A stretch of 64,000 nt of DNA from Candidatus Kapaibacteriales bacterium (GTDB taxonomy: Bacteria > Bacteroidota > Ignavibacteria > Kapaibacteriales > UBA2268), in contig CBFIFP010000001.1 in assembly GCA_965661945.1 (NCBI GenBank), positions 853,592-917,591 of the forward strand, in the 5' to 3' direction. Both the position numbers and the translations under genes were made by a program. Positions within the stretch are counted from its first letter, which is position 1. Every line of letters starts with the position of its first letter. Shown in pieces: positions 1 to 64,000 of the stretch. The notes below the pieces were generated by a model that was not told where the DNA came from, did no database searches, and saw nothing but the letters and a program-made list of their open reading frames with translations.

Positions 1-601
1 GGAATTGGTCTCCTTTAGTTGTAGTTATAATTACTATATCACCAATTTTTGCAAGCATTTTCTCCGCCGCACCAATCCCTAGAATAATACTATTAGATAC
101 ATTTTTTAAATCCATATAATTTCCTTCTGGAACATAGTCACCAAAGGAATAATATTTTGCTTCTTTTTCAACATCTATACCATTTACCATACCATTCAAT
201 TCGATAGTACCAAGACTATAAAACGCTTGAGCTAAAGTTCTCGGAGCAACACCCTCAACCCTATTATCATTTTCTAAAGTATTCAAGATCGCTTCGACAT
301 TATGAATTTGATTCCTTGCAATTGCTGGTTTAATCGAGCGTACAAAATTATGCGTGCTTCCATATTTTTCGGTCATATCAATTGGCTGAGTCTCTGTCGG
401 TCTTATATCATTATATAATCTAATATGAGGAGTTCTATTTAGAACCAAACTATCTAACAGACCATTCAAGCCCTCCATAAAACCAAGTAAGGTAATAAAC
501 AAAGCAATGCTAAATGTAACCCCTATTGCAGCAATAAGAGTTTGTTTCCATCTAGCAAAAAGCAAAGCTACCGAAATCTCAACTATATGTTTTATTTTCA
601 T
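1..601 (-). CDS. ABC transporter permease, FtsX/MacB-like (N-terminal part; C-terminus runs off the window start)
   Basis: The minus-strand translation from the ATG at 599-601 reads MKIKHIVEISVALLFARWKQTLIAAIGVTFSIALFITLLGFMEGLNG..., a MacB/FtsX-type N-terminal TM helix plus periplasmic domain. It lies directly downstream of the MFP gene. It is absent from the ORF track because it is truncated by the window edge. Confidence 0.65.
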   Translation of the reverse strand, partial: MKIKHIVEISVALLFARWKQTLIAAIGVTFSIALFITLLGFMEGLNGLLDSLVLNRTPHIRLYNDIRPTETQPIDMTEKYGSTHNFVRSIKPAIARNQIHNVEAILNTLENDNRVEGVAPRTLAQAFYSLGTIELNGMVNGIDVEKEAKYYSFGDYVPEGNYMDLKNVSNSIILGIGAAEKMLAKIGDIVIITTTKGDQF

Positions 602-602
602 T

Positions 603-1709
603 TTAAGGTAATACTATTTTAGTGTTTTCATCAATTCCTGATGTAATCTCAACTAATTCAAAATCCATCAAACCTGTTTCAACTTTAATCAACTTCCCAT
701 TCTCTAATAAAACTTCAGAGTTTGAAGTTAAATACTTACGTGGTATAGTTAGCACACTGTCTCTTTTGGTTATTACAATATTTGCCTCAACAGTTAAATT
801 TGGATATAACTTTTTTGGCTTTTCGATAAACTTTGCTTCAATTTTGAACGTTCTAGTTCTATCATTCATTATTGGCTGAATATTACTTACAGTCGCTTCA
901 AAAACTATATCTTTGTAACTATCCATTCTAATAAAAACTTCCTGACCTAATTCAATTTTTACAATATCAATCTCATCAATATTCACCTCAATTATAAAGT
1001 CCTCTGCACCAATAGATGCAATAGCAGATAAATTAGTAACTAACTCACCTTTATCTTTATCAATTTTGTAAATAATACCTTCTACTTCACTTTTAATAAC
1101 ATAATCATCTTCCATTAATTTTGCTATTTTTAAGTTATTTTTACTTTGTTCGGAGTTTAGTCTTAATTGTTTTTTTAAGTCTATTAATTTCAATTTCAAA
1201 GATTCATGAGTATTCTTAGAATTTTCAAAATTCAATTCTTTTAGTTCCAAATCGTACTTACTTCCAATTTTTTTATTCCAAAGATTTTTTTGTCTTTCAA
1301 AAAGAAGCGAATCATTTTTTAATTTTTGCTCTGCTAAATTTATACTATTTTCAATTTCATCTAACTTTGTTTTATTATTCTGATAGTCAGCATTTTTAGC
1401 ATTTAAAAAAGCATTTTTAGTATTAAGAATAGAATTAGAGTTTTCAAGTTGAAACAAAGTATCGCCAATATTTACAAAGTCTCCTTCTTTCACAAATATT
1501 TTTTTCAAAACACCAACATTTTTTGAAAATATCTCATATTGGCTTTTACTCTTAACAAAGCCAGAAGCATAAACACTTTCAGTAATACTTTTCAATTCTG
1601 GTTTTATATATTCCTTCTTCTCAGAACAGGAGAAAGAAAACAACACAACAAAAGTAATAGAATATAATATCTTCATAATTACCCAATAATAACATTTAAT
1701 ACAAATCAA
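603..1709 (-). CDS. HlyD-family efflux membrane fusion protein (periplasmic adaptor); the true start is probably the internal MKILYSITFVVLFSFSCS near position 1676
   Basis: Signal or lipobox-like N-terminus, a long coiled-coil-like middle (LKNDSLLFERQKNLWNKK...KELNFENSKNTHESLKLKLIDLKKQLRLN) and a beta-barrel C-terminus typical of HlyD/MacA adaptors. It overlaps the downstream FtsX-like permease, which indicates an operon. Confidence 0.7.
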   Translation of the reverse strand: MICIKCYYWVIMKILYSITFVVLFSFSCSEKKEYIKPELKSITESVYASGFVKSKSQYEIFSKNVGVLKKIFVKEGDFVNIGDTLFQLENSNSILNTKNAFLNAKNADYQNNKTKLDEIENSINLAEQKLKNDSLLFERQKNLWNKKIGSKYDLELKELNFENSKNTHESLKLKLIDLKKQLRLNSEQSKNNLKIAKLMEDDYVIKSEVEGIIYKIDKDKGELVTNLSAIASIGAEDFIIEVNIDEIDIVKIELGQEVFIRMDSYKDIVFEATVSNIQPIMNDRTRTFKIEAKFIEKPKKLYPNLTVEANIVITKRDSVLTIPRKYLTSNSEVLLENGKLIKVETGLMDFELVEITSGIDENTKIVLP

Positions 1710-1769
1710 TCTTAATACAATTACAAAATTAATAAAATAAACATAACGAATAACATACCTAAAATAAAA

Positions 1770-1800
1770 ATAAAAAAGCCGAGCAATACTGCTCGGCTTA
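1770..1800 (-). terminator. Rho-independent terminator downstream of the 2140-aa gene
   Basis: The hairpin AGCCGAGCA-atact-GCTCGGCT at 1778-1799 is followed on the minus strand by a run of T (plus-strand A7 at 1771-1777). Confidence 0.7.
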
Positions 1801-1827
1801 ATTATTTAGAAAAACTATCTAAAGTAA

Positions 1828-4800
1828 TTATTTGATAATAACTAATTCTTTAGTGATAGAGTTTCCATTTGCAGTGATTTTTATGAAATAAAGACCACTT
1901 GCATTATCACCAGTTTCCCATGTAATTGCATGAGAACCAGCTGTGTAAGTTACATTGCTAACAACAGTTGCTATAGAAGCACCAGTTGCATTGTAGATTT
2001 CAATAGAAACATTTGCAGTTTCAGTTAAATTAAACTCTACAGTTGATTTCTCATTAGCTGGGTTTGGATATGGCTCGTTGATAGATCCAGCGAAGTTCTC
2101 AACAGAAGAAGCTCCTTCAGAAGAGATAGTAAATCTACCAGTTCTAGCATATTCAAGATTTGGTTTATTAACATATATAGCTCTTAAAACTACGTTTTCA
2201 GAGTTAATATTTGGTAATTTCCAATCCCAGTTTTGTCTTAACGCATTAACATTGCTTTGAATAGTTGTAAAGTTCAAACCACCGTCAACTGAAAGTTGAA
2301 CATCAAATTCTACTACAGAATTGTTATTCCATCTAACAGCTTTGATTGGCTCTTCTTTAACAACGATTACATCACCAGTTCTAGGAGTAATGAAGTTAAT
2401 GTTTCCAGAAAGGATTCTGAATGCTTCAGAACTTGCTAAATAGTTACCAGTTGTAGCATCATACATTGCTATTACAGCTTTGTCAGAATTAATGTTACTA
2501 GGTACAGTCCATTCAACTTTTCCAGAAATAGCGTTCACTGAAGTTACCAAAGTAGTCCAGTTGCTTGTTCCATTAGGTGATATTTCAAATCTAACATTTT
2601 CTACTTCTTCAGCAACGAAACGAATTTCACTTGTTTGACCAGCAAAGTAAATTGGGTCAATTGCTTCTGGTTTAGAAACTTTGTTTTTAGGTTGAGCAAT
2701 TGTAAATACATTGTTAGAAACATCTACAACAGTATTATCAACAGCATCAATTAATCTTATTAAACATTCGTTAGATTCGAAGTTTTCAACTGAATACTCA
2801 TAGTTAGCGATAGCAGCACTTACTTGCTCTTCATTCAATCTTATCCAAGAGTTACCTCTATCAAGAGACAATTCAATAAATAAATCTTGATTAAATGATG
2901 GTTTAGACCAAGAGATAAAGTAAGATTTACCAGTACCCCAAGTTTCTCCACCATTAGGAGAAGTAAGAACAGCATTGATACGAGTATCAACTTTCTTAGA
3001 ATCATCAAAGTTACCATATTGAGTTATAGCATTTCCATCAATATCAATAACTGCTGTTGAGTAATGCCAATCAAAGTTGAAAGAATTAGCAACATCAGGA
3101 TTTCTCACTGAGAATACTAAAGTTCCAACAAGTGTTCTTTCGTAAGGCACACTGTAACCAGGGTGTTTGTAGAAAGTATTTGTAGAAGCATTTCTGTATG
3201 GTTTGTTATCATAGTCAATTTCAACTGAACGTACATTATCTAAAGGTTGAGGAGCAACTGGAAGAGGAGCAGAATATGTTTTGAAGTAACCTAATGCTGG
3301 ATCATCATTCCAAGGGCTGTTCTCAGTGTTAGAAATTGTAACAAAAGATAAAGCATTGTTATCATATTCTAAAGCAAATGTACAGTTTCCAAGAGCAAAT
3401 GGCTCACCAGTATTTTCAATAAATACTGAAAGCATAAGTAATCCCTCTTCTTCCATAAATTCTGTTTCAGAAATAACATTATAGCTCAATCCACCTGATT
3501 GTAATTTAGCTTGTCTAATATCTTTAACATTGTCAAAAGTAGGCATTAATCTATCAAGATTTTGACTAGCTGCAATCGCTCTTTGGTTCATCACTTCAGA
3601 ACGAACAAAGCTATTAGTGTTAATCTTGTTAAATTCAGTACCATTGTCGATAGATTCCACACCTGGAACTATACCATAAACTTCAGCCCAGTCTAAATAC
3701 TCAGCTAAAGACCATACTTTACCAAAGTTATTATCAATGATAGAACGGTCAAGTGCGTTTACAGCACCATCACCAGTTACATCAGCAGTTAAATTATTTC
3801 CAAGACCTTCAAGACGAGATTGAACAGCATCCGCTACGTTAATCTGACCGTCTCTAATTACATCACCAGCAACCATTGCAGCCATTTTGCCAACATTAGT
3901 TGTAGAACCTTGACCATCAGAATAAACTAATGCAGTTCTTGAAAAGTCTGGTTGAGTAGGGTCAGTAGAAATTGCGCCTAATGCAGAATATGCATCACCA
4001 AAAGCAGTAGGATCTTGAGCGTTAGCTGATGTTAATACATCTGTTGTATCTCCACCCCAGTTTTGGAAATCCCAACCTGATTCAATTGCCCAAGTAGATT
4101 TATCATCACCTGAGAATTGAAGAGGAGCTGCATATCTTGACATTACTGGTAAGTGATTTTCGTGTTCAACTAAAACATAATAAGTAGAATCCACTATTTC
4201 AGTAAACACAAAGTTTATATCACCAAATAATGAACCATCTGAACCTCTTAGGAAAGCAGTTACACTTCCGTTAGGGTTTTTTTCTTGAAAATCTGCTTCG
4301 TTTTCAGCTGTTGCTTTAACACCAGCAGGAGTGCCTGCTTGGTCAGAATATAATGTGATTCTCACACCATTTTCGTCAAAAGAAGTTCCTAAAATACCTT
4401 GATCAACTCCACCAACATTACCAAAATCAGTAGAACTGTTTAAATGGTAACCTTCCAAATTAACTCTTACAGTAAAGTTAGAAGGAGGTGTTATAGTAAA
4501 TAAATCAGTTTGATGTCTTAGGTCTTTAAAAGTAGTCCACTCAAAAGGAGAAGCTGCATTTATTGTTGCTTCAGCATTCACTCTTAATCTTGCATTTAAT
4601 AATGCAGCAGGGAATGGCTCTTGAGTATTGTCATCAGCATTATATTTTGTAGTAGATACATTTAGTTCACCAGCATATTGAGTATGAGGTGGGTTAGTAC
4701 CTAAGAACTTAAATGATGAAGTTAATGGTAAAGAGAATGAATTTACAAATCCAGCATCATCATTTTCAGAAGAAGTCGGATTATAAGGAATATTCTCAGT

Positions 4801-7800
4801 ACCTCCACCACCAAAGTTTGACCATTCAAAGTCAGATTGTTGACTTAAAACACTGTTACCAGTATTAAAACCAGCTTCATCGTAATTAAATCCAATCCAT
4901 CTTACTCTTAAGTTGGTATTTGATTGAGCTACTCTATCTTCATATTGAGGCTCAGCAAGTTTAACATAAGGTTTGTTTCCTGTATATTTAACACCATTAT
5001 TTATTATAACTTTTGCTGATAAACTGTCATTTGCACCATTGATAACAGAGAAAACAGAGTTGTATTCCATATCATTTGCAACAACAGAAGTACCATCAAA
5101 ATCAAATGATGCAATTAAATTAGTTTGGAAGTTTTGAAGTAATTCAGAACCTTTAACATTTGCTGCACCTTGTATGAATGAAGTCATTTCAGTTGGTTCA
5201 ACACCAGTTGCAGCGCTACCATTTGGTAAACCATTCCAATATCTAAGACCTTTCATTTCACCAATGAAAGATAAGTTAAGAGCTTCAATTTCGCCATCTT
5301 CGTTAGGTAATAAGTTTCTCCATTCGTAAGCAATATAACCAGGGAAAGCATTAGTTGAATTTACAGACACATTAGTAGCTGTTTGTAAAGTTCCTTGAAT
5401 ATCATCCCCTCTTTGTACATTACCATCGATGTAAAATCTTACATCTGGAATTCCAGTACCATTTCCTAAGTTTACATAAACAGCAACATGAGTCCATGCA
5501 GAATCAACAGAAGCTGTATTAGGAATTGAAATTGGTAATAACGGATTTGATTCAGCACTAAACAATTGACCATCAGCAGAACCAATTACTAATTGTAATT
5601 GACCAGAGCGTAATAATCTAAATGCATAGTGAATATTACCAGTTGTTGTATCCATTTTGTTAATAATCGGGAAGAACTCTTCCAATTCAGTTGGGAATCT
5701 ATAAGGTTTAATCCATGCTTCCAATACTGCCGAACCACCTAAGAAATTCATATCTTGATTTGGCTCAATTAAAATTACAGAGTTTTCACCTGTATTTTGT
5801 AAAGAGAAGTAAGGTGCAACCTCAAAGTCTTCAGTTGAATAAGTAATGTTATCTTGATTATTATCATTTGTTCCACTTACTCTTAGTCTAACATTTTTAG
5901 AATAGTTTGAATCACCAGGAGCAACTGCTTGTAAGTCATTATATTGACCAATAACAGTAGCACTTCTGTAAGGCTCCCACAAATCAGTAGTTGATTCTGC
6001 ATTCATTCCATTTAAAAGGTTACCATCATTTTTAATTGCAAAAGCCCAAGTATTTCCACCATCACGGCTAAACTCAAGAACTAAATCATCAGAATCTGTA
6101 GTTGTATTACCAATTCCAAAAGATGCCCATCTTACTTGGTAAGCATTATCTTCTAAATTCGTAACACCAGACATAGCTGAAGGAGAAGTGATTCTAATGT
6201 GTCCTCTATCAGGTCTGAATGGGAATCTTTCTTCATTTAAAGTAGAAACAGTGCCATTATTTATATCTGTGTATAATCTAACAATGTTTGCACCATTTTG
6301 GTCTCCTGAACCTGGACCAGAAGCGTCAGATAAATCAGCAGAAACACCATTGAAAGAATAATAAAATTCTAAAGCATTTCTGTCGTCGCCATTAGCAAAA
6401 GGAGCAGCGTTCGGGCTATTAACTCCAGACATATATTGTCTAACTTCACCTTGTGCTAAAGCTTTTCTCCAAATTTTAACCTCTTTGATACCAGCGTTTA
6501 AATAGTCATTTTCATCAATGCCAGGGTTAGGGTTTACGCCAATCCATATCAATTGAGAACCAGTTGCTGGTCTAATATCATTTGAGTTTTGGTTGGTAGT
6601 TTGTTCCATCAACTCACCATCAACATAGATAGAAACAACATTATTTCTAACTACACCAGCGATATGGTGCCAGTTTCCTGGATGTTCAGTATTGTTATCA
6701 ATTGGAACAGCTGCAGTAGCCGCTGTTAGTGCATCAGGAGATATAACATCAGCAATAAACTGAGTTCCATTTAATCCTCTACCTTCTACTTCTGTTACTC
6801 TAAAAGCAGGGTATTTACCATCTTTAAGATATAACATCCAATTACCTTCAGCATCTTGTGAATTTGGTCCACCTGAAGCAGCAACTATAGCAGGATTTAT
6901 TTCTGATAAAGTATTAGAATTAATACTTGTTAAGTTTATCCAAGCTTCTACTGTAAATTGAGTAGGGTTAGAAAACTGATCATTTGTTCTTAAGTACTCA
7001 GTTTGTCCATCAAGTTGTAAGAAAAATATTCTTGAAAGAATAAAGTTAGCATCACTTATATCATAAGTTCTATCAGCAACTCTACTTCTTAATGAAATAT
7101 CAGCACCAGTTCCAGTAGTATCAAGTTGTCTGATTCTTAATCTTGCTTGCTCAGAACGGAAAGGGAAAAATGCATCATCTTCCCAAATTACTCTTAAAAC
7201 TCCACCATAACCAGTTCCAGAACCTACTGGTAACTGAGCTCCGCTTCCTTGAGTAATCAAGAAACCATCTGCTGCACCGTTTGAAGTTTCAATTTCTCCA
7301 TTTCTTACATTTGCTAGAGTAATAGAAGCATCATTTGCAGCAACTCTATGCTCAGCAACTCTCATAAATTCTGTCCAATCTTGACTTTCGTCGTCAAGTT
7401 GGTCATTATAACCAGCTACAAAGTCAAAAGCATAAGCAAGTTTTTGTGAAGTTCCATATCTACTTGTAGCAGTAGGTCTGAAAAGACCAGAACGCTCGAA
7501 ATAGACTGGGTATCCATCAGCATTTAAAGAGATGTAAGATTTATTTCTATTTACTGCCTCGTTTGGTCCGTTAGGGTTTAATATTGTAATACCCTTTACT
7601 GACATATTAGCAGCATTAACTATAACAGCATTTGCTTTTACATCATTGCCATCAGTATCGATTAATACAAAGTTACCAATAGATTGTAATGTATTAAATT
7701 CAATGTTAGTTAAATCTGTAAGATCTAAATTATCATGGTTGATAATATCAAACACCATTTTACCAACAAAAGAACCAATTCCATTAGTTTCTGGTTGGAA

Positions 7801-8250
7801 ACCTTGAGTAGAAGGAACTGTTGGGATAGCAACGTGCATGATTGAAACATAATTTACTCCATCAGTAACCGGATTTGATGATAATGCACTGTAACCGTTT
7901 ACACTATGGAAATTAGAGGTAAATTCTCTGTAAGGTAATGGTGCAGTTTGCTCTATCATATAATCTATTGAGTCAGTTAAATGCAGATCATAAGTAGCAA
8001 CATCTGCTGGCGATAGATGGTCAGTGTTATATGTAACACCGATTGTCATATTACCTATTTTTGGCACATTACTAGTTGTACCTTTAAGCCAAAATTCAAC
8101 ACCGATTTTATCACCCAATCTTCTTTGTTTCAAAGTGATTGTATAGTCTTGGGCGAATACATCAGGAGCGAATAATAGAACCGTCAGCATCAAGACAAGT
8201 GCCTTTCCTTGGCATACCTGAATTGCTTTTTTTATTCTATTAAGGTTCAT
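1828..8250 (-). CDS. Giant secreted T9SS cargo protein (2140 aa) with a LamG/ConA-like lectin domain, a dockerin-like Ca-binding repeat pair and a T9SS C-terminal sorting domain
   Basis: N-terminal signal peptide (MLTVLLFAPDVFAQ). LamG-like block FTVEAWINLTS...WMLYLKDGKYPAFRV...VSIYVDGEL. Dockerin-like DVTGDGAVNALDRSIIDNNFGK. C-terminus ...GLYFIKITANGNSITKELVIIK is typical of a type-A T9SS CTD. It is a paralog of the 1976-aa gene at 16578..22508. Confidence 0.8.
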   Translation of the reverse strand: MNLNRIKKAIQVCQGKALVLMLTVLLFAPDVFAQDYTITLKQRRLGDKIGVEFWLKGTTSNVPKIGNMTIGVTYNTDHLSPADVATYDLHLTDSIDYMIEQTAPLPYREFTSNFHSVNGYSALSSNPVTDGVNYVSIMHVAIPTVPSTQGFQPETNGIGSFVGKMVFDIINHDNLDLTDLTNIEFNTLQSIGNFVLIDTDGNDVKANAVIVNAANMSVKGITILNPNGPNEAVNRNKSYISLNADGYPVYFERSGLFRPTATSRYGTSQKLAYAFDFVAGYNDQLDDESQDWTEFMRVAEHRVAANDASITLANVRNGEIETSNGAADGFLITQGSGAQLPVGSGTGYGGVLRVIWEDDAFFPFRSEQARLRIRQLDTTGTGADISLRSRVADRTYDISDANFILSRIFFLQLDGQTEYLRTNDQFSNPTQFTVEAWINLTSINSNTLSEINPAIVAASGGPNSQDAEGNWMLYLKDGKYPAFRVTEVEGRGLNGTQFIADVISPDALTAATAAVPIDNNTEHPGNWHHIAGVVRNNVVSIYVDGELMEQTTNQNSNDIRPATGSQLIWIGVNPNPGIDENDYLNAGIKEVKIWRKALAQGEVRQYMSGVNSPNAAPFANGDDRNALEFYYSFNGVSADLSDASGPGSGDQNGANIVRLYTDINNGTVSTLNEERFPFRPDRGHIRITSPSAMSGVTNLEDNAYQVRWASFGIGNTTTDSDDLVLEFSRDGGNTWAFAIKNDGNLLNGMNAESTTDLWEPYRSATVIGQYNDLQAVAPGDSNYSKNVRLRVSGTNDNNQDNITYSTEDFEVAPYFSLQNTGENSVILIEPNQDMNFLGGSAVLEAWIKPYRFPTELEEFFPIINKMDTTTGNIHYAFRLLRSGQLQLVIGSADGQLFSAESNPLLPISIPNTASVDSAWTHVAVYVNLGNGTGIPDVRFYIDGNVQRGDDIQGTLQTATNVSVNSTNAFPGYIAYEWRNLLPNEDGEIEALNLSFIGEMKGLRYWNGLPNGSAATGVEPTEMTSFIQGAANVKGSELLQNFQTNLIASFDFDGTSVVANDMEYNSVFSVINGANDSLSAKVIINNGVKYTGNKPYVKLAEPQYEDRVAQSNTNLRVRWIGFNYDEAGFNTGNSVLSQQSDFEWSNFGGGGTENIPYNPTSSENDDAGFVNSFSLPLTSSFKFLGTNPPHTQYAGELNVSTTKYNADDNTQEPFPAALLNARLRVNAEATINAASPFEWTTFKDLRHQTDLFTITPPSNFTVRVNLEGYHLNSSTDFGNVGGVDQGILGTSFDENGVRITLYSDQAGTPAGVKATAENEADFQEKNPNGSVTAFLRGSDGSLFGDINFVFTEIVDSTYYVLVEHENHLPVMSRYAAPLQFSGDDKSTWAIESGWDFQNWGGDTTDVLTSANAQDPTAFGDAYSALGAISTDPTQPDFSRTALVYSDGQGSTTNVGKMAAMVAGDVIRDGQINVADAVQSRLEGLGNNLTADVTGDGAVNALDRSIIDNNFGKVWSLAEYLDWAEVYGIVPGVESIDNGTEFNKINTNSFVRSEVMNQRAIAASQNLDRLMPTFDNVKDIRQAKLQSGGLSYNVISETEFMEEEGLLMLSVFIENTGEPFALGNCTFALEYDNNALSFVTISNTENSPWNDDPALGYFKTYSAPLPVAPQPLDNVRSVEIDYDNKPYRNASTNTFYKHPGYSVPYERTLVGTLVFSVRNPDVANSFNFDWHYSTAVIDIDGNAITQYGNFDDSKKVDTRINAVLTSPNGGETWGTGKSYFISWSKPSFNQDLFIELSLDRGNSWIRLNEEQVSAAIANYEYSVENFESNECLIRLIDAVDNTVVDVSNNVFTIAQPKNKVSKPEAIDPIYFAGQTSEIRFVAEEVENVRFEISPNGTSNWTTLVTSVNAISGKVEWTVPSNINSDKAVIAMYDATTGNYLASSEAFRILSGNINFITPRTGDVIVVKEEPIKAVRWNNNSVVEFDVQLSVDGGLNFTTIQSNVNALRQNWDWKLPNINSENVVLRAIYVNKPNLEYARTGRFTISSEGASSVENFAGSINEPYPNPANEKSTVEFNLTETANVSIEIYNATGASIATVVSNVTYTAGSHAITWETGDNASGLYFIKITANGNSITKELVIIK

Positions 8251-8298
8251 GATTTAATCCTTTAATTAATTTAAACAAATTTTCGATTTAAAAATTGG

Positions 8299-8327
8299 TA
8301 GGAGTGAAGTCCTTCCACTCCTACCTT
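8299..8327 (-). terminator. Hairpin terminator between giant genes
   Basis: Perfect 10-bp inverted repeat GGTAGGAGTG-aagtccttc-CACTCCTACC immediately after the stop of the 2544-aa gene, followed by a T/A-rich tract on the minus strand. Confidence 0.55.
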
Positions 8328-8332
8328 TAAAA

Positions 8333-11300
8333 TTACTCAACTTGAGAGAAAATCTCATTAGCGCTTGTTGAAACTCTAATTTTGTATGAAGATGATGAGT
8401 AAGCGTCTTCATTTGCTCCTGATACTTTAAGTACGTAAGTTCCTACAGGTGCTTGGTTAAGTATAATAACCTCATCACCAGTTGATAGAACTTTGGAGTC
8501 TCTCAATAATGTTTTAGTACTAAGTCCTGTTATAGCATCATATAATTCTACATCATAATTTGCTGGTAAGTCAGAGATTCTGATTATTATGTTTCTCTTC
8601 TGAGAATTAACATTAAATCTGAACCAATTTACTCCACCTGTAGTAGTAATAGTACTATTTACGTCGATATCTGTTTGAATATTCGCCGGAGCTGATTCAG
8701 ATGTTCCTGAAGTTATATCACCAGTAGAAGTTGTAAATGATATCGGGTTTCTGCTTGTTAAAGATGTATATACCGAACCTGTTGCATAGTTAAAGTTCGG
8801 AGTTGTTCCATTATAATCAAAAACTTGAACGTAGTATCTTGTGTTTGGCATTAAGCCTGTAATGTCATTTGAAAATGCTGCTGCACCAGGTGCTACATTT
8901 GCCATTACAACATAAGATCCTGCTCCTGTTTGACCTACTCCAACTCCTAATCCATCTGCGATGTTTAAGTTTGGAGTGTAAGGAGTGCCATCAGTAGGAG
9001 CATGAGGAGCAGCACCTTGTCTGATTACTACTATTCTTCCGTCAGTAGCTCCAGAATTAGCTGTTATATTAGTAATTCTTGCAGATGTTGCAGTTATGTT
9101 TGCGATTGTAACAACAGCGTCATTTGCTGCTGGCTCTGCTTCTAATACTTTAATTGCACTAGTATTTGCTGATGCTGTTAAACCACCAGTAGCATTTACT
9201 ACTAAGTTAGTCGAACCACCTGCAGCAGTTATTACTGGGCTTAGAATTACATTATTTGTTCCGTTAGCTATTGTTGCTGTGTTTGCACCTACAGTACCAA
9301 CTCCACTTACAAATGCTATAGAAACTGATTGATTAGCACTTACATTCGTAGGGTAACCATCTGCATCAACTGCTCTAACTGTAAAGCCAAGTGTATTCCC
9401 AGTTACAACTGAAGAGTTGTGATGAGCGATTTCAAAAGCAGTAGCTGTTCCAGCAGTTCTTATTGTATGCTCTACCGCTGTTGCAGGTAAAGGTCCAGCT
9501 GCATTTAATTTTGCAGGAGAAGTCAAAGTAACATAGTCTTGACTTGTTAACTGAACTGAAATTTTATTTCCAGCAGTTGCATTACTTCCAACTTTTACAC
9601 CCACTAAATATTTTCTAGCGTCTGTTAAGTTTTGAGTAAACCCAGTGAATTGTAAGTTACCTACTCCAGTAGCTGATGTTAATGTACCATTTGCTACTTT
9701 TTCTGAGTTCTCAGGATATCCATTTTCATTTGAATCATAGTATAATCCCCAGTTTGATAAGTTAGCTGTTTCATTTGCAGAACTTAATGTTACTGTAAAA
9801 TTAACACCTGTAAATTCTGTTGATTGGCTATTATCCGGAGATAATGTAAATCCAAATACTGGTTGTCTGTCAACTCTTGTTCCTAAGTTACTTGCTGCTG
9901 TGTTATTATCTACATTCACAGTAACACTAGAATTTACAAAAGAATATAAGAAACCTGTATGTGAATCAGCAGCATTTCCATCAATATCAGTTCCTCTAAT
10001 TCCTAATTCAGTTGAAGTTATATTAGAGTAAACTAAAGATGGAGTAATGTCGTTTGTTGTGTTTGTTACACCATTTTTAACATCAGCAACCACAAAGAAG
10101 AATCTTGGAGTTGTTCCAATATTAATTTTGTTAAATGCAACAGAAAACTGAGTGCTTGTTATGTCGTTTGTAGTTAAAGTAACTAACTCTGCAACTCCCA
10201 TATTTCTGAAATCATGTTCTGAATTTGATTGATAAACTCTCACATTTTCAAAAATTTCAGAAGGATCTTGGTCAAAATTAATTTTGAATCCAGTGATACC
10301 TGGTGAACCAGTTGCATTCGTAACAGTTGCTTTAAATCCAAATAATGCTACATTATCTTGACCAGGTACTAATGGACTATTTGTTAATCCGATTTCATTT
10401 GGAGATACCATTACTGCCGCTCTAAATGAGTAGTTAGAACCTGTTAAAGTAAACTCTTCGCTTACTCCATCAGTTATTGTAGTCAATAAATTAGTTGTAG
10501 TAGTAGTAATAGTTGCAGTATTTGTAGTTACAGAAGAAATAACATCAATAACTAAAAATAAGTTGATTGGTGATCCTTCGTTTACTCTTTTATAAGTATC
10601 ATTAACGCTAGTTAAATCAAACTGAATATAGTTATCTCCTGACTGACCACCAGTTGTGTTTGCACCACCTGGAGCTACATCAATCAATACGTTATTATCT
10701 TCAGAAGTAGCATAATTTTCATCTTCTGAATAAACAAGTTTCCATTTTTCAACTTCATTTGTTACAGCTAAATTTCTTCCTAAGTTAAATCTTACTGTAG
10801 ATAAATCAACTTGACCGTTTGAAGTATATTGAGCTCCAAATATTGCGTTGTCTTGAGTTCCAGCTGATAATGGAGAAGAAGCTAAACCATTTGTTATTGC
10901 TGTTGCAGATAATAAATCTGGAGTACCAATTGTCCACCACTCTGTTTGACCACTAAACTGGTCAATGGCTTCATTTGGAGTTATTAATCTTTTTATTGAT
11001 TTGTCAAGTGTTGATTCTTGGATTGTCCAGATATCAACTGCAGGATCATCTCCAAACACAAGGATTAAGTTATCTTCATTTAAAATACCTAATTCGCTTT
11101 GGTCGTAAGAAAATGCTAATTTACCATCTAAATTAGCGTTAGCAGTTGTTATTGAATAATATCTTGATGCTTGTTGCTCACTTCCTACAGTTAGAGGAAT
11201 GTGGTATCTTCTTACAGTTGTAGCACCCGGATTAGTTGCTGTTATAAATGCACCTAAACCACCAAGGTTGTTACTTGATAAATTTCCTACTGGAGTAACA

Positions 11301-14300
11301 GTTGCATAAACATGACCTGTTGATGTTTCTGGACCATTGTTTACTACTGTATTTCCAGCACCTTCATTTAATTTTCCTAAACCTTCTTTGTTACCAGCAG
11401 CAGTTAAGTTTACAGTAAAGATGTTGTTACCATTTAGGTCAACATCACCGTTTGTGAAGTTCATTGTAGCATCTAAGTCTAATTGACCTATCATTATATC
11501 ACCACCAGAACCAACTAATCTTAAACCATCTGCATTGTTAAGAGTTACATTGTGTAAGAATGCTCTACCAGATGTTCCTAATGTTCCAGTACTGTTAAGA
11601 GTAATATCTTGTTGACCAGAACCATTAAATGTTAATCTAACATCATTTGCATGACAATCTAACAATGCATCATTCTCAACAGTTAAAGGACCATTAACAG
11701 TAAAGTTAGAATTTGCAGTTGGAGTTAATGTAGTTGAAGCACCAGTTAAAGTTAAACCATAAAAGCGTGCATTTGAGTTAACAGTTGTTGCATTATCTAA
11801 TGCTTGAGCTGCACCACCATTAAACGATACAGTTCCAGCAGTTGCTTGGAATCTACCACCAGTTCCACCACCAATAGTGAAAGTACCAGAGATATTGTAA
11901 TCAGAACTTGTAGAAATATTATTTCCAGCAACATTTGCAATTTCTAAAGAACCAAAAGTTAGAGTTCCGTTGTTTTGAATTTGTTTAGCAGTTGTACCTG
12001 CAAAAACAACATCATCTGCAGCAGCATTTGTTCTAACGAAAGTACCATTAACAAGTAAGTCACCAGTTAAAGTAATATCATTTACTAAAGTAACATCACC
12101 GTCAACAGTAACTGCATTGAATTGTGTAGCACCAGCAGTTGTAGTACCAGTTAAAGTAGTTGTTCCATCAAATTCAATAATACTAGAACCAGTTGCAGCG
12201 AAAGTACCAGCATTTGTAAAGTTACCTTCAACTGCAAAACTTGAAGTAGTAGTTAACGTTCCAGATGAGTTATTAATTCCATTAAATACTAAAGTACCAT
12301 CATTAATAATAGCTTGTGTACCAGTAAAGTTAATAACACCTAATGAGTTCATATCAAACGAACCAGTATTAGTTACTTCTAAATCGCCTGCAATTTGAAC
12401 TACATCTGTACCAGCATTAGTTGCAAGATCATAAGAACCAGTGAAAGTAACATCAACTAAGATTATTTGATTTGTTCCACCAACAGTTATTGTTTCACCA
12501 GTACCAGTGAAAAATAAGTTTGATGTACCTGAACCAGTTAATACCGCTGCAGTAGTTAAACTTCCGTTGATTGAAAAATCAGCAGCGAAGCCAACAGCAG
12601 CAGTTATTGTAACATCACCCAGAGATAAATCATCAAAATCGCCACCATTAACAATTGTAGCAGCTGCATTATTAAAGTCTATAGTTCCAGTATGTTGGAA
12701 ATTACCACCATCTAATAAAGTAACAGCACCAGCACCACCTCTGATTTCTAAATCAGCATCAGAAGTAGCACCTGTAGCAGTTGCAGCTATGTGTAATAAA
12801 CCTACTGATAATAAGCCAGTTCCAGAGATATTCGAACTTGCACCAGAAAGAATAATTTGAGATGTAGCATTACTAGTACCGAAATCAGGTCCATTTTGAA
12901 CGATGTTTCCAGCAACTGTAATTATATCTGTACCATTTAAGATTATAGCACCTGCAGTGTTGTCAAATGTAATATTACGAACAGTTCTTGTACCAAATCC
13001 AACATCAGTTGATTGACCTTCGAATATAATATCTGAAGTTGCGTCAGTTGTTAAAGTACCATTTGTTTCAGCAGCATCATCAAGACCGTTAACGTTTGTT
13101 CCAGATAAATGTAAAGTTCCACCATCACCAAATGTTAGATCTACTGTACCAGCTCCACCCATGGCAGCAGCAGTAGCAGTTAACTCTAAACGACCATCTA
13201 CATCAAAATTAGTATTACTAGGCATTGCCACGGACACTTGTAATTCACAGTTGTCTTCCACTTCTATAGTTCCAGCAGCACCTGCTCCTAAAGTAGTTAC
13301 AGATATAGCAGAAATTTGTTTTGAGTCATTTGTAATTGCAGTTACATCTAAATCATCTGGATCACCAGTAAAAGTAACTGTTCCAGCTGGGTCAAAAGTA
13401 CCAGCACCAATAACATCTTTAATTATTGAATAATTTCCTGTATTTGCAGCTGAAATTGCTGGAAAAGCTAAATTAAAGAATGTCGCACTATTTCCAGAAA
13501 TTGCAAAGTTTCCTGTCCCTGCTTTAGTTACAGTTCCTGAAGATGCCGAAAATACACCAGAAATTGTTACAACACCATCATTATTCCCAAAAGTCATATC
13601 ATTATCAGTTGTAACACCAACAGCATTAGAAATAGTAACTATATCTAATGATAAAGCACCAGTAGCATTTAATTCAATTGTTTGTTCAGATGTACCATTG
13701 AAATCAACATTTGATAATGCTGCACCAGTAATAGTAATACCATCCTCAACATTAAAATCACCAGCTACATTCATATCAGTCATAGTTGCATCTATTGCAG
13801 TAGCAGCTTCAAATGTAACATCATGGAAGTTCACTGTTCCACCAGTACCATCTATTGAAGCAGCGGTACCACCATCAAAATAAATATGAGACTGATTAGT
13901 TACTGCGTCTAAAGTACCTGTTACATTTAATGCATCAGCAACTGCACCTGAAATATAAAAATCTCCTGAAGTTGTTAAAGTTCCAGCCACTAACAAAGAT
14001 GGAATTTTCAAGAAAGATGCACTGCTTGTTGAATTGATCAAATCTGAAGTACCACTAAAATACAACACATCAGAAGCAGTAGCTGTCATAGAACCTGCAC
14101 TAAGATTTAGATCACCTAACATTGTTAAAGTTGAACTACCATCAATGTAGTTCCCCGCAATTGCGGCTCCATTAACAGTCAAATCTGTTAATGTTGCTAA
14201 ATCTGTTCCAGAACCATCTACGTCATTTAAACCTAATACTAATGCACCAGAATTGTATTCCAAATTAATATTAGTATTATTAGTCATTGTTGTACTAGTT

Positions 14301-15967
14301 AAGTTTCCTGCAAGACCTGTAGCAGCAGATGTTTTTAGCGTAGCGCCAGCTGCAGTTGTAAATGTTCCAGTTGTTAAAGTATTCGCTTGGAAATCAACTG
14401 TGGCATTTGCTTGAACATTGAAAACCCTTGAACCGTCATTAACTGATGAGTTAAAAGTTAGTTCTCCAGATACCTCAATTTCCCCATTAGCTGGAATAGT
14501 TAAAGTACCGTCAATATCAATAATTGCATCTGCATCAAAAGTTAAAACATCATTACCAGTGTTTGTGCCTGCTGTTAATATATCACCTGTTGCAACTCCT
14601 AAGAAATTATTAATAATAATATTTCTATCAGCTTCAATAGTTACAGTATTAGTTGTACCGTCAATCAATAATCCGTAAAAATCTAAAACTTCACCATTTG
14701 TAGTGATTGCTTTAGTTCCAGTCATAGTAATTGTACCAGAAGTAGCTGTTACAGTAGTTACATTTGTATTAGCATTAATTACTAAATTTCCACTCATTGT
14801 GAAGCCATCTGTTATAGTTATAGCTAAAACAGCATTTGGATCTGCAGCAGGTCCAAAAGTTACATCATCAGCAGTAGTGATACTTGCTGCAGTAAATCCA
14901 GTTATACCACCTTCGATAACGTAGTTTGTTGCAGCGTTAAACGAATAAGTTGCTAAGTCAATAGCACCAGCAACACCATCACCGTCATTAACATTAATAG
15001 TTGAACCAGCACTAGTTGTAATCGAACCAGTTCCACTTATGCTGTTAGTAGCAGTAACTTTTAATAGACTTGAAGCTCCAACATTCAAGTCACCAGCAAA
15101 GTTTGCTAAGTCACCAACTAAAGTAGTATTTGCCTCAATATTTAATGAACTTCCAGAATTGAAAGTTAAAGTACCATTATTTGTTAATGTTTTATCTGTA
15201 CCATCTAAAGTAACAATAGCAGCACTATTAACAACAAAAGAAGAACCACTTGCTACTGTCAAATCACCATTGATTGTCATATCAGTATTAGTAGTATAAG
15301 AAGAGTTGTTATCAAAAGTAACTGTATTAAGTTCTAATGAACCATTATTTGTAATAGTTCCACCAGTACCTTTGAAATATATATGAGAGTGAGTTGCTGT
15401 AGCACTTGGAATTAGTGTTCCATTGATAGCAAGGTTTCCATATATTTCAAAATTACCATCACCAGCTGCAGCAGGAGTAGTAATAGCACTACTAATAGTA
15501 ACATTGTGGAATTGCAATTTTGTTGCATCAGCGTCAGCTCTAAGATTCTCAATAGTGTTAGTAGCACCAGCACCATCGAAAGTCCAAGATAGACGACCTG
15601 TTCCACCTGCATTAGTGTACAAGATTGAACCATTAGTTAATCTTGCAAAATCTCTAATACGCATTGTTCTTGCATTACTTGCATCTGGTCTTAGAACAAT
15701 ATCAGCGCCATTCACAATAAGTGAATTTACATCACCATTTGTATTGACATTTACTGTGTAAGCTCCGGCAACAGAAGAGTTGTCAAGAGTTACATCGTCA
15801 ACATCCGTTGGAACTGCATCGTTTGACCAGTTGAGAGCATCGTTCCAATTACTTGTACCTGCTCCACCATCCCAGGTAACTGCGGCAGAGTACACATTAA
15901 TGCTGGAAAAGCCCAGTAGCATTGCCATGAGCAAGCCAAGCATTATAAGTTTATTTTTAGATTTCAT
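8333..15967 (-). CDS. Giant secreted beta-helix adhesin-like protein (2544 aa) with an FN3-like region and a C-terminal PPC (pre-peptidase C-terminal) domain
   Basis: Signal peptide MLGLLMAMLLGFSSINVYSA. About 1500 aa of T/G/N/S-rich repeats (TLTGT..., NGTLTF...) typical of right-handed parallel beta-helix or autotransporter-like adhesins. FN3-like ...MPNTRYYVQVFDYNG. The C-terminus NWFRFNVNSQKRNIIIRISDLPANYDVELYDA...GTYVLKVSG...YKIRV matches a PPC domain. No T9SS CTD is recognisable. Confidence 0.75.
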   Translation of the reverse strand: MKSKNKLIMLGLLMAMLLGFSSINVYSAAVTWDGGAGTSNWNDALNWSNDAVPTDVDDVTLDNSSVAGAYTVNVNTNGDVNSLIVNGADIVLRPDASNARTMRIRDFARLTNGSILYTNAGGTGRLSWTFDGAGATNTIENLRADADATKLQFHNVTISSAITTPAAAGDGNFEIYGNLAINGTLIPSATATHSHIYFKGTGGTITNNGSLELNTVTFDNNSSYTTNTDMTINGDLTVASGSSFVVNSAAIVTLDGTDKTLTNNGTLTFNSGSSLNIEANTTLVGDLANFAGDLNVGASSLLKVTATNSISGTGSITTSAGSTINVNDGDGVAGAIDLATYSFNAATNYVIEGGITGFTAASITTADDVTFGPAADPNAVLAITITDGFTMSGNLVINANTNVTTVTATSGTITMTGTKAITTNGEVLDFYGLLIDGTTNTVTIEADRNIIINNFLGVATGDILTAGTNTGNDVLTFDADAIIDIDGTLTIPANGEIEVSGELTFNSSVNDGSRVFNVQANATVDFQANTLTTGTFTTAAGATLKTSAATGLAGNLTSTTMTNNTNINLEYNSGALVLGLNDVDGSGTDLATLTDLTVNGAAIAGNYIDGSSTLTMLGDLNLSAGSMTATASDVLYFSGTSDLINSTSSASFLKIPSLLVAGTLTTSGDFYISGAVADALNVTGTLDAVTNQSHIYFDGGTAASIDGTGGTVNFHDVTFEAATAIDATMTDMNVAGDFNVEDGITITGAALSNVDFNGTSEQTIELNATGALSLDIVTISNAVGVTTDNDMTFGNNDGVVTISGVFSASSGTVTKAGTGNFAISGNSATFFNLAFPAISAANTGNYSIIKDVIGAGTFDPAGTVTFTGDPDDLDVTAITNDSKQISAISVTTLGAGAAGTIEVEDNCELQVSVAMPSNTNFDVDGRLELTATAAAMGGAGTVDLTFGDGGTLHLSGTNVNGLDDAAETNGTLTTDATSDIIFEGQSTDVGFGTRTVRNITFDNTAGAIILNGTDIITVAGNIVQNGPDFGTSNATSQIILSGASSNISGTGLLSVGLLHIAATATGATSDADLEIRGGAGAVTLLDGGNFQHTGTIDFNNAAATIVNGGDFDDLSLGDVTITAAVGFAADFSINGSLTTAAVLTGSGTSNLFFTGTGETITVGGTNQIILVDVTFTGSYDLATNAGTDVVQIAGDLEVTNTGSFDMNSLGVINFTGTQAIINDGTLVFNGINNSSGTLTTTSSFAVEGNFTNAGTFAATGSSIIEFDGTTTLTGTTTAGATQFNAVTVDGDVTLVNDITLTGDLLVNGTFVRTNAAADDVVFAGTTAKQIQNNGTLTFGSLEIANVAGNNISTSSDYNISGTFTIGGGTGGRFQATAGTVSFNGGAAQALDNATTVNSNARFYGLTLTGASTTLTPTANSNFTVNGPLTVENDALLDCHANDVRLTFNGSGQQDITLNSTGTLGTSGRAFLHNVTLNNADGLRLVGSGGDIMIGQLDLDATMNFTNGDVDLNGNNIFTVNLTAAGNKEGLGKLNEGAGNTVVNNGPETSTGHVYATVTPVGNLSSNNLGGLGAFITATNPGATTVRRYHIPLTVGSEQQASRYYSITTANANLDGKLAFSYDQSELGILNEDNLILVFGDDPAVDIWTIQESTLDKSIKRLITPNEAIDQFSGQTEWWTIGTPDLLSATAITNGLASSPLSAGTQDNAIFGAQYTSNGQVDLSTVRFNLGRNLAVTNEVEKWKLVYSEDENYATSEDNNVLIDVAPGGANTTGGQSGDNYIQFDLTSVNDTYKRVNEGSPINLFLVIDVISSVTTNTATITTTTTNLLTTITDGVSEEFTLTGSNYSFRAAVMVSPNEIGLTNSPLVPGQDNVALFGFKATVTNATGSPGITGFKINFDQDPSEIFENVRVYQSNSEHDFRNMGVAELVTLTTNDITSTQFSVAFNKINIGTTPRFFFVVADVKNGVTNTTNDITPSLVYSNITSTELGIRGTDIDGNAADSHTGFLYSFVNSSVTVNVDNNTAASNLGTRVDRQPVFGFTLSPDNSQSTEFTGVNFTVTLSSANETANLSNWGLYYDSNENGYPENSEKVANGTLTSATGVGNLQFTGFTQNLTDARKYLVGVKVGSNATAGNKISVQLTSQDYVTLTSPAKLNAAGPLPATAVEHTIRTAGTATAFEIAHHNSSVVTGNTLGFTVRAVDADGYPTNVSANQSVSIAFVSGVGTVGANTATIANGTNNVILSPVITAAGGSTNLVVNATGGLTASANTSAIKVLEAEPAANDAVVTIANITATSARITNITANSGATDGRIVVIRQGAAPHAPTDGTPYTPNLNIADGLGVGVGQTGAGSYVVMANVAPGAAAFSNDITGLMPNTRYYVQVFDYNGTTPNFNYATGSVYTSLTSRNPISFTTSTGDITSGTSESAPANIQTDIDVNSTITTTGGVNWFRFNVNSQKRNIIIRISDLPANYDVELYDAITGLSTKTLLRDSKVLSTGDEVIILNQAPVGTYVLKVSGANEDAYSSSSYKIRVSTSANEIFSQVE

Positions 15968-16577
15968 AACTAAATCCTTTTAGAAATTATTAAAGACATT
16001 TAATTTACTTTTTTAAATATTAATTTTCTTTGCGAAAATTTTTTTTAACGGAGCAGTTTAACTTTTTAAACCGATGCTTATATTAAATGATATTATCCAC
16101 ATACCGGTGAACGAATATCGGGAAATCCCAACTCTTTCATTAATCCTCCATAATTTTATTCATATAAACACATCCTTTGTGTATTTTTTAATTTTCTTAA
16201 TTTTCAATTACTTAGTCATATTATAGATATACTTTACAAGTTTTTCTACTATTTCAATATAAATATCGACACAAAAACTAAAAACTTTAGTAAAATGGAA
16301 AAAAATTTCCATTTCAGTAAGTTATTAATCACTAATGTACTAAATTAGTCTAATAATAGCCATAAAACACTATATTTTTATGTTTTTATGTCTATTTAAC
16401 TAAATTCCAATTTAATTGCCAAATTTTTCTTTTTCAGTTTCATTTTTTAAATAATGAATAGTTAATGTTTACAATTTTTATGAATTTCTAATTATATTGA
16501 GGTGAGTTTTTTTTCACTCTTGTAACAATTATACTTGCTTGAATATTTTTGGAATATTAAACTCCTTTCAATCCAAT

Positions 16578-19500
16578 TTAATCTTTAATGAACTTTTCAA
16601 AAAATACGCCGTCGTCTGTTTCTAATACCAGAAAATAAATCCCGTTTGTCAAGTTATTATTCAAATAAAGAACATTGTTACCAAGTGTAAAATATGTTTT
16701 GATTTCAGTTGTTAATTGTCCTCTTATATCGTAAACTTTAGCATTTACTTTTATATTTCTTTTAGAGTTTATCTTTATACTATTATTTATCGACTCAAAA
16801 TTTACTAACTTAAATATTTTTTCTTGATTTTGAGTAAATTCAGTAGAACTGCTTAGGTCAATGGCAAAGGGTGAAGTCATATCATAAAGCATCTCTGGAT
16901 CATCACTCCAAATCGCTCTAATCATTGCATTATCTGTAATTATACTCGGTATATCCCAATTATAATATCTTGCTGTTGCATTCACATTTCTTGATATATC
17001 TAACCAATTCACTCCACCGTCAAGTGAAAATTGAAGAGTAAACCTGTCAACTCCTGCAGAAGTCCATCTAACTCTTTCATTGCTACCTGCATTCCATTCA
17101 GTTGAAGAGTTTGGCGTATTAATATTTAAAGAGCCATTCAAAACTCTAATTCTATCAGAAATATCAATAATCTCATTTCCACTTAATATTCTAAAATAAA
17201 ATACATTTGTATTAGTTCTAGGGAATGTCCAAGAAAATTTTTCACTATCAGCATCTACTCCTTTTTTCACAACCTTCCAACTATCTCCACCATCTTCTGT
17301 GTATTCTATATCAATTTTATCATAGCCAGTTGTAGAAAAATAAACCTGAACAAACTCTCCCCCTTTATAAATTCTATCATTCGAAGAAGGACTAACAATC
17401 TGCCCAAATCTTCTTTCAATTCTAAACGGTTCTGATCTTACAAGTTCTATACTTAAACTTGCATCTATTATTCGAACTCTTGCATTTTCAATCTCATTAT
17501 TTGGTAATCTCCATTCAAAGGATTCAGCTTCTTTCGAAAAAACAGAGTCAGTTATTTTCTGCCAAGTTGTTCCATTAAAATATTCAAGTTGAATTGGATT
17601 ACCTTCGTTTACCCATTTTAATTCTATTTGCTGACCTACACCAAAATTCTTAGTTCCATCAGGATTAAGCAACCTAACATCAAACTGCTTAATCGGCGAA
17701 ATAATTTCTTTAATTCCAAGCGGATTAACATTTTGCCTTTGATTATCATAAACTATCGAGCTATTATGCCAATTAAATTGAATGATAGCATCATCAGTTT
17801 TTATTTTGAATTGTAATTTACCAAGTGAGCTTGCTATATCTGGCACAAGAGAGCCATTTTTATCTTGTGCCAATACTATTTCAATAGTTCTCATATTTTT
17901 ATAAGGCAAAGTTGTATTTTCATTGGGAGCAGAAAAAGAATTTAAATAACCAGCTTCTTGGTTATTACTAAAAAGAATTCCTGAATTATCATAATTTAGA
18001 TAATCCAATTTAAGAGTATCAAAAGTAAAAGCAAATGATGCATTACCAAGATATAAATCAGCGCCGCTTGATTTAATAAAAAACTCCACCGTTGCAATAT
18101 CATTATTCACAGTTGTCTGCGAAGTAATTTCATAAGCAACATTATTTAATAATGAATTAATCTCTTTTGTTTTATTAAATTTATTTAGTCTATTTAATTT
18201 ATTTATTTGTTCTTCATTTTTATCATCAAAATCAATTGATGAAGTAAATGTATCAGAATTTCCATATACAAGATAATTATACTCACCCAAAGAACTCACT
18301 TTACCAATATTGCGTTGAGTAAGTATTCTATCAACGGCATTAACAATTGAATCAGCGTTTAAGTCATATTGAATATTACTTCCACCAGTATTAATAAGTA
18401 TATCTTGAATATCTGTAGAGTCTATTCTTCCATCTTGGTTTGCATCGCCAGCAACCATTGCTGGAAATGGACTTACAACTGCATCAATCAAACCATCGTT
18501 GAAATTCAAACCAGTTGAAACCCACAAAGCAGAATCTTTAATCGCCTCTCCATTACCAAAAGCAGTATATCTTTGTTGAGTCCAAGGGTTTTCTCCTTCA
18601 ACAAGAAAGTTATTATTGCTACCATTCCATGAAGTAAAATCCCAACCGGATTCTATTGCCCAAGTTGATTTATCCTCACCTTTATATTTGAAAGGAGCAG
18701 GAAATCGACTCATAATTGGAAGGTGGTTAATTTGTTCAACTAAAACCCAATAATTGCCATCATTCACATCAAGAAATAAAAAAGGAAGATTTGCAAAGTT
18801 TCTTTGCCCAGAATTTTGATGAAAAACATTTTGCTCTTCATAGCCCCTAACCGCCTCAGCACTCGCTAATTTTGTTCCAGGTTTTCCGTAATTATCTTCA
18901 AGCAAAGTAACTTTAATTCCGCCTTCTTCATATTTTGTTTTTATTTGTTCGATTGGCGAAGTTCTGCCACGATGTTTCCCTTCTAGTAACACACGTAAAG
19001 TGAAATTCTCTCCCGGTATTACAGTATAAAGCGGACTCTCGGAACGAACTTGAAAAGGAGTACTTTCAACAACATATCTACTTGTTAATCTGAATCTTAG
19101 ATTATCTGTAACAATTGGTAAAGCTCCTTGGTCGATAAATAAATTATCATTATTCAAGTCTGGGTTTGCAATTGAAATATTAACAGAAGCCGCAAAAATT
19201 ATATTATTTCCAAATTCTTTAAATCTATAATTATTTGAATCTGGTAATGAAAGCGAATTTCTTGTATTTCCTGTAAAATAATTTGAACCTACATATTGAT
19301 AAGGTACAGCGCTATTACCTGCCCCTCCTTTTTCCGAAAATTGAAGCGATGGAGGATTTCCAAATCTCTGCCCAGCGGTAAAGCCATTATTATCTAATCC
19401 AAACCCAACCCAACGGATTTTTAAATTTGTATTAGTTTGTTTTATAGTAGTAAATTCTTGTGGCTCTACAATTCTCATATATGGCTTGTTACCTGAATAA

Positions 19501-22500
19501 ACTGGATTAAACCCAACAAATTCAAACACCATTGAAGAATCTATCGAACCAGGAATTACCTTTGTCCTACCAAATTTATGGAACAAACCTCCATTAAAAG
19601 AAAAACTATTAATAACATTTAATGTGTCTAATCTTGTAAATCTATCTACCCTTGCGGTTAATGCACCTTGTATAAATTCTGTAACTTTACCATTATTATA
19701 ATTTCTTTTTGCAGGGAATCCCCTCCAAAATCTTAACTCCCTAAACTCTCCCTCAAATCCATTACTCCTCTTCCCACCCTGCATTATTGGAGTATATCCA
19801 AGATACATTCTTTTATTATTTAACGTGTCATAATTCAAATCATAAAAATCTTCTTCGCCGAAATCGTTTTCTAATTCAATACCATCTACCCATAATAAAT
19901 AAGGACTTTCCTGATTAAATGGATTAAAATAAAAAGCTATATGAACCCAAGCCGTGTCTGTTGTTGTTGAAATCGGCTCTGGAAGTCCTTTATTCGCATC
20001 AGATATTGCTCGCTTTAATTGATTATTGCTATTTCTGTAGGTGAACTCTAATAGCCCAAATTGATTCAATGACAAGTCATATTTAATATCATTTGTTAAA
20101 GAATCAAGCATTGAAAGAATTGGGAACACACTTTCACTTTCTGTAGGGAATCTATGTGGCTTTATCCAAGTTTCAATAAAAATTCCTTCCTTATTTGGCA
20201 GTAATTTACTTGTGCTATCTGAATAAATTTTATTACTTTTTGTCTTACGTAATGAAAATTCTCTTGAAACTATAAACTCATCAGTAGTGTTTGAAATAGT
20301 TCTTTGATTATGATTTTCGTGTCCTGTAATGCGAAGCATCACTCTCTTTTCGTATGGCTCTACATCTCTTAAACTTCCTCCAACATCATTACTTTGGTAT
20401 GGTTCCCAAGTTGCTCGGTTATCTTCCACATCAATCGCTCCATTACCACCAAGTTTTAAGCCCTGCTGGTTTTCCACCTGTACCCAAGTTGAGCCGCTAT
20501 TAGTTGAAAACTCTAAATACAAATCTCGTGAAAATCTTTGAGAATTATTCCCCAATCCAAAACTTATAAATCTAATGGGATAGTTCTGACCCTGCTCTAT
20601 AACTAAGCCAGTTCCTCTACTCGGAGATGTAATCCTTCCGTGTGGCAAATCTGGAACAAATTTTGGAATCTCGCTTATTTGTGTTCCTACAATATGTTGA
20701 AGATTATTTATTCCATTCTGAAATTGCGTATTTGTAGCATAATCTTTTAAATCATCACTAAGTTTATAATATAAATCTAAACCGGTTCTTGTATCCGGAA
20801 GCTGATTAATATCAATTGTAGCTGGATTTATAACTCCGGTAGAATACTTTCTAATTGAATCCTGACCAAAAGCCGTCCTCCATACTTTCACTTCTTTAAT
20901 TGCACCTGCGAAGTAATTTTTAGCATCTAACTTATTATTCGGATTAACTCCTACCCAAATTGGATGGTCTGTAATTAATAGTCTGTAATCGTTATTTTTA
21001 TTAATTATATCAGTTGCAACCAACTCGCCATCAACATATAAATATGCAATTGAGTTTTCCAATATTGCCGAAATATGTGTCCAATTTCTTGAAAATCCAT
21101 CTTCATTATCTGAAAATGCACTTGCTTTTATTGGGTCTTCTGCTACAAGATTTACAATATATCCGCCTGCACCCCTATTTTGATTTTCTCTTGCTCGGAA
21201 AGCAGGATATTTTCCATCCTTCAAATATAAAAGCCAAGCACCTTCTTTACTGCCAAATATTTCAGCTTGATTAGGCCCACCAGACGATGCAACAATTCCA
21301 ACTTCACCTGAATTTAATTTAGTTGGATTTACCCATGCTTCAATTGTTAGATGTGTCGGATTTGAAAATGTTTTTTCTGTTTTAAAATATTCATTTGCAC
21401 CATTCAAAAAACTTGTGAAATATACTCCCATTGCTTGAGTTTGTGCAGATTCTGAAACAAGATTAGTTTTTTCTCTATCTTCAATATTATCTTCTACACT
21501 ACCGCTAAGCATTGAAATTCTTAACTTTACATTGCTATTTCTTTCTCTAATATTTGTTGGTTTTGACCATAAAACTCTCATTGGGTTTCTGTAATTTGAT
21601 GTTCCAATAGCTTGCCCAGCAGATGAAGTTATAACTAAAGTTCCAACCCCTGTAGGTCTTGCAATATCACCAGAACGATAAAATACTGAACTACCTAACG
21701 CCCGATTATTGTGGTCGGCTACTCTTCCTATTTCTTTCCAACTTCCATCATTATATTCAAAACTATATGCAATATTACCGTTTAATATCCCAGGGTTTGC
21801 CTGCGGATTAACCGAACGCTCAAAATAAATTGGATAGCCAACTCCTTGATATGTATTTGCAAGTGATAAGTATGGCTTATCTCTATCAATTACTTGTCCT
21901 GTGAATTTTGGTGATAAAAGCGTTACACCGATAATCGTGAAGTTGCTTGGCTGTTTTAATGTTGCTTTGCTTGTGATATTAGTTGAGTTTACATCAAGAA
22001 CATTAGTTGCTGGGTTTGAAGTTAAAAATTTTATTCCTGTTTGAGTGTTAATTGCTGGGCTGTTTATAATATCAAATACAACTTTGCCAAGGAAAGAACC
22101 ACGTCCTGTTTGAAGTGGAATGAAACCCCCGCTCCCCATACTGATTAATCTTGCTCGGATGCCAATATTAGTTTGATTATTCAATGCCGATAAACTGGCA
22201 TATCCATTTGTGCTGTTGTAAACCGAATTAATTTGAATAAGTGGGTTTGCTTGGTCTATATTACTTGAGATTGAATCAGCAATACCATTCACGGTATTTG
22301 TGTTTGGTCTTAGAAAAGCAGAATTATACTCTAACCAAATTTGTGCATCACCAATAACCGGCGGATTTGGCTTTAGCGATTTAACCCAAATTTCTGCGTG
22401 TATTTGGTCATATTTGCGACGTTGGACAATATTGAACTCATAGTCTTGTCCTATAACATCAATAGCAAACATAAGCAAAAGCATTGCTATTACTACATTT

Positions 22501-22508
22501 CTTGACAT
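16578..22508 (-). CDS. Giant secreted T9SS cargo protein (1976 aa) with a LamG-like domain, a dockerin-like repeat pair and a T9SS CTD; paralog of the 2140-aa protein
   Basis: Signal peptide MLLLMFAIDVIGQ. LamG block LTIEAWVNPTKL...AWLLYLKDGKYPAFRA...IAYLYVDGELV. Dockerin AMVAGDANQDGRIDSTDIQDIL...DLNADSIVNAVDRIL. Shared block HLPIMSRFPAPFKYKGEDKSTWAIESGWDF. C-terminus ...GIYFLVLETDDGVFFEKFIKD (T9SS CTD). Confidence 0.8.
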   Translation of the reverse strand: MSRNVVIAMLLLMFAIDVIGQDYEFNIVQRRKYDQIHAEIWVKSLKPNPPVIGDAQIWLEYNSAFLRPNTNTVNGIADSISSNIDQANPLIQINSVYNSTNGYASLSALNNQTNIGIRARLISMGSGGFIPLQTGRGSFLGKVVFDIINSPAINTQTGIKFLTSNPATNVLDVNSTNITSKATLKQPSNFTIIGVTLLSPKFTGQVIDRDKPYLSLANTYQGVGYPIYFERSVNPQANPGILNGNIAYSFEYNDGSWKEIGRVADHNNRALGSSVFYRSGDIARPTGVGTLVITSSAGQAIGTSNYRNPMRVLWSKPTNIRERNSNVKLRISMLSGSVEDNIEDREKTNLVSESAQTQAMGVYFTSFLNGANEYFKTEKTFSNPTHLTIEAWVNPTKLNSGEVGIVASSGGPNQAEIFGSKEGAWLLYLKDGKYPAFRARENQNRGAGGYIVNLVAEDPIKASAFSDNEDGFSRNWTHISAILENSIAYLYVDGELVATDIINKNNDYRLLITDHPIWVGVNPNNKLDAKNYFAGAIKEVKVWRTAFGQDSIRKYSTGVINPATIDINQLPDTRTGLDLYYKLSDDLKDYATNTQFQNGINNLQHIVGTQISEIPKFVPDLPHGRITSPSRGTGLVIEQGQNYPIRFISFGLGNNSQRFSRDLYLEFSTNSGSTWVQVENQQGLKLGGNGAIDVEDNRATWEPYQSNDVGGSLRDVEPYEKRVMLRITGHENHNQRTISNTTDEFIVSREFSLRKTKSNKIYSDSTSKLLPNKEGIFIETWIKPHRFPTESESVFPILSMLDSLTNDIKYDLSLNQFGLLEFTYRNSNNQLKRAISDANKGLPEPISTTTDTAWVHIAFYFNPFNQESPYLLWVDGIELENDFGEEDFYDLNYDTLNNKRMYLGYTPIMQGGKRSNGFEGEFRELRFWRGFPAKRNYNNGKVTEFIQGALTARVDRFTRLDTLNVINSFSFNGGLFHKFGRTKVIPGSIDSSMVFEFVGFNPVYSGNKPYMRIVEPQEFTTIKQTNTNLKIRWVGFGLDNNGFTAGQRFGNPPSLQFSEKGGAGNSAVPYQYVGSNYFTGNTRNSLSLPDSNNYRFKEFGNNIIFAASVNISIANPDLNNDNLFIDQGALPIVTDNLRFRLTSRYVVESTPFQVRSESPLYTVIPGENFTLRVLLEGKHRGRTSPIEQIKTKYEEGGIKVTLLEDNYGKPGTKLASAEAVRGYEEQNVFHQNSGQRNFANLPFLFLDVNDGNYWVLVEQINHLPIMSRFPAPFKYKGEDKSTWAIESGWDFTSWNGSNNNFLVEGENPWTQQRYTAFGNGEAIKDSALWVSTGLNFNDGLIDAVVSPFPAMVAGDANQDGRIDSTDIQDILINTGGSNIQYDLNADSIVNAVDRILTQRNIGKVSSLGEYNYLVYGNSDTFTSSIDFDDKNEEQINKLNRLNKFNKTKEINSLLNNVAYEITSQTTVNNDIATVEFFIKSSGADLYLGNASFAFTFDTLKLDYLNYDNSGILFSNNQEAGYLNSFSAPNENTTLPYKNMRTIEIVLAQDKNGSLVPDIASSLGKLQFKIKTDDAIIQFNWHNSSIVYDNQRQNVNPLGIKEIISPIKQFDVRLLNPDGTKNFGVGQQIELKWVNEGNPIQLEYFNGTTWQKITDSVFSKEAESFEWRLPNNEIENARVRIIDASLSIELVRSEPFRIERRFGQIVSPSSNDRIYKGGEFVQVYFSTTGYDKIDIEYTEDGGDSWKVVKKGVDADSEKFSWTFPRTNTNVFYFRILSGNEIIDISDRIRVLNGSLNINTPNSSTEWNAGSNERVRWTSAGVDRFTLQFSLDGGVNWLDISRNVNATARYYNWDIPSIITDNAMIRAIWSDDPEMLYDMTSPFAIDLSSSTEFTQNQEKIFKLVNFESINNSIKINSKRNIKVNAKVYDIRGQLTTEIKTYFTLGNNVLYLNNNLTNGIYFLVLETDDGVFFEKFIKD

Positions 22509-22627
22509 ATTTCAACTCAATTTTATAAACAACACTACTAAGATGTCAATTAATGTGCCACTTGTTTTTTTTAGATATTACAAAATTGAGGAATATCTAT
22601 TGAAAAGTAAATAGGAGGAAATACTGA
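22437..22627. repeat. Direct repeat A (~191 bp). It covers the first ~20 codons, RBS and promoter region of the 1976-aa giant gene and is ~93% identical to 31022..31212.
   Basis: Aligned by eye. ...cctataacatcaatagcaaacataagcaaaagcattgctattactacatttcttgacatatttcaac...aatgtgccacttgttttttt...attgaggaatatctattgaaaagtaaataggaggaaatactga recurs at 31022-31212. Confidence 0.85.
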
Positions 22628-22642
22628 ATTGAAAATAAAAAG

Positions 22643-22673
22643 TGAAAAAAAGGAATTTACCTTTTTTTCACTT
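22643..22673. terminator. AT-rich perfect hairpin (GTGAAAAAAAGG-aattta-CCTTTTTTTCAC), a candidate terminator
   Basis: 12-bp perfect inverted repeat just downstream of the stop of the 22697..23113 gene. Confidence 0.4.
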
Positions 22674-22696
22674 GAATAATATTTAAATTTGATTTA

Positions 22697-23113
22697 CTAC
22701 TTGCTGTTAAGATTTAAATTCTTTATCTTTTTAACTTTGTCTTTATATTGTTTAATAAAAAAGTAAGTTAAATTCATGTAGTAAATTAAATTTAAACCAA
22801 CAAATAAATAATTTAAAATTTCTTTACTTTCAACTAAAAAATTTAGCAAAAAAGTAATAGAGATTATTACAATTAAAAAACTGTGCACCAAATTTAAATC
22901 AAATTCTGATGAATCAATTTTATTTTGATTATTATCCAAATTTGAAATTATTTTTAAAATCAAATTCTGAAAAATAATAAAAGAAAACATCACCATTTGA
23001 CTTTTAAAATTTTTGATTTCCAAAACATTTTCTTCAAAAAATGGAATCAAAAATATTTCAATTAATAGTATAATTGAAAATATTTGAATAAGTGTTTTTA
23101 ATGTATTTTTCAT
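22697..23113 (-). CDS. Small multi-pass membrane protein (138 aa), a candidate immunity protein of cassette 1
   Basis: Several hydrophobic helices (IFSIILLIEIFLIPFF, VMFSFIIFQNLILKII, FLIVIISITFLLNFLV). It sits directly downstream of the lipoprotein remnant and overlaps it by 4 bp. Confidence 0.5.
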   Translation of the reverse strand: MKNTLKTLIQIFSIILLIEIFLIPFFEENVLEIKNFKSQMVMFSFIIFQNLILKIISNLDNNQNKIDSSEFDLNLVHSFLIVIISITFLLNFLVESKEILNYLFVGLNLIYYMNLTYFFIKQYKDKVKKIKNLNLNSK

Positions 23114-23262
23114 ATTAATCCTTTACCATAAGTCAAAAGCATCCCAGATTGTTTCAACTGCTTCACCAATTCCTTTACCGGCGGTTCCTCTTTACAAGAC
23201 CATAGAAAAGTTGATAAAAATATCAAAGAAACAATGCTTAGTTTTTTTATAGTTATGCGTGT
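23110..23262 (-). pseudogene. Truncated remnant of the cassette lipoprotein: signal peptide plus ~25 aa only
   Basis: RBS AAGGAG followed by an ATG. Translation MTRITIKKLSIVSLIFLSTFLWSCKEEPPVKELV..., then stop. Paralogs continue for ~270 more aa. Confidence 0.6.
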
Positions 23263-23321
23263 CATAACATCTCCTTTAAAAAAGTTTAACAAAAAATTTC
23301 AAATATTTTTAAAAATTTCTG

Positions 23322-23380
23322 CTAAATTAAGCACTGATAAATTAAGCACTGCTAAATTAATATGCAAGAACTTTTTTTTC
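23322..23380. repeat. 15-bp tandem repeat array (~2.5 units: GCTAAATTAAGCACT-like) upstream of cassette 1
   Basis: gctaaattaagcactgataaattaagcactgctaaattaatatgcaag. The same unit family occurs upstream of all five cassettes. Confidence 0.8.
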
Positions 23381-23394
23381 ACAAAAGAGAAAGT

Positions 23395-23445
23395 TTTCCA
23401 CATTTTGTTGAGATTATTGGGGTTGGGTGGAAATTTTTTTTTAAA
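23395..23445 (-). promoter_or_regulatory. Conserved cassette box (TTTTCCACA-TTT-TTGA-ATTATTGGGGTTGGGTGGAAA), occurrence 1
   Basis: Nearly identical sequence at 28138-28190. Related copies at 26575-26625, 30783-30835 and 32740-32790. It contains the inverted repeat TTTCCAC...GTGGAAA. Confidence 0.5.
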
Positions 23446-23518
23446 ATATGGTTATAAAATAAAACATAATTATAATAGTCAATAGCAATAGTAACGCAAA
23501 ATAAATAAAAGATAAAAT

Positions 23519-23707
23519 ATGTTAATATTTGATGAAAAAATAGAAGCAAATAAATTAATCTTAAATCTACCAAATGAATTTATTGGTAAAGAGTTGGAAG
23601 TGCATATCTTTAGTAAAAAAGATAAAAACAAAATTAAATTCAAAAATTTAAGATTATTGAAAACAAAAGAATATAAATTTAATCGTGATTTAGCAAATGA
23701 ACGATAA
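23519..23707 (+). CDS. Type II antitoxin (VapB-like), 62 aa
   Basis: Small ORF overlapping the downstream PIN-domain gene by 11 bp. Classic TA operon arrangement. Confidence 0.55.
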   Translation: MLIFDEKIEANKLILNLPNEFIGKELEVHIFSKKDKNKIKFKNLRLLKTKEYKFNRDLANER

Positions 23708-24104
23708 AGTTTTTATTGATTCTAATATCTGCATATATTGCTATTCTGATGATGAATTAGAAAAATCAGAAATTGCAAGAAAAATAATTATTAAAAATAA
23801 TTCATTTACAAGTATTCAAGTATTAAAAGAGTTATCAAATACTTTAATTAAAAAATTCAAATTAGATTTTAAAAATATTGAAAATATTATAAAAGAACAA
23901 ATTGAATTAAATAATGTTTATTTAAATAATGAAACAGATATTTTAAATGCTTTAAAAATATCAAATAAATACCAATTTAGTTTTTATGATAGTTTAATTA
24001 TATCTTCTGCTATATCTACAAATTCAAATATATTATATTCTGAAGATATGCAACACAATCAGATGATTGAAAGTAAATTAAAAATCATCAACCCGTTTTT
24101 ATGA
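23697..24104 (+). CDS. PIN-domain toxin (VapC-like ribonuclease), 135 aa
   Basis: N-terminal VFIDSNICIY (first acidic PIN residue) and C-terminal FYDSLIISSAI motif. Confidence 0.7.
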   Translation: MNDKVFIDSNICIYCYSDDELEKSEIARKIIIKNNSFTSIQVLKELSNTLIKKFKLDFKNIENIIKEQIELNNVYLNNETDILNALKISNKYQFSFYDSLIISSAISTNSNILYSEDMQHNQMIESKLKIINPFL

Positions 24105-24111
24105 TTATCTC

Positions 24112-24345
24112 TTATTTTGAATAGAATAGAATTAAGTAAAAAACTAATCTTCTACCCTTCGGTGTTGGAATTTCTAGGTTCTCATTTTTAGCTACTTCTA
24201 ACCATAACTCAATAGCATCGTTTATATTATTTAGAGCATCAAATTCGGTATCACCATGAGCCATACAACCCGGTAATTCTGGGACATCAATAACGAAACA
24301 ATCGTCTTCATCGCTCCAGTATATTATTTTTTCATATTTATTCAT
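24112..24345 (-). CDS. HicB-family (UPF0150-like) antitoxin, 77 aa
   Basis: IIYWSDEDDCFVIDVPELPGCMAHGDTEFDALNNINDAIELWLE matches the HicB/UPF0150 signature (YSxxIEWSDEDxxYVAxVPELPGCxAxGDT). Confidence 0.65.
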   Translation of the reverse strand: MNKYEKIIYWSDEDDCFVIDVPELPGCMAHGDTEFDALNNINDAIELWLEVAKNENLEIPTPKGRRLVFYLILFYSK

Positions 24346-24590
24346 TTTCTTCCCAACTGAATGAAAAGATGTAAAAAATTTTTATTATATCTTTTTTGTC
24401 TTACAGCATCAACTTCCTTGATTATCTCTTCCATAGATATATCATTTGGATTTGTTTTTAGCTTTGCTAACGTTTTTAAAAATCTATCATCAACGTCATC
24501 TGAAACAATCTTAGTTATATTCATTGTTTCTAAATCGTTTAATAGATTTTTAGCAAGAGGATTATTTAATTCTATTGATAATCTTTCCAT
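24342..24590 (-). CDS. Small antitoxin-like protein (82 aa); paralog of the antitoxin paired with a PIN toxin at 28584..28805
   Basis: MERLSIELNNPLAKNLLNDLETMNITKIVSDD... is ~85% identical to the 28584..28805 product. It overlaps the downstream HicB-like gene by 4 bp. Confidence 0.5.
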   Translation of the reverse strand: MERLSIELNNPLAKNLLNDLETMNITKIVSDDVDDRFLKTLAKLKTNPNDISMEEIIKEVDAVRQKRYNKNFLHLFIQLGRK

Positions 24591-24711
24591 TTTATCTTTT
24601 AATTTATATATTTTAAATAAAGACGTAGAATTAGAATACTTTATTATTTTGAATTTAATTTATAAAATATTGAAAATAGATATTCGTTAATAGACAAAAC
24701 AAAGAATAACT

Positions 24712-24915
24712 ATGCAAGAAAATTTAAAATCAAATATTATAAGCAAAATAAATGAATTAAATGATACAGATGTATTATTCGAAATAGATTCTTTATTGCA
24801 AAATCATAAAAAAATGACACTCGAAGAATATCAGTTAAAAATCAACAATGCTGAAAAAGATATTTTGGAAAATAACCTTTATTCTTCTGAAGAAATATCA
24901 AATTTACTATTATGA
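24712..24915 (+). CDS. Type II antitoxin (ParD/RelB-like), 67 aa
   Basis: Small acidic protein whose stop overlaps the start of the RelE/ParE toxin gene (ATGA). Duplicate at 28928..29131. Confidence 0.55.
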   Translation: MQENLKSNIISKINELNDTDVLFEIDSLLQNHKKMTLEEYQLKINNAEKDILENNLYSSEEISNLLL

Positions 24916-25208
24916 AATATATTGTTTCCTGGACAAATTCTACGAAAATTGACCTTCAAGAAATTTTAGATTATTATTTAATAAATGAAAATTTTAGTAT
25001 AGCTAAAAACCTATTAAATAAAATATTAAAATCCGTGACTTTATTAGAAAGGAATCCCAAACTAGGAAAATCTGAAACTTTGTTAGATGGTGATTACAGA
25101 TTTATTCAATCAGGAATTTATAAAATAGTTTATAAAATAAATAATAAACGAATATATATAATAGCAATATTTGATAACAGAAGAAACCCAGATGAATTAG
25201 TTATTTAG
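24912..25208 (+). CDS. RelE/ParE-family toxin, 98 aa
   Basis: ...LLDGDYRFIQSGIYKIVYKINNKRIYIIAIFDNRRNP is the hallmark C-terminal region of RelE/ParE toxins. Near-identical copy at 29128..29424. Confidence 0.75.
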   Translation: MKYIVSWTNSTKIDLQEILDYYLINENFSIAKNLLNKILKSVTLLERNPKLGKSETLLDGDYRFIQSGIYKIVYKINNKRIYIIAIFDNRRNPDELVI

Positions 25209-25227
25209 TGCAATTATTTTCTTATTA

Positions 25228-25262
25228 AGTAACATCAACAAGGGGTTTTGATGCCCCTTGTT
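25228..25262. terminator. Recurrent hairpin element CAACAAGGGG-ttttgatg-CCCCTTGTTG (bidirectional terminator between convergent genes)
   Basis: Perfect ~10-bp stem. The same element is found at 26773-26810 and 29445-29480. Confidence 0.6.
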
Positions 25263-25277
25263 GAGTGATAAGTTGTT

Positions 25278-25478
25278 TTATTTTAAATTATCTATATTTT
25301 TATTTGAAAAATAAATTACATTCCCAAGTAAAATCCCTAAAATAATTTCAAATAAAAATGTTGGTTCATAGTCTTCAAAAATAAATATTGCAACATTAAA
25401 AGCAAAGACTGAAAATATTATACACATTAGCATTGTTAAAATGTAATTAATTTTTCTATTTTTTGTTATTTTTTTCAT
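25278..25478 (-). CDS. Small membrane protein (66 aa, 2 TM), a candidate immunity protein of cassette 2
   Basis: Hydrophobic helices YILTMLMCIIFSVFAFNVAIFIF and LFEIILGILLGNVIYF. Directly downstream of the cassette-2 lipoprotein. Confidence 0.5.
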   Translation of the reverse strand: MKKITKNRKINYILTMLMCIIFSVFAFNVAIFIFEDYEPTFLFEIILGILLGNVIYFSNKNIDNLK

Positions 25479-25505
25479 ATTTATAATTCTCTTATTATAA
25501 TATAA

Positions 25506-26419
25506 TTACCAATCCAACCACCAAGGTAGCCCACCGGCTGCTTCTCCAATAGCTGCTTTAACTGAGTTTATTCCTGCTCCTACCATAGCAGCACCAAGGG
25601 TAATAGCTGCTATTCCACCTGGTCCAGTAGCAACAACCGCTTCTGGATTTGTAGCAAAAAACATCAAAGCTCCACCAGCTCCACCTACTGCTCCACCGAT
25701 ATCTTTTCCCATAACATTTTTTGCAGCAGGACTTAAATCTAATAATTTTGTTTTTGAGGAATTAGATTTATTTTTATTAATACTTATTTTGATAGTTTCA
25801 TCTACATTACCCAATTCTACCCAATCATCTTAATTAGAAGTCCAATAATTTATTGTATATTTTGCTACCATTAATGTTGCACCTACTATATATTTTTCTA
25901 TCAAACTATCTAAACTATATGCTACTGGTATTTCAGAATCACAATATTGATTAAATTGTACTAAAGTCATATTTTCATCAACATATTCATTAAATACACT
26001 ATCCAAATCAGATAACATATTAAATGCTTCTTCTGTTATATCTGGATTTGAGTTCAAATAATCACTTAATGTAGCGTAAATATTAACTTCCATAGAGTCA
26101 ATATATGACAAATCGTAATTTTTATCTTCCGCAAAATTTATGACTTCATTATAAATAAAATCATTAATTGAATCTTGTGGATGAGGATCAATTTCATTTT
26201 TTATTCGAAGCAATTTGTTGTAAATGTGTCCATACATTCATTATGATGAGTACCTACATCATTTACAGCAGTTAAATAATCATTATATGTTATTGTAGCA
26301 GAATTAGTTATCCTAATCCCATCACCACTCCTAACTGGCGGTTCCTCATTACAAGAGAATAATATTGTTGATAATAAAATCATAGAATAAATGCTTAGTT
26401 TTAGTGTTATGTATTTCAT
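25506..26419 (-). pseudogene. Cassette-2 surface lipoprotein with a Gly-zipper/microcin-like C-terminus, disrupted by one -1 frameshift (~26215) and one in-frame TAA (25827-25829)
   Basis: Three ORF-track pieces (26201..26455, 25830..26237, 25506..25814) are collinear with the intact paralog 27108..27977. The N-terminus is MKYITLKLSIYSMILLSTILFSCNEEPPV. The VGTHHNE motif is present. The C-terminus is ...GGAVGGAGGALMFFATNPEAVVATGPGGIAAITLGAAMVGAGINSVKAAIGEAAGGLPWWLDW. Confidence 0.7.
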
Positions 26420-26469
26420 AATCACTCCTTTTATTAATTTAACAAAATTATTCAAATAAAATTTGAATT

Positions 26470-26560
26470 TCTGCTAAATTAAGCAATGCTGAATTAAGCA
26501 ATGCTGAATTAAGCAATGCTGAATTAAGCAATGCTAAATTAAGCAATGCTAAATTTAGTA
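26470..26560. repeat. 15-bp tandem repeat array, ~5.5 units of GCTGAATTAAGCAAT / GCTAAATTAAGCAAT
   Basis: ctgctaaattaagcaatgctgaattaagcaatgctgaattaagcaatgctgaattaagcaatgctaaattaagcaatgctaaatttag. Confidence 0.9.
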
Positions 26561-26574
26561 GAAAATTATTTTTT

Positions 26575-26625
26575 TTCCACACAAGGAGTATTTTTCCACA
26601 ATCTATTGATATATATAGATATATA
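26575..26625 (-). promoter_or_regulatory. Conserved cassette box variant (TTTTCCACAATCTATTGATATATATAGATATATA)
   Basis: Shares TTTTCCACAAT-TATTGATAT with the other four cassette upstream regions. Confidence 0.45.
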
Positions 26626-26772
26626 AGTTTATTTTTTTTTATTATTTTTTTTATATATGGACTTAGGAAGCATAAATTGGTTAATAGTTGTGTTTGTTTT
26701 TGGGTTTTGATTAATATTCAACATCGGAGATGTTGAATAGAATAGAATTAATTTAATATAATTAATAAATTA

Positions 26773-26810
26773 TTTAATACAACATCAACAAGAGGTTTTG
26801 TTGCCCCTTG
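26773..26810. terminator. Recurrent hairpin CAACAAGAGG-ttttgttg-CCCCTTGTTG
   Basis: Same element family as 25228-25262. It lies between cassette 3 and the upstream region of cassette 2. Confidence 0.5.
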
Positions 26811-26829
26811 TTGAGTAAAATTTGTTTTA

Positions 26830-27135
26830 TTACAAATTGTTCTTGCTTTTTATTTTGCTTTTTTTATATTTTTCTAGCTCAAAACAAAAAATACCACACA
26901 TCAAGCCAAAAACAATTGAAACAATAATTACTGAAGAGTCATAAACATCATCAGTTCCAAAAAGTAAAATATAGACAATTATTTGTAACAAAAACATTTC
27001 AATTATTGAAAATATAGTGAGTTTAATTCGAGATTTATATTTAAAATCAAAATATATTTTTATAACTGATAATAAAATCTTCTTTGAATTATGCTCTTTC
27101 ATATTTATCAACCAGTTATGCCTTGCAACCACCAT
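26830..27135 (-). CDS. Small membrane protein (≤101 aa; the start may be the internal MKEHNSKK), a candidate immunity protein of cassette 3
   Basis: Two hydrophobic helices (LTIFSIIEMFLLQIIVYILLF; VIIVSIVFGLMCGIFCF). It overlaps the 3' end of the lipoprotein gene. Confidence 0.5.
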   Translation of the reverse strand: MVVARHNWLINMKEHNSKKILLSVIKIYFDFKYKSRIKLTIFSIIEMFLLQIIVYILLFGTDDVYDSSVIIVSIVFGLMCGIFCFELEKYKKSKIKSKNNL

Positions 27136-27977
27136 GGAACATCTATCACAATAGAAAGTGCTGATACACCAGACGCAGCTGCACCACCGACTAGTCCTGC
27201 ATTAATTGTAATGGCAATAGCTACTGCTGGTCCTCCAACCCAACTATAGTATAGTCCGTGAACAGCACCTCCTACTGCCCCAGCAACATCTGCTGATATG
27301 ACTCTTTTAGCTTCTGGGCTTAATGCTAATAATCTATTATTATTTTTATTCTGATGTTTCAATTCATTCTTTATTTGTATAGAACTTTCTTCCTCAAGCA
27401 AGTCAATCCAATCATCAAAATTAGTATTCCAATAATTAGCCGAATTTTTTGCTACACTTAATGCAATACCAACAACGTAAGCTTCAGTGATTGAATCTAA
27501 TGAATATGCTATGTTTATATTTGTATTGCAATACGTTTCAAATTGCATAAGAGTTATTCCATCATTAGAATACACATTAAAAACACTATCTAAACTAATC
27601 AGCATATTTTTTGCAGATTGACTTAAAATAGTATCAGTTGTTAAAATATCATTAATTGCAATTGGGTTAAAATAAAAATCTGATATCCCAGTAGTATCAA
27701 CATTGGAATTATCAAACCCATTAACATAAGCAAAAGATAGTGAATTTCCTATTAGGTAATCCAGTAGAGGAATATCTGGTTGTTCTATTTCATCGTTTTT
27801 TATTTTAGAAAGCAAAGTATACATACTGTCTAAGTACTCATTATGTAAAGAACCAACTGTATTTACATCATTTGTAAAATCATACAAACTTACACTATTT
27901 AATATTCTTAAATTTTGTGTAGAATTAACCGGCGGTTCCTCTTTACAAGAGAATAAAATTGTTGATAATAATATCAT
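27108..27977 (-). CDS. Cassette-3 surface lipoprotein with a Gly-zipper/microcin-like C-terminus (289+ aa). The body is intact, but the ancestral ATG of the signal peptide is ATC here, so the ORF track starts at an internal Met.
   Basis: Upstream in frame: AAAGGAGctgttATCAAGCACATAACACAAAAACTAAGCATTTTTTCT... = (I)KHITQKLSIFSMILLSTILFSCKEEPPV. Conserved VGSLHNEYLD motif. C-terminus ...RVISADVAGAVGGAVHGLYYSWVGGPAVAIAITINAGLVGGAAASGVSALSIVIDVPWWLQGITG with GxxxG zippers. Confidence 0.7.
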   Translation of the reverse strand: MILLSTILFSCKEEPPVNSTQNLRILNSVSLYDFTNDVNTVGSLHNEYLDSMYTLLSKIKNDEIEQPDIPLLDYLIGNSLSFAYVNGFDNSNVDTTGISDFYFNPIAINDILTTDTILSQSAKNMLISLDSVFNVYSNDGITLMQFETYCNTNINIAYSLDSITEAYVVGIALSVAKNSANYWNTNFDDWIDLLEEESSIQIKNELKHQNKNNNRLLALSPEAKRVISADVAGAVGGAVHGLYYSWVGGPAVAIAITINAGLVGGAAASGVSALSIVIDVPWWLQGITG

Positions 27978-28064
27978 AGAAAAAATGCTTAGTTTTTGTG
28001 TTATGTGCTTGATAACAGCTCCTTTATCTTAATTTAACAATTATTCAAATAAAATTTGAATTTC

Positions 28065-28125
28065 TGCTTAATTAAGCAATGCTAAATTAAGTAATGCTAA
28101 ATTAAGATGCAAGAACTTTTTTTTC
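28065..28125. repeat. 15-bp tandem repeat array (~2.5 units) upstream of cassette 3
   Basis: ctgcttaattaagcaatgctaaattaagtaatgctaaattaagatgcaag. Confidence 0.8.
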
Positions 28126-28137
28126 AAAAAAAGAGAA

Positions 28138-28190
28138 AGTTTTCCACAATTTATTGATATTATTGGGGTTGGGTGGAAATTTTTTTTTGG
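28138..28190 (-). promoter_or_regulatory. Conserved cassette box, occurrence 3 (nearly identical to 23395-23445)
   Basis: agttttccacaatttattgatattattggggttgggtggaaatttttttt. Confidence 0.5.
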
Positions 28191-28192
28191 TA

Positions 28193-28600
28193 TTAATAAT
28201 CTTTTAAGATAAATTCAAATTCACTATATTTTATGATTTTAGTATATCCAATTTGATTTAAAACTAATAAGTCATAGTCCCCAGTAATTATAAAATCTGA
28301 ATTGCTATCAACTGCAAGATTTAAAATAAAATTGTCTTTTCTATCTCTACAAATTTTTATGTTTGATTCAATGTGAATTTGTAAACCATATTTTTTCAAT
28401 AAATCTATAATATTATTGACATCATCTTCTTCAAAATACTTTTTAAATTTTTTTCTTTTAGATACATCTTTAATTTCATCTAATAGTTCATCAGAATAAA
28501 CTAAAGTAATAATATTATTCTTCAATAAATTATAAATCACTTCGAATTTATTTGATATTAAAAAATAAATCCAAACATTAGTATCAAATATTATTTTCAT
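28193..28600 (-). CDS. PIN-domain toxin (TIGR00305-like putative TA toxin), 135 aa
   Basis: MKIIFDTNVWIYFL (first PIN acidic residue) and DFIITGDYDLL near the C-terminus. It overlaps the upstream antitoxin gene. Confidence 0.7.
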   Translation of the reverse strand: MKIIFDTNVWIYFLISNKFEVIYNLLKNNIITLVYSDELLDEIKDVSKRKKFKKYFEEDDVNNIIDLLKKYGLQIHIESNIKICRDRKDNFILNLAVDSNSDFIITGDYDLLVLNQIGYTKIIKYSEFEFILKDY

Positions 28601-28805
28601 TATATCTTTTCTGTCTTACAACATCAACTTCCTTGATTATTTCTTCCACAGAAATATCATTTTTTTTAGTCTTTAGCTTAGCTAAAGTTTGTAAAAATCT
28701 TTCATCAACGTCATCTGAAACAATTTTAATCAAATTAAGTGTTTCTAAATCATTTAATAGATTTTTAGCAAGCGGATTAGTTAATTCTATTGATAATCTT
28801 TCCAT
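28584..28805 (-). CDS. Antitoxin partner of the PIN toxin (73 aa)
   Basis: MERLSIELTNPLAKNLLNDLETLNLIKIVSDD... It overlaps the PIN gene by 17 bp. Paralog of 24342..24590. Confidence 0.55.
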   Translation of the reverse strand: MERLSIELTNPLAKNLLNDLETLNLIKIVSDDVDERFLQTLAKLKTKKNDISVEEIIKEVDVVRQKRYNENNI

Positions 28806-28927
28806 TTTTTTTTATTTAATTTATGTATCTTAAATAAAGACGAAGATTAGAATACTTTATTTTTTGAATTTAATTTATAAAATATTGAAAATAGATATTC
28901 GTTAATAGACAAAAACAAAGAGTATCT

Positions 28928-29131
28928 ATGCAAGAAAATTTAAAATCAAATATTATAAACAAAATAAATGAATTAAATGATACAGATGTATTATTTGAAA
29001 TAGATTCTTTATTGCAAAATCATAAAAAAATGACACTCGAAGAATATCAGTTAAAAATCAACAATGCTGAAAAAGATATTTTGGAAAATAACCTTTATTC
29101 TTCTGAAGAAATAGCAAATTTACTATTATGA
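28928..29131 (+). CDS. Type II antitoxin (ParD/RelB-like), duplicate of 24712..24915
   Basis: 67 aa, ~98% identical to the 24712 copy. It overlaps the downstream toxin start. Confidence 0.55.
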   Translation: MQENLKSNIINKINELNDTDVLFEIDSLLQNHKKMTLEEYQLKINNAEKDILENNLYSSEEIANLLL

Positions 29132-29424
29132 AATATATTGTAAGGTGGACTAATTCTGCGAAAATTGACCTTCAAGAAATTTTAGATTATTATTTAATAA
29201 ATGAAAATTATAGTATTGCTAAAAACCTATTAAATAAAATATTAAAATCCGTGACTTTATTAGAAAGGAATCCCAAACTAGGAAAATCTGAAACTTTGTT
29301 AGATGGTGATTACAGATTTATTCAATCAGGAATTTATAAAATAGTTTATAAAATAAATAATAAACGAATATATATAATAGCAATATTTGATAGCAGAAGG
29401 AACCCAGATGAATTAGTTATTTAG
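29128..29424 (+). CDS. RelE/ParE-family toxin, duplicate of 24912..25208
   Basis: 98 aa differing at ~4 residues from the 24912 copy. The flanking non-coding sequence is also duplicated. Confidence 0.75.
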   Translation: MKYIVRWTNSAKIDLQEILDYYLINENYSIAKNLLNKILKSVTLLERNPKLGKSETLLDGDYRFIQSGIYKIVYKINNKRIYIIAIFDSRRNPDELVI

Positions 29425-29444
29425 TGCATTTATCTTTTTATTTA

Positions 29445-29480
29445 GTAACATCAACAAGGGGTTTTGATGCCCCTTGTTGA
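29445..29480. terminator. Recurrent hairpin CAACAAGGGG-ttttgatg-CCCCTTGTTG (third copy)
   Basis: Identical to the element at 25228-25262. Confidence 0.6.
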
Positions 29481-29524
29481 TTTGGGAATAAAACAAGAAT
29501 TATTTATAATATTTTAATAAAATC

Positions 29525-29785
29525 TTACTTTTTTAAATTACTATCTAAGTTTTTATTTCTTTTATTAGCTATAAAATAAATAATATAGCCACCAAAAGAA
29601 CCTGCAATTATAGATCCTAAAATAGATGGTTTACTTTTAGTCAAATTAAAACCATACATTATAAAGTCAATTACTAAAAGCAAAATGATTGTAAAAATCA
29701 TTATATTTACAACTCTTTTAGTTAGAAATCTTCTAAATTTTAGAAAATTATTTACTAATTTATTTAAAGCCAATCTAACCACCAT
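29525..29785 (-). CDS. Small membrane protein (86 aa, 2 TM), a candidate immunity protein of cassette 4
   Basis: IMIFTIILLLVIDFIMYGF and ILGSIIAGSFGGYIIYFIA helices. It overlaps the lipoprotein 3' end. Confidence 0.5.
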   Translation of the reverse strand: MVVRLALNKLVNNFLKFRRFLTKRVVNIMIFTIILLLVIDFIMYGFNLTKSKPSILGSIIAGSFGGYIIYFIANKRNKNLDSNLKK

Positions 29786-30659
29786 GGAGCTCCTGCAGCG
29801 ATTTTTACTGCCTTTTTCAAAGATTTAGTTCCAGCATAGACCATTGACACACCAATTGCACCAGCAAAAGCACCACCTGGACCTGCAGATAATCCTCCAG
29901 CGATTAATACAGCAAAAGCTCCTTGTTTGGCACCCTCCAAATCCTGATTAATCACATCTTTGCCATCTTGACTTATTTCAAGTAATTTATTACTTTTTGA
30001 ATTAGATTTAGATTTTGAAACCAAATTAGTACTTTCTTCTATATCATTCATAAGGTTAAACCAGTCATCGTAATTTTGATTCCAATAGTTAGCAGTATGT
30101 TTAGCCACTGCAAAAGTTAACCCTATAGAAATTTTTTCTGAAAGACTATCTAAATTATATGCTAAATTTATATTTGAGTTACAATATGAATCAAATTGAG
30201 CAATTGTAATATTATTATTAGCTAATTCAGTAACCATACTGTCTAAATTTAATAACATTTGCTCAGATTGTTCTGTTAAGTTCGGACTTGTTTGTAAATA
30301 CCCTACTATATCTCTTGGATAAATTATTGAAGATGTATCTAAATAATCTAAAATATAACCTTTATTATCAGCAAAATTGTAAACTTCAATTCTTATAAAA
30401 TCATCTATAGATATGTGTGGTTGAGTATCAATTCCTTCTTTAATTCTATATAGTTTTTCATATAACGTGTCAAGAACTTCATTATGATGAAGACCTACCA
30501 TATTGACTGTATCAACATAGCCAGAATAAGTAATATTAGTAGTTAAATTTTGATAGAACTCTCCACCACTTCTAACTGGTTATTCCTCTTTACAAGAGAA
30601 TAATATTGTTGATAATAATATCATAGAAACAATGCTTAGTTTAAGTGTTATGTGCTTCA
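29764..30659 (-). pseudogene. Cassette-4 surface lipoprotein with a Gly-zipper C-terminus. It carries an in-frame TAA replacing the Pro codon directly after the lipobox Cys-Lys-Glu-Glu. The ORF track shows only the piece from the internal Met (29764..30501).
   Basis: ATGAAGCACATAACACTTAAACTAAGCATTGTTTCTATGATATTATTATCAACAATATTATTCTCTTGTAAAGAGGAATAACCAGTTAGAAGT... = MKHITLKLSIVSMILLSTILFSCKEE*PVRSGG, in frame with MVGLHHNEVLD... The C-terminus ends ...GGLSAGPGGAFAGAIGVSMVYAGTKSLKKAVKIAAGAPWWLDWL. Confidence 0.65.
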
Positions 30660-30711
30660 TAACAGCTCCTTTATATTAATTTAACAAAATTATTCAAATA
30701 AAATTTGAATT

Positions 30712-30770
30712 TCTGCTAAATTAAGCAATACTAAATTAAGCAATGCTAAATTAATATGCAAGAACTTTTT
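30712..30770. repeat. 15-bp tandem repeat array (~2.5 units) upstream of cassette 4
   Basis: ctgctaaattaagcaatactaaattaagcaatgctaaattaatatgcaag. Confidence 0.8.
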
Positions 30771-30782
30771 TTTCACAAAAGA

Positions 30783-30835
30783 AAAAGTTTTCCACAAATC
30801 ATTGGGGTTGTTGGGTTTGGGTGGTGAATTAAATT
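30783..30835 (-). promoter_or_regulatory. Conserved cassette box, degenerate occurrence 4
   Basis: gttttccacaaatcattggggttgttgggtttgggtggtgaatt. Confidence 0.4.
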
Positions 30836-31021
30836 TTTTTGATTTGTTAAAATTCAACATCTCCAATATTGTGGGTAGGTGGTAGGTTTATTTTTCTACA
30901 AATATTTTACATCTCCGATGTGGGTTAGAAAATTAAATATATTTGATTTAGATTATTATGATTGAATTTTACAATTATTTATAAATTTCATTGCTTCGGA
31001 GAAGCATAATATTTGTAGCAT

Positions 31022-31212
31022 AATTTACCCCCCTGCCCTACAACATCCATAGCAAACATAAGCAAAAGCATTGCTATTACTACATTTCTTGACATATTTC
31101 AACCCAATTTTATAAACAACACTTTAATAGGTCAATTAATGTGCCACTTGTTTTTTTAGATTTTACAAAATTGAGGAATATCTATTGAAAAGTAAATAGG
31201 AGGAAATACTGA
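31022..31212. repeat. Direct repeat B (~191 bp), a copy of the promoter/5'-end region of the 1976-aa giant gene. It encodes only a truncated signal peptide (MSRNVVIAMLLLMFAMDVVGQGG... then stop).
   Basis: ~93% identity to 22437-22627. The minus-strand translation gives the giant protein's first 20 residues, then diverges and terminates. Confidence 0.85.
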
Positions 31213-31224
31213 GAAAATTAAAAA

Positions 31225-31256
31225 AACAAGGGCAATGATGCCCTTGTTTTAATTAT
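31225..31256 (-). terminator. Hairpin terminator (ACAAGGGCA-atga-TGCCCTTGT) downstream of the 31273..31644 gene
   Basis: 9-bp perfect stem flanked by A/T runs on both sides. Confidence 0.55.
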
Positions 31257-31272
31257 TTTAATATGATTATCG

Positions 31273-31644
31273 TCAAAGTTTCTTTAAAATTGGTGTGATA
31301 ATATCAGACTTAAAATCATTATAACTTAAAATATCTCTCTTAAATCGAGGAAAGTATTCTAATCTAATTTGATCTTTAAATAAATCCAATTTTATAAAAT
31401 ACCCAAAATCATTAAATTTTATTTTACTTTCAAATATGGTTGTATTTTCTTTAGTTGCTAATTTTTTTAAATCAATACCTTTTAATACATCAACAATAAA
31501 TTTATATTTTGTTTTATCATTTGATATATGGTAAACATAATAGGCTCTCCTTTTTCCTGAAAATTTTCGTATTCTGAAATAAGAATATATTAAAAAATTT
31601 ACTATTAGAAATGATAAAGATAAGACAATTAAATTAAATTCCAT
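31273..31644 (-). CDS. Membrane-anchored small protein (123 aa; one N-terminal TM), a candidate immunity protein of cassette 5
   Basis: MEFNLIVLSLSFLIVNFLIYSYF TM helix followed by a charged soluble domain. It lies downstream of the cassette-5 lipoprotein pieces. Confidence 0.45.
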   Translation of the reverse strand: MEFNLIVLSLSFLIVNFLIYSYFRIRKFSGKRRAYYVYHISNDKTKYKFIVDVLKGIDLKKLATKENTTIFESKIKFNDFGYFIKLDLFKDQIRLEYFPRFKRDILSYNDFKSDIITPILKKL

Positions 31645-31662
31645 TTGTTTATTCCTTTGTAT

Positions 31663-32555
31663 TTATTCACAAGGTACAGGTTGTTTACATTGAACACAGT
31701 AGCAAGGCCAAACTGGATCTTCGTCACCTTCTGAGTTAGAAGTTGCAATCCCTAAAATCATTATACCAGAAGTAACAGCAGCACCAAATCCACCTAGTAC
31801 AGTACCTAAGGCATCTGCACCTAAAACTGCAATGGCTTCATTTGCTTGGTCAAGAGCTTCATAATTTGGAGCCATTAATAAACTTGCCGCTTTAGTCTCG
31901 AAACCATTTGGATACCAATATTCTTTCGATTTTCTATATACTGCTTCAAATTTCAGTGCGTTAGAATAGACACTTGTATTTAAGGTATCCCAAGGAAAAT
32001 TTTCAATTCTGTTATTAAAACTAATTAAATCTAAATTTTTATAATCATTTATCATAGGGGATAAAATAGAATAATTAATTGAGTCAATATAATTCATAAC
32101 AAATGCTTCTTCAAAAATATCATCTACATGATCAAATAAAAAATTTAGAACTAAAGTATCATTTAGTTTACTAAATAAACCTACCTCCATAAAAAAATCT
32201 TTGATATTTTCTCTTTGTGAATCTACTTGACTCTCAGAATAAATATTATTTACAATATAATAATCACCCATAATCTCTAAAAATTATCAAGATCACCTAC
32301 AGTTGCAAAAAAATCACCCTCAAAATTATATAACATTAAATGAGTACTATCATGAGGTAAATTGTTATTATGGTAATAAGCTAACAAATTATTGTGTTCA
32401 ACTCCAACACTATCATAAGGATTTGAAAAGGTTGTAGAAGTTGTATAATTAATATCATTCCCAATTTTAGCGAGTGGCTCCTCCTTACAAGACCAAAGAA
32501 ATGTAGATAATAAAATCATAGAAAAAATACTTAGTTTAAGTGCTATGTGTTTCAT
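31663..32555 (-). pseudogene. Cassette-5 lipoprotein family member split into two ORFs (32277..32555 N-terminal signal part; 31663..32271 C-terminal part) by a frame change. Its C-terminus diverges: a Gly/Ala zipper followed by a Cys-rich tail CYCVQCKQPVPCE.
   Basis: N-terminal part MKHIALKLSIFSMILLSTFLWSCKEEPLAKIG...VGVEHNNLLAYYHNN... with RBS AAGGAGttgttATG. The second ORF is in a different frame and ends ...AIAVLGADALGTVLGGFGAAVTSGIMILGIATSNSEGDEDPVWPCYCVQCKQPVPCE. It may alternatively be two genuine genes. Confidence 0.5.
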
Positions 32556-32609
32556 AACAACTCCTTAAATAAATTAAACAAAAATATTACTTTCGTAAAA
32601 AGTAATTTC

Positions 32610-32710
32610 TGCTAATTTAAGCAATGCTAATTTAAGCAATGCTAATTTAAGCAATGCTAATTTAAGCAATGCTAATTTAAGCAATGCTAATTTAAGCAAT
32701 GCTAATTTAA
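32610..32710. repeat. 15-bp tandem repeat array, ~6.5 units of GCTAATTTAAGCAAT
   Basis: ctgctaatttaagcaatgctaatttaagcaatgctaatttaagcaatgctaatttaagcaatgctaatttaagcaatgctaatttaatatcc. Confidence 0.9.
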
Positions 32711-32739
32711 TATCCAAATTATTTTTTTCGATACAAGGA

Positions 32740-32790
32740 TTAGTTTTCCACAATTTATTGATATATATAGATATATAATTAAATTTTTTT
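32740..32790 (-). promoter_or_regulatory. Conserved cassette box, occurrence 5 (TTTTCCACAATTTATTGATATATATAGATATATA)
   Basis: Same as 26575-26625 and related to the boxes at 23395, 28138 and 30783. Confidence 0.45.
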
Positions 32791-33150
32791 TTAATATTTT
32801 TTAATGATTTGAAGATTCGTTTTTTTAGGTGAGTTTGGCTATGTTTTTTCTACAACTATTTCACATCTCCGATGTGTATTAAATAAATATAAATATAAAT
32901 ATTTAAATTAATATTATTAATTAAATAATATTTATATAAAATATAATAAAATACATTTTTTAATATATTCTTAATAAATATAATTGTTTATTTAACATAG
33001 CATATAATAAAATAATTAATATTTAAAATAAAAAATAACTCAATCAGAAAATAAATTGAATAAAAATGCTAAATATTTTAACCTAAATAAATAAAATAAA
33101 TCCCCATAAAAATAATTTTTAAGGGGATTAAATTAAAATATTTTATTAAT

Positions 33151-34287
33151 TTATTTACCGAAGTTTATATCAATATCTTCAGGTTCTTCTATCCAATCAG
33201 CAACAAAAATATTTGTAACTCTGCTTGGTTGTCTATCAATATTTCTATTAGAAGCAAATACTATTTTTTTTCCATCGTAACTGAACATTGGAAATGCATC
33301 GAATAAACCAGAATTTGAAACTTTATACATATTTGTTCCATCAAGATTTATAGAGTAAATGTAAAATACTCTTCCTTTGGGGTCTTCGTGATTCGAACAA
33401 AATAATATTTTATCCCCACTTGGGTGAAAAAATGGAGCCCAATTAGCTTTTGGTAAATTTGTAATTTGTTTTGGATTTTTTCCATCAATATCAGCCACAA
33501 ATACCTGAAGTTCAAATGGTTCTACTAGATTTTGTGATAAAAGTTCTTTATAATTATCTGCATCTTCTCCTTTAGGTCTGCTTGCTCTCCAAACAATTTT
33601 TTTACTATCTCTAGAGAAAAAAGCACCACCATCATAACCAAGTTCATTTGTAATTTGTATAATTTCTTTGGTTTCAAATTCATATCTATACAAATCTAAG
33701 TCTCCATTTCTTGTAGAGGTAAAAAGCATATATTTACCATCAGGAGATACTGTAGGTTCTGCGTCGTATGAATCGCCAGATATTAGCACTTCTAAAGTTC
33801 CATCTTTATCTCTTTTGTAGATATTATAAGTAGGGTATATGCCCCATACATATCTACCTGTCAGAGAAATAACTTCTGGACATTCGTGTTTATCATCATG
33901 AGTAGATGCAAATATCATACTACCATCTTTTAAAAAATATCCACAAGTAGTTCTTCCATTTCCAGTTGAGACCAACTTGTATTTTTCGCCAGTTTCATAA
34001 GCGGAGCCATCGGTTTTCATAATAAATTGTTGGTCGCACCCCTGAGTATTTATTTCATCCCAATCGGATTGAAAAATTAGTTCTTTATCATCAAAACTCC
34101 AGTAAGCTTCAGCGTTATTTCCGCCAAAAGTAAGTTGTTTTACATTTCTAAAATGTATTTCACCCTCGAACCTAAGCGAATCCATCTCAGGTTTATAATC
34201 AAGTTCTGAGATTTCTAACTCATTTTCTTTTTTTCCGCCACAAGAAATTAGAAATCCAATAACTAATAAAAGCAAGATTTTTTTCAT
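33151..34287 (-). CDS. PD40/TolB-like beta-propeller lipoprotein (378 aa)
   Basis: Lipoprotein signal LLLLVIGFLISCGG. Repeated PD40-like units (S-DGK-I-F-S-R-G---DLY-). Confidence 0.6.
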   Translation of the reverse strand: MKKILLLLVIGFLISCGGKKENELEISELDYKPEMDSLRFEGEIHFRNVKQLTFGGNNAEAYWSFDDKELIFQSDWDEINTQGCDQQFIMKTDGSAYETGEKYKLVSTGNGRTTCGYFLKDGSMIFASTHDDKHECPEVISLTGRYVWGIYPTYNIYKRDKDGTLEVLISGDSYDAEPTVSPDGKYMLFTSTRNGDLDLYRYEFETKEIIQITNELGYDGGAFFSRDSKKIVWRASRPKGEDADNYKELLSQNLVEPFELQVFVADIDGKNPKQITNLPKANWAPFFHPSGDKILFCSNHEDPKGRVFYIYSINLDGTNMYKVSNSGLFDAFPMFSYDGKKIVFASNRNIDRQPSRVTNIFVADWIEEPEDIDINFGK

Positions 34288-34425
34288 TATTTTTGATATT
34301 AATAAAACATATAATTCAAAATTAAGGAATATAATTTAATTAAATATTCTTGTAAAGATTTTTTTAATAATTGTAATTTTTGTGTTGTCTATTTTTATTT
34401 GTTAAATCAGCACTATACCTTAAAT

Positions 34426-35946
34426 TCACTCTGCCCAACTTGGATTAACTCCCATATCAATATCTAAAATGTAATTGCCAATCAAAGCGAAAAGCAAAGG
34501 AACTAATATTGCTGCAATTATATTAATCCAAAGACCAGTATTTGCCATCTCTGCGATTTTGATTTTACCAGAGCCAAACACTATTGCATTTGGGGGAGTT
34601 GCAACTGGTAACATAAATGCAAGGGAAGCGCTAATTGTAGCAGGAATCATTAATATCATGGGATTTACATCTATCGCAACAGATATTGAAGCAAGTATTG
34701 GTAAAAATGTATATGTTGTCGCTGTATTTGAGGTAAATTCTGTTAAAAAAATAACAACAAAGCATATAAAAAAACTAATCAAAAGAGGGGGAACATTTTG
34801 CATTCCGGCAAATCCATTTCCAATTATTTCAGATAAACCAGTAGTTTGAAATCCCTTAGCCATTGCAAATCCACCACCAAATAAAAGTAGTATATCCCAG
34901 GGAATATTTATTATTGTATCTTTAGTCATTAATCTAAAATCTGTTCCTAAATTACTCAAAGTCGCTGGAATAATAAACAATAAAATAGATAATCCAATAG
35001 CAACAGTTGAATCATCTACAAGCGAAGGATCAGGTAGTATATTACTCCAGCCAGGAATAGTCATAAATCCCAAATCTACATTTACTCGGAAAATCCATAA
35101 AAGTGATGCAGAAACCATTGTGTAAAGAATAATTGTCTCTTGAATTGATATTTTACCTAGTTTTTTAATTTCTTTATTTATATATTGTTTATCAACGCTT
35201 ATTTCATCATCAATTTTAAATAAAAAGTTATTCAAAACAAACCACACCACTACCATCAAAACCACAGACATAGGTAGGGCAAATGACATCCATTTAACAA
35301 AAGAAATCTCTGGGGCAGCAGGAAAAGTCATCTCAAATATACTTTTAAATGCAATGTTAGGAACTGTTCCAACCAGCGTTGCAATTCCTCCAATAGATGA
35401 CGAATATGCAATACCAAGAAGCAATGCAACACTAAAATTATGAACCGCCTTATCTGAAAATTTACCTTCTAATCCTTTAATTACCGCAGTTCCAATAGGT
35501 AACATCATTATTGTTGTGGCGGTGTTAGTTATAAACATAGATAATAGCCAACTTGAAAGGAAAAACCCCCTTAAAATACCTTTTGCATCACCACCCAAAA
35601 AGCGTATGATATATAAGGATATACGTTTGTGCAACTCCCATCGTTCCATTGCTTGAGCGAGTAAAAAACCACCCAAAAATAGAAAAATGGTTGAGTTAAT
35701 ATATTGATTTGCAGTTTCATTAGCAGAGTGAATCTCTAAAAATGGAAATAAAATAAGCGGTAGCATAGAGGTAACAGAAAGAGGAACGGCTTCTGTCATC
35801 CACCAAATAGCCATAAGAATAGTAACTCCAGCCATTGCATTAGCAAGTGGGCTTTCTACAATTCCAAGATAATAAAAAATTAAAGCAAATAAAGGTCCAA
35901 TAATAAGCCCAATTGCTTCTATTTCTTTTTTTTCAAGTTTTATCAT
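34426..35946 (-). CDS. DASS/SLC13-family anion:Na+ symporter (ArsB/NhaD permease superfamily), 506 aa
   Basis: Around 12 or more TM helices. Duplicated hairpin-loop motifs (…SNTATT…) and ILLLFGGGFAMAKGFQTTGLSEIIG typical of divalent-anion sodium symporters. Confidence 0.65.
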   Translation of the reverse strand: MIKLEKKEIEAIGLIIGPLFALIFYYLGIVESPLANAMAGVTILMAIWWMTEAVPLSVTSMLPLILFPFLEIHSANETANQYINSTIFLFLGGFLLAQAMERWELHKRISLYIIRFLGGDAKGILRGFFLSSWLLSMFITNTATTIMMLPIGTAVIKGLEGKFSDKAVHNFSVALLLGIAYSSSIGGIATLVGTVPNIAFKSIFEMTFPAAPEISFVKWMSFALPMSVVLMVVVWFVLNNFLFKIDDEISVDKQYINKEIKKLGKISIQETIILYTMVSASLLWIFRVNVDLGFMTIPGWSNILPDPSLVDDSTVAIGLSILLFIIPATLSNLGTDFRLMTKDTIINIPWDILLLFGGGFAMAKGFQTTGLSEIIGNGFAGMQNVPPLLISFFICFVVIFLTEFTSNTATTYTFLPILASISVAIDVNPMILMIPATISASLAFMLPVATPPNAIVFGSGKIKIAEMANTGLWINIIAAILVPLLFALIGNYILDIDMGVNPSWAE

Positions 35947-36087
35947 ATTTAAATTATTTCAATATTTAATTTTAAAAGTAATATAAATTTGTAAAATTTA
36001 CATTGCAAAATTATGAAATATATTGGAAAGAAGGGAAAAAGTTGAGCTAAATAATATTTTTAAATATTAAAGAAAATATAAAAAAAT

Positions 36088-36112
36088 AGCCCATATTTCT
36101 ATGAGCTATTTT
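36088..36112 (-). terminator. Rho-independent terminator after the OmpA-family gene
   Basis: Minus strand ATAGCTCAT-agaaat-ATGGGCTAT followed by T7. Confidence 0.55.
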
Positions 36113-36134
36113 GTACAAATTTTGTAAATAGTTC

Positions 36135-37143
36135 TTACTTAGTTCTAACAAACTCAATTCTTCTATTTCTGGCTCTATTTTCAGCACTTGTATTTGGTAC
36201 TAAAGGATTATCAGGACCTAAACCCGAAGTAGTTATTTTATTAGATTGAATTCCTCTGCTTGTTAACCAATTTTTAACAGATACAGCTCTCTTTTTTGAT
36301 AAATCAATATTATATTGTCTATCTCCAGTATCATCTGTATAACCAACTATTTCAACTTCCCAATCTTAGTGGTTCTTTAAAGTTTTTAATGCTCTTAGTA
36401 ATATAATTTCTGAATCATCTGTTAAGTCACTAGAATTTGTTTTAAAAGTAACACCCTCTAAAACTAATTTATCACCAACGTTAGTATTATATTCTTCTAC
36501 ATTTGAGTATGCATCACTATTTAGATTGAAAATATCTCCAACATTATAAGATACAGTTATATAGCCAGTCCAAAAAGCATCGTTTATACCATCTAACCAA
36601 GGGTTAATATTATCATTGAATGCAAAATTTGGTCCTGCCGCAAAATCAACTGTCCAATATTTATTAATCAGATAACTAATCCCACCACCAAAATTATACA
36701 TCAAATCAGTACCCGTAATTTCATTTCCATCAAAATCAGGTTTTGTAATACCTGGCATAGGATCCAAAGCGGAATTATATTTACTTGAATAATTAACTAC
36801 TCCCAATCCTCCATAAACATAAGGTGAAATATTCCAACCCAAAAAGCTTAAAAAATAAAACCTAGCTCTTAAATCACCGAGTTACATATCAGATTCAAAA
36901 TATGATGGTATGTCTTGATCATGTTTCTCCTTTGCATAAGCCAAACCTAGCTCTAGGTGAACGTAATCTCCTAAAAGGTTAGTATACACAGCATTTGCCT
37001 TTAAACCATAACCCAAACTTCTTTCGTTATTTGCAGATTCGTTTATACCATAAACAGGTCATGCTCCAACACCAATGAACATAGCTCTGTCAGATGCGTT
37101 TAGCCACGGAGCTAAAAAGAATAATGCGATTAATATTTTTAAC
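36135..37143 (-). pseudogene. OmpA-family outer-membrane protein (N-terminal beta-barrel plus C-terminal OmpA peptidoglycan-binding domain) interrupted by three in-frame stop codons (TGA ~37060, TAA ~36886, TAA 36363-36365) with no frameshift
   Basis: A single reading frame reads MLKILIALFFLAPWLNASDRAMFIGVGA*PVYGINESANNERSLGYGLKANAVYTNLLGDYVHLELGLAYAKEKHDQDIPSYFESDM*LGDLRARFYFLSFLGWNISPYVYGG...LKTLKNH*DWEVEIVGYTDDTGDRQYNIDLSKKRAVSVKNWLTSRGIQSNKITTSGLGPDNPLVPNTSAENRARNRRIEFVRTK. The OmpA_C signature is VEIVGYTD...YN..LS..RA..V...L...G.....I...G.G...P...N......RNRR.E. Confidence 0.7.
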
Positions 37144-37267
37144 ATATCTATTTATTTAAAAATTAAATTTAACATTTGCATAATTATGAATAAATATTAA
37201 TATTATTGATAAGTATTTTTACCTATAAATTAAAAATAATTTTTTATAGTTTATATAATAGTGTAAT

Positions 37268-38860
37268 TCACCCTAAGATCTCATCTGGGCTTTGCGGTTT
37301 GACCATCACTACATTTTCTTTCTGCACTAAAACGCTACCTGAATTTGCTCCTTTAGGTTTGCGAACATATTTCTTCTCGGTATAAATTACAGGAACTAAT
37401 CCCGCCTTTCTCGATTGCGAGTAATATGCAGCAAGCGATGCAACTTTTTCTAATACTGCGTTGCTTAATTTTTCTTTTGAGTTAATTTTGATTAATGTGT
37501 GCGAGCCAGGGACACCTCTAGCGTGCAACCAAATATCATTAGGACGGGCGAACTTCATTGTTAATTCGTCATTATTGCTTGCGGATTTGCCTATAAAAAC
37601 TTGGTAGCCGTCTATTTCAAACTGTCTGAATTTACTTTCTTGTTCCATTTTTGGATTTATTTTTAACATTAAATCTTTTGCAAAATTAACTTTAAAATTC
37701 TTTATTTCCTTAATATTCTTAATTTTTTCAAATTCGGATTTTATAAAATTAAATCGCTCTAATCTTTCTAGAATATTTGGCAATTCAACTTTTTTTAATT
37801 CTGCATCTTTTTCTGTTTTCTTAGCTTTCTTGTAATATCTTTCTGCATTTTTAATTAAATTTAATTTTTTATCTAAATCAATTTTCAAATCATCGCCTGA
37901 CCAATCTTGGACTATTATTTCACTTCCAGAGTTAGACTTTGGATTGGGAGAGGACATAAGCAAATCACCATAATGCCGATATTCGCCTGAAAGTTCTAAA
38001 AGTTGTGAATAATTTGAAAATTGTTTATGTTTTGCATTTAATTTCTTTAATTCTTGATTTATTTTTCCTTCAATTCCTTTTTTTTCTTCATTAATTACAT
38101 CGGAATTAATTGATTTAATTTTTCCCCATTTAATGGCTTTAGAAATAGATTCTTCTTTTTGTACTACTTCTAATTCAGTCAGATGAGTAAGTTCAATTGG
38201 TGATATTAAATATTTATTATTTTCAAAATAAATATAATTTTTAGATTTTTTTAACATTAAAATAAAATCATTTACTAAATTAATTAAATCTTTTTCTGAT
38301 TTATTTGCTAATTGATTTTTATTTAAATTATTTCTAAATATTAATTCATTAGCAAGTTTATTTCCCATAATAAAAGGCAATTTAGCTAGATTATCAAAAA
38401 CTGAATTATCAGGAATTAGTTCAATATTTTTCTTTTTAATTTCCAATTTAGTACCAATTAGAAATTTGCTATCTTCTAAAGAATCAATAATTATTTTATC
38501 TTTTTTTGTGATAATTAAATTAGAAGATCCACGACCAAATAAAATTAAATATATATCAGAATTAATTAATTCAATTTTTATTATTCTATCGAAATTAAAT
38601 ATTTTAATATCTTGGACTATATCTCCAATGGCATCATCAAAAAGTGTAACTGTATTCTTACCTGCACGTTTGAAATCATCTCGCAGAAAACAAGAGGAAT
38701 ATTTATTATCCGAAGAAAAATCTAAAAACATTGGCGCATCTGAATCAAATTCTATAATAACAGAGTCTTTTTCTTGCGTGAAAACATCTGTTATTCTCTC
38801 ACCAATTAAGGTTTTTAATTCGTCATTTAGTTTTAGTAATGTGTAATAGTTTAAAAGCAT
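37268..38860 (-). CDS. NFACT-family protein (FbpA/RqcH-like ribosome quality-control factor), 530 aa
   Basis: N-terminal NFACT-N-like region, a coiled-coil middle and a C-terminal NFACT-R/DUF814 block DIWLHARGVPGSHTLIKI. Confidence 0.55.
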   Translation of the reverse strand: MLLNYYTLLKLNDELKTLIGERITDVFTQEKDSVIIEFDSDAPMFLDFSSDNKYSSCFLRDDFKRAGKNTVTLFDDAIGDIVQDIKIFNFDRIIKIELINSDIYLILFGRGSSNLIITKKDKIIIDSLEDSKFLIGTKLEIKKKNIELIPDNSVFDNLAKLPFIMGNKLANELIFRNNLNKNQLANKSEKDLINLVNDFILMLKKSKNYIYFENNKYLISPIELTHLTELEVVQKEESISKAIKWGKIKSINSDVINEEKKGIEGKINQELKKLNAKHKQFSNYSQLLELSGEYRHYGDLLMSSPNPKSNSGSEIIVQDWSGDDLKIDLDKKLNLIKNAERYYKKAKKTEKDAELKKVELPNILERLERFNFIKSEFEKIKNIKEIKNFKVNFAKDLMLKINPKMEQESKFRQFEIDGYQVFIGKSASNNDELTMKFARPNDIWLHARGVPGSHTLIKINSKEKLSNAVLEKVASLAAYYSQSRKAGLVPVIYTEKKYVRKPKGANSGSVLVQKENVVMVKPQSPDEILG

Positions 38861-38926
38861 TTTTTCAATTAAAAAAAGATATTTCGTAAATTGCAGTTTT
38901 AAAAATGTAAATTAGAAAATTATTAT

Positions 38927-39691
38927 ATGAATACGAAAAAAGATTTAGCAATTGTGATTTTAGCAGCGGGTCAAGGCAAAAGAATGAAAAACCCAGATAT
39001 TCCAAAAGTTCTTGCAGATTTAAACTCTAAGCCATTATTATCTTATGTATTAGATGTATCTTCGAAATTAAATCCTAATAGAATTATTTCGATTATTGGG
39101 CATAAAAAAGAATTAGTGGAAGAATTTTTAAAAAATAATTTTTCAAATGTTGAGGTTGCATATCAGCTCCAACAACTCGGAACCGGACATGCAGTAATGC
39201 AAGCAAATGAAAAATTAGCTGATTTTGAAGGTAATGTTTTGATTTTATGCGGAGATGTTCCACTACTTCGAGCAAAGACTATTGAGACGTTTGCAAATAA
39301 TCATCAAAATTATGGTGCTGACTTATCTGTTCTAAGTGCAGTTACAAAAAATCCAACAGGATATGGAAGAATAGTGCGTAATGAATCAGGGGAGTTTTAT
39401 AAAATTACAGAAGAAAAAGATGCAAATGATTTTGTGAAGAAAATAAAAGAGATAAATAGCGGTATATTTCTTGTAAATAGTAAGTTACTTTTTGATGCTC
39501 TTAGCAAAATCTCAAATTCAAACGCTCAAGGCGAATATTACTTAACTGATATAGTAGAAGTATTTGTAAAAGAAAATAAAAAATGTGCTGCATTTATAGG
39601 AGTAAGTTTTGATGAATTACAGGGAATTAACTCTCCTGAAGATTTGGAGCGTGCAGCTAAATATTTACAACCAATTTTCCCAGCAAGTTAA
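38927..39691 (+). CDS. Sugar-phosphate nucleotidyltransferase (GlmU N-terminal pyrophosphorylase-like domain only), 254 aa
   Basis: LAIVILAAGQGKRMK... G-loop, LCGDVPLL, and YYLTD... motifs of the GlmU uridyltransferase domain. No left-handed beta-helix acetyltransferase domain follows. Confidence 0.6.
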   Translation: MNTKKDLAIVILAAGQGKRMKNPDIPKVLADLNSKPLLSYVLDVSSKLNPNRIISIIGHKKELVEEFLKNNFSNVEVAYQLQQLGTGHAVMQANEKLADFEGNVLILCGDVPLLRAKTIETFANNHQNYGADLSVLSAVTKNPTGYGRIVRNESGEFYKITEEKDANDFVKKIKEINSGIFLVNSKLLFDALSKISNSNAQGEYYLTDIVEVFVKENKKCAAFIGVSFDELQGINSPEDLERAAKYLQPIFPAS

Positions 39692-40096
39692 ATGATAAAG
39701 TCAATTAATCACATAGGTATAGCAGTTAAGAACTTGGAAGAAAGTTTGAGTTTATATTTAAAAATATTCCAACCAACTGATATTCACAGAGAAAGCGTAG
39801 AAGAGCAAAAAGTAAATATTGCTTCATTTAAAGTTGGAGATGTTTTACTCGAATTAACCGAAGCAATGGACGAAACTTCGCCAATTCATAAATTCATAGA
39901 AAAAAAAGGCGAAGGAATTCACCATATTGCTTTTGAGAGTAGTAATGTGCAAGAAGATTTAGACCGATTAAAAAGCGAGGGGATAAACTTAATCAATGAA
40001 GAACCCAGATTAGGCGCCCACGATATGCTGATTGCCTTTATGCACCCAAAATCGACTGGTAGCGTATTGATGGAGTTATGTCAGGGGAAGGAATGA
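39692..40096 (+). CDS. mce: Methylmalonyl-CoA epimerase (VOC/glyoxalase-fold), 134 aa
   Basis: INHIGIAVKNLEESLSLY...GEGIHHIAFESSNVQEDLDRLKSEGINLINEEPRLGAH..ML.AFMHPKSTGSVL.EL. matches the methylmalonyl-CoA epimerase family layout. Confidence 0.65.
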   Translation: MIKSINHIGIAVKNLEESLSLYLKIFQPTDIHRESVEEQKVNIASFKVGDVLLELTEAMDETSPIHKFIEKKGEGIHHIAFESSNVQEDLDRLKSEGINLINEEPRLGAHDMLIAFMHPKSTGSVLMELCQGKE

Positions 40097-40835
40097 GGAA
40101 ACATTTTATACTTCACAGCAATAAATCCACCCAATTAAAAGTTCGATGTAAGTATAACACTTTCACAAAAGGAATTATGCAGGTGAAACTCTATAGAAAT
40201 TCTTAAATATCTTTAAAAAAAATAATACATAATTAAATAAAACGTTCCAACTTTTATGATAACATTAAGAAAAAAAAGAATTAGAAATACTTACAATCCC
40301 TCAATTAAAGCAATTTATTGGGATTAACCCTGTTTAAATTAAGAATTAAAGGTATAACTGTTCCGTATTAAAATGTTTTAATTGCTACATTAGCACTTAA
40401 AAAGAATTTAAAATTGTGAACATTTGATAAACATTTTACATTTATAAAAAAAGAATTAAAAGAATTAGATTTAATTAAATAAGCTCATAGGCACAAGAAG
40501 GCTTTGCAACGTGGTAACCAGAAAATATTTCTTACTCTCTTGCAATAAATTCATCTGCTGATACGTTTAGTGTAAAAATATTTTATTACAAATTTTTAAT
40601 GGATTATAATCTTCAATAATATTATAATTAATATTTAAAATCTAAACTATTATCATAAATTTTAGATTTTGTGTAGATTTTTACACATAAAAGCCGTGAA
40701 TTTCGTAATTTTGTAAAATTTATAATAAAAATTGCTAAATTTTATTAATTCTCATTATTTCTTTTGAGAAATAATTAATAATTTTAAAATATTTTAAAAA
40801 CAGTTTTAAACATAATATAAAATCCAAAGGAAAAA

Positions 40836-42296
40836 ATGTCTGTTAGAGTAAGATTTGCTCCATCACCAACTGGCTATCTCCACGTAGGTGGTTTAAGAAC
40901 AGCACTTTACAACTATCTTTTTGCAAGAAATAAAGGCGGAAAGATGATTCTTAGAATTGAAGATACCGATAGAACAAGATTTGTTGAGAATGCTCAAGAA
41001 AATCTTATTAAATCTTTAGAGTGGGCTGGGATAACATTTGATGAAGGACCTGGTTTTGGTGGTGATTTTGGACCTTATATCCAAAGCGAAAGATTTGATT
41101 TATATGCTAAGTATGCAAAAGAATTAATTGATAATGGAACTGCTTATTATGCTTTTGATACTGCAGAGGAAATTGAAGCAATGCGTGAGAGACAAAAGAA
41201 AGCAGGCATTGCTCCTAAATATGATAGAACTTCTATGAAAAATCAATTTACTCTTGGAGAGCAAGAAACTAAACGGTTGATTGATGATGGAGTTGAAAAA
41301 GTTGTTCGTCTTAAAGTTCCATTTAATGAAGAAGTGAAATTTAAAGATATTATTCGTGGTGATGTAAGTGTCAAGACAAAAGATGTTGATGACCAAATTC
41401 TTTTAAAGTCAGATGGCTTTCCAACTTACCATTTAGCAAATGTTGTAGATGATTATTTAATGCAAATAACCCATGTTATCAGAGGTGAAGAATGGTTGCC
41501 ATCCACCCCTAAACACGTGATACTCTATAAATCTTTTGGTTGGGAAATGCCAGAGTTTGCTCATCTTCCATTGCTTTTGAATAATAATAAAACTAAACTA
41601 TCCAAAAGACACGGAGATGTTGCTGTTGAAGATTTTAAGCAAAAAGGTTATATAAAAGAGGCATTTGTAAATTTTGTGGCACTTTTGGGCTGGAATCCTT
41701 CTGGTGATAATGAAATACACTCAATGCAATATTTAATTGACCATTTCAATCTTGAGAAAGTAAACAAAGGAGGCGCAATCTTCGATAGACCTAAATTACT
41801 TTGGATGAACTCATTATATTTGAGAAATCAATCAGATGAAGAGATTTATGAAATGCTTAAAGAAGAATTAAAAGAAAGTGGAATAGAAAAAAATAAAGAT
41901 TATGTTCTTCAAGTGATTAACTTACTAAAAGAAAGAATAAATTTTGCTGGAGATTTAGTTGATTTTGCTGATTATATGTGGAATAAACCGACAGTTTATG
42001 ACCCTCAGTATAAATCTAAACAATGGAAAGAAGATACACCAAATCTTGTTTTACCAGTAATTGAAATGTTTAAACAAGTAAATAATTGGGACTTTGATAC
42101 ATTACACAAAATAGTTGAAGATTATTTGAATGAAAAAGGTGTTGGATTTGGTAAATTAATGAATCCTTTAAGACTTATGATAACTGGGAAACCTGTTGGA
42201 GCTGGTATGTTCGAAACTATGGTTATCCTAGGAAAGGAAGAAAGTTTAGAAAGATTTGATATTTTTATGAAAAAATTGAATGATGGTGAAGTTTAA
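40836..42296 (+). CDS. gltX: Glutamate--tRNA ligase
   Basis: VRFAPSPTGYLHVGGLRTALYNYLFAR (HIGH-type motif), EDTDRTR, and KLSKRHG (KMSKS) class-I signature; 486 aa. Confidence 0.9.
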   Translation: MSVRVRFAPSPTGYLHVGGLRTALYNYLFARNKGGKMILRIEDTDRTRFVENAQENLIKSLEWAGITFDEGPGFGGDFGPYIQSERFDLYAKYAKELIDNGTAYYAFDTAEEIEAMRERQKKAGIAPKYDRTSMKNQFTLGEQETKRLIDDGVEKVVRLKVPFNEEVKFKDIIRGDVSVKTKDVDDQILLKSDGFPTYHLANVVDDYLMQITHVIRGEEWLPSTPKHVILYKSFGWEMPEFAHLPLLLNNNKTKLSKRHGDVAVEDFKQKGYIKEAFVNFVALLGWNPSGDNEIHSMQYLIDHFNLEKVNKGGAIFDRPKLLWMNSLYLRNQSDEEIYEMLKEELKESGIEKNKDYVLQVINLLKERINFAGDLVDFADYMWNKPTVYDPQYKSKQWKEDTPNLVLPVIEMFKQVNNWDFDTLHKIVEDYLNEKGVGFGKLMNPLRLMITGKPVGAGMFETMVILGKEESLERFDIFMKKLNDGEV

Positions 42297-42789
42297 GTTA
42301 TTAATAATTTTAGCTATTTTAATGTTTGTTGGGGCTTGTAATATCTTCAAAAAAGATTTTTACAAAGATCATCCATGCGTGAACGAAAAAACTAAAAATC
42401 TTAGTATTGAGTGGGGTTATTATCTAAGTCAAACTAAAGATTATTATGGATTCAAACTAACTACAAAAGGTGATATTTATTCAATAACAAAAACAAACTC
42501 GGAAGGCGAATATTTGCTTTCAATCTCAAAAGAAGTTTATTGTAGTTTATATGCAGATTTGAATAAAGAAGTTTTTAAATCACAAACGTTAAATGTTCCA
42601 AGAGATACTAATTGTTATTTTTTGATTGAAAATAAAGAAAATAACTACATGTTTAGAGCATTGTGGGACCCTAAATTTAAAAATATAGGTTCTGATGGCT
42701 TTAAATCAGTATGGAAAAAATTTAACAACAAATTACCAATAATTAAAGATGGTAAAAAAACATATTACAACTTTGAATTTAACGACTGA
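42280..42789 (+). CDS. Hypothetical lipoprotein (169 aa)
   Basis: Signal/lipobox LLIILAILMFVGAC. No recognisable domain. Confidence 0.4.
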   Translation: MMVKFKLLIILAILMFVGACNIFKKDFYKDHPCVNEKTKNLSIEWGYYLSQTKDYYGFKLTTKGDIYSITKTNSEGEYLLSISKEVYCSLYADLNKEVFKSQTLNVPRDTNCYFLIENKENNYMFRALWDPKFKNIGSDGFKSVWKKFNNKLPIIKDGKKTYYNFEFND

Positions 42790-42794
42790 AAAAT

Positions 42795-44189
42795 ATGAAA
42801 ATACTAATTGCAGATGATAATAAGGATTTTTGCTCTACAATGGCTGAGATTGTGGGTTCTATGAATTTCGAGACTGAAATGTTTAACACTCCAGATTCAG
42901 CAATTAGCTTTATTGCATTAAATCATAATAAAATTGCATTAATGTTATTAGATATAGAATTCGGTCCAGGTGAAGAAAAAAATGGGTTGGATATTCTAGA
43001 CTATACAAGAAAAAATTATCCTCAAATCCCCGTTATAATGATATCTGGAAAGGGAACTATAGAAACTGCGGTAAAAGCAACAAAGTTTGGAGCGTCAAAT
43101 TTTATTGAAAAATCTACAATATCAAAAGATAAAATAAAAGAGGTAATTAATTCAATTATTGGATTAAATGACCCAAATAATATAGAATCTCTTGAAATTA
43201 AAAAGTTTCTCGAAATGAATGGTATCATAGGAAAAAGCAAGGAAATGATTGCCTTAGGCGATAATATAATAAGATATGGAAGAACCGAATTAAATGTATT
43301 AGTAACAGGCGAGACCGGAACTGGAAAGAAATTAGTAGCTAAAGCTCTTCATAATATTAGCAGAAGAAACCGTCAGCAATTTGTAACGGTTGATATTCCA
43401 AATATACCTGCTGATTTATTTCAAAGTGAATTATTTGGTCATGTAAAAGGTTCATTCTCAGGAGCATTTGAAAATAAAAAAGGACTTTTTCATCAAGCTC
43501 ACAAAGGTACCTTGTTTTTAGACGAAATCGGGGATTTACCTTTAGAGTTACAATCAAATCTTTTGTTACCTGTGGAAGAAAAAAATATAAGAAGAGTTGG
43601 ATCTGTAACCAATGAAGATGTTGATATAAGATTTATTTCTGCTACAGATAAAGATTTACTTAATTCAATTAAAGATAATAAATATAGAGAACAACTCTAC
43701 CATCGATTAAGAGAATGCGAAATACACCTACCACCTCTTAGAGAAAGAAGAGAAGATATTCCAGATATTTGCGATTATTACTTAAAAAGTCATAATGAGC
43801 ATTTCTCGGAACAAAAAGTATTTTCACCATCTTCATTAGAGTTTTTATGCGAACAAGAGTGGAACGGAAACATCAGAGAACTTATATCCACTCTAAAATT
43901 ATCGCTTCAAACTATACAAAAAGAAGTAATTGAAGTTTCTGATTTACATAAAGTGCTTTCTACTGATGGAAAAAATAAAGATAAGGGCGCAACTACTATT
44001 GAAGAAGTTAGAACTCTAAAAGAGGATTTGGAAGAGGTTGATAAGAAAAAAATAGAAACTACCTTATCTCTTACTAATGGAAACGTTTCCAAATCAGCTG
44101 CGAAATTAGGAGTATCAAGAGAAACACTTCATAGTAAAATTAGAAAATATGGAATTGATGTTCAGACTTTCCGATTGAAAAAGAAATAA
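42795..44189 (+). CDS. Sigma-54-dependent response regulator (NtrC family: REC + AAA+ sigma-54 activator + C-terminal HTH)
   Basis: REC domain MKILIADDNKDF...LLDIEFG. Walker A GETGTGKKLVAKALH. GHVKGSFSGA (GAFTGA-like sigma-54 contact loop). LFLDEIGDL Walker B. C-terminal Fis-type HTH NVSKSAAKLGVSRETLHSKIRKYGI. Confidence 0.85.
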   Translation: MKILIADDNKDFCSTMAEIVGSMNFETEMFNTPDSAISFIALNHNKIALMLLDIEFGPGEEKNGLDILDYTRKNYPQIPVIMISGKGTIETAVKATKFGASNFIEKSTISKDKIKEVINSIIGLNDPNNIESLEIKKFLEMNGIIGKSKEMIALGDNIIRYGRTELNVLVTGETGTGKKLVAKALHNISRRNRQQFVTVDIPNIPADLFQSELFGHVKGSFSGAFENKKGLFHQAHKGTLFLDEIGDLPLELQSNLLLPVEEKNIRRVGSVTNEDVDIRFISATDKDLLNSIKDNKYREQLYHRLRECEIHLPPLRERREDIPDICDYYLKSHNEHFSEQKVFSPSSLEFLCEQEWNGNIRELISTLKLSLQTIQKEVIEVSDLHKVLSTDGKNKDKGATTIEEVRTLKEDLEEVDKKKIETTLSLTNGNVSKSAAKLGVSRETLHSKIRKYGIDVQTFRLKKK

Positions 44190-44190
44190 A

Positions 44191-45228
44191 TTAATTTAAA
44201 AATAATATTTTATTAGGATTTATACCAGTTGTAAAAGTATTTATTTTTTTTGAAGAATTAAATATTATAAGTTCACCAGGGATTTGATGATTAAATGCAT
44301 TTAATATATATATATTATTTGCATCTATTTCAAATGAATACCAAATATCTTGAGTATCATTTTTAATTTCATTATATATTTGTTTGTCATATAAATTTAA
44401 ATAATTTAAACCATTTTTATTAATAAAATATATTTTATTATTATAATATTTTATTTTTGAATGAATTTCTGCTCTATATTCATTAATTTTATTTAAAGTT
44501 TTGAGGTCATACTCAATAATAGCTCCAATAGAATCAGACCAATGAAAATTAATATAACTTGCATATAATTTATTATCTATTATTTCTAAATCCATTGTGT
44601 TTGGTCCGCAATATAATTTATTTATTTCTTTATCTTCATTAATATCAATTACTGATATTGTTCTAGCACCCTGCTCGTTATCTTTAATTTCACCAATCGC
44701 AGAATTAGAAACAAATAGCATATTATTATAAGAATTTAACCCTTCGGGACCTGGTCCAACAACTATTTCAGATAGAATATCTAAATTAATTGGAGAAATT
44801 TTTAAAACTGTATTATTTAATAAATCCGAAATAAAAAGATAATTATTAAAATGTATTTTTTTTAAAAATCTATTTTTAGAAAATATATGTGCTTTTTCAA
44901 TTAGTCCCGTGTTTTTATTAATTTTTAGAAGCTTATTAGTATGTGAAATAATTATGTAGATATAATTATTAATTATAATCATATCATTTGCAGTATCTCC
45001 TAATTTTGATTTATTTATTTGTTCATAATAATTAATGTTATTTTTATTACTATCTAAATTAATTAATTGAAGTTTAGAATTATCTTGCCCCAATAATCCT
45101 TCGGACAAAACGATTATATCACCTTCAATATTATTATCCTTTAATTTAGTATCAGGAGTTTCAACACACGAAATTAAAAATAATATTATTATTAAATTAA
45201 TTGTTTTTAAAATGTTTTGTAATTTCAT
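44191..45228 (-). CDS. Hypothetical lipoprotein (345 aa), the last gene of the riboswitch-controlled operon
   Basis: Lipobox LIIILFLISC. Repetitive beta-rich sequence. Co-oriented with the upstream genes, and overlaps them. Confidence 0.4.
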   Translation of the reverse strand: MKLQNILKTINLIIILFLISCVETPDTKLKDNNIEGDIIVLSEGLLGQDNSKLQLINLDSNKNNINYYEQINKSKLGDTANDMIIINNYIYIIISHTNKLLKINKNTGLIEKAHIFSKNRFLKKIHFNNYLFISDLLNNTVLKISPINLDILSEIVVGPGPEGLNSYNNMLFVSNSAIGEIKDNEQGARTISVIDINEDKEINKLYCGPNTMDLEIIDNKLYASYINFHWSDSIGAIIEYDLKTLNKINEYRAEIHSKIKYYNNKIYFINKNGLNYLNLYDKQIYNEIKNDTQDIWYSFEIDANNIYILNAFNHQIPGELIIFNSSKKINTFTTGINPNKILFLN

Positions 45229-45973
45229 TATTCTTAGTTTTTATATAATATCCAGTATGTAAATTAATATTTTCCAATTTATTACCAAATAAATCATAAT
45301 ATTCAATTTTATTATTTTCAATTTTAGCTACTCTTACAGAACTTACATTTAATGTACTATTTATTATAGCAACAGCGTCTAAATCAAACCCTGAAAGTGT
45401 TGGATCATAATTATTATGATTTGTATCATCTAAAATTCTTTTGGTAATATCCTCAATTTTTATGTATTTAACTGAATCTAATCCAATATCAGACAAATCA
45501 AAAGAATTGCCCCCAGATTCAGAAGAGTTGAAAGGGTTTCTATTTCCAATAGTTGGATTAGTGCCTGCAAGTCCTTCCAAAGTTTGAAAATCATAAGGAA
45601 ATTCAATAAAATTAATTCCATCTTTTGAAACAGAAATTATTGCTGGTTCAGCATAAACTTTATCATTAAATTGATTTATAAAAGCATTTTCAAAGATTGT
45701 AAAATCTGCCCCTTCACCATCAATAATATAATTATCTTTTATACCAACAATTATTACTCCTCCCAAACCAATAGATAATACTTCTACAGGGCTTGATTCT
45801 GGAATAAACTTACTAGCATTTAAAGATGGTCCTCCAAAAATATTTTGCGGATAGTACATAGTTGATTGTCCAGCATTTTGTCCACTGCCAGGAGTGAATG
45901 AATAAACTGTATCAATAAATACTTGCGCTTTTGATGAAGAAAGAATTAGCAAAAATAAAATTAAGTATTTCAT
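45197..45973 (-). CDS. Hypothetical secreted protein (258 aa) in the putative B12-uptake operon
   Basis: Signal peptide MKYLILFLLILSSSKAQ. It overlaps the flanking genes. Confidence 0.4.
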   Translation of the reverse strand: MKYLILFLLILSSSKAQVFIDTVYSFTPGSGQNAGQSTMYYPQNIFGGPSLNASKFIPESSPVEVLSIGLGGVIIVGIKDNYIIDGEGADFTIFENAFINQFNDKVYAEPAIISVSKDGINFIEFPYDFQTLEGLAGTNPTIGNRNPFNSSESGGNSFDLSDIGLDSVKYIKIEDITKRILDDTNHNNYDPTLSGFDLDAVAIINSTLNVSSVRVAKIENNKIEYYDLFGNKLENINLHTGYYIKTKNNEITKHFKNN

Positions 45974-47844
45974 TTCAATTCATAGTTTAAGGTTAATAAA
46001 AAATTAATCCCTGGCATTGGGAAATTGTGAACTAAGTAATAATTTTTATTTAATAAGTTTTTTATTGAAAATATAAGTTTATAGTTATTTTCTAATAAAT
46101 TAATATTTTTATTAAAAATTATATCTATTAATAAAAATGGATCAATTACAGAATTTGCATCATTCCCTTGATTAAAATATCTAAAAGAATTATATGATAA
46201 TAATAAATTAGTGTTAATAATATTATTTTCATAATAAATATTAGAATTAATTATTTCATTAGGGATATACGGCAAATCGGTGTTTTTTAATATTGTATTT
46301 TCAACAAATATTGCTTTTTGATAAGTATAATTAAAATCAAATTTAATTTTATTATAATTAACATTTAACTTAGATTCTATTCCATAATTATTAACTTTTT
46401 CTAAATTCGAAGCACTCCATACTACAGGAGATAAAGGCATAGATAAAATATAATTATCAACTAAAGAATAATATGGATTAATACTAATTTCTATAAATTT
46501 AGTCATTTTAAATTTATTGTTGAAATTAATTGAATTTGATATTTCCGGTAATAAATCAGAATTGCCAAAATTCAAATAGTACATCTCGTTAAAACTAGGC
46601 GCTCTAAAATTTCTTGAGAGTGTGATTGCTGAGTTGTAATAATTCGAAACATAAGAAATAGAAAACATTGGCGAAAAATTATTGTTTGTATAATTTATCG
46701 CATCATATCTCATACAAATTAATAAATTTATTAATTTATTTTTTATTTTTATTTGTTTATTAATATTTCCCGCAACACCAAATAAATTTCCTAATATATT
46801 ATTTTCGTTAAGTAAATTATCTCCATTTAAATAAATTAAATCATTATCTATTCTAAAATTATAATTAATTGAGTTTGTTTTATATTTTAATTCACTAAAT
46901 AATTGAATGTTATTAGTGTAATAACTGTTATTTATACCATTAGAATTTATAATTTTATTTAAACTATCTTGATAATTTAATTCAGAATAATTATAAAATA
47001 TTCCATTATTTATTAGTATTTTATTGTTTTGATAATCTAAATTATAATAAATATAATGGTTATTATTAGTTAAATTTGCAGCATTATTTTCTAACTTATC
47101 TTGAATTACTGAACCAGGTACTCCTTGCTCTGTATAATTTAAAAAATATCTTATTTTTTGACTTATATTATTTTTGATAAATAATTTTGTAAAATTAATA
47201 TTAACATTATTTAATTGACTATTCTTTCTTTTTAATATTAAATCTTGATTGTTAATATTAACACTTATAGGATAATTAGCTTTATTATTTCTATAATCAA
47301 CTGATAATGATGTAGTTTTATTAATTGGATATGTAATACTTCCATTATAATTATTAAAAGAACCAAAATTAAATGTTATTGATTTTTTTTCTGGAATTGT
47401 TGAATTAAAAATAACATTTCCAAATAATGAATTACTACCATAAACACTCGAAGTTCCTATATTTTGTAATTCTATATTACTGATATTATTTGTATTAATT
47501 AAAGCGGTGTTAAAAACACCTGAACTTTTATCATTTATTTTAAAGCCATCATATATATATGCTATTTGGTTTGCTGTGGAGCCACGCAATGAAACCATTT
47601 TCATTCCGCCAGCACCTCCATAATCTCTAAGTGATATCCCACTTTTTTTACTTATTACATCTGATAAGTCAAGTGAATTTGTTTTGATTATTTCTGATTT
47701 ATTTATATAAGTTCTACTAAACATTATATTATTCACTTCTTGTTTACTATCAATTATTTCTAATGAATCAATTTGATAAAAAAGGGTGTCCTGCTGTTGA
47801 GACAACAGAACACCAATGAATATAAAAAAACTACTTAATAACAT
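45970..47844 (-). CDS. TonB-dependent receptor, BtuB-like in size (624 aa)
   Basis: Signal peptide. Plug-domain motifs (SLDLSDVISKKSGISLRDYGGAGGMKMVSLRGSTANQIAYIYDGFKIND). A long N/Y-rich beta-barrel. Terminal aromatic residues ...LNYELK. It is in an operon preceded by a cobalamin riboswitch. Confidence 0.65.
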   Translation of the reverse strand: MLLSSFFIFIGVLLSQQQDTLFYQIDSLEIIDSKQEVNNIMFSRTYINKSEIIKTNSLDLSDVISKKSGISLRDYGGAGGMKMVSLRGSTANQIAYIYDGFKINDKSSGVFNTALINTNNISNIELQNIGTSSVYGSNSLFGNVIFNSTIPEKKSITFNFGSFNNYNGSITYPINKTTSLSVDYRNNKANYPISVNINNQDLILKRKNSQLNNVNINFTKLFIKNNISQKIRYFLNYTEQGVPGSVIQDKLENNAANLTNNNHYIYYNLDYQNNKILINNGIFYNYSELNYQDSLNKIINSNGINNSYYTNNIQLFSELKYKTNSINYNFRIDNDLIYLNGDNLLNENNILGNLFGVAGNINKQIKIKNKLINLLICMRYDAINYTNNNFSPMFSISYVSNYYNSAITLSRNFRAPSFNEMYYLNFGNSDLLPEISNSINFNNKFKMTKFIEISINPYYSLVDNYILSMPLSPVVWSASNLEKVNNYGIESKLNVNYNKIKFDFNYTYQKAIFVENTILKNTDLPYIPNEIINSNIYYENNIINTNLLLSYNSFRYFNQGNDANSVIDPFLLIDIIFNKNINLLENNYKLIFSIKNLLNKNYYLVHNFPMPGINFLLTLNYELK

Positions 47845-50161
47845 TAAATTTAGCAGTTTTTATTTCTTTGTCAGTAGTTAGTTTTACAATGTAAGTTCCG
47901 TTTCCAAGGTTTAATCCCACAACATCAACTTTAGTAATTGCTCCATAAAAATCAGAATAATAAACTTTTTTTCCAGTAATATCATAAACTTCTATGTTAG
48001 TTTGAGCTGGCTCATTCTGACGAATATATACAAATTCAGTAGTTGGATTAGGATAAACTTGTAGCTGAATTTCCTCTTTAGAATTATTCTCTACACTTTT
48101 CATAAGTTGTCCAAGATATGCAACTTCTTTACTTGGTGAATAATCATCATTATTAATAACACAAGTCATTAAAAATTCTTCTTCCATATCTATAAACATA
48201 TCTTCTAATTTGCCCTTAACTTTAATTATCTCTAATAATCCATAATTATCAATTAATCTAATATCTCCTTGATATGTTGTAGTTAATACTTCAGCATCTC
48301 CGAAATATAAATTTCTTGGTCCATTCCATCCATTTGTTCCAGTCCAGAAAGTTAAAACTTCATCAGTATTAAAATCAATTACATTTAATTCATGTGAACC
48401 ATTCGACACAGTGTAAAGAACTTCATCGCTATAAATCATATCATTACCACCATCACCAATATTTAACTCTTTCAATTCTGGCATTTGCTGGTGAGGTAGA
48501 TTACCGTACATAATTGTAGAATTTCCTTGCCCAAAGAAACCTTCATTTAACATCGCAACACCTAATCCTCCAGTATGAGTAAAATATAATGTCTGAAGCA
48601 AATTATCTCCTGCAGGTATATTTTGTAGAATTGAAGAATTATCTCTATCAAAAACTTGAACTTGGTCTGCTTGATCAGAATTTCTAACTGAAAATAATAA
48701 GTGAGGACCTGCCAAGTCTATTGAAATAGCATTAACTTCCGCAACTGTTTCTTCAATTACCGAATGTTCATAAATATCATAAGATGCAATTCTATCTTTA
48801 TGAGGTATGTATAAAACACCTATTTCCTTATCATAAGCTAATCTTGTTGGAAATTTAATATCACCCATCCCAAATTCTAATACTTTTTCTGTTAAAGCAA
48901 TACTACCTGCTCCCTTTACAATCCACCATGATGGTAGTTCATCACCGTCATCAAATTCACCATTAAAATTAGCATCTACACCAAGACAGAATACATTATA
49001 CGTATCATTTTCTTCAGAGTAAACTATCTTAGATGGTTGACTTCCAACATTAACATATTTAAAAGTATAGTCATCATCAACTTTTCCTCTACCAACATAT
49101 ACTTTGTCATTTTCAAGCTCTTCTGTATCAAATAAGATAACATAATCTTGATTATTCCAAAAACTAAATTTATTAGAAAAATACTCAGAATATAAATCAG
49201 AAATAAAGTCAATAGCATCATTTTTATCTAAAGTTCTAATGTCATTATATTTAGTTAGAATAAATAAATTCTCACCTTTAGTAACCATTGATTGTGTTCC
49301 ATAAAAATCCCATTCCTCATTATATGCTAATCCGTTAGATAATTCTAAGATTGAACCATCAGGGCTTATTTTAGTAATTTCAGAACTACCAAAATATGAA
49401 ACATAAATCGCATTATTGAATTGAATGAACGACGAAACTTCTTCCTCTAAAGTCAAGGTTTCTAATTCAGGCATTTGTTGGTGAGGTAAAATACCATATT
49501 GTATTTGGTAATTAGGAACCATAAAAGATGGCTCAGATAAAAATCCAACTGCAAGTTCACCATCTTCGGTTTGATAATATATCACATCAATAGCATTAGG
49601 AAGCAAAGGTATTTCTTGCAATATCATTGACATATTAATATCAAATACAACTAATTTGCAATTTTCATAATCACCTGTATCATCATTCATCTCACCTTTG
49701 TCAATAATCAACAAATGAGGTCCTGCACTTCTAACTGCCTCAATGTTTCCTTCATATATAGCATCTTCTATTAAATTAGTTGTTTGTAAATCATAAGAAC
49801 TAATTTTATTTTTAAAAGGAATATATATTATTCTATTTTGAAAATCTATAGCTGGTTTAAAATCTTGGTTTATTGAGCTGAATTCAAATTGTTTCATATT
49901 ATTAGAAATAAATCTACCACCAGATCTGCCAATAGTCCACCAAGTAGGATATGAATCTCCTTGTTGAGATTGGTAAATACCATCATTATTAGCATCATAA
50001 CCAGCGCAAAAGACATTAGTATTGGTTCCCCAATGAAATGAATATACTGGTTGCATCCCAACAGACAATTCATCAAAATCGTTATAATCATAATATTGAG
50101 AATGCAAATTTGTTTGGCTTAAAATAGATAAAGCCAACAAAAGTAAAATTAATTTACTCAT
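47831..50161 (-). CDS. T9SS-CTD surface protein with two internal ~330-aa repeats (776 aa); the first gene downstream of the cobalamin riboswitch
   Basis: Signal peptide MSKLILLLLALSILSQTNLHSQ. Duplicated blocks (...DANNDGIYQSQQGDSYPTWWTIGRSGG... / ...DANFNGEFDDGDELPSWWIVKGAGS... and LPHQQMPELETLTL / LPHQQMPELKELNI). C-terminus ...GTYIVKLTTDKEIKTAKFNVIK (T9SS CTD). Confidence 0.6.
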   Translation of the reverse strand: MSKLILLLLALSILSQTNLHSQYYDYNDFDELSVGMQPVYSFHWGTNTNVFCAGYDANNDGIYQSQQGDSYPTWWTIGRSGGRFISNNMKQFEFSSINQDFKPAIDFQNRIIYIPFKNKISSYDLQTTNLIEDAIYEGNIEAVRSAGPHLLIIDKGEMNDDTGDYENCKLVVFDINMSMILQEIPLLPNAIDVIYYQTEDGELAVGFLSEPSFMVPNYQIQYGILPHQQMPELETLTLEEEVSSFIQFNNAIYVSYFGSSEITKISPDGSILELSNGLAYNEEWDFYGTQSMVTKGENLFILTKYNDIRTLDKNDAIDFISDLYSEYFSNKFSFWNNQDYVILFDTEELENDKVYVGRGKVDDDYTFKYVNVGSQPSKIVYSEENDTYNVFCLGVDANFNGEFDDGDELPSWWIVKGAGSIALTEKVLEFGMGDIKFPTRLAYDKEIGVLYIPHKDRIASYDIYEHSVIEETVAEVNAISIDLAGPHLLFSVRNSDQADQVQVFDRDNSSILQNIPAGDNLLQTLYFTHTGGLGVAMLNEGFFGQGNSTIMYGNLPHQQMPELKELNIGDGGNDMIYSDEVLYTVSNGSHELNVIDFNTDEVLTFWTGTNGWNGPRNLYFGDAEVLTTTYQGDIRLIDNYGLLEIIKVKGKLEDMFIDMEEEFLMTCVINNDDYSPSKEVAYLGQLMKSVENNSKEEIQLQVYPNPTTEFVYIRQNEPAQTNIEVYDITGKKVYYSDFYGAITKVDVVGLNLGNGTYIVKLTTDKEIKTAKFNVIK

Positions 50162-50162
50162 A

Positions 50163-50402
50163 ATAATACCTTTAATAAATTTAAAAAATAGAGGGTTTAA
50201 TAATTTGGAATGCCCTCATTGTTTCTGTTATCCGCAGAATACAAAATGAGAAATTAATAGAGGTCTTCTGACTTAAACTTCATCCTTTCGCTAAACCTTC
50301 CCAGATTTACTCCAGTGGTTGCTCACATTAGAGCTTTTAGCAATCGTCAGTTATTACAGCGGCGGAACCGTGTGGGAATTTCACCCAGCTTCCGGAGATA
50401 TT
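50163..50402 (-). ncRNA. Cobalamin (AdoCbl) riboswitch with a terminator-type expression platform
   Basis: Minus strand ...GCUGGGUGAAAUUCCCACACGGUUCCGCCGCUGUAAUAACUGACG...GUGAGCAACCACUGGAGUAAAUCUGGGAAGGUUUAGCGAAAGGAUGAAGUUUAAGUCAGAAGACCUCUAUUAAUU... It contains GGUGnnAAnUCC, CCGCCGCUGUAA (GCCACUG-like), GGGAAGG and a B12-box-like AGUCAGAAGACCUC. It is followed by the hairpin GAGGGcauuccaaauuauuaaaCCCUC + UAUUUUUU just 5' of the start codon at 50161. Confidence 0.75.
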
Positions 50403-50423
50403 TTTATCTCCAAATCTATTAAT

Positions 50424-50744
50424 TTATTCATCTTTTGATTGAATAACGTAAATGATTTCATTTTCTTTTACGTATCCATATTTTTCACGAGCAGTTCTTT
50501 CTATCTCTGTTGAATCATTTAAAAGATTATACTTTTTACGTTTTAAATCTTCTATTTCAGTAAGTCGGTTTTGTATTCGATTTTCAATTTTATTTTTGTC
50601 ATAAATCATTGTAAATCTTTTAATCATTCCGAAATCTGAAAAAACAATAAAGAATAAAATTAAAATAAATAAAGATGTCCCAATTACTAAATGGCGTTTT
50701 TTGGAACTTTGAGTTAATTTTTCAATTATTTTGTCTTTATTCAT
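50424..50744 (-). CDS. FtsB/DivIC-like septum formation initiator (106 aa)
   Basis: Single N-terminal TM (VIGTSLFILILFFIVF) followed by coiled-coil heptads (IENRIQNRLTEIEDLKRKKYNL) and the typical size. Confidence 0.5.
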   Translation of the reverse strand: MNKDKIIEKLTQSSKKRHLVIGTSLFILILFFIVFSDFGMIKRFTMIYDKNKIENRIQNRLTEIEDLKRKKYNLLNDSTEIERTAREKYGYVKENEIIYVIQSKDE

Positions 50745-50770
50745 TTTTAAAATTTGATAGAACTAAAATA

Positions 50771-52138
50771 CTAAACTAATAAAAAATCTTCTTTTTTTGC
50801 AAATTTGTTCAAAAATTCTACAAAAGAATCCATTTCATCTTTGTTTCTTTTTTCTGTAACAGCAATTAAAAGTCCGTGCATTTCCTTATCAGCAGTTAAC
50901 TTAGTATTTATCCCAGCTAAGAAACCATTTTTAACCGCCTCATCAATTATTATTTGTGGGTCCACTGGTGTTTTAACGCAAAATTCATATAAAAATGGAT
51001 TACCAGAAGCAAGAGAATAACCTTCTATTTTACAAATTTCATTTTGTAAGTAATGCGCATTTTGATAAGAATTGAAAGCAACTTCTTTAAGTCCTTCTCT
51101 TCCCATCGTTTCCATATAAACAGTTGCTGCAAGCATGAACAAACCTTGATTAGTACAAATATTTGATGTTGCTTTTTCGCGCTTAATTTGTTGCTCTCTT
51201 GTTTGAAGAGTTAAAACAAAACCTTTTTTACCATCCTGGTCAACTGTCATACCAGCAATTCTTCCAGGTAGTTTTCTAATGTACTTTTCTTTACACGCAA
51301 AAATACCCAAATATGGTCCGCCATAGCTTAAAGGAATTCCTAAACCTTGACCTTCCCCAACAACAACATCAGCATTATAATTTCCAGGGGGGTCAATAAT
51401 AGCAAGAGAAGTAATATCCGCAACTACAATAAATAAAGTTTTATCGATTGAATGTGTTATTTTTTCAACTTCATAAACCTCTTCTAAGTTTCCGTAGAAG
51501 TTTGGTTGTTGAATAACAACTGCAGCAGTGTTGTCGCTTACTACTTTTGATAATTTATCTAAATCTACCAAACCTTCTTCGTTTTTAACAGATTTAAAAG
51601 TTAAACCTTTACCATAACAGATAGTTTTTACAACCTCAATATAATTTGGATGTATTGTTCCAGCAAATACAATTTCAGTTTTCTTATTTTCAGCATTTGC
51701 CATCAAGCATGCTTCAGCGAGAGAAGAAGCGCCATCATACAAAGAGGCATTTGCAATTTCCATTTTAGTAAGTTCGCAAATCATAGATTGAAATTCATAC
51801 ATTGATTGAAGAGTACCTTGAGAGACCTCAGCTTGGTATGGAGTGTAAGCAGTTCTAAACTCTGGTCTATCCATTGTTGCAGGAACAATTGCAGGGATAA
51901 ACCTATCATAAGCCCCTCCTCCCATAAAGCAAATATGAGAGTCAGTAGAAATATTTTTTGATGCGTATTTTTTTAATAACTTTTCAACTTCATACTCTGA
52001 TAACTGAGGCAACAAGTCAAGTTCACCGTTGAATTTTACTGATTTTGGAATACAACCTACTAACTCGTCAAAATTATTAACACCTATTGTTTCAAGCATT
52101 TGCTTTCTATCTTCATCTGAATTCGGTATGAATGGCAT
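50771..52138 (-). CDS. gcvPA: Glycine dehydrogenase (aminomethyl-transferring) subunit 1 (glycine cleavage system P protein, N-terminal subunit)
   Basis: MPFIPNSDEDRKQMLETIGV...LPQLSEYEVEKLLKKYASKN N-terminus and the PLP-fold body are typical of GcvPA; 455 aa. Confidence 0.85.
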   Translation of the reverse strand: MPFIPNSDEDRKQMLETIGVNNFDELVGCIPKSVKFNGELDLLPQLSEYEVEKLLKKYASKNISTDSHICFMGGGAYDRFIPAIVPATMDRPEFRTAYTPYQAEVSQGTLQSMYEFQSMICELTKMEIANASLYDGASSLAEACLMANAENKKTEIVFAGTIHPNYIEVVKTICYGKGLTFKSVKNEEGLVDLDKLSKVVSDNTAAVVIQQPNFYGNLEEVYEVEKITHSIDKTLFIVVADITSLAIIDPPGNYNADVVVGEGQGLGIPLSYGGPYLGIFACKEKYIRKLPGRIAGMTVDQDGKKGFVLTLQTREQQIKREKATSNICTNQGLFMLAATVYMETMGREGLKEVAFNSYQNAHYLQNEICKIEGYSLASGNPFLYEFCVKTPVDPQIIIDEAVKNGFLAGINTKLTADKEMHGLLIAVTEKRNKDEMDSFVEFLNKFAKKEDFLLV

Positions 52139-52279
52139 TTATTTCTCCAAATTGAATTATTTTAATTTACAAAATTATTAATGTATAGACTATTAACCAA
52201 AACAAATCTTTTATTTTGTTAAAAAAATTAATTTCTTTAAATTGAGAAAATATTTTATCATAAAAGTAAAAATTCTTTA

Positions 52280-53761
52280 ATGATTAAGCTTAAAATACCT
52301 TTACATATACAGATAATTATTGGATTAGTTTTAGGGACTCTTTTTGGGGTGCTTTTTTCAGTAGATAAAAACAAAATAGAAATTATCTATCAAAAAAACA
52401 ATAAAAATATAAGCCACAAAATTGAAAACTGGGATGAAATTTATTTTATAAAAAATGGTGAAGAACAAGTTAAGTTTTCAAATTCCGATCAAATAGCAAT
52501 TATAAAATACTTTAAAAAACACAAGAATGATAATCTTACTTTAAATAAAATTAAAAGAGATAAGTTTGAGGTTTATGAAAACATTAGAGAAATAAACAAA
52601 ATATCTACTATTGCTACACAAATAAAACCAATAGGTGATTTGTTTATTCGGCTTTTAAGTTTTTTAGCTATACCTCTTGTTGTAGCATCTTTAATTGTTG
52701 GTGCGTCTTCTTTGGGAGATATTAAAAAACTTGGAAGAATTGGATCTAAAACCTTTGGTTTATATATCCTTACAACTGCAATTGCAATAACTATTGGTTT
52801 AACAACAGCTAATATAATCAAGCCAGGACATAGAGTTGAACAAGAAACTAAAAATAGATTATTAAGTACATTTGAAGATGAAAGCGCAGAGAAAGCTGTT
52901 CAAACACTAGACATAGATATAATTGACTTTTTTTTAAATATTGTACCAAAAAATCCAATTGACGCTCTTGCCTCAGGTAATATGTTACAAATTGTTTTCT
53001 TAGCAGTAATTTTTGGAATTACATTAACTTATCTTGACAAAAAACACAACGAACCAGTAATCATATTTTTTGAAGGTGTAAGCCAGACAATGATAAAAAT
53101 GGTGGATATTTTTATGAAAATAGCCCCAATTGGAGTGTTTGCGCTAATAGCCGCCACAATAGCTGATTTTGGCTTTGAGATACTTGAAACTCTAATTTGG
53201 TATTGTTTTGCTGTAGTGTTAGCCCTTGCGATACAAACAATATTTATTTATGGTTCAATAGTAAAGATTTTTAGTAATCTATCATTAAAGCAATTTTATT
53301 TTGGACTAAGAAATGCCCACGCTATAGCTTTTTCAACAAGTTCAAGTGCTGCCACTTTACCTTTAACATTTGACTGCGTTGAAAACAACTTAGGTGTAAA
53401 AAAACAAATAAGTGGATTTGTTTTACCTCTTGGTGCTACAATAAATATGGATGGTACTGCTCTTTATCAGGGAGTAGCAGCAATATTTATTGCACAAGTT
53501 TATGGTTTAGATTTATCCTTAACAGAACAATTAACTGTAATTTTCACAGCGGTTCTAGCATCTATAGGAACAGCTCCGGTTCCTGGTGTTGGTATTATTA
53601 TGTTAGTATTAATTTTAAATGCAGTACATATTCCAGCACAAGGAATTGCTTTAATATTAGGAGTTGATAGAATTCTTGATATGTTAAGAACAATAACTAA
53701 TGTTACTGGAGATGCTGCTGTTGCTGTAGCAATTAATGGTATAGAGAGTAAAAATGCTTAG
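52280..53761 (+). CDS. Dicarboxylate/amino acid:cation symporter (DAACS/GltP family) with an N-terminal insertion
   Basis: ...SSSAATLPLTFDCVENNLGV... (HP2-like), ...LPLGATINMDGTALYQGVAAIFIAQ..., ...GTAPVPGVGIIML... are signatures of the family. Confidence 0.75.
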   Translation: MIKLKIPLHIQIIIGLVLGTLFGVLFSVDKNKIEIIYQKNNKNISHKIENWDEIYFIKNGEEQVKFSNSDQIAIIKYFKKHKNDNLTLNKIKRDKFEVYENIREINKISTIATQIKPIGDLFIRLLSFLAIPLVVASLIVGASSLGDIKKLGRIGSKTFGLYILTTAIAITIGLTTANIIKPGHRVEQETKNRLLSTFEDESAEKAVQTLDIDIIDFFLNIVPKNPIDALASGNMLQIVFLAVIFGITLTYLDKKHNEPVIIFFEGVSQTMIKMVDIFMKIAPIGVFALIAATIADFGFEILETLIWYCFAVVLALAIQTIFIYGSIVKIFSNLSLKQFYFGLRNAHAIAFSTSSSAATLPLTFDCVENNLGVKKQISGFVLPLGATINMDGTALYQGVAAIFIAQVYGLDLSLTEQLTVIFTAVLASIGTAPVPGVGIIMLVLILNAVHIPAQGIALILGVDRILDMLRTITNVTGDAAVAVAINGIESKNA

Positions 53762-55766
53762 AATTTTTATAATATTTCTTGTTTTAAATTCTTTATCTTT
53801 TTCAAGAACATATTTATCAGAAATAGATTCATTGAAAAAAATCATAAAGACTGCTGATCCTACAAAAATGGATTATCATAATGCTAATTTAGAATTATTT
53901 AGACGTTATAGATTTAATAATAGAGATTCAGCAAAATATTTTATAGACAATGGTTTTAAAGTTTCTAAGAAATATAATTTTGAGGGAGCGTTAAAAGATT
54001 ATCATAATGTTCAAGGGCTATATTATTTTGACGAAGGAAATTTTTCTGATGCTTTAGAACAATTTTACAAATGTATGCAAATCTCAGTTAATTTAAAGGA
54101 ATATGGAGCAGTAGGATATTCATATAATGATATTGGCTATGTCTTTTATGTTCAGGGATTATGGGACTTAGCATTACAGCACTATAGGGAAGGATTAGAG
54201 GGAATGAAAATTCAAGATTCTTCAAAATTATCACCTATTCCATATTTATTTCAAAATATTGGATTAAGCTATGGACATCTGGGACAAATAGACAGTTCTA
54301 AAAAATATTTTGATTTAACTATTAAATTTGCTGAAAGAAATAATGATAGTGTTAGAATTAATCATACTCTAATGTACTTAGCTAATATTTACTCAAGGCA
54401 TAATATTAATAGAATTAAAGCAGATTCTTTATATAGAGAAGTTTTGAATTACTTTTCAAGAGATAAAAGTTGGATAGAAGGTTACCCTTATACTTTATAT
54501 TATATGGCGATAAATTTTCAAGAAATGGATCAGCTAGATTCAGCTGAAAAATACTTTATGCTTGCTAATAATGAACTTTTTGATTTAGGATGGGAAAAGA
54601 AAACAATTGATATTAACTATGCCTTGGCAATTTTATTTTTAAAAAATAATAAATTTCAAAAATCAGAATACTATATTAATTTAAATGATTCTTTAATTAA
54701 CAAATTTGATTCCCACGATTTAAAAGCTGATCAGTATTATTATAAATATTTATTTTTTGAAAAAAAGAATGTAATTGATTCTGCTTTCTATTACTTAAAA
54801 GAATATAGTGATTCAAAGGATAGTATGTTATATTCTAGTGTAACAGGTAAAGTATCTACACTATCAAAGAATATGCAAATCTTGAAAAACAAACAAGAAA
54901 AGCAAATTATGATGGAAAAGAATGTTCAAAGAATTTATCTTTTATTGTTTATTATAATTATGACAGTATTTTTAATTATTCTTTTTTATTCAAGATTAAG
55001 AATTCAAAAGAAAAACATTGTTATTATTAACGAAAAAAATGAAGCTTTAGAAAAAGCAAATCTACTTTTAGATGATGCAAATAAAACAAAGGATAAATTC
55101 TTTTCAATTATTGCTCATGATTTAAAAAATCCAATTGGAGCAATTAAGTCAACAAGTGAGATTTTAAATAATGAGTATGATTTATTTGAATCTACTGATA
55201 TTAAAGAAAGTATTGAAGATATTTATAAATCATCTGTTTCTGTACTTAATTTACTTGAAAGTTTACTCTCTTGGTCTAGGTCTCAAAGAGGAATTATTGA
55301 CTTTACTCCCGAAAATTTTCATTTAATTTTATTGATTAATAATATTTTCCAACTTTTTAAAAATTCAGTTGTTAATAAAAATATAAAATTAACTAAAAAT
55401 ATTGATGAAGACTTTTTGATATATGCAGATTCTAATATGCTAAACACAATCATTAGAAATTTAGTCTCAAATTCAATAAAATTTACTCCTGAAAATGGAG
55501 AAATTAATATAACTGCAATAAAAGAAGAAAATAATTCTATTATCATTATTTCTGATACAGGTGTTGGAATTAGTAAAGAGAATCAAGAAAAATTATTTAA
55601 TTTTGGTACTAATATTACTACACCAGGTACTAATAATGAGAAAGGAACGGGATTAGGATTAATATTAGTTTACGAGTTTGTACAAAAGCACGATGGTAAA
55701 ATCGAGATTGAGAGCGAAGTTGGAAAAGGAACTAAATTTATTATTACATTACCAAATGAACAATAA
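53754..55766 (+). CDS. TPR-repeat sensor histidine kinase (extracytoplasmic TPR region, one TM, HisKA + HATPase_c)
   Basis: H-box FFSIIAHDLKNPIGAI. N-box/G-boxes ...NLVSNSIKFTPENGEINI... ISDTGVGIS... GTGLGLILVYEFVQKHDGKIEIESEVGKGTKFIITLP. TM IYLLLFIIIMTVFLIILFY. TPR-like repeats in the N-terminal ~350 aa. Confidence 0.8.
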   Translation: MLRIFIIFLVLNSLSFSRTYLSEIDSLKKIIKTADPTKMDYHNANLELFRRYRFNNRDSAKYFIDNGFKVSKKYNFEGALKDYHNVQGLYYFDEGNFSDALEQFYKCMQISVNLKEYGAVGYSYNDIGYVFYVQGLWDLALQHYREGLEGMKIQDSSKLSPIPYLFQNIGLSYGHLGQIDSSKKYFDLTIKFAERNNDSVRINHTLMYLANIYSRHNINRIKADSLYREVLNYFSRDKSWIEGYPYTLYYMAINFQEMDQLDSAEKYFMLANNELFDLGWEKKTIDINYALAILFLKNNKFQKSEYYINLNDSLINKFDSHDLKADQYYYKYLFFEKKNVIDSAFYYLKEYSDSKDSMLYSSVTGKVSTLSKNMQILKNKQEKQIMMEKNVQRIYLLLFIIIMTVFLIILFYSRLRIQKKNIVIINEKNEALEKANLLLDDANKTKDKFFSIIAHDLKNPIGAIKSTSEILNNEYDLFESTDIKESIEDIYKSSVSVLNLLESLLSWSRSQRGIIDFTPENFHLILLINNIFQLFKNSVVNKNIKLTKNIDEDFLIYADSNMLNTIIRNLVSNSIKFTPENGEINITAIKEENNSIIIISDTGVGISKENQEKLFNFGTNITTPGTNNEKGTGLGLILVYEFVQKHDGKIEIESEVGKGTKFIITLPNEQ

Positions 55767-56415
55767 ACAAATACCATATCAACAGGAGTTACTAAGGAAA
55801 ACAATTCATCTTTGTTCTCTTTCGCTTCCACTTTTGTACTATTTTACAGATTTAGTTATTACTTTATATTTTATTGTTCCTTTACTTGTAATAGTTTTAG
55901 CTCTTGACCTTCTTTCAAAAAAAGGGAGAATTTTACACGATTTTGTGTTTAAATATTTTGGCTCTATGCTCAGGGAACATGAAAAACAAGATGGCTTTGT
56001 GCTGAATGGTGCCTCTTGGGTATTGATTTCAGCTGTTTTGATATTTACTATTTTCCCAAAAACACTTTCTGTTGTTTCGTTTACAATTCTTATAATCTCA
56101 GATTTATCAGCTGCTTTAATTGGCAGACGTTTTGGAAAGAATCCTCTTTTTGATAAATCATGGGAAGGAACTTTTGCTTTTTTTATAAGTTCATCAATAA
56201 TTGTAACTTTATTTTGGCGTTTTTTATTAGATTTTAACTATTATTTTTTAATATTTGGAGTTTTTGCCTCGGCTGCAACTGCTTTTGCAGAAGCCGCCTC
56301 CAAAGTTTTAAAAATTGATGATAATATTTCAATACCTACTTCTTTTTGTATAGTTATGTGGGCATTACATCCTATTGCCGTAAATAATGGTTTTCCTTTT
56401 ATTAATCAAATTTGA
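55756..56415 (+). CDS. Polytopic membrane protein, CTP-dependent lipid kinase / phosphatidate cytidylyltransferase-like (dolichol/phytol kinase family) - tentative
   Basis: The likely start is MNNKQ just before the HK stop, in the same frame as ORF 55678. About 6 TM helices, with a conserved-looking SDLSAALIGRRFGK motif resembling CTP-transferase family 1 proteins. Confidence 0.4.
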   Translation: MNNKQIPYQQELLRKTIHLCSLSLPLLYYFTDLVITLYFIVPLLVIVLALDLLSKKGRILHDFVFKYFGSMLREHEKQDGFVLNGASWVLISAVLIFTIFPKTLSVVSFTILIISDLSAALIGRRFGKNPLFDKSWEGTFAFFISSSIIVTLFWRFLLDFNYYFLIFGVFASAATAFAEAASKVLKIDDNISIPTSFCIVMWALHPIAVNNGFPFINQI

Positions 56416-56921
56416 ATATGAAAAGAGATTTATTAATTTACTTTATGACTTTTTTAGCTTTATTTTTAATTTTGTTTTATATCAAGTTTGATTATGAAGC
56501 TAATTATAAGTTTAAACTTAGTAATTTTTTTACAGAGAATAATGATAATGGGCTTATGTCTTTTATTTTTATTGAAACTCAAGTTAAAACTACTAATGAA
56601 TTAAAAGATTATTCTAATCTTGTGTTTAAAGAACATATTTCCTTAGCTACTAACTCTGATTCAACTAAAATAGTTGTTATTTATTTTTTTGATAAATCAG
56701 ATTCTGCTAAAATTCCAGATGATTATCTAAGTCGATTAAAGATGAAGTATCCTAAGGTTAATAATCTTAGTAATAAAATTAATTATTATCCGAATGGCTT
56801 TGTTTATACTTCCTATAGTTCTAGACATAAAGTAAAAAACATTGCCAAGGACTCCTTATTTAAAACAGCTGTTTTTGCTCCAAAAACAGGTGTTAATGCT
56901 AAAGATATTTTAAAAAATTAG
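56412..56921 (+). CDS. Hypothetical secreted/membrane-anchored protein (169 aa)
   Basis: N-terminal hydrophobic helix LLIYFMTFLALFLILFYI. No recognisable domain. Confidence 0.35.
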   Translation: MNMKRDLLIYFMTFLALFLILFYIKFDYEANYKFKLSNFFTENNDNGLMSFIFIETQVKTTNELKDYSNLVFKEHISLATNSDSTKIVVIYFFDKSDSAKIPDDYLSRLKMKYPKVNNLSNKINYYPNGFVYTSYSSRHKVKNIAKDSLFKTAVFAPKTGVNAKDILKN

Positions 56922-57177
56922 TTCTTATTTTGATTTATTTTGTTTGATTTATTATGTTTAAGAACTTATTCTTATGCAAATAGATATGAAATGTGAATAA
57001 TATTAGGTAAACTAAATATTTTTAATATTAATTTTTGCAAAACATTTATTTTTGCAATCTAAAGAAAAATATTAAAAATTTTTACCTATAAAGTTTATAT
57101 ATTTTAATAATTTTTAAAATATTGTGATTTTATTTTATAATTATTTTAAAATTTAGATTGATCTTTTTTAATTAATA

Positions 57178-57918
57178 TTACAGTTTTAATTTTTTAAATA
57201 TGGATTCTGGTATCCATTTTATTATTGTCATTATGATTTTCCAATATCTTGGTGTGTATATTATGTCTTTCTTTTTCCTAATTGCGTTGAATATGTCTTT
57301 TCCAACTTTTTCAGGTTTTGCAAAAAGTGGGGAATCTGGCATTCCTAAAGTCATCGGGGTTTTTACCATTCCAGGTTTGATTGTTACTACAGTTACTCCA
57401 AATTCGAACATTCTGTTTCTTAATCCTTGTAAGTAAGCTGATACACCAGCTTTAGCAGAACCATATATGTAATTACTTTGCCTTCCTCTTTCACCTGCAA
57501 CTGAACTTATTACTGCAATAGTACCATTTTTTTGTTTTTCGAAGTAGTTAGAGCAAATTGTACAAAGGGAAATTACACTCAGGCAGTTAATATTGAATTC
57601 TTTTAGTGTTTCTTCTTGGCTTCTCCTTGTTTTTTCGTTGTCTGGTAATGTTCCATGAGCAACGAAAAATGTATCTAAACCGCCTAACTTTTGGATAGCA
57701 TTATTAAACATTTCTTGATGCTTTTCATATTCTAAGGCATTTAAAACATAGGTAAAATATTCAACTTCTGGATTCCAAGTTTTTAAATCTTTATGAACTA
57801 TTTCTAATTTTTCTTTGTTAGATGCAACAAGCATAACTTTGGTTTCAACCCCTTTGATATGTCTTACTGTTTCTTCTGCTAATTTTGAAGTTGCTCCGAA
57901 AACTAATATTTTATTCAT
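57178..57918 (-). CDS. SDR-family NAD(P)-dependent oxidoreductase
   Basis: N-terminal ILVFGATSKLAEE Rossmann motif and the catalytic YGSAKAG (YxxxK) motif. Confidence 0.75.
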   Translation of the reverse strand: MNKILVFGATSKLAEETVRHIKGVETKVMLVASNKEKLEIVHKDLKTWNPEVEYFTYVLNALEYEKHQEMFNNAIQKLGGLDTFFVAHGTLPDNEKTRRSQEETLKEFNINCLSVISLCTICSNYFEKQKNGTIAVISSVAGERGRQSNYIYGSAKAGVSAYLQGLRNRMFEFGVTVVTIKPGMVKTPMTLGMPDSPLFAKPEKVGKDIFNAIRKKKDIIYTPRYWKIIMTIIKWIPESIFKKLKL

Positions 57919-57960
57919 GTTTTTAACTTTTTAATTTTAATATTTTTTAGTTTAAATATA

Positions 57961-59568
57961 TTACATTCTGAAAATACCAAATTTAGCATCTTCTATTGGT
58001 GCATTTAATGATGCTGATATTCCTAATCCAAGTACTTTTCGCATATCAAGTGGGTCGATTACTCCATCGTCCCAAAGTCTAGCACTACTATAATAAGGTG
58101 TTGCTTGATATTCATAAAGATCTAAAATTGGTTGTCTTATTTTATCTATATCTTCATTTGATAATTTTTTACCTTTAGCCTCAAGTTGTTTGACTTTTAC
58201 TTGTGCAAGTACGTTTGCTGCTTGCTCTCCTCCCATAACTGAGATTTTACCAGTTGGTAGCATCCACAAGAAATTGGGGTCATATCCTCTGCCACACATT
58301 GCATAATTTCCAGCACCGTAAGAGCCACCAACCATAATTGTAAATTTTGGAACAGGTGCGTTTGCTACAGCGTGAACAAGTTTTGCTCCGTCACGTGCTA
58401 TTCCACTATGTTCGTATTTTTTTCCTACCATAAATCCAGTGATATTTTGTAAAAATATTAATGGTATTTTACGCATGCTGCATAGTTCGATAAAGTGGGC
58501 ACCTTTTTGGCTTGATTCTCCAAAGATTACCCCATTATTAGCAATAATTCCAACAGGATAACCCATAATACTTGCAAAACAAGTTACTATAGATTTACCA
58601 TAATTCTCTTTAAATTCTTGAATTTTTGATCCATCAACAATTCTTGCTATAATTTCTCTCATATCAAATGGTGTTCTGATATTTTTGGTAATTATTCCAT
58701 AAATTTCGTTTTGAGAATAAAATGGTTCTTCATAAGATTTTCTACCAATATCTGTTTTTGGTCTGATTCCAAAATTCTCAACAATATTTCTTGCAATAGA
58801 TAAAGCGTGTTCATCACTTTCTGCAAGGTGGTCAGCAACTCCTGATATTTTAGTATGGACATCTGCCCCACCAAGTTCTTCATCTGTTACGATTTCACCA
58901 GTAGCTGCTTTTACAAGTGGTGGACCTCCTATAAAAATTGTTGCTTGATTTCTTACCATTATTACTTCATCACTCATTGCAGGAACGTAAGCTCCTCCAG
59001 CGGTACAAGACCCCATTACTACAGCAATTTGAGGGATACCCATTGCAGACATTTGGGCTTGATTATAAAATATGTTGCCGAAATGATCTTTGTCTGCGAA
59101 AGTATCTGCTTGGTGTGGAAGAAATATCCCTCCAGAGTCTACAAGATAAATACATGGTAAATGGTTTTTCATTGCAATTAATTGAGCTCTTACGTGCTTT
59201 TTAATTGTCATTGGGAAGTAAGTACCTCCTTTGACGGTTGCATCGTTTGCTACTATAATACATTCCTGACCATGAATAACTCCAATACCTGTAACTACAC
59301 CAGCGCTAGGTGCTTCTGCTTCATACATATCATAAGCGGCAAGAGCAGAGAGTTCTAAAAAAGGAGTATTTTTATCAATTAACATTTTAATTCTATCTCG
59401 AACTAATAGTTTACCTCTTTCTTGATGTCTTTGCCTATGTCTTTCAGGTCCGCCAAGTTTTATTTTTGCAATTTCGGCACTTAGCTTGTCAGTTAATTCT
59501 TTATTAAATTTATAGTTTTCTTTGTAATCTGGTGAATTTGTAGAGATACTTGATTTGAATCTTTTCAT
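57961..59568 (-). CDS. Acyl-CoA carboxylase carboxyltransferase (beta) subunit, methylcrotonoyl-/propionyl-CoA carboxylase beta-like
   Basis: 535 aa with the two crotonase-like CoA-carboxyltransferase halves (…[11 protein letters not shown]...F.EL......VVTG.G.I.G....[12 protein letters not shown]… and …[11 protein letters not shown]…). Confidence 0.75.
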
Positions 59569-59783
59569 TTTTTAGAAAAATTATTATTTGATAATGGTAA
59601 AATTAAGGAAAATTGAGTTTAATAACAAATTTAATGATTTTGAGGATTTAAGATTATTTAATTTTGAGATATTTTTAAATTGAGTAATCTTTTTTAAAAC
59701 ATTATTTTTGTTATTTAAAACACACAAATTGACAGAAAACAAGTTTAAGTTAAATAAGACTATTTTAATCTTAATTTTGAACT

Positions 59784-61952
59784 ATGAAATTTACAATTTT
59801 GATTTTTATTTGTCACTATCTGGGTTTTGGGTATCAAAAAGATACAACCACATACAACGTACCAGAGGTAAATATAGAATCTAATAATTTTAATTCAATT
59901 GGTGTTGGACATTTATTACCTGTTGAAAAATCTGCTATTTATGCTGGAAGAAAAACTGAATTAATAAATTTAAAAGATGTTATTGGTAATCTTGCAACAA
60001 ATAATGCTCGTCAAATTTTTTCTAAAATATCTGGTTTAAATATATGGGAAGGTGATGCCGGCGGGCTTCAGCTTTCTATTGGTGGAAGAGGTTTATCTCC
60101 CAATAGAGTTTCTAATTTTAATACAAGACAAAATGGTTATGATATAGCAGCCGACGCTCTTGGTTATCCCGAGAGTTATTATACTCCGCCAATGGAGTCG
60201 ATTAAAAGAGTTGAAATTGTAAGGGGCGCTGCTTCTTTACAATATGGAACTCAGTTTGGTGGTTTTATAAATTTTAAAATGCACGAACCAAATATGAATG
60301 ATGAAACTGAAATTATCTCAAGACAAACTGGTGGTTCATTTGGTTTATTTAATAGTTTTAACTCAGTTAATACTAATATTAATGATGTTGGTATTTATAG
60401 TTATTTACAATTTAAAAGTGGGCAGGGCTGGAGAGATTTCTCAAACTTCAATCAATATGGCGGTCATATCAATACTAAATATAAGGTAAATGACAAGTTA
60501 GAAGTTGGATTAGAGATAACTAAAATGTATTATCTGGCAAGACAACCCGGTGGACTAACTGACCAAGAATTTCAATTTAATCCGATGCTTGCTAAACGAA
60601 CTCGAAATTGGTTTGAGGTTGATTGGAATATCTTAGCAAATACTATTGATTATGAGATTAATGCCACCACCAAGTTAAATATTAGAAATTTTGGATTGAT
60701 TGGTAAAAGAAATTCATTAGGAATATTAGAAAGACCTGATAGGGTTGATTTAGGCGGAGAAAGAGATTTGATTCTTGGAAATTATTTTAATTTTGGGAAT
60801 GAATCTAGGTTGATGAAGAACTATCAGATTGGCCAGATGCCTCAAACTTTTTTAACTGGTTTTAGGTTATATCAGGGAAGAACTGAGCAGATGCAAGGTT
60901 TTGGAAACGATGGAAGTGATGCTGACTTTAGAATGACTTCAACAAATTCAAGTTACTTGTATCCTGGAACAAATATTTCGGTTTTTGCGGAGAATCTATT
61001 TAATATTACAAAAAATTTAAGCATTACCCCTGGTATTAGGTTTGAACATATTAATACTCAAGCAGAGGGAAATTATAATAATAGGATTAGAGATTTAGCT
61101 GGTAATATTATTTTTGAAGAAGATATCTTTGAAAAAAGAGATAATAAAAGAAGTTTTTTTTTAATGGGTGTTGGAGCAGCATATTTTTTTAATAAGTCAA
61201 TTGAGTTTTATTCAAATTTTTCACAAAATTACAGAGCTATTAATTTTTCGGATATGAGGATTGTTAATCCAAATTTCAGGATTGACCCCAATTTGAGAGA
61301 TGATAATGGCTGGACTTATGATTTTGGTGTAAGAGGAAATATTGATAATTATGTTGATTATGATTTTACTTTTTTTGTTTTAACTTATAATGAAAGAATT
61401 GGTGAGATTATAAGCGTTGACTCTAATCTTTTTATTCCATTTAGATTAAGAACTAATGTTTCAGATGCGCGAACTCTTGGCCTTGAGTCTATGGTGGAGT
61501 TTAATGTTTTTAAAATACTTGGCTTGAATTATTCTTCATTTTTAAGTTATTTTATGAATTTATCTTTGATTGATGCAAAGTATGTAAACTCAAAAGACAA
61601 AACAATAGAAGGAAATAATGTAGAGTTATCTCCGAATATAATTGTGAAAACAGGGCTAAACTATAAATATAAAAGTTTGATTGGGAATTTTCAAGTATCT
61701 TATATGAGCGAGCAATTTACGGAGGCATCTAATACCAGATATTCAAATAATGCAATATATGGGGTGATAAATTCGTTTATAGTAGTAGATTTTGGGTTAA
61801 AATATAATTTTAAAAACTACGGCATTGAAGCTGGAGTGAATAATATGCTTAACCAAATGTATTTTACTCGTAGAGCTGCAGGTTACCCTGGTCCCGGTAT
61901 AATTCCATCTGATGGAGTTAATTTTTATCTAAACTTCAACTTAGGTTTATAA
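59784..61952 (+). CDS. TonB-dependent receptor (722 aa)
   Basis: Plug-domain region (…IKRVEIVRGAASLQYGTQFGGFINFK…), a long beta-barrel, and C-terminal ...VNFYLNFNLGL with the terminal aromatic/aliphatic pattern. Confidence 0.65.
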   Translation: MKFTILIFICHYLGFGYQKDTTTYNVPEVNIESNNFNSIGVGHLLPVEKSAIYAGRKTELINLKDVIGNLATNNARQIFSKISGLNIWEGDAGGLQLSIGGRGLSPNRVSNFNTRQNGYDIAADALGYPESYYTPPMESIKRVEIVRGAASLQYGTQFGGFINFKMHEPNMNDETEIISRQTGGSFGLFNSFNSVNTNINDVGIYSYLQFKSGQGWRDFSNFNQYGGHINTKYKVNDKLEVGLEITKMYYLARQPGGLTDQEFQFNPMLAKRTRNWFEVDWNILANTIDYEINATTKLNIRNFGLIGKRNSLGILERPDRVDLGGERDLILGNYFNFGNESRLMKNYQIGQMPQTFLTGFRLYQGRTEQMQGFGNDGSDADFRMTSTNSSYLYPGTNISVFAENLFNITKNLSITPGIRFEHINTQAEGNYNNRIRDLAGNIIFEEDIFEKRDNKRSFFLMGVGAAYFFNKSIEFYSNFSQNYRAINFSDMRIVNPNFRIDPNLRDDNGWTYDFGVRGNIDNYVDYDFTFFVLTYNERIGEIISVDSNLFIPFRLRTNVSDARTLGLESMVEFNVFKILGLNYSSFLSYFMNLSLIDAKYVNSKDKTIEGNNVELSPNIIVKTGLNYKYKSLIGNFQVSYMSEQFTEASNTRYSNNAIYGVINSFIVVDFGLKYNFKNYGIEAGVNNMLNQMYFTRRAAGYPGPGIIPSDGVNFYLNFNLGL

Positions 61953-62043
61953 AATATTTTTTAGAAAAGTTTTAGGATAAAAAAGTATTATTTGTTAATT
62001 TTGCAAAATATTTTTCATAATTATAAAAATATAAAGGTTTTAA

Positions 62044-63303
62044 ATGAAATTAGTTTCACTTTTCATATTATTTGTTAGCTTACTAACTGCCGAAGAAATA
62101 AGAGTTACCACAGAGGGTGGTTCAAAAAATGTCTATTTTAGTTTAAAAAATAGCGAAGTAGCAAGAGTTGAGTCTGACGGATGGCAATTATCATTCAAGA
62201 CAGGAAATATAGCAGGAACTATCAGGGCAAACAAAAACACTAGAGTTTATGCTGCTTTAAGTTTAGGAATAGATGACTTCAAATCACCAATAGAGGTGTC
62301 TGATTTATCTAACAAAGAATTATTTGAAGAACTACATAATGATGTATCAAGTTGGAAGATGGGAGCTTTTAATACTGGTGGAGCTCCAGAAGAAGATTTT
62401 AACTACGGATGGGGAGAATATGTTCAAGGGGACGGAATTTACGGGACTAAGTTATTTGTTTTGGAAATAACAAATAATGGAAGAAAAGAATATAAACAAT
62501 TTATAATAAATTCTGTTTACAATAATTCTTACTTTTTAGAAGCATGTGATTTAGATGGAGAAAATCCGATTGAAAAAGTAATAAACAAAGGTAATTACAT
62601 CGGTAAAAACTTTGTTATGTACGATGTTTTTGAAAATGAAATTATTGACCAAGAGCCAAATAAAACTGATTGGGATTTATTGTTTACTGAATATGTTACA
62701 CCTATTCAGGCGGGTCCACAGTTAATGTATTATACTGTTGCAGGTATTCAGCAAAATGAAATGACTTGGGTGTCTAAAGTGGCTGGTATTAATTCTGATG
62801 AGCCAACTTCTGACTCTTACAGTTCAATAATAAATACTATTGGATATGATTGGAAAACTTTCTCTAATGGTTATATTATTGAGGATTATGCTTATTTTGT
62901 TCAGAGGTTTACTTATGGACAAGATTTAACTCCAATTCCATCTGGTGAAGTATATAAAATAGTTTTCACTAATTATGAAGGTGGAGCGGATAAAGCTTCT
63001 TCTTTTGAAATTAATCCAATTACTGCTTCTGTAGATAAAGATGGAAATACCAGATTTGCTATTTATCCCAATGTTATCTCAAACGGTGAAGAATTTAATA
63101 TTATTTGGAATGATAATCAAAGAACAATAGCTAATCAAGTGAAAGTTATTAATTCTGTTGGTGAGGTGGTTTATTCTAAAAATATAAATTCTGTGAATGA
63201 ACTTACAAACATGAAAATTAATACAAATTTAAGCACTGGTTTATATTTTGTAGTGTTTTCAAATGGAAGCGAAGTGTTTACCCAAAAACTAATGGTTAAG
63301 TAA
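62044..63303 (+). CDS. T9SS C-terminal-domain secreted protein (419 aa), possibly a surface ligand-binding partner of the flanking TonB receptors
   Basis: Signal peptide MKLVSLFILFVSLLTAEE. C-terminus ...LSTGLYFVVFSNGSEVFTQKLMVK (T9SS CTD). Confidence 0.55.
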   Translation: MKLVSLFILFVSLLTAEEIRVTTEGGSKNVYFSLKNSEVARVESDGWQLSFKTGNIAGTIRANKNTRVYAALSLGIDDFKSPIEVSDLSNKELFEELHNDVSSWKMGAFNTGGAPEEDFNYGWGEYVQGDGIYGTKLFVLEITNNGRKEYKQFIINSVYNNSYFLEACDLDGENPIEKVINKGNYIGKNFVMYDVFENEIIDQEPNKTDWDLLFTEYVTPIQAGPQLMYYTVAGIQQNEMTWVSKVAGINSDEPTSDSYSSIINTIGYDWKTFSNGYIIEDYAYFVQRFTYGQDLTPIPSGEVYKIVFTNYEGGADKASSFEINPITASVDKDGNTRFAIYPNVISNGEEFNIIWNDNQRTIANQVKVINSVGEVVYSKNINSVNELTNMKINTNLSTGLYFVVFSNGSEVFTQKLMVK

Positions 63304-63307
63304 ATTA

Positions 63308-64000
63308 ATGATTCTTTTCCTTTTGTTTTCTTTGTTTTCTAGTGTTGAATCAAAAGAATTTAAGGTAATTAATGCAGAAACCGGACTAACAGTAAGTTCG
63401 GTTTCTGCATATTTTTTTCCGGTAGATACTACTCAAAATCCAAAAAGAGTGTTTACAAATGAAAAGGGAATAGCTAATGTTACTAAAATTAAATTTAATA
63501 GGGTTACTTTTCGTCATATTTCATTTGAAGAACTTACTCTTGATATATCAAGCGAAGATGTTTTCCCAGATGTTATAAAACTCACACCTACTACTTTTTA
63601 CATAGAAGAAGTGGTTACAACTGGACAGATTCGTCCGACTACAATCCAAAAATCTGTTTTCGATATTAAAGTAATAGATAAAGAAAGTATAAACGCTCGG
63701 GCTGCTCCTACTCTCAGAGAAGTTTTGATGAATGAAAATAATGTAAGAGTAAGCAAAGATGGAGTATTGGGCTCCTCTATGAGTATTAATGGGATAGATG
63801 GTCAGAATGTGAAGATAATGATAGACGGTGTTCCTATGATTGGAAGAGAAAATGGGAATATTAATCTAGACCAAATTAATGTAAAAAATGCTGAGAGAAT
63901 TGAAATTATTCAGGGTCCAATGTCGGCGATTTATGGCTCTGACGCACTCGGTGGTGTTATTAATATTATTACAAAAGACCCAGATAAAAAACTTTTGTTG
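63308..64000 (+). CDS. TonB-dependent receptor (N-terminal carboxypeptidase-regulatory-like and plug domains; continues beyond the window)
   Basis: ...TTGQIRPTTIQKSVFDIKVIDKESINARAAPTLREVLMNENNVRVSKDG... IMIDGVPMIGRENGNINLDQINVKNAERIEIIQGPMSAIYGSDALGGVINIITK is a canonical TBDR plug. Confidence 0.75.
   Translation, partial: MILFLLFSLFSSVESKEFKVINAETGLTVSSVSAYFFPVDTTQNPKRVFTNEKGIANVTKIKFNRVTFRHISFEELTLDISSEDVFPDVIKLTPTTFYIEEVVTTGQIRPTTIQKSVFDIKVIDKESINARAAPTLREVLMNENNVRVSKDGVLGSSMSINGIDGQNVKIMIDGVPMIGRENGNINLDQINVKNAERIEIIQGPMSAIYGSDALGGVINIITKDPDKKLLL

Follow-up and report, generated by a model that had tools for sequence, protein, structure and literature searches.

A truncated duplicate of a T9SS cargo gene 5′ end as a probable recombination scar in an array of lipoprotein cassettes

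In the window, i.e. the whole 64,000-nucleotide (64-kb) stretch of DNA analyzed here, the promoter and 5′ end of a giant T9SS cargo gene occur twice: once in front of the intact gene and once, truncated after the signal peptide, on the far side of an 8.6-kb block of cassettes and toxin-antitoxin (TA) modules (Table 1). The distal copy is probably a displaced, non-functional 5′ fragment of the gene, that is, a recombination scar that marks a former boundary between the cassette array and the gene, and no dedicated attachment site. The two copies are collinear and direct, and one of them is truncated at a join that is absent from related genomes, as in a segmental duplication that left a scar.

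Results

Base-by-base reading delimited the homologous segment to 183 nt in the proximal and 181 nt in the distal copy. The two copies show 94.0% identity over 182 aligned positions, with 9 substitutions, 2 indel positions and identical runs of approximately 50–55 nt, and their unique flanks are different. In blastn, 22447–22641 aligned to 31034–31223 with 92.8% identity over 195 nt. MAFFT, repeat search and blastn agreed on a single collinear direct repeat with a spacing of 8585–8587 bp, and a 39-mer common to both copies was found exactly twice in the window and in none of 100 shuffles. The original prediction of a ~93% direct repeat at 22437–22627 and 31022–31212 thus held for the repeat and its collinearity, but not for the outer 8–10 nt (22437–22444 and 31022–31031), which are not homologous. 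Each copy consists of 119 nt upstream of the ATG, codons 1–21, which correspond to the predicted signal peptide of the 1976-aa protein, and the first base of codon 22. This agrees with the start codon, signal-peptide codons and ~120 bp of upstream sequence expected from the earlier reading, whereas the RBS placed in the repeat had to be discarded: the AGGAGG motif (22613–22618) lies on the plus strand, 105–110 nt upstream of the minus-strand start, and is not the RBS of this gene. The blocks ATTTTGTA and AGTGGCACATTAATTGAC within the repeat are invariant across lineages.

The repeat pair is genuine. Two short-read contigs, L102 and L091, end within the repeat, which could be taken to indicate a collapsed or duplicated repeat created by assembly; yet such breaks are what a genuine repeat is expected to cause in short-read assembly. 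Moreover, the copies differ from each other at the positions given above and lie in different unique flanks, and both junctions are reproduced by independent assemblies from another sample. The probability of an assembly artefact is therefore negligible, and the collinearity of the copies, the other point on which the original prediction could have failed, was upheld.

Table 1. Positions of the features discussed in the text (window coordinates)
Feature	Coordinates	Strand	Description
Giant T9SS cargo gene, 1976 aa	16578..22508	-	Laminin_G_3 domains and type A sorting domain
Proximal repeat copy	22445..22627	-	119 nt promoter/5′ leader and codons 1–21 of the intact giant gene
Intrinsic-terminator hairpin ending cassette A	22640..22673	-	Directly upstream of proximal copy
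Cassette A	22632..23442	-	Truncated 51-aa lipoprotein stub (ATG at 23265) and 138-aa membrane ORF
TA modules	23519..25208		62-aa ORF and PIN (+); 82-aa ORF and HicB-like (-); 67-aa ORF and ParE (+)
Cassette B	25231..26650	-	ORF in three fragments, then 66-aa membrane ORF
Cassette C	26781..28188	-	289-aa lipoprotein-family ORF (start ATG changed to ATC) and 101-aa membrane ORF
TA modules	28193..29424		73-aa ORF and PIN_3 (-); 67-aa ORF and ParE (+)
Cassette D	29447..30840	-	Lipoprotein ORF 30660–29764 with CAA to TAA nonsense change at codon 27; 86-aa membrane ORF 29525–29785
Complex junction at truncated end of distal copy	30885..31029		34-nt inverted-repeat arms 30885–30918 and 30996–31029
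35-aa stub ORF of distal copy	30988..31095	-	Signal peptide and GGKLCYKYYASPKQ, then stop
Distal repeat copy	31032..31212	-	Same promoter, leader and 21 codons; ends after signal peptide
Intrinsic-terminator hairpin ending cassette E	31223..31250	-	Directly upstream of distal copy
Cassette E, outside repeats	31213..32936	-	Promoter region with 6.7 copies of 15-bp repeat, two ORFs, terminator

The assignment of the giant gene product as a T9SS cargo protein was based on a match to TIGR04183 (30.6 bits vs. a cut-off of 23); Laminin_G_3 was also matched, and no match to Rhs or CdiA was obtained. The gene is a 30%-identical paralog of a 2140-aa gene at 1828–8250. The best sigma-70-like match in the region, TTGACA-18-TAAAAT (22549–22520, 11/12), lies in the proximal copy, and the distal copy has a corresponding match, TTGACC-17-TAAAAT (31135–31107).

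As predicted, the distal copy duplicates the giant-gene promoter and 5′ end in truncated form, and its ORF encodes just a short peptide, MSRNVVIAMLLLMFAMDVVGQGGKLCYKYYASPKQ, followed by a stop. The duplicated coding part stops precisely where signal-peptide cleavage is predicted by eye (VIGQ|DY), which could hint at a modular function and speak against a random breakpoint. Past codon 21, MAFFT and blastn found no residual homology to the giant gene in the distal copy. The breakpoint-side arm of the junction begins at the breakpoint and is an inverted copy of nearby cassette-upstream sequence, while the other arm belongs to the normal cassette upstream regions (30891–30942 resembles 32845–32896). 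The arms match at 27 of 34 positions, a value reached in none of 300 Markov simulations (maximum 23), and the RNA fold of the junction hairpin has a z-score of −5.7. Instead of a repair footprint, this hairpin may represent an element that functions as RNA or DNA. A small palindrome, ACATCTCCGATGT, is also present near the novel join.

The original prediction had offered the footprint of a deleted giant-gene paralog as one origin of the distal copy: two tandem giant genes would once have been present, and the upstream one lost from codon 22 onward. The window does hold a diverged pair of such genes, and a truncated 5′ end is the expected remnant of such a deletion. Against it stand the lack of residual gene homology past codon 21 and the inverted copy of adjacent cassette-upstream DNA at the breakpoint, which a simple deletion does not predict. 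Moreover, no relative with two tandem copies at this site was found (L084, L085, L087 and L103 have one each), and this route would take both a duplication (at least 14 kb) and a deletion (at least 6 kb) where one event would do. We therefore regard this origin as very unlikely.

The region from 22.6 to 33 kb comprises five cassettes on the same strand, with TA modules interspersed. The cassettes follow a common plan. A promoter with 15-bp repeats precedes the ORF of a variable helical protein, which has a conserved lipoprotein signal peptide and a hydrophobic, glycine-rich tail at its end; a small membrane ORF and a terminator follow. Past the distal copy the array continues with cassette E, so that the two copies do not bracket the whole island, contrary to what had been proposed. 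The lipoprotein ORF of cassette E (32555–31663), accompanied by a 123-aa membrane ORF (31273–31644), is broken by a 1-nt deletion here and is intact, with 297 aa, in L084, L085 and L087; the corresponding ORF of cassette D is intact in the sister strain L094. Within the array, 28593–29480 is a 94% duplicate of 24378–25264. The cassette proteins matched no Pfam or NCBIfam family, the sole trace being a weak match to Gly-zipper_Omp (E = 0.078). An AF2 model of a cassette protein was all-helical (pLDDT 75.6) and gave no Foldseek match in the PDB at E ≤ 0.001. Self-BLAST of 22000–33400 detected no similarity between the cassettes and the body of the giant gene. The architecture of the cassettes suggests that they are toxin/immunity-like and bacteriocin-like.

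A scan of the island ORFs and the larger ORFs of the 64-kb window detected no integrase, excisionase or transposase domain. This bears on a further explanation, a site-specific integrative island inserted in the 5′ end of the gene and carrying a replacement promoter and 5′ end, with the repeats as attL and attR. Direct repeats flanking an accessory block rich in TA modules would fit such an element, and so would a gene kept intact by the new 5′ end that the block supplies. Apart from the lack of a recombinase among the scanned ORFs, however, the cassette type inside the block is the same as that outside, as cassette E shows. The edges of the repeat are a cassette/terminator boundary and a complex illegitimate junction, with no short common core, and a repeat of 183 nt with 94% identity is far longer than typical att cores. 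We consider an integrative island highly improbable. An integron was likewise rejected. Integrons consist of promoterless cassettes, each ending in attC, that are served by a common Pc promoter and an adjacent IntI. No Phage_integrase or other recombinase domain was found among the same ORFs, and each cassette here opens with a conserved upstream module of its own, in which 15-bp tandem repeats precede the leader and signal peptide, and closes with a plain hairpin/T-run terminator.

A functional module is conceivable, in which the promoter orphaned in the distal copy was co-opted for cassette D and the following genes, or in which the 35-aa stub is a small secreted peptide. The distal copy has intact candidate promoter elements and shares its orientation with cassette D; two strains retain both the stub ORF and the hairpin at the junction; and the duplicated coding part is the entire predicted signal peptide. 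Nevertheless, the two strains are 99.4% identical here, so that this conservation is uninformative. Cassette D has its own promoter module, as have all other cassettes, its main ORF carries a nonsense codon in this genome, and a strong hairpin separates it from the orphan promoter. We judge such a function unlikely. It is compatible with an origin of the distal copy as a scar.

Comparison with a sister strain (98–99.7% identical) revealed both repeat copies on independent contigs. In L001 (ENA ERZ23491156; 99.66% identical) the distal copy has the same flanks, and in L103/L104 (ENA scaffold_3962 and NCBI GCA_964452265.1) the proximal copy is joined to the giant gene. The latter contigs carry a different cassette between 23207 and 22631, with 98–98.7% identity on both sides; a cassette of 386-aa and 151-aa ORFs replaces cassette A. 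The swap ends at 22631, the upstream edge of the repeat. Because it ends there and because both copies abut an intrinsic terminator, the upstream edge of the repeat is a cassette boundary. The distal copies of the two strains are 99.4% identical, while their proximal copies are only 91.2% identical in front of a giant gene that is 98.7% identical. Each strain's proximal copy is distal-like, but in a different sub-segment, and the repeat copies of the two strains form a recombination mosaic.

In a more distant, related lineage the array is again found directly upstream of the giant-gene promoter, as in every lineage seen. In L084/L085 (six samples) cassette E with its terminator is followed by the promoter and an intact 1970-aa giant gene, with nothing in between. 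This order fits the predicted addition of the block by recombination within the giant-gene 5′ region, since cassette E directly precedes the promoter and intact gene there. In L087/L088 the order is cassette E, cassette X, promoter and giant gene, and L084 and L087 differ by exactly one cassette and one copy of an 87-nt repeat. Such a gain or loss of one cassette between 87-nt repeats is an analogue of a repeat-mediated excision or amplification of the block. In this related lineage each cassette is bracketed by shorter counterparts of the duplication, direct repeats of 88–223 nt, which consist of the terminator, the spacer and the first ~20–35 nt of the promoter region. Cassette E is 98–99.5% identical between genomes whose giant genes are only 72–75% identical; cassettes therefore move between lineages. 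This high identity ends at 31221. Comparison of the genomes showed cassette exchange by homologous recombination, in which one homology arm is the conserved 5′ module of the cassette and the other the promoter region of the giant gene. The novel join after codon 21 is present in the two strains and absent from L084, L085, L087 and the proximal copies. A scan of metagenome DNA yielded just one contig.

Discussion

Among the genomes found, the arrangement with a single copy occurs in the more distant lineage (gene 72–75% identical) and in no genome of the same species; for this reason we infer the order of events. The duplication would have arisen once, before the split of the two sampled strains. 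An 8.6-kb block, which starts upstream of cassette D, spans the array as far as its last cassette and includes the promoter and the start of the gene, would have been placed before the gene. One exchange would have been homologous, in the promoter or the gene, and the other illegitimate, with a template-switch-like join behind codon 21 in the resident copy. The block may have come from another strain by homology-facilitated illegitimate recombination, or from the sister chromosome by tandem duplication followed by cassette turnover; the data fit both routes, and we slightly favor import.

Join points of bacterial tandem duplications, as well as quasi-palindrome and template-switch junctions, are known from the Roth-lab literature on gene duplication and amplification. 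The locus resembles them in the direct repeat, the one novel join, the short inverted local copy at the join and the small palindrome nearby, and also in that the repeats then permit RecA-dependent loss or amplification. Unlike in a simple recent tandem duplication, the two units are very unequal (~1.9 kb vs. 8.6 kb) and have almost only the 183-nt segment in common; therefore later cassette turnover or an external donor would be needed. The integrative element SXT inserts in the 5′ end of prfC and supplies a new promoter and 5′ end. Here, too, an accessory block lies between direct repeats and the target gene is intact by virtue of a substitute promoter and 5′ end, but no integrase or excisionase was found among the scanned ORFs, the repeat measures 183 nt and one edge is an illegitimate complex junction. 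Taken together, the distal copy is most likely a recombination scar in a fast-changing cassette array and not a site dedicated to a mobile element.

Displacement arrays of effector-immunity modules are found in the T6SS clusters of Vibrio cholerae (Kirchberger et al., 2017, PMC5361080). In these a conserved stretch beside the variable toxin/immunity module serves as a homology anchor, and modules are newly acquired by horizontal transfer. Replacement of modules occurs by homologous exchange, and rarer homology-facilitated illegitimate recombination displaces old pieces, which gives arrays of leftovers (PMC5361080). The orphan modules of Rhs and CDI loci, cited in that paper, are a further parallel. 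Our locus is similar in its cassette swaps with conserved flanks and its cross-lineage cassette identity. In contrast to the V. cholerae arrays, the displaced piece is neither a toxin 3′ end nor an immunity gene, but the promoter and signal peptide of a neighbor gene. It also differs from the T6SS, Rhs and CDI systems in that the gene of the displaced segment has no detectable similarity to the cassettes, the array lies upstream and not downstream of the large gene, no T6SS, Rhs or CdiA protein is involved, and the cassettes carry their own promoters. In Rhs/CDI-type loci the orphan modules are homologous to the pre-toxin region of the main gene and can thereby recombine into its 3′ end. A locus of this type was accordingly rejected, given the dissimilar cassettes, the upstream array and a gene with Laminin_G_3 and a T9SS sorting domain.

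For the cassettes themselves, as distinct from the repeat, there are analogies in SitA/SitI, the polymorphic lipoprotein toxins of myxobacteria (PMC5562445), and in the glycine-zipper contact-dependent bacteriocins CdzC/CdzD (PMC5380434). In the cassette proteins, too, the lipoprotein signal peptide and N-terminus are conserved, the body is variable and the C-terminus is hydrophobic and rich in glycine, and, as in toxin-immunity pairs, a small partner ORF adjoins each of them. No sequence or fold relationship was detected.

As by-products of these events, gene conversion between the two copies is plausible, as is RecA-type deletion or amplification of the block, and transcription from the orphan promoter may extend into cassette D. 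The proposed homologous excision of the island between the repeats accordingly retains its plausibility from the identical runs and the L084/L087 analogy; on the other hand, none of the contigs found showed the 8.6-kb block deleted or as a circle, and two strains keep both copies.

A wider role of the locus is a tentative thought, and we hold it to be rather doubtful: the giant-gene promoter region may provide a fixed anchor for an integron-like but recombinase-independent platform that captures and shuffles lipoprotein toxin/immunity cassettes, with the duplicated segment as a second docking site allowing reversible loss or amplification of the 8.6-kb block. If so, cassettes with conserved 5′ (promoter and signal peptide) and 3′ (terminator) ends would be shuffled by homologous recombination, also between lineages.

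A direct repeat duplicates the 5′ end of the giant gene

Two segments of the window, described in the original prediction as 191-bp repeats, were concordantly recovered by MAFFT, a repeat finder and BLAST as one collinear direct repeat. BLAST aligned 22447-22641 with 31034-31223 at 92.8% identity over 195 nt, with an offset of 8585-8587 bp between the copies, and a 39-mer of the repeat has just two occurrences in the window and none in any of 100 shuffles. Base-by-base reading placed the homologous segment at 22445-22627 (proximal copy) and 31032-31212 (distal copy), with 94.0% identity over 182 aligned positions; the core of the predicted repeat was confirmed, but its outermost 8-10 nt are non-homologous. 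All genes concerned lie on the minus strand. Each copy comprises 119 nt upstream of the ATG, codons 1-21 and one extra base, and the distal copy continues into a 35-aa stub ORF. Judged by eye and by comparison with a paralog at 1828-8250 (30% identical), the signal peptide is cut after VIGQ, so that the signal peptide is all that is duplicated of the coding sequence. The AGGAGG at 22613-22618, previously named as an RBS, lies on the plus strand more than 100 nt from the start codon and is not the RBS of the giant gene. Annotators should treat the 35-aa ORF as a fragment of a gene and expect breaks in short-read assemblies at the repeat site.

Two blocks, ATTTTGTA and AGTGGCACATTAATTGAC, are invariant across lineages and present in both copies. 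The best sigma-70-like match in the region is kept in both copies, at 11/12 in the proximal copy (TTGACA-18-TAAAAT) and at 10/12 in the distal copy. A scan for such motifs overall gave no enrichment (86 found vs. 94.5 expected from shuffles), and we relied only on the position and conservation of the match inside the repeat, which suggest that both copies may have promoter activity. Functional co-option of the orphan promoter or stub peptide is a weaker explanation for the distal copy, with no observation in its support.

Exact-protein look-ups for the giant protein and for a 138-aa ORF returned no record, and the N-terminal 400 aa of the giant protein, used as a homolog query, yielded only three matches, all distant. 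Between the two giant genes with Laminin_G_3 domains lies a 2544-aa ORF (8333-15967) without a Pfam match and without similarity to either; its ortholog, ~70% identical, is located downstream of the giant gene in L084 and L085, contigs of a more distant lineage.

The repeat lies within an array of lipoprotein cassettes

Five minus-strand cassettes, A to E, make up the array, which extends from 22.6 kb to ~33 kb. Every cassette starts with an upstream module containing a 15-bp tandem repeat in 2.6-6.7 copies, followed by a conserved leader with a lipoprotein signal peptide (MKxITLKLSI...LFSCKEEPPV), a variable protein with a glycine-rich and hydrophobic C-terminal tail, a small membrane ORF and a hairpin-plus-T-run terminator. 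Toxin-antitoxin modules (PIN, PIN_3, HicB-like and two ParE) are placed between the cassettes. The repeats had been proposed to bracket this island; yet cassette E (31213 to ~32936) is found beyond the distal copy, and therefore the repeats sit within the array, not around it. An island of the integrase type is likewise a weaker reading: a search of the island and of the window's larger ORFs found neither integrase nor transposase, and the repeat has a length of 183 nt and one illegitimate edge.

The cassette proteins had no match among Pfam or NCBIfam families. For the 289-aa cassette protein, AlphaFold predicted an all-helical structure (pLDDT 75.6), and a Foldseek search with it against PDB gave no match. 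From their architecture, the cassettes may represent toxin/immunity pairs.

Coordinates of array features, the giant gene and related repeats (L094, sister-strain contig; L084, L085 and L087, contigs of the more distant lineage)
Feature	Position	Strand	Remarks
Cassette A lipoprotein ORF	23110-23265	-	51-aa stub
Cassette B lipoprotein ORF	25506-26455	-	three fragments
Cassette C lipoprotein ORF	27108-28016	-	start codon ATG changed to ATC
Cassette D lipoprotein ORF	29764-30660	-	CAA to TAA nonsense change at codon 27; intact in L094
Cassette E lipoprotein ORF	31663-32555	-	1-nt deletion; intact 297 aa in L084/L085/L087
TGCTAAATTAAGCAA tandem repeats	23319-23360, 26472-26555, 28065-28106, 30716-30754, 32610-32710		upstream of cassettes
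Giant gene, 1976 aa	16578-22508	-	Laminin_G_3 domains, T9SS type A sorting domain; proximal copy runs into gene
Distant-lineage direct repeats	L084:8767-8854, 10389-10476; L087:1-223, 1623-1845		

Lipoprotein ORFs are seemingly damaged in all five cassettes of the window, and the membrane ORFs downstream are intact, a pattern resembling toxin decay with retention of immunity. The 15-bp tandem repeat, TGCTAAATTAAGCAA, is near-palindromic and precedes every cassette; judged from BLAST overlap, cassette E of the sister-strain contig L001 has ~3 more units than that of the window. The repeat could act as an operator array or as an expression-tuning VNTR. A small palindrome, ACATCTCCGATGT, occurs with zero mismatches only upstream of cassettes B, D and E (26721-26733, 30909-30921 and 32863-32875), with a degenerate copy at 30857-30869. 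With two mismatches allowed, the window contained five matches (0.69 expected), including one at 8952 that does not lie in the island. The array also contains a further internal duplication (24378-25264 vs. 28593-29480, 94% identity). This 890-bp duplicate spans a ParE toxin-antitoxin pair and part of an 82/73-aa ORF, while the adjoining bodies of cassettes B and D are only ~70% identical; divergence thus shifts abruptly inside a single duplicated unit.

The truncated end of the distal copy

Directly after codon 21 the distal copy gives way to a 34-nt stretch (30996-31029) that is an inverted copy of 30885-30918, 77 nt further on. The arms match at 27 of 34 positions (the maximum in 300 Markov simulations was 23), and the junction region folded far more stably than shuffles (z = -5.7). 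The far arm, which includes ACATCTCCGATGT, is ordinary cassette-upstream sequence with another occurrence before cassette E, and therefore the near arm is new sequence made at the join. Such an arm would be the signature of template-switch or fold-back illegitimate recombination, rather than of a clean site-specific event or a simple deletion. The 44-nt junction sequence had no exact copy in any fetched locus, L001 differing by one base.

Other elements were considered for this region and rejected. At 183 nt the repeat is far too long for a transposon target-site duplication. A MITE would have its terminal inverted repeats at 30885-31029, but just one of these arms is found again elsewhere, and there it is normal cassette-upstream sequence. 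An invertible promoter was rejected as no recombinase was found in the island or the larger ORFs and no second orientation was seen in L001.

Both copies are present in a sister strain

By exact-protein look-ups we obtained several independent contigs, among them those of a sister strain 98-99.7% identical to the window. L001 (ENA ERZ23491156) carries PD40, cassette E, the distal copy and the start of cassette D; L103, from the same sample, and L104 (NCBI GCA_964452265.1) carry cassettes C and B, toxin-antitoxin modules, cassette X, the proximal copy and the giant gene. With both copies on these contigs, the repeat is real and older than the split of the two strains. An assembly artefact is accordingly a weaker explanation, as the copies are divergent and both were reproduced by independent assemblies.

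Cassette X (386 aa + 151 aa) differs from cassette A, which occupies that place in the window. The replaced stretch is bounded by 23207, in the lipobox of the 5′ module of the cassette, and by 22631, the upstream edge of the repeat; thus the giant-gene promoter region is the downstream homology arm in cassette exchange. Over the 182-nt segment, identity between the two strains is 99.4% for the distal copies but only 91.2% for the proximal copies, with 98.7% for the gene behind the latter, and each proximal copy is distal-like in a different sub-segment. Recombination tracts or gene conversion at a cassette-swap boundary would be expected to leave such a mosaic, and therefore the 93-94% identity between copies is not a clock.

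Elsewhere, an OmpA-family gene (36366-36842) was called as a 158-aa TTG-start ORF in the window and L002, and in L001 and L003 as an OmpA-domain gene of 235 aa with an 87-aa ORF ahead of it, suggesting a truncation or frameshift in the window strain.

Cassette turnover in a more distant lineage

In the distant lineage, L084 (NCBI GCA_030431515.1) and L085 (a contig in six samples) show cassette E, terminator, promoter and an intact 1970-aa gene, and L087 and L088 the order cassette E, cassette X, promoter, gene. L084 and L087 belong to one lineage (cassette E 99.8% and gene 97.3% identical), and L084 equals L087 minus exactly cassette X and one copy of an 87-nt repeat. Direct repeats of 88-223 nt flank each cassette here with a period of 1622 bp; they are made up of the terminator, a spacer and the beginning (~20-35 nt) of the region upstream of the giant gene, and are a shorter version of the arrangement in the window.

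Between lineages cassette E is 98-99.5% identical (31221-32665 vs. L087, L089, L092 and L093), high identity ending at the terminator (31221), whereas the giant genes differ by ~25% (72-75% identity) and cassette X by ~28%. Cassette E has therefore moved recently between lineages, which points to horizontal transfer at the level of single cassettes. Among GTDB representative genomes, a synteny search via the neighboring PD40 protein gave 80 loci, the best 72% identical and none with shared neighbors; when a 31-mer taken from the signal-peptide codons was scanned against metagenome DNA, the only contig found was one already known.

Origin and meaning of the distal copy

We interpret the distal copy as a displaced 5′ fragment, the scar of a former junction between array and gene. 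In the proposed mechanism, an 8.6-kb block, which began upstream of cassette D, took in the last cassette and ended with a promoter and gene start, would have been inserted in front of the giant gene. One exchange would have been homologous; the other would have joined the block illegitimately to the resident copy after its codon 21. The block may have been imported from another strain by homology-facilitated illegitimate recombination, a model proposed for T6SS effector-immunity arrays (PMC5361080), or may be the product of an unequal sister-chromosome exchange with cassette turnover afterwards. Both routes fit the data; we slightly favor import, because it involves one event, explains the unshared flanks of the copies, and inter-lineage cassette transfer is demonstrated here. 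The original prediction was partly right: recombination as the origin is retained, while bracketing is not, nor is its other option, the footprint of a deleted giant-gene paralog. This last reading is weaker, since no gene remnant follows the breakpoint and no two-copy relative was found.

Between the copies there are identical runs of ~50-55 nt, and a homologous deletion of 22628-31031 would yield cassette E, the promoter and an intact gene, an arrangement like that of L084. In the related lineage, the polymorphism of one cassette between 87-nt repeats shows that such events occur at this locus; no deleted or circular form of the 8.6-kb block was seen among the contigs recovered.

The repeat itself is an ordinary recombination product in a hot spot, of value as a marker of the former meeting point of array and gene. 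A duplicative recombination scar in a polymorphic cassette array is of a kind already known; new in form is the displacement of the promoter and signal peptide of a neighboring T9SS giant gene into the array upstream. Together, the repeat and the sister-strain and cross-lineage comparisons show that small lipoprotein cassettes upstream of this gene are swapped, gained and lost via conserved flanks, apparently with no dedicated recombinase. The array and its recombinase-free cassette exchange are of greater interest than the repeat, and if the cassettes are real toxin/immunity pairs, they would constitute an uncharacterized competition locus in low-GC Bacteroidota.

Follow-up and report, generated by a model that had tools for sequence, protein, structure and literature searches.

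The region at positions 22697-32555 on the minus strand of the window (the whole 64,000-nucleotide stretch analysed) carries five cassettes, c1 to c5, in each of which a lipoprotein gene is followed by a small open reading frame (ORF) with predicted transmembrane (TM) segments. This island is best explained as a hypervariable cassette locus, here largely decayed to retained putative immunity genes, and we give about an even chance to the reading that the cassettes are polymorphic lipoprotein toxin/immunity modules with a membrane-active hairpin, a function we infer from sequence. A preliminary description had recognised the five cassettes but had made them out to be more regular and better preserved than they are; all five lipoprotein genes are damaged. 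Because the array in this genome consists mostly of pseudogenes, it does not form an active battery of five toxins. The toxin/immunity idea of that description fits the comparative evidence given here, with surface exposure, toxicity, pore formation, immunity and the delivery route as predictions.

All five transcription units have the same order (15-bp tandem repeat, ribosome-binding site, lipoprotein gene, small membrane-protein gene, terminator hairpin), and the upstream region is conserved across the five cassettes. Six terminator-like hairpins were found against 1.8 expected from shuffles. The features are as follows.

22447-22641: 196-nt direct repeat (second copy 31034-31224)
22640-22673, minus strand: terminator-like hairpin after c1 (similar hairpins follow c2 at 25235-25264, c3 at 26785-26814, c4 at about 29447-29480 and c5 at 31223-31250)
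22697-23113, minus strand: c1 partner, 138-aa ORF with 3-4 predicted TM segments, open
23110-23265, minus strand: c1 lipoprotein remnant (three-frame translation, BLASTN against L012)
23319-23360, minus strand: 15-bp tandem repeat upstream of c1, 2.8 copies
23519-25208, mixed strands: toxin-antitoxin block A (Pfam scans)
25278-25478, minus strand: c2 partner, 66-aa 2-TM ORF
25506-26419, minus strand: c2 Gly-zipper lipoprotein pseudogene with frameshift and in-frame stop
26472-26555, minus strand: 15-bp tandem repeat upstream of c2, 5.6 copies
26830-27135, minus strand: c3 partner, 101-aa 2-TM ORF (90 aa if the second ATG, at 27102, is used)
27108-28013, minus strand: c3 Gly-zipper lipoprotein gene, frame intact, ATC start
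28065-28106, minus strand: 15-bp tandem repeat upstream of c3, 2.8 copies
28193-29424, mixed strands: toxin-antitoxin block B (Pfam scans)
29525-29785, minus strand: c4 partner, 86-aa 2-TM ORF overlapping the 3' end of the lipoprotein gene
29764-30660, minus strand: c4 Gly-zipper lipoprotein pseudogene, in-frame TAA at codon 27
30716-30754, minus strand: 15-bp tandem repeat upstream of c4, 2.6 copies
31273-31644, minus strand: c5 partner, 123 aa, one N-terminal TM segment and a soluble domain
31663-32555, minus strand: c5 lipoprotein pseudogene of a different body type, single-A deletion frameshift
32610-32710, minus strand: 15-bp tandem repeat upstream of c5, 6.7 copies

The lipoproteins share the leader MK(H/N/Y)ITLKLSI(F)SMILLSTILFSC-KEEPPV, whose conservation reaches the DNA level. 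Within the clade the first 30 residues are 70-100% identical, the middle domain 24-54% and the tail 20-51%. The VGxxHNE motif and the Gly/Ala-rich C-terminal hairpin with PWWLDW at its end are present as first described, although the tails said to be almost purely Gly/Ala contain only 39-48% of these two residues. The CKEE sequence agrees with K-(D/E)2, the signal described for lipoprotein export in Bacteroidetes (PMC5080379), as had been claimed; most members of the family show no clear acidic motif of this kind. An AF2 model of the c3 lipoprotein (identical to P0001; pTM 0.76) consists of a helical bundle and then a C-terminal helical hairpin, and this predicted hairpin superposes on the membrane Gly-zipper hairpins of TIM22, TraT and SlyB. 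With maximum KD19 values of 1.5-1.8, the hairpins are only marginally hydrophobic enough to count as TM segments, which equals the SlyB hairpin (1.51).

These likenesses raise the chief alternative, which we consider unlikely, namely that the proteins are outer-membrane lipoproteins of the SlyB/TraT type. The hairpin would then anchor in the producer's own outer membrane and drive oligomerisation, with a role in envelope protection, surface exclusion or receptor masking; the diversity would come from phage or predator selection, and the small inner-membrane protein would help in assembly or regulation. SlyB is indeed the best PDB sequence match of the family profile (E 0.012, hairpin region only), P0004 gives sub-threshold matches to the Gly-zipper_Omp, YMGG and Rick_17kDa models, and it speaks against a toxin that the closest recognisable hairpin relatives, SlyB and TraT, are non-toxic outer-membrane lipoproteins. 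SlyB, Pcp, the Rickettsia 17-kDa antigen and TraT also combine a lipid-anchored N-terminus with a Gly/Ala-zipper helix-turn-helix of ~45 residues, SlyB being the best but marginal match in both sequence and fold. However, all of these matches lie below significance and Pfam thresholds and are confined to a low-complexity hairpin of about 45-65 residues, and the domain order differs, with the hairpin here C-terminal to a helical bundle. To our knowledge, none of these proteins has a co-varying inner-membrane partner or a polymorphic locus. The alternative also leaves unexplained the obligate co-varying partner, the unrelated bodies that follow the same leader, the lateral transfer of whole cassettes and the open partners beside a deleted lipoprotein gene, all of which are described below. 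Against the toxin reading, scans of Pfam, NCBIfam and PADLOC gave no toxin, bacteriocin or immunity HMM at threshold, and the suggested microcin, colicin or Gly-zipper family match was likewise not obtained at threshold; the c2 tail matched a halocin C8 precursor at E 0.05 only.

The cassette is one member of an extensive Bacteroidota family that has no name. A profile search returned 1,210 clusters at 50% identity, whose members carry only "hypothetical" names, and neither Pfam nor NCBIfam has a model for this Gly-zipper lipoprotein family. The proposed pairing with small TM genes holds in relatives: at all 11 intact-lipoprotein loci inspected from this family of more than 1,200 clusters, a small membrane-protein gene abuts or overlaps the lipoprotein 3' end. 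Most of these partners have two TM helices with a GxxxG motif in TM2. Among the inspected loci are members from Kapabacteriales, Sphingobacteriales and Balneolales, the distant members lie in unrelated genomic neighbourhoods, and the damaged c1-c4 cassettes keep the same pairing.

The partners had been called mutually dissimilar. The 2-TM partners have diverged strongly, but they are not unrelated, having a common design (GxxxG..YF in TM2, then a C-terminus that is basic) and co-varying with the tail type of the lipoprotein. The c1 partner is 87% identical to the one that follows the intact lipoprotein P0006 in L012; the c2 partner matches that of P0003 in L011 (43% identity, E 2e-16), and the P0003 tail is the closest to the c2 tail; and the c3 partner, whose first ATG falls within the codons for PWW in the c3 lipoprotein gene, is homologous to the P0002 partner in L010 (26% identity, E 2e-7). 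A membrane-protein gene that is present at every locus inspected and co-varies with the tail fits a polymorphic toxin/immunity system.

The statement that the same two-gene unit recurs five times fails for c5. With the other copies c5 has only the leader and the VGxxHN motif in common; its body contains a single Gly-zipper helix and is Cys-rich at the end. In hhalign only its residues 1-64 aligned to the family profile, the remainder being non-homologous to the other copies. In sister strains an unrelated 386-aa Cys-rich body follows the same leader, and this body and the c5-type body each have a different kind of downstream partner. A constant leader joined to variable bodies, including the unrelated Cys-rich one, again fits a polymorphic toxin/immunity system.

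Under the toxin/immunity reading, the lipoprotein would be exported by Sec and lipid-modified at the lipobox Cys, and the CKEE signal would in this clade direct it to the cell surface and possibly to outer-membrane vesicles. It would comprise a helical bundle of ~160 aa, a K/N-rich linker and the C-terminal Gly-zipper hairpin with its terminal aromatics (PWWLDW). After transfer to a neighbouring cell the hairpin may enter the cytoplasmic membrane from the periplasmic side, oligomerise and dissipate the membrane potential. The co-transcribed small 2-TM inner-membrane protein, whose TM2 has the GxxxG motif, would shield the producer and bind the cognate hairpin inside the membrane. New cassettes may be exchanged in by recombination at the two conserved ends, the 5' promoter and leader and the 3' terminator region.

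Several known systems resemble this arrangement in part. CdzC/D are surface-retained Gly-zipper bacteriocins and CdzI is their small inner-membrane immunity protein (PMC5380434). As predicted for the cassettes, these are Gly-zipper-rich, membrane-active polypeptides kept on the producer surface with a small inner-membrane immunity protein encoded alongside, and both are proposed pore formers. CdzC and CdzD are, however, leader-bearing peptides of about 85 aa that form a two-peptide aggregate and use dedicated type I export, whereas the cassettes encode a single lipoprotein of ~300 aa whose Sec/SPII signal is followed by a helical-bundle domain and then the C-terminal hairpin, with no associated T1SS and no detected sequence homology. 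SitA/SitI, the lipoprotein polymorphic toxins of myxobacteria (PMC5562445, PMC8546572), are similar in their lipobox anchor, conserved N-terminal part, variable cargo, immunity gene directly downstream in the operon (here predicted) and multi-copy, laterally mobile loci. SitA differs in carrying a cytoplasm-acting nuclease cargo behind escort domains of ~375 aa and in needing TraA/TraB outer-membrane exchange for delivery; here the cargo would be a membrane-targeting hairpin (or bodies of unknown kind), the putative immunity proteins are predicted to lie in the membrane and the carriers belong to the Bacteroidota. Pore-forming colicins and CDI ionophore toxins, the latter with polymorphic membrane immunity proteins (PMC11630599), likewise combine an all-alpha soluble bundle and a hydrophobic helical hairpin near the C-terminus with a highly polymorphic, cognate-specific small membrane immunity protein (here predicted). 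TelE is a precedent for a Gly-zipper toxin (PMC10434224). The Bacteroidales secreted antimicrobial proteins (BSAPs), which are MACPF toxins (PMC12853789), are a precedent for pore-forming antibacterial proteins of Bacteroidota in competition between close relatives, but they have a MACPF fold without a dedicated membrane immunity protein and no sequence or fold relationship to the cassettes.

Six lesions were found across the five lipoprotein genes, and all five partner ORFs are open. In the c1 remnant an 817-bp internal segment is gone (nucleotides 334-1150 of L012, by BLASTN), and the leader MTRITIKKLSIVSLIFLSTFLWSCKEEPPV is fused out of frame with the final 54 nt of a P0006-type gene. The c2 gene has a single-A deletion frameshift after the HNE motif, specific to the window, and one in-frame stop (TSN*DDW) common to the independent assemblies L003 and L004. 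In c3 the start ATG has become ATC, as in L003, L004 and L005; the 289-aa ORF taken for an intact copy begins at 27977, within the signal peptide, and thus lacks the n-region as called. The c4 gene has a stop at codon 27 (CKEE*PV). The c5 gene has one single-A deletion, and its 297-aa ortholog is intact in L001 and L009. Two of the six lesions, both single-A deletions, are unique to this assembly and may be errors of it. The asymmetry alone is not significant, since lesions placed at random by gene length would all fall in lipoprotein genes with a chance of ~0.17. The c1 deletion leaves its partner untouched, with a dN/dS of 0.31 relative to the L012 copy. Decay of the lipoprotein genes beside open partners fits the toxin/immunity reading.

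At the same site beside a conserved gene of 1,970 aa, strains carry four different cassette sets. The c5 cassette DNA is 99.3-100% identical between genomes whose flanking gene is only 75% identical, and the c5 partner DNA is 100% identical to the L001 and L009 copies, which shows very recent lateral movement of one cassette between diverged genomes. Both the strain-to-strain differences at one locus and the recent transfer fit a polymorphic toxin/immunity system.

The 15-bp repeat upstream of all five cassettes varies in copy number between near-identical strains (c2, 5.6 copies in the window and 3 in each of L003 and L004; c3, 2.8 in the window and 7 in L003). Together with a tandem array of paralogs and highly divergent mature parts behind a DNA-conserved 5' region and signal peptide, this recalls the mycoplasma Vlp and Vsa gene families. 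We think it improbable that the cassettes are such a phase-variable surface lipoprotein family, in which divergent mature lipoproteins would be expressed from conserved promoters and leaders and switched through hypermutable promoter repeats, varying the cell surface against phages, grazers or hosts. Distant members are single-copy and lack the 15-bp repeat but are nonetheless followed by the partner gene. Conservation of the Gly-zipper hairpin, together with invariant His, Trp and Asp residues, points to a shared molecular activity and not to mere antigenic filler. Phase variation is also compatible with the toxin reading and does not exclude it.

The toxin-antitoxin modules noted earlier are genuine in Pfam scans (PIN, PIN_3, HicB-like and two ParE). 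Their interleaving with the cassettes in a hypervariable island, the two-gene modular design and the patchy distribution would also suit anti-phage or abortive-infection modules of a defence island, with the membrane-active lipoprotein as effector and the small membrane protein as inhibitor or sensor. We hold this to be the least probable of the explanations, as PADLOC models matched none of the components and a Sec-exported lipoprotein is badly sited for cytoplasmic infection signals; in a very limited look, no member of the family turned up in a phage setting.

The 196-nt direct repeat spans the promoter and first codons of a 1976-aa gene, and its two copies enclose an 8.6-kb block with c1-c4; the long direct repeats thus bracket these four cassettes and leave c5 outside. 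On its plus strand block A has a PIN gene next to a 62-aa ORF, and ParE next to one of 67 aa; its minus strand has a HicB-like gene and an 82-aa antitoxin-like fragment. Block B has PIN_3 with a 73-aa antitoxin (minus strand) and a 67-aa ORF with ParE (plus strand). Positions 28593-29480 duplicate 24378-25264 (890 nt, 94%).

The array of five two-gene cassettes claimed in the preliminary description is real, but its copies are heterogeneous and most of the lipoprotein genes are pseudogenes. The minus strand carries five units (c1 to c5) from 22.6 to 32.8 kb of the window, and each follows the same order along transcription: a 15-bp repeat, an inverted repeat, a ribosome-binding site, a lipoprotein gene, a small ORF for its membrane-protein partner, and a terminator-like hairpin. 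The tandem repeat, TTGCTTAATTTAGCA, heads each of the five units in 2.6-6.7 copies, each lipoprotein gene has a short inverted repeat and the ribosome-binding site AAAGGAG in front of it, and the small ORF abuts or overlaps that gene. There is one terminator per unit; six such hairpins (repeat family D7) were found where 1.8 were expected. Across the five units the upstream region and signal peptide share 77-91% DNA identity over 170-400 nt, and the leader reads MK(H/N/Y)ITLKLSI(F)SMILLSTILFSC, followed by KEEPPV. Rfam and tRNA scans identified no RNA genes in the island. The state of the lipoprotein genes and the positions of the 15-bp repeat were as follows.

Lipoprotein genes and 15-bp repeats
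c1, minus strand: gene of the type of P0006 (a related lipoprotein from locus L012) lacking 817 bp, with the leader fused out of frame to its final 54 nt
c2, minus strand: in-frame stop (TSN*DDW) and, past the HNE motif, a single-A deletion
c3, minus strand: frame open; canonical start is ATC, and from the next ATG the leader lacks its n-region
c4, minus strand: TAA at codon 27
c5, minus strand: single-A deletion when compared with L001 and L009, whose 297-aa orthologs are intact
15-bp repeat, window: 23319-23360, 26472-26555, 28065-28106, 30716-30754, 32610-32710
15-bp repeat, near-relative assemblies: L003 958-1062; L004 1572-1616

The stop in c2 is shared with the independent assemblies L003 and L004, and the ATC start in c3 with L003, L004, and L005; both lesions are therefore real, and sequencing error as the source of all the damage is ruled out for these two. 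Relative to other assemblies, the frameshifts specific to the window, at about 26190 (c2) and about 32280 (c5), are each the loss of one A from ATT[A]T; these deletions may be genuine mutations or may have been introduced systematically during assembly. The partner ORFs are open in all five units. From the gene lengths we calculated a probability of about 0.17 for this contrast with the damaged lipoprotein genes, so the asymmetry is only suggestive.

The copy number of the promoter-proximal repeat, a near-palindrome (TGCTTAA/TTTAGCA), varies at the same cassette among near-identical strains: c3 has about three copies in the window vs. seven in L003, and c2 has five in the window vs. three in L003 and L004. 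A perfect inverted repeat, TTCAAAT-N3-ATTTGAA, follows it downstream, as does a Bacteroidetes-type -7 box, TAATTTTG. The 15-bp repeat may act as a regulatory or contingency element. That the products are phase-variable surface lipoproteins is a reading we consider improbable.

The site adjoins a conserved 1,970-aa Laminin_G_3 protein, which also has a weak Por_Secre_tail match, and its cassette set differs by genome.

Order of elements at the site (TA, toxin-antitoxin module)
Window: c5, c4, TA, c3, c2, TA, c1 remnant
L004: c3, c2, TA, Cys-rich protein of 386 aa behind the same leader, and its 151-aa lipoprotein partner
L001: YafQ-type TA, 301-aa lipoprotein and 34-aa partner, c5
L009: c5, then the 386-aa protein and its 151-aa partner
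Copies of the c5 cassette: window 31273-32555; L001 11419-12702; L009 5231-6514

By hhalign, the c5 protein has only residues 1-64 in common with the Gly-zipper lipoprotein family to which the other copies belong, and the 386-aa protein only its signal peptide, so that three non-homologous bodies stand behind one leader. The 386-aa body (L004 4823-6401; L009 3332-4910) is unrelated to the family and contains the Cys-rich segment CDRNPDCAGSPIEGTCAY...; neither it nor its 151-aa lipoprotein partner matched Pfam or PDB entries, and the c5-type body likewise had no match among PDB sequences. The c5 cassette of the window has 99.3-100% DNA identity to the copies in L001 and L009; against L001, the lipoprotein gene has 99.3% and the partner gene 100%, whereas the large gene adjoining c5 has 75% DNA and 69% protein identity. 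This disparity indicates recent lateral transfer of the cassette into the same locus. A direct repeat of 196 nt (93%; 22447-22641 and 31034-31224) copies the promoter of the 1976-aa gene together with its first codons and brackets an 8.6-kb block with c1-c4 and the TA modules, which suggests that recombination at the repeat site inserted or expanded this block.

Other features of the island include a segmental duplication of 890 nt (94%; 24378-25264 and 28593-29480) containing an antitoxin fragment, ParD/ParE, and a terminator hairpin. In its copy A, a HicB-like gene, with no HicA adjacent, replaces the PIN_3 toxin partner. Giant tandem ORFs of 2140, 2544, and 1976 aa adjoin the island (window 1828-22508), and the 1976-aa product has Laminin_G_3 domains and a weak match to a type IX secretion C-terminal sorting domain.

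What proved most useful in our searches was the family to which these gene pairs belong. A word-indexed search returned only 6 relatives, and a profile re-search of that database scored only 14 proteins. The impression of a very rare family was overturned by a full HMMER profile search, which identified, at E<=1e-3, 1,210 cluster representatives (50% identity; 279 at E<=1e-10), most of the hits being 270-320 aa and aligned end to end. The gene-pair family is large and entirely unannotated: its clusters at 50% identity number at least 1,200, and neither Pfam nor NCBIfam has a model for it; the source names of its members are all "hypothetical protein." Taxon labels seen were Sphingobacteriales, Balneolales, Kapabacteriales, and one Fusobacterium-labelled MAG. 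In an alignment of 27 diverse members the lipobox Cys was invariant, VGxxHNxxLD and SVAKxSxxYW motifs were present, an invariant Asp opened the GAVxGAxxGA zipper, and a C-terminal Trp motif was usual. A scan of 140 full-length members found at least three overlapping zipper motifs, (G/A/S)xxx(G/A/S), in the last 80 aa of 139, the YW motif in 137, the GxxH motif in 133, and a lipobox, by a crude pattern, in at least 117.

Co-occurrence with a small membrane-protein gene, as first proposed from the window, held throughout: such a gene, encoding one to four predicted TM segments, lies directly downstream at all 11 intact-lipoprotein loci inspected.

Partners at compared loci
L001: 34 aa
L010-L013: 76-147 aa
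L014: 54 aa
L016: uncalled ORF, about 56 aa
L018: 58 aa
L019: 71 aa
L020: 168 aa
L021: 89 aa
c1 partner vs. L012 partner: 87% identity, E 9e-64
c2 partner vs. L011 partner: 43% identity, E 2e-16
c3 partner vs. L010 partner: 26% identity, E 2e-7

Partner families track the type of tail (the C-terminal hairpin of the lipoprotein) or body. Since tail and partner identity were only weakly correlated overall (36 pairs; Spearman 0.38, p 0.02), we rely on the specific homologous partner pairs. The partners had been described as mutually dissimilar; those with two TM segments in fact share a layout of basic N-terminus, TM1, short loop, TM2, and K/N-rich C-terminus, with GxxxG and then YF in TM2. A spanin (Rz/Rz1) identity was rejected, as gene order, sizes, and the lack of phage context all misfit. 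The overlapping partner ORFs of c3 and c4 have their first in-frame ATG within the conserved PWW codons (CCATGGTGG) encoding the lipoprotein C-terminus (27108-27135 and 29764-29785, respectively, read from the sequence), and because of this the PWW motif may double as a translational-coupling site. Beside the distant family member in L014 is a second, different cassette (9343-10196), a 222-aa lipoprotein-like protein with an overlapping 62-aa ORF with two TM segments; heterogeneous cassette arrays thus occur in other lineages too.

The AlphaFold2 model of c3 (mean pLDDT 72, pTM 0.76) is all-alpha and in three parts: a helical bundle (residues 31-191, pLDDT about 80-92), a K/N-rich linker of low confidence, and a C-terminal hairpin (helices 221-247 and 250-276, pLDDT about 60-79). 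Tail hydrophobicity is borderline for a TM segment and near that of the SlyB hairpin. The tails, described initially as almost purely Gly/Ala, contain 39-48% of these residues. Checks against Pfam glycine-zipper families, namely Gly-zipper_Omp (PF13488), Gly-zipper_OmpA (PF13436), Gly-zipper_YMGG (PF13441), and Rick_17kDa_Anti (PF05433), reached no gathering threshold, and the window copies had no match to these models at E<=1. The best relative for PF13488, P0004, scored 13.4 bits against a cutoff of 25, and PF13436 reached E 8.7e-4 in one of 27 family members. Foldseek searches of PDB and BFVD returned nothing better than E 0.1, and the Pfam Colicin pore-forming domain was not found. DUF6861 matched 2 of 27 members at E 6.7e-5, geobacillin-26 matched 1 of 27 at E 7.7e-4, and the halocin C8 precursor matched the c2 tail at E 0.05; all three were judged compositional or insufficient. 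Given the tail composition, the SlyB-like hydrophobicity, and these search results, the likeness to microcins proposed earlier is only compositional.

Gly-zipper hairpin lipoproteins are already known, and SlyB (7ojf_A) was the top, though marginal, PDB sequence match of the family profile (E 0.012, 18 bits), over the hairpin only; likeness to the SlyB fold did not extend over the whole protein. The main rival reading, a SlyB/TraT-like outer-membrane lipoprotein, would account for the hairpin but leaves the partner, the alternative cargos, and the mobility of the cassettes unexplained, and we regard it as unlikely. A role as anti-phage modules seems to us very improbable. Pfam, NCBIfam, and PADLOC scans of lipoproteins, tails, partners, and the c5 and 386-aa bodies yielded nothing above threshold.

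The Bacteroidetes lipoprotein export signal (PMC5080379) is K-(D/E)2 or Q-A-(D/E)2 immediately following the lipidated Cys. From the lipobox Cys onward the sequence is C-K-E-E in c1, c3, c4, and c5 and C-N-E-E in c2; CKEE matches K-(D/E)2, so that surface display is predicted from the motif. Among family members, only 46 of 117 have two or more acidic residues at +2 to +6. Bacteroides vesicles are reported to carry surface-exposed lipoproteins (PMC6222051).

The closest functional precedents are CdzC/D-CdzI, SitA/SitI, and CDI ionophores. CdzC/D are surface-retained Gly-zipper bacteriocins with an inner-membrane immunity protein, CdzI (PMC5380434). The small predicted membrane protein encoded beside the lipoprotein at all 11 intact loci inspected is comparable; however, Cdz comprises leader-bearing small peptides with adjacent type I secretion, whereas the proteins here are of about 300 aa with an SPII lipobox signal, and no T1SS gene was found within the cassettes or the island. 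SitA/SitI are lipoprotein toxins (PMC5562445, PMC8546572) that resemble our pairs in having a lipobox lipoprotein and a downstream gene in one operon; here the lipobox Cys is invariant and the partner gene abuts or overlaps. SitA has an escort domain and a C-terminal nuclease in place of a Gly-zipper hairpin, and it is passed between cells through TraA/TraB outer-membrane exchange. Domain scans of the family found no nuclease or other Pfam/NCBIfam domain. CDI ionophores are paired with polymorphic membrane immunity proteins (PMC11630599).

A generic polymorphic toxin system has a conserved N-terminal trafficking part and variable C-terminal cargo at one locus, a cognate immunity gene just downstream that varies with the toxin, and a toxic cargo that the product of this gene specifically neutralises (PMC3482391). 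Here a constant leader precedes variable bodies at one locus, and the immediately downstream partner varies with tail or body type. Judged from sequence, the putative trafficking and cargo parts, the variable downstream partner, the fast turnover, and the lateral movement match that definition (PMC3482391); toxicity and its specific neutralisation would be predicted functions. The toxin-immunity proposal is partly supported. These features, together with the precedents and the export-signal match, lead us to favour a lipoprotein toxin with a membrane-attacking hairpin and the 2-TM protein as immunity, a reading we hold at even chances and in which we infer every functional step. The hairpin would attack the cytoplasmic membrane of a target cell, the 2-TM protein would protect the producer, and here the toxin genes would mostly have been lost while immunity genes persist.

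The broader proposal, to which we give slightly less than even chances, is a large undescribed Bacteroidota (FCB-group) family of lipoprotein bacteriocins. A lipid-anchored helical-bundle protein would be displayed on the surface or on vesicles, and its C-terminal Gly-zipper hairpin would form a pore; it would be neutralised by a cognate immunity protein of the inner membrane, with two TM segments and a GxxxG motif. The cassettes of some lineages would lie in arrays that recombine and whose 15-bp promoter repeats are hypermutable, and strains would keep immunity genes after toxin loss.

The locus displays cassette turnover, lateral transfer, and putative toxin loss with partner genes kept. If function is confirmed, it is a polymorphic toxin-immunity system. 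Bacteroidota would then gain a widespread kind of interbacterial weapon that lacks annotation, these would be the first lipoprotein-delivered polymorphic toxins outside myxobacteria, with a membrane-targeting payload instead of a nuclease, and more than 1,000 clusters of "hypothetical" gene pairs would be assigned a function. The two-gene module would also be a tractable system for helix-helix recognition between Gly-zipper toxin and immunity protein. The related lipoproteins P0004 and P0161 (L001 10001-10906 vs. L007 106-1023) are two alleles of one lipoprotein whose sole difference is one added AGAM, 12 nt at the DNA level, in the second Gly-zipper helix; this changes the length by exactly one period of the zipper.

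Follow-up and report, generated by a model that had tools for sequence, protein, structure and literature searches.

We analysed a window of 64,000 nucleotides from a Candidatus Kapaibacteriales bacterium (contig CBFIFP010000001.1), and all coordinates given here refer to this window. A search of the window with the lipoprotein family profile recovered 9 colinear fragments belonging to five lipoprotein paralogues, all encoded on the minus strand. Each paralogue is part of a bicistronic cassette that runs from an upstream block through a 15-nt tandem-repeat array, a ribosome-binding site, the lipoprotein gene and a small membrane-protein gene to a hairpin terminator. The lipoprotein genes comprise about 300 codons, encoding a leader (...LLSTILFSC), then KEE and a helical domain, with a glycine zipper at the C-terminus. 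The upstream block, the 15-nt repeat, the ribosome-binding site and the lipoprotein leader, in this order, form a 5' module that is conserved across the five paralogues, with the leader ending in CKEEPPV; the copies share about 250 nt of this module and a common terminator. The lipoprotein gene is hit in 5/5 cassettes, by lesions that differ copy by copy, and the small membrane-protein gene behind each is intact. The pseudogene fraction of a genome is typically a few percent, and the disruption of all five paralogues is far above this background.

A different inactivating lesion in every copy had already been proposed in an initial annotation of this DNA, and the sequence confirms this after slight corrections of coordinates. 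Copy 1 (23110..23262), previously described as truncated after the signal peptide, does keep the leader (MTRITIKKLSIVSLIFLSTFLWSCKEEPPV), followed by 27 out-of-frame codons, but it is not a simple truncation: 814 nt of the body of a P0006-type gene are missing through an internal deletion whose junction falls near 23176-23180, and the final 17 codons of this gene type (KGIGEAVETIWDAFDLW) remain legible in a different frame. The TGA stop of the residual ORF overlaps the ATG of the partner gene (ATGA). Copy 2 (25506..26419) combines the reported frameshift, due to the absence of one A between 26223 and 26222 (CACATT[A]TACAAC), with an in-frame TAA that lies at 25830-25832 rather than at 25827-25829 and replaces TAC or TTT (Tyr or Phe) of the paralogues. 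Copy 3 (27108..28013) has a full-length body and, as previously noticed, an ATC start codon (28011-28013) where all paralogues have ATG; the ATC is preceded by an intact AAAGGAG. The in-frame TAA of copy 4 (29764..30660, one base beyond the end first assigned) was found at 30580-30582; with the ATG at 30658-30660, it is codon 27, directly after CKEE and four residues past the lipobox Cys. Copy 5 (31663..32555) is indeed split by a frame change, since the loss of one A between 32282 and 32281 (GATAATT[A]TTTAGAG) leaves pieces of 92 aa and 202 aa.

The five partner genes, also on the minus strand, encode proteins of 138 aa with 3-4 hydrophobic segments (partner 1, 22697..23113), 66 aa, about 90 aa and at most 86 aa with two hydrophobic segments each (partners 2, 3 and 4, at 25278..25478, 26830..27102 and 29525..29785, respectively) and 123 aa with a single hydrophobic segment, at the N-terminus (partner 5, 31273..31644). 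All five ORFs are full length when compared with their orthologues. The ORF downstream of the copy 1 allele in the orthologous locus L007 is likewise full length (137 codons by frame translation, 147 aa in the JGI call), partner 4 and its counterpart beside the intact L030 allele are 100% identical, and partner 5 shows 100% nucleotide identity to L021 and L025. Between strains, each gene carries 0-1 substitutions, too few to show purifying selection on the partners, and the probability that five short ORFs would all be intact by chance is about 0.1.

The 15-nt arrays lie upstream of copy 1 (23319..23360, 2.8 units), copy 2 (26472..26555, 5 full units), copy 3 (28065..28106, 2 full units), copy 4 (30716..30754, 2 full units) and copy 5 (32610..32710, 6 full units), on the same strand as the genes. 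A related strain, 98.5-99.7% identical and recovered from a separate metagenome sample (ENA assembly ERZ23491156 and GCA_964452265.1), has 2 units before copy 2 and 7 before copy 3, and L005, L021 and L025 have 3 before copy 5. Array length hence differs by 3-5 units between strains with 99-100% identical flanking DNA, in short-read assemblies where arrays could be partly collapsed. The entry of the initial annotation on these lesions mentions neither the arrays nor the intact partner of each copy nor the internal nature of the copy 1 deletion.

A pair of direct repeats of about 180 bp flanks copies 1-4 together with toxin-antitoxin modules. The right-hand repeat (22447..22627, repeat families D9 and D10) spans the true 5' end and upstream region of a 1976-aa gene; the left-hand repeat (31034..31212), 96-98% identical to it, is a fragment encoding only MSRNVVIAMLLLMFAMDVVGQG. 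In L021, the giant gene directly adjoins the copy 5 unit. One toxin-antitoxin block, with PIN, HicB-like and ParE genes and small partner genes, is located between copies 1 and 2 (23519..25208), and another, with PIN_3 and ParE, between copies 3 and 4 (28193..29424); the two blocks are partly duplicated (24378-24995 versus 28593-29211).

Five paralogues with repeat arrays constitute the kind of region where assemblies often fail, the contigs of the related strain break within the island, and a second independent source for the copy 1 deletion was looked for and none was found. Consensus or assembly errors in genuinely intact genes, as envisaged in the initial annotation, are nevertheless scarcely probable. 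Three lesions (the TAA of copy 2, the ATC of copy 3 and the frameshift of copy 5) are found again in the related strain and thus in a different sample, the last of them in a third dataset as well (Logan run ERR4674194); for these three, assembly error is excluded. For the TAA of copy 4 and the frameshift of copy 2 it is unlikely: both reappear in Logan contigs of ERR15116713, although these contigs probably derive from the reads that also gave the window. Moreover, both frameshifts correspond to the loss of an A within ATT[A]T that leaves homopolymer length unchanged, substitutions account for the lesions of copies 3 and 4 and for the stop in copy 2, and the copy 1 junction does not match any sequence repeated elsewhere.

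Comparison with orthologous islands revealed intact alleles of three copies. The copy 1 locus is 91% identical at the nucleotide level to L007, where the allele, P0006 (316 aa), is intact and has the same partner; copy 4 is intact, with CCG, in L030; copy 5 is intact (297 aa) in L021, L023 and L025 and disrupted in L005 and L006. The copy 3 ATC is the same in L001, L002 and L003, and the copy 3 gene and its partner are 100% identical between the window and the related strain. The copy 2 TAA is common to L001 and L002, whereas the copy 2 frameshift is absent from both and present in L026. Because the related strain has the TAA without the frameshift, the second hit in copy 2 came after the first, and the lesions as a set arose at different times. 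Since they are real, heritable, derived and of different ages, the five lipoprotein copies are pseudogenes. They look like the outcome of ordinary gene decay, one of the explanations first offered, rather than of sequencing artefact or a programmed switch.

The copy 4 change from CCG to TAA, three differences in one codon, had been considered odd for neutral decay, an objection that loses its force in the light of the surrounding sequence. The TAA completes the hairpin TTATTCTCTT-GTA-AAGAgGAATAA: a pre-existing imperfect inverted repeat becomes perfect, the new bases being the exact complement of the opposite arm. This pattern fits a single template-switch event across the imperfect hairpin. 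Such quasipalindrome-associated mutation has been described (PMC7202029), and there too a cluster of adjacent base changes perfects an imperfect inverted repeat; the copy 4 case differs in being deduced from one natural allele rather than seen in a mutation assay. The closest intact relative of the copy 4 leader has CCA, from which only two base changes are needed, and two sequential substitutions (CCA to CAA to TAA) could also have produced the stop.

A profile search showed that the lipoproteins belong to a large, unannotated family; it retrieved 1674 cluster representatives, almost all close to 290 aa long. A gene for a small membrane protein always follows, and this extends to a Balneolaceae member whose identity to the query is 36% across the matched part. 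The same leader also occurs on an unrelated body of 386-389 aa, whose different partner is itself a lipoprotein. Cassettes are exchanged at a single site between strains, and exchange extends to parts of genes: L030 has a copy-1-type leader on a copy-4-type body, and P0003, whose partner is homologous to that of copy 2, joins a copy-4-like N-terminus to a copy-2-like C-terminal tail. Pfam, NCBIfam, PADLOC and PDB sequence searches recognised no toxin domain in the lipoproteins, and the predicted fold, with an N-terminal domain of six helices, had no match in the PDB. The sole PDB sequence similarity was to the glycine zipper of the SlyB lipoprotein (E = 0.05), and weak, sub-threshold profile matches pointed to glycine-zipper and class IIc bacteriocins. 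The CKEE of the leader resembles the lipoprotein export signal of Bacteroidota, whose minimal form is K-(D/E)2 (PMC5080379).

Regulated expression could in principle account for disrupted genes. Under phase-variable or contingency control, the lesions would be reversible OFF states, and the 15-nt array immediately upstream of each copy, variable between strains, is what one would look for. So is the conserved 5' region with its signal peptide: the Vlp, Vsp and Vsa systems of Mycoplasma are clustered paralogues with a near-identical 5' untranslated region and signal peptide, divergent mature parts and a hypermutable tract in the promoter region. These systems switch through the promoter tract or by site-specific inversion, their genes stay intact and they are not known to have a downstream partner gene; in the island, the ORFs themselves carry irreversible lesions. 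All coding lesions are outside repeat tracts and thus beyond reversal by slippage, and the arrays, located outside the lipoprotein ORFs and differing in length only as far as short-read assemblies, possibly collapsed in part, can be trusted, cannot repair a stop, a lost start codon or an 814-nt deletion. Copy 2, moreover, carries two lesions. We therefore judge phase variation very improbable. Programmed recoding, by readthrough, ribosomal frameshifting or initiation at ATC, is very improbable as well. The strong AAAGGAG of copy 3 stands at the right distance from the ATC, the copy is 100% identical in two strains, and weak translation of this copy from ATC or Met13 is conceivable. Against recoding, the lesions differ in type and position in every copy, orthologous alleles are simply intact at the lesion sites, no lesion coincides with a conserved recoding site, neither frameshift has a heptameric slippery site, and TAA is the predominant stop of this genome, terminating 16/25 long ORFs in the window, and so is not reassigned.

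The island might alternatively serve as a recombination archive, in which gene conversion among defective paralogues could regenerate or reshuffle functional genes. The differing lesion positions, the shared 5' module and terminator, the mosaic family members and the exchange of whole cassettes would suit such a role. The family profile search found no expression site with an intact copy in the window, each copy keeps a promoter-like module, unlike promoterless silent cassettes, and two diverged strains still have three of the lesions in unaltered form, which makes this reading very improbable. Decay is also compatible with a family that is not toxic at all. Its members would then be variable lipoproteins of the surface or envelope, each with a membrane partner, and would serve, for instance, as the target of a phage or predator or in a structural role like that of SlyB; relaxed or negative selection would be removing them. 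Glycine-zipper lipoproteins such as SlyB can be structural, and the lack of a recognised toxin domain, the SlyB similarity and the export-signal-like CKEE point the same way. We regard this reading, and the examples given for it, as possible and rather doubtful, since toxin/immunity logic accounts better for a small membrane partner that is strictly conserved and diversifies in step, a leader shared with unrelated cargo that has a different partner, and cassette turnover near toxin-antitoxin modules, and since a pair that functions only jointly would not explain why 5/5 partners are retained.

Taken as a whole, the island changes fast and is probably of a toxin/immunity type, and its lipoprotein genes are best explained as real pseudogenes formed by decay. 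Chances are about even that each cassette specified a surface-exposed, membrane-active antagonistic lipoprotein with the downstream membrane protein as its cognate protector, and that the strain is a resistant non-producer. The lipoprotein would act at the surface on membranes, and the small membrane protein would protect the producer. With its toxin genes dead, the strain would have turned into a resistant non-producer, and what has been kept, namely the immunity genes together with the shared promoter and the remnant of the leader, may owe its retention to continued protection against neighbours producing intact toxins.

Several known systems offer parallels. Like the putative toxins of the island, the Cdz glycine-zipper bacteriocins (PMC5380434) and the ionophoric CdiA-CT toxins (PMC11630599) are surface-retained, membrane-active glycine-zipper killers neutralised by a co-encoded small integral membrane protein (CdzI for Cdz). 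CdzC and CdzD, however, are small peptides with double-glycine-type leaders and type I export, and CdiA-CT toxins form the tips of giant proteins exported by two-partner secretion, whereas the island encodes 300-aa lipoproteins with a six-helix N-terminal domain, linked to these killers through weak, sub-threshold profile matches. The SitA/SitI system of myxobacteria (PMC5562445) comes close in architecture: its toxins are outer-membrane lipoproteins that have a lipobox and vary in their C-terminal parts, the immunity gene follows directly downstream, and multiple cassettes are carried on mobile, variable DNA. SitA proteins carry nuclease domains, are delivered by TraA/B outer-membrane exchange and are restricted to Myxococcales, whereas the island proteins end in a hydrophobic glycine zipper, their partners are membrane proteins and the host is Ignavibacteria/Bacteroidota-like.

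Orphan or decayed toxins with retained immunity are represented by CDI and Rhs orphan modules and by the acquired interbacterial defence clusters of Bacteroidales. Within the polymorphic toxin/immunity framework (PMC3482391), the island cassettes differ in having no recognised toxin or immunity domain, their toxicity being putative, in a trafficking part that consists only of a lipoprotein signal and CKEE rather than a large secretion-system domain, and in a promoter module and tandem repeat for each cassette. They agree with polymorphic toxin cassettes in the conserved N-terminal trafficking part on variable bodies, the cognate small gene that lies directly downstream and diversifies along with the putative toxin, the grouping of several cassettes in a variable island where they are replaced between strains, and the presence of dead putative toxin genes beside intact partners.

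Five paralogous units (copies 1 to 5) lie on the minus strand between 22.7 and 32.8 kb, and a profile of the lipoprotein family (139 members) recovers exactly five copies in the window, as nine colinear fragments. Aligned with each other and with two counterparts from other genomes, their upstream regions reveal a shared module, whose outermost part is a conserved block (..CCACCCAACCCCAATAATCTCAATAAATTGTGGAAAAC..GTTCTTGCATA) followed by an array of 2.6-6.7 copies of the 15-nt unit TTAATTTAGCATTGC; in each unit, ~50 nt including an AAGGAG ribosome-binding site separate the array from the lipoprotein leader, MK.ITLKLSIFSMILLSTILFSC and then KEEPPV. The leader is continued by a lipoprotein body of ~300 codons and, directly downstream, by a partner ORF with 1-4 hydrophobic segments (138, 66, ~90, 86 and 123 aa in copies 1 to 5), and a GC-rich hairpin with a T tail closes the unit, a homologous hairpin being found after copy 4. 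Together, block, array, leader, body, partner and hairpin make each unit look like a two-gene operon. Using a positively charged N-region, a hydrophobic core and a lipobox [LVI][ASTVI][GAS]C as the criterion, a signal peptidase II lipoprotein signal was read from the sequence of all five copies and of the homologues, with MKHITLKLSIFSMILLSTILFS or ...FLWS immediately before the C. In an allele of the P0009-type lipoprotein (L023, 97-1020, and L024, the P0166 allele), Phe replaces Ser at lipobox position -1 (LWFC), a change that could impair lipidation and amount to a subtler inactivation. A sigma-70 promoter scan gave no enrichment over shuffled sequence; a Bacteroidota-type TAnnTTTG box (TAATTTTG or TATTTTTG) lies 5' of the ribosome-binding site in copies 2-5 and is absent from the upstream regions of copy 1 and of loci L001 and L007 from other genomes.

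The initial annotation had reported a different inactivating-looking lesion in every lipoprotein copy, and those that it listed are all present in the sequence, at slightly shifted coordinates on the minus strand. Copy 1 is reduced to the leader and an out-of-frame tail (23110-23262): compared with the intact 316-aa protein P0006 of L007, whose locus has the same partner and downstream flank, 814 nt are missing, the last 17 codons of P0006 are still encoded in another frame, and the end of the residual ORF overlaps the partner start codon (ATGA). Copy 2 has lost a single A between 26223 and 26222 and contains an in-frame TAA at 25830-25832. In copy 3 the start codon ATG is replaced by ATC (28011-28013) behind an intact AAAGGAG, copy 4 carries a TAA as codon 27 (30580-30582; start codon 30658-30660), and copy 5 has lost a single A between 32282 and 32281.

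It had also been proposed to look for intact copies in related islands, and these indeed hold intact alleles of copies 1, 4 and 5. That of copy 4, in L030, comprises 300 codons, has a leader of the copy 1 type and is followed by a partner 100% identical to that of the window; positions 1-60 of L030 read AGTAG where other units have AGGAG. Intact 297-aa alleles of copy 5 occur in L021, L023 and L025, from which the window differs by the missing A and 4-6 substitutions, and the L021/L025 lineage contains intact members only. No intact close allele of copy 3 was found, and the window and a related strain are identical there, ATC included. In a different species (L014, 5484-6381), a family member is frameshifted into 74-aa and 214-aa pieces and followed by an intact 79-aa partner; the repeat array upstream of it borders on a stretch of N in the record.

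We do not regard the lesions as assembly errors, an option left by the initial annotation. The corresponding locus of a related strain, assembled independently from another sample (ENA ERZ23491156, bin GCA_964452265.1), is 98.5-99.7% identical to the window and shares the copy 2 TAA, the copy 3 ATC and the copy 5 frameshift, the last of which is also present in Logan run ERR4674194. Logan contigs of ERR15116713 contain the copy 4 TAA, the copy 3 ATC and the copy 2 frameshift; being 100% identical to the window, they are probably the same reads processed by another assembler. There is no independent copy on record of the copy 1 deletion, whose junction lies outside repeated sequence. Homopolymer sequencing error was rejected, as each frameshift drops a non-homopolymer A that interrupts T's. 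Both frameshifts (26222/26223 and 32281/32282) removed one A from the identical local context ATT[A]T.

As a criterion for pseudogenes, we required disruption relative to an intact homologue, reproducibility in independent data and the accumulation of further lesions. Besides the intact alleles and the three lesions recurring in the related strain, copy 2 is doubly hit: the related strain has the TAA and lacks the frameshift, so that the latter, younger and strain-specific, is a second hit in a gene already dead from the older, shared stop. Judged from these allele comparisons, the lesions are derived and differ in age, and the ordinary explanation is independent pseudogenisation within a hypervariable cassette island, which bears out the decay of all copies that had been offered as one possibility. 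Regulated switching had been offered as well, and the island does contain a hypervariable repeat, namely the 15-nt array; however, this sole such repeat lies outside the ORF, where it is unable to repair coding lesions, and none of the lesions (single-A losses, substitutions, the 814-nt deletion) falls in a simple-sequence repeat, so that slippage cannot reverse them and a phase-variable contingency gene was discarded. Programmed recoding would call for a conserved site and signal common to the orthologues; the lesions, however, vary from copy to copy in type and place, and the orthologous genes run on without a break at every one of these sites. Readthrough of the stops meets the same uninterrupted orthologues and the further point that TAA is the commonest genuine stop codon, ending 16 of the 25 long ORFs in the window, a count on which reassignment of TAA in the genetic code was likewise rejected.

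The TAA of copy 4 deserves separate consideration. Every leader contains an imperfect inverted repeat in its codons for I-L-F-S-C-K-E-E, with left arm TTATTCTCTT, loop GTA and right arm AAGAgGAAccg. Copy 4 has AAGAgGAATAA as its right arm; here the TAA exactly complements the left-arm TTA, and the DNA hairpin grows from 5 pairs to 10, with one bulge. Quasipalindrome template switching is a mutational process in which several adjacent bases are altered in a single event (PMC7202029), and the copy 4 stop bears its signature; support is moderate, since a match to the opposite arm would arise by chance in about 1 in 9 to 1 in 27 cases. The initial annotation was right about the stop, and less so about a three-base change from CCG: L030 does have CCG, yet in a leader of the copy 1 type, whereas CCA is found in L027, the intact leader most closely related to that of copy 4, so possibly only two bases changed. 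Two sequential substitutions are a possible origin too. With the same moderate support, the codon would be a natural example of a template-switch nonsense mutation.

Turnover of another kind affects the promoter-proximal arrays, all on the minus strand. Between the window and the related strain, the number of full units is 5 versus 2 in copy 2 (26472-26555), 2 versus 7 in copy 3 (28065-28106) and 6 versus 3 in copy 5 (32610-32710), while the arrays of copy 1 (23319-23360) and copy 4 (30716-30754) consist of the same unit. Differences of 3-5 units (as resolved in short-read assemblies) between flanks 99-100% identical mean that array length changes much faster than point mutations accumulate in the surrounding DNA; for copy 3, gene and partner are 100% identical over 1184 nt and the array differs by 75 nt. 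Units of one array resemble each other more than they do those of other arrays, the pattern expected from slippage. Wherever two units meet, they create a 14-bp near-palindrome, TGCTTAATTTAGCA, that looks like an operator, and for this reason the arrays may tune transcription.

The array also lies in frame within a short minus-strand ORF (26448-26582, 30690-30866 and 32574-32753) of the form (L/M)WKTFSFVKKKFLHIN-(LALLN)n-LAEIQILFE, which stops just 5' of the lipoprotein ribosome-binding site. Its frame across the repeats is open in six of seven units (the five window copies, L001 and L007), is shifted in copy 3 and restarts at a second GTGTGGAAAA motif in copy 2; the ORF may encode a leader peptide or be coincidental. 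A genome scan with the 15-nt repeat pattern returned mostly cyanobacterial matches, and only L014 and L021 were relevant. The others (L008-L020 and L022, except these two) are tandem arrays, most of them in cyanobacterial genomes, with one Mesoplasma and one Rickettsiales record besides; since A-N/K-L-S-N codons can be read in the unit, the cyanobacterial matches presumably stem from genes for pentapeptide-repeat proteins, and they were on that reading judged a sequence coincidence.

The units lie in a neighbourhood of fast turnover. A single chromosomal site beside the giant gene (1976 aa) is occupied by the deletion remnant in the window, by P0006 in L007 and by a 386-aa gene in L001, showing exchange of cassettes at one site between strains, which would fit a toxin/immunity logic. 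Leaders are swapped between bodies and cassettes, as in L030, where a copy-1-type leader precedes a copy-4-type allele. The copy 5 cassette (31221-32665) is ~98% identical overall to those of L021 (4088-5531) and L025 (5180-6623), with ~99.5% for the lipoprotein gene and 100% for the partner, whereas identity falls to 75% in the giant gene next to it in that lineage, a contrast that suggests a recent transfer of the cassette between lineages. PIN, HicB-like and ParE modules are interleaved in the island. A ~180-bp direct repeat (22447-22627 and 31034-31212, 96-98% identical), made of the giant gene 5' end and its upstream region, brackets copies 1-4 and the toxin-antitoxin modules, and in L021 the giant gene directly adjoins the copy 5 unit; from these two features, the 8.6-kb block looks like an insertion by single-crossover recombination.

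A segmental duplication (24378-24995 versus 28593-29211, 88-100% identical) comprises an antitoxin-like gene, an intergenic region and a ParE module, with a PIN_3 gene following the duplicated small gene in one copy and a HicB-like gene in the other. On the minus strand, 1828-22508 is taken up by a row of three giant ORFs (2140, 2544 and 1976 aa); Laminin_G_3 domains were found in both of those scanned (2140 and 1976 aa), the longer of which also carries a type IX secretion sorting domain. Further away, a cobalamin riboswitch (Rfam RF00174, 77 bits; 50242-50435, minus) lies upstream of a 776-aa ORF (47831-50161).

The lipoproteins belong to a large unannotated family residing in fast-turnover islands. 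A profile of seven members searched at E <= 1e-3 against 1.84 billion proteins, as cluster representatives at 50% identity, retrieved 1674 representatives, nearly all of 270-320 aa and matched end to end; named members come from Balneolaceae and Labilibaculum. A metagenome scan with the leader found three loci only. The host is Ignavibacteria/Bacteroidota-like, its GltX being 66% identical to GltX of Ignavibacteria and Bacteroidota metagenome-assembled genomes. Scans with Pfam, NCBIfam and PADLOC yielded nothing above threshold for the lipoproteins, the partners or the 386-aa alternative cargo; weak matches in a few members were to glycine-zipper, class IIc bacteriocin and DUF6861 families, those to Gly-zipper_Omp, Gly-zipper_YMGG and Rick_17kDa_Anti being sub-threshold and confined to 8, 3 and 1 of 139 members, respectively.

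The AlphaFold model of the intact homologue P0002 (pLDDT 84, pTM 0.79) consists of a signal helix, a six-helix domain (48-208) with no fold match in the PDB, a disordered Lys/Asn-rich linker and a long glycine-zipper helix (235-291), the GxxxG/A-rich C-terminal 55-60 residues of the family being modelled as this single helix. Sequence and profile searches of the PDB gave no significant match, only glycine-rich low-complexity similarities (SlyB, weak at E = 0.05, influenza haemagglutinin HA2 chain and prion protein) and an insignificant lipoprotein match. Three motifs are conserved: G..HN lies early in the helical domain, S..YW...W ends it and D..GA..G opens the zipper. In C-K-E-E-P-P-V, the lysine occupies position +2 and the two glutamates +3 and +4. 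The lipoprotein export signal of Bacteroidota is minimally K-(D/E)2 and in experiments optimally C-X-K-(D/E)2 (PMC5080379); the criterion was an acidic pair preceded by a polar or positive residue, within +2 to +6, and the resemblance of C-K-E-E to the signal makes surface exposure plausible in this Ignavibacteria/Bacteroidota-like host.

What the lipoprotein and its partner do together is a matter of weighing. We defined polymorphic toxin/immunity systems by a conserved N-terminal part on variable bodies, a cognate small downstream gene that diversifies with the toxin, and toxicity that this partner specifically neutralises. As to the first two, the leader and 5' module precede divergent glycine-zipper bodies as well as an unrelated Cys-rich lipoprotein body of 386-389 aa with a different partner, itself a lipoprotein; each member examined, the Balneolaceae one included, has a small membrane ORF behind it, and partner similarity tracks lipoprotein similarity. 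The exchanged cassettes, the swapped leaders, the recent transfer suggested for copy 5, the interleaved PIN, HicB-like and ParE modules and the bracketing direct repeat would fit a toxin/immunity logic as well. These features suggest that the family is probably antagonistic, and we give an even chance to the pair being a toxin and its immunity protein. In such a toxin/immunity system, all five toxins would be dead in the window strain and five full-length partners retained, the 5' module would persist since expression of the partner gene depends on it too, and the strain would represent the classic 'resistant non-producer' state. All five partners are indeed full length, although five intact ORFs this short would be expected by chance about one time in ten at the lesion density of the lipoprotein genes, and, at 0-6 substitutions per gene, divergence is too low for a selection test of partner against lipoprotein.

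The main alternative, a variable envelope lipoprotein without toxic activity, is somewhat less probable in our estimation; the family-library scans recognised no toxin or immunity domain. Far less likely, we believe, is that the complementarily defective cassettes, with their common 5' module of 250 nt and hypervariable arrays, serve as a working reservoir, in which gene conversion from paralogues or relatives' DNA restores or reshuffles toxin genes and repeat number sets their expression level; a free-living Ignavibacteria-like bacterium would then toggle between 'immune only' and 'killer' through a pseudogene archive. If the toxin/immunity reading is true, it would add a new and easily testable class of surface-anchored antagonism in these bacteria, together with a natural strain that has dropped all its weapons and kept all its shields.

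A class II or Cdz-type bacteriocin was considered and rejected. Those have a double-glycine leader and an ABC or type I exporter, whereas the present proteins carry a lipoprotein signal and their island has no exporter gene; Bacteriocin_IIc gave two weak matches among the 139 members. At the level of function, the analogues that we propose for the lipoprotein/partner pair are the Cdz glycine-zipper bacteriocins with CdzI (PMC5380434), the SitA/SitI lipoprotein toxins (PMC5562445) and the ionophoric CdiA-CT toxins (PMC11630599).
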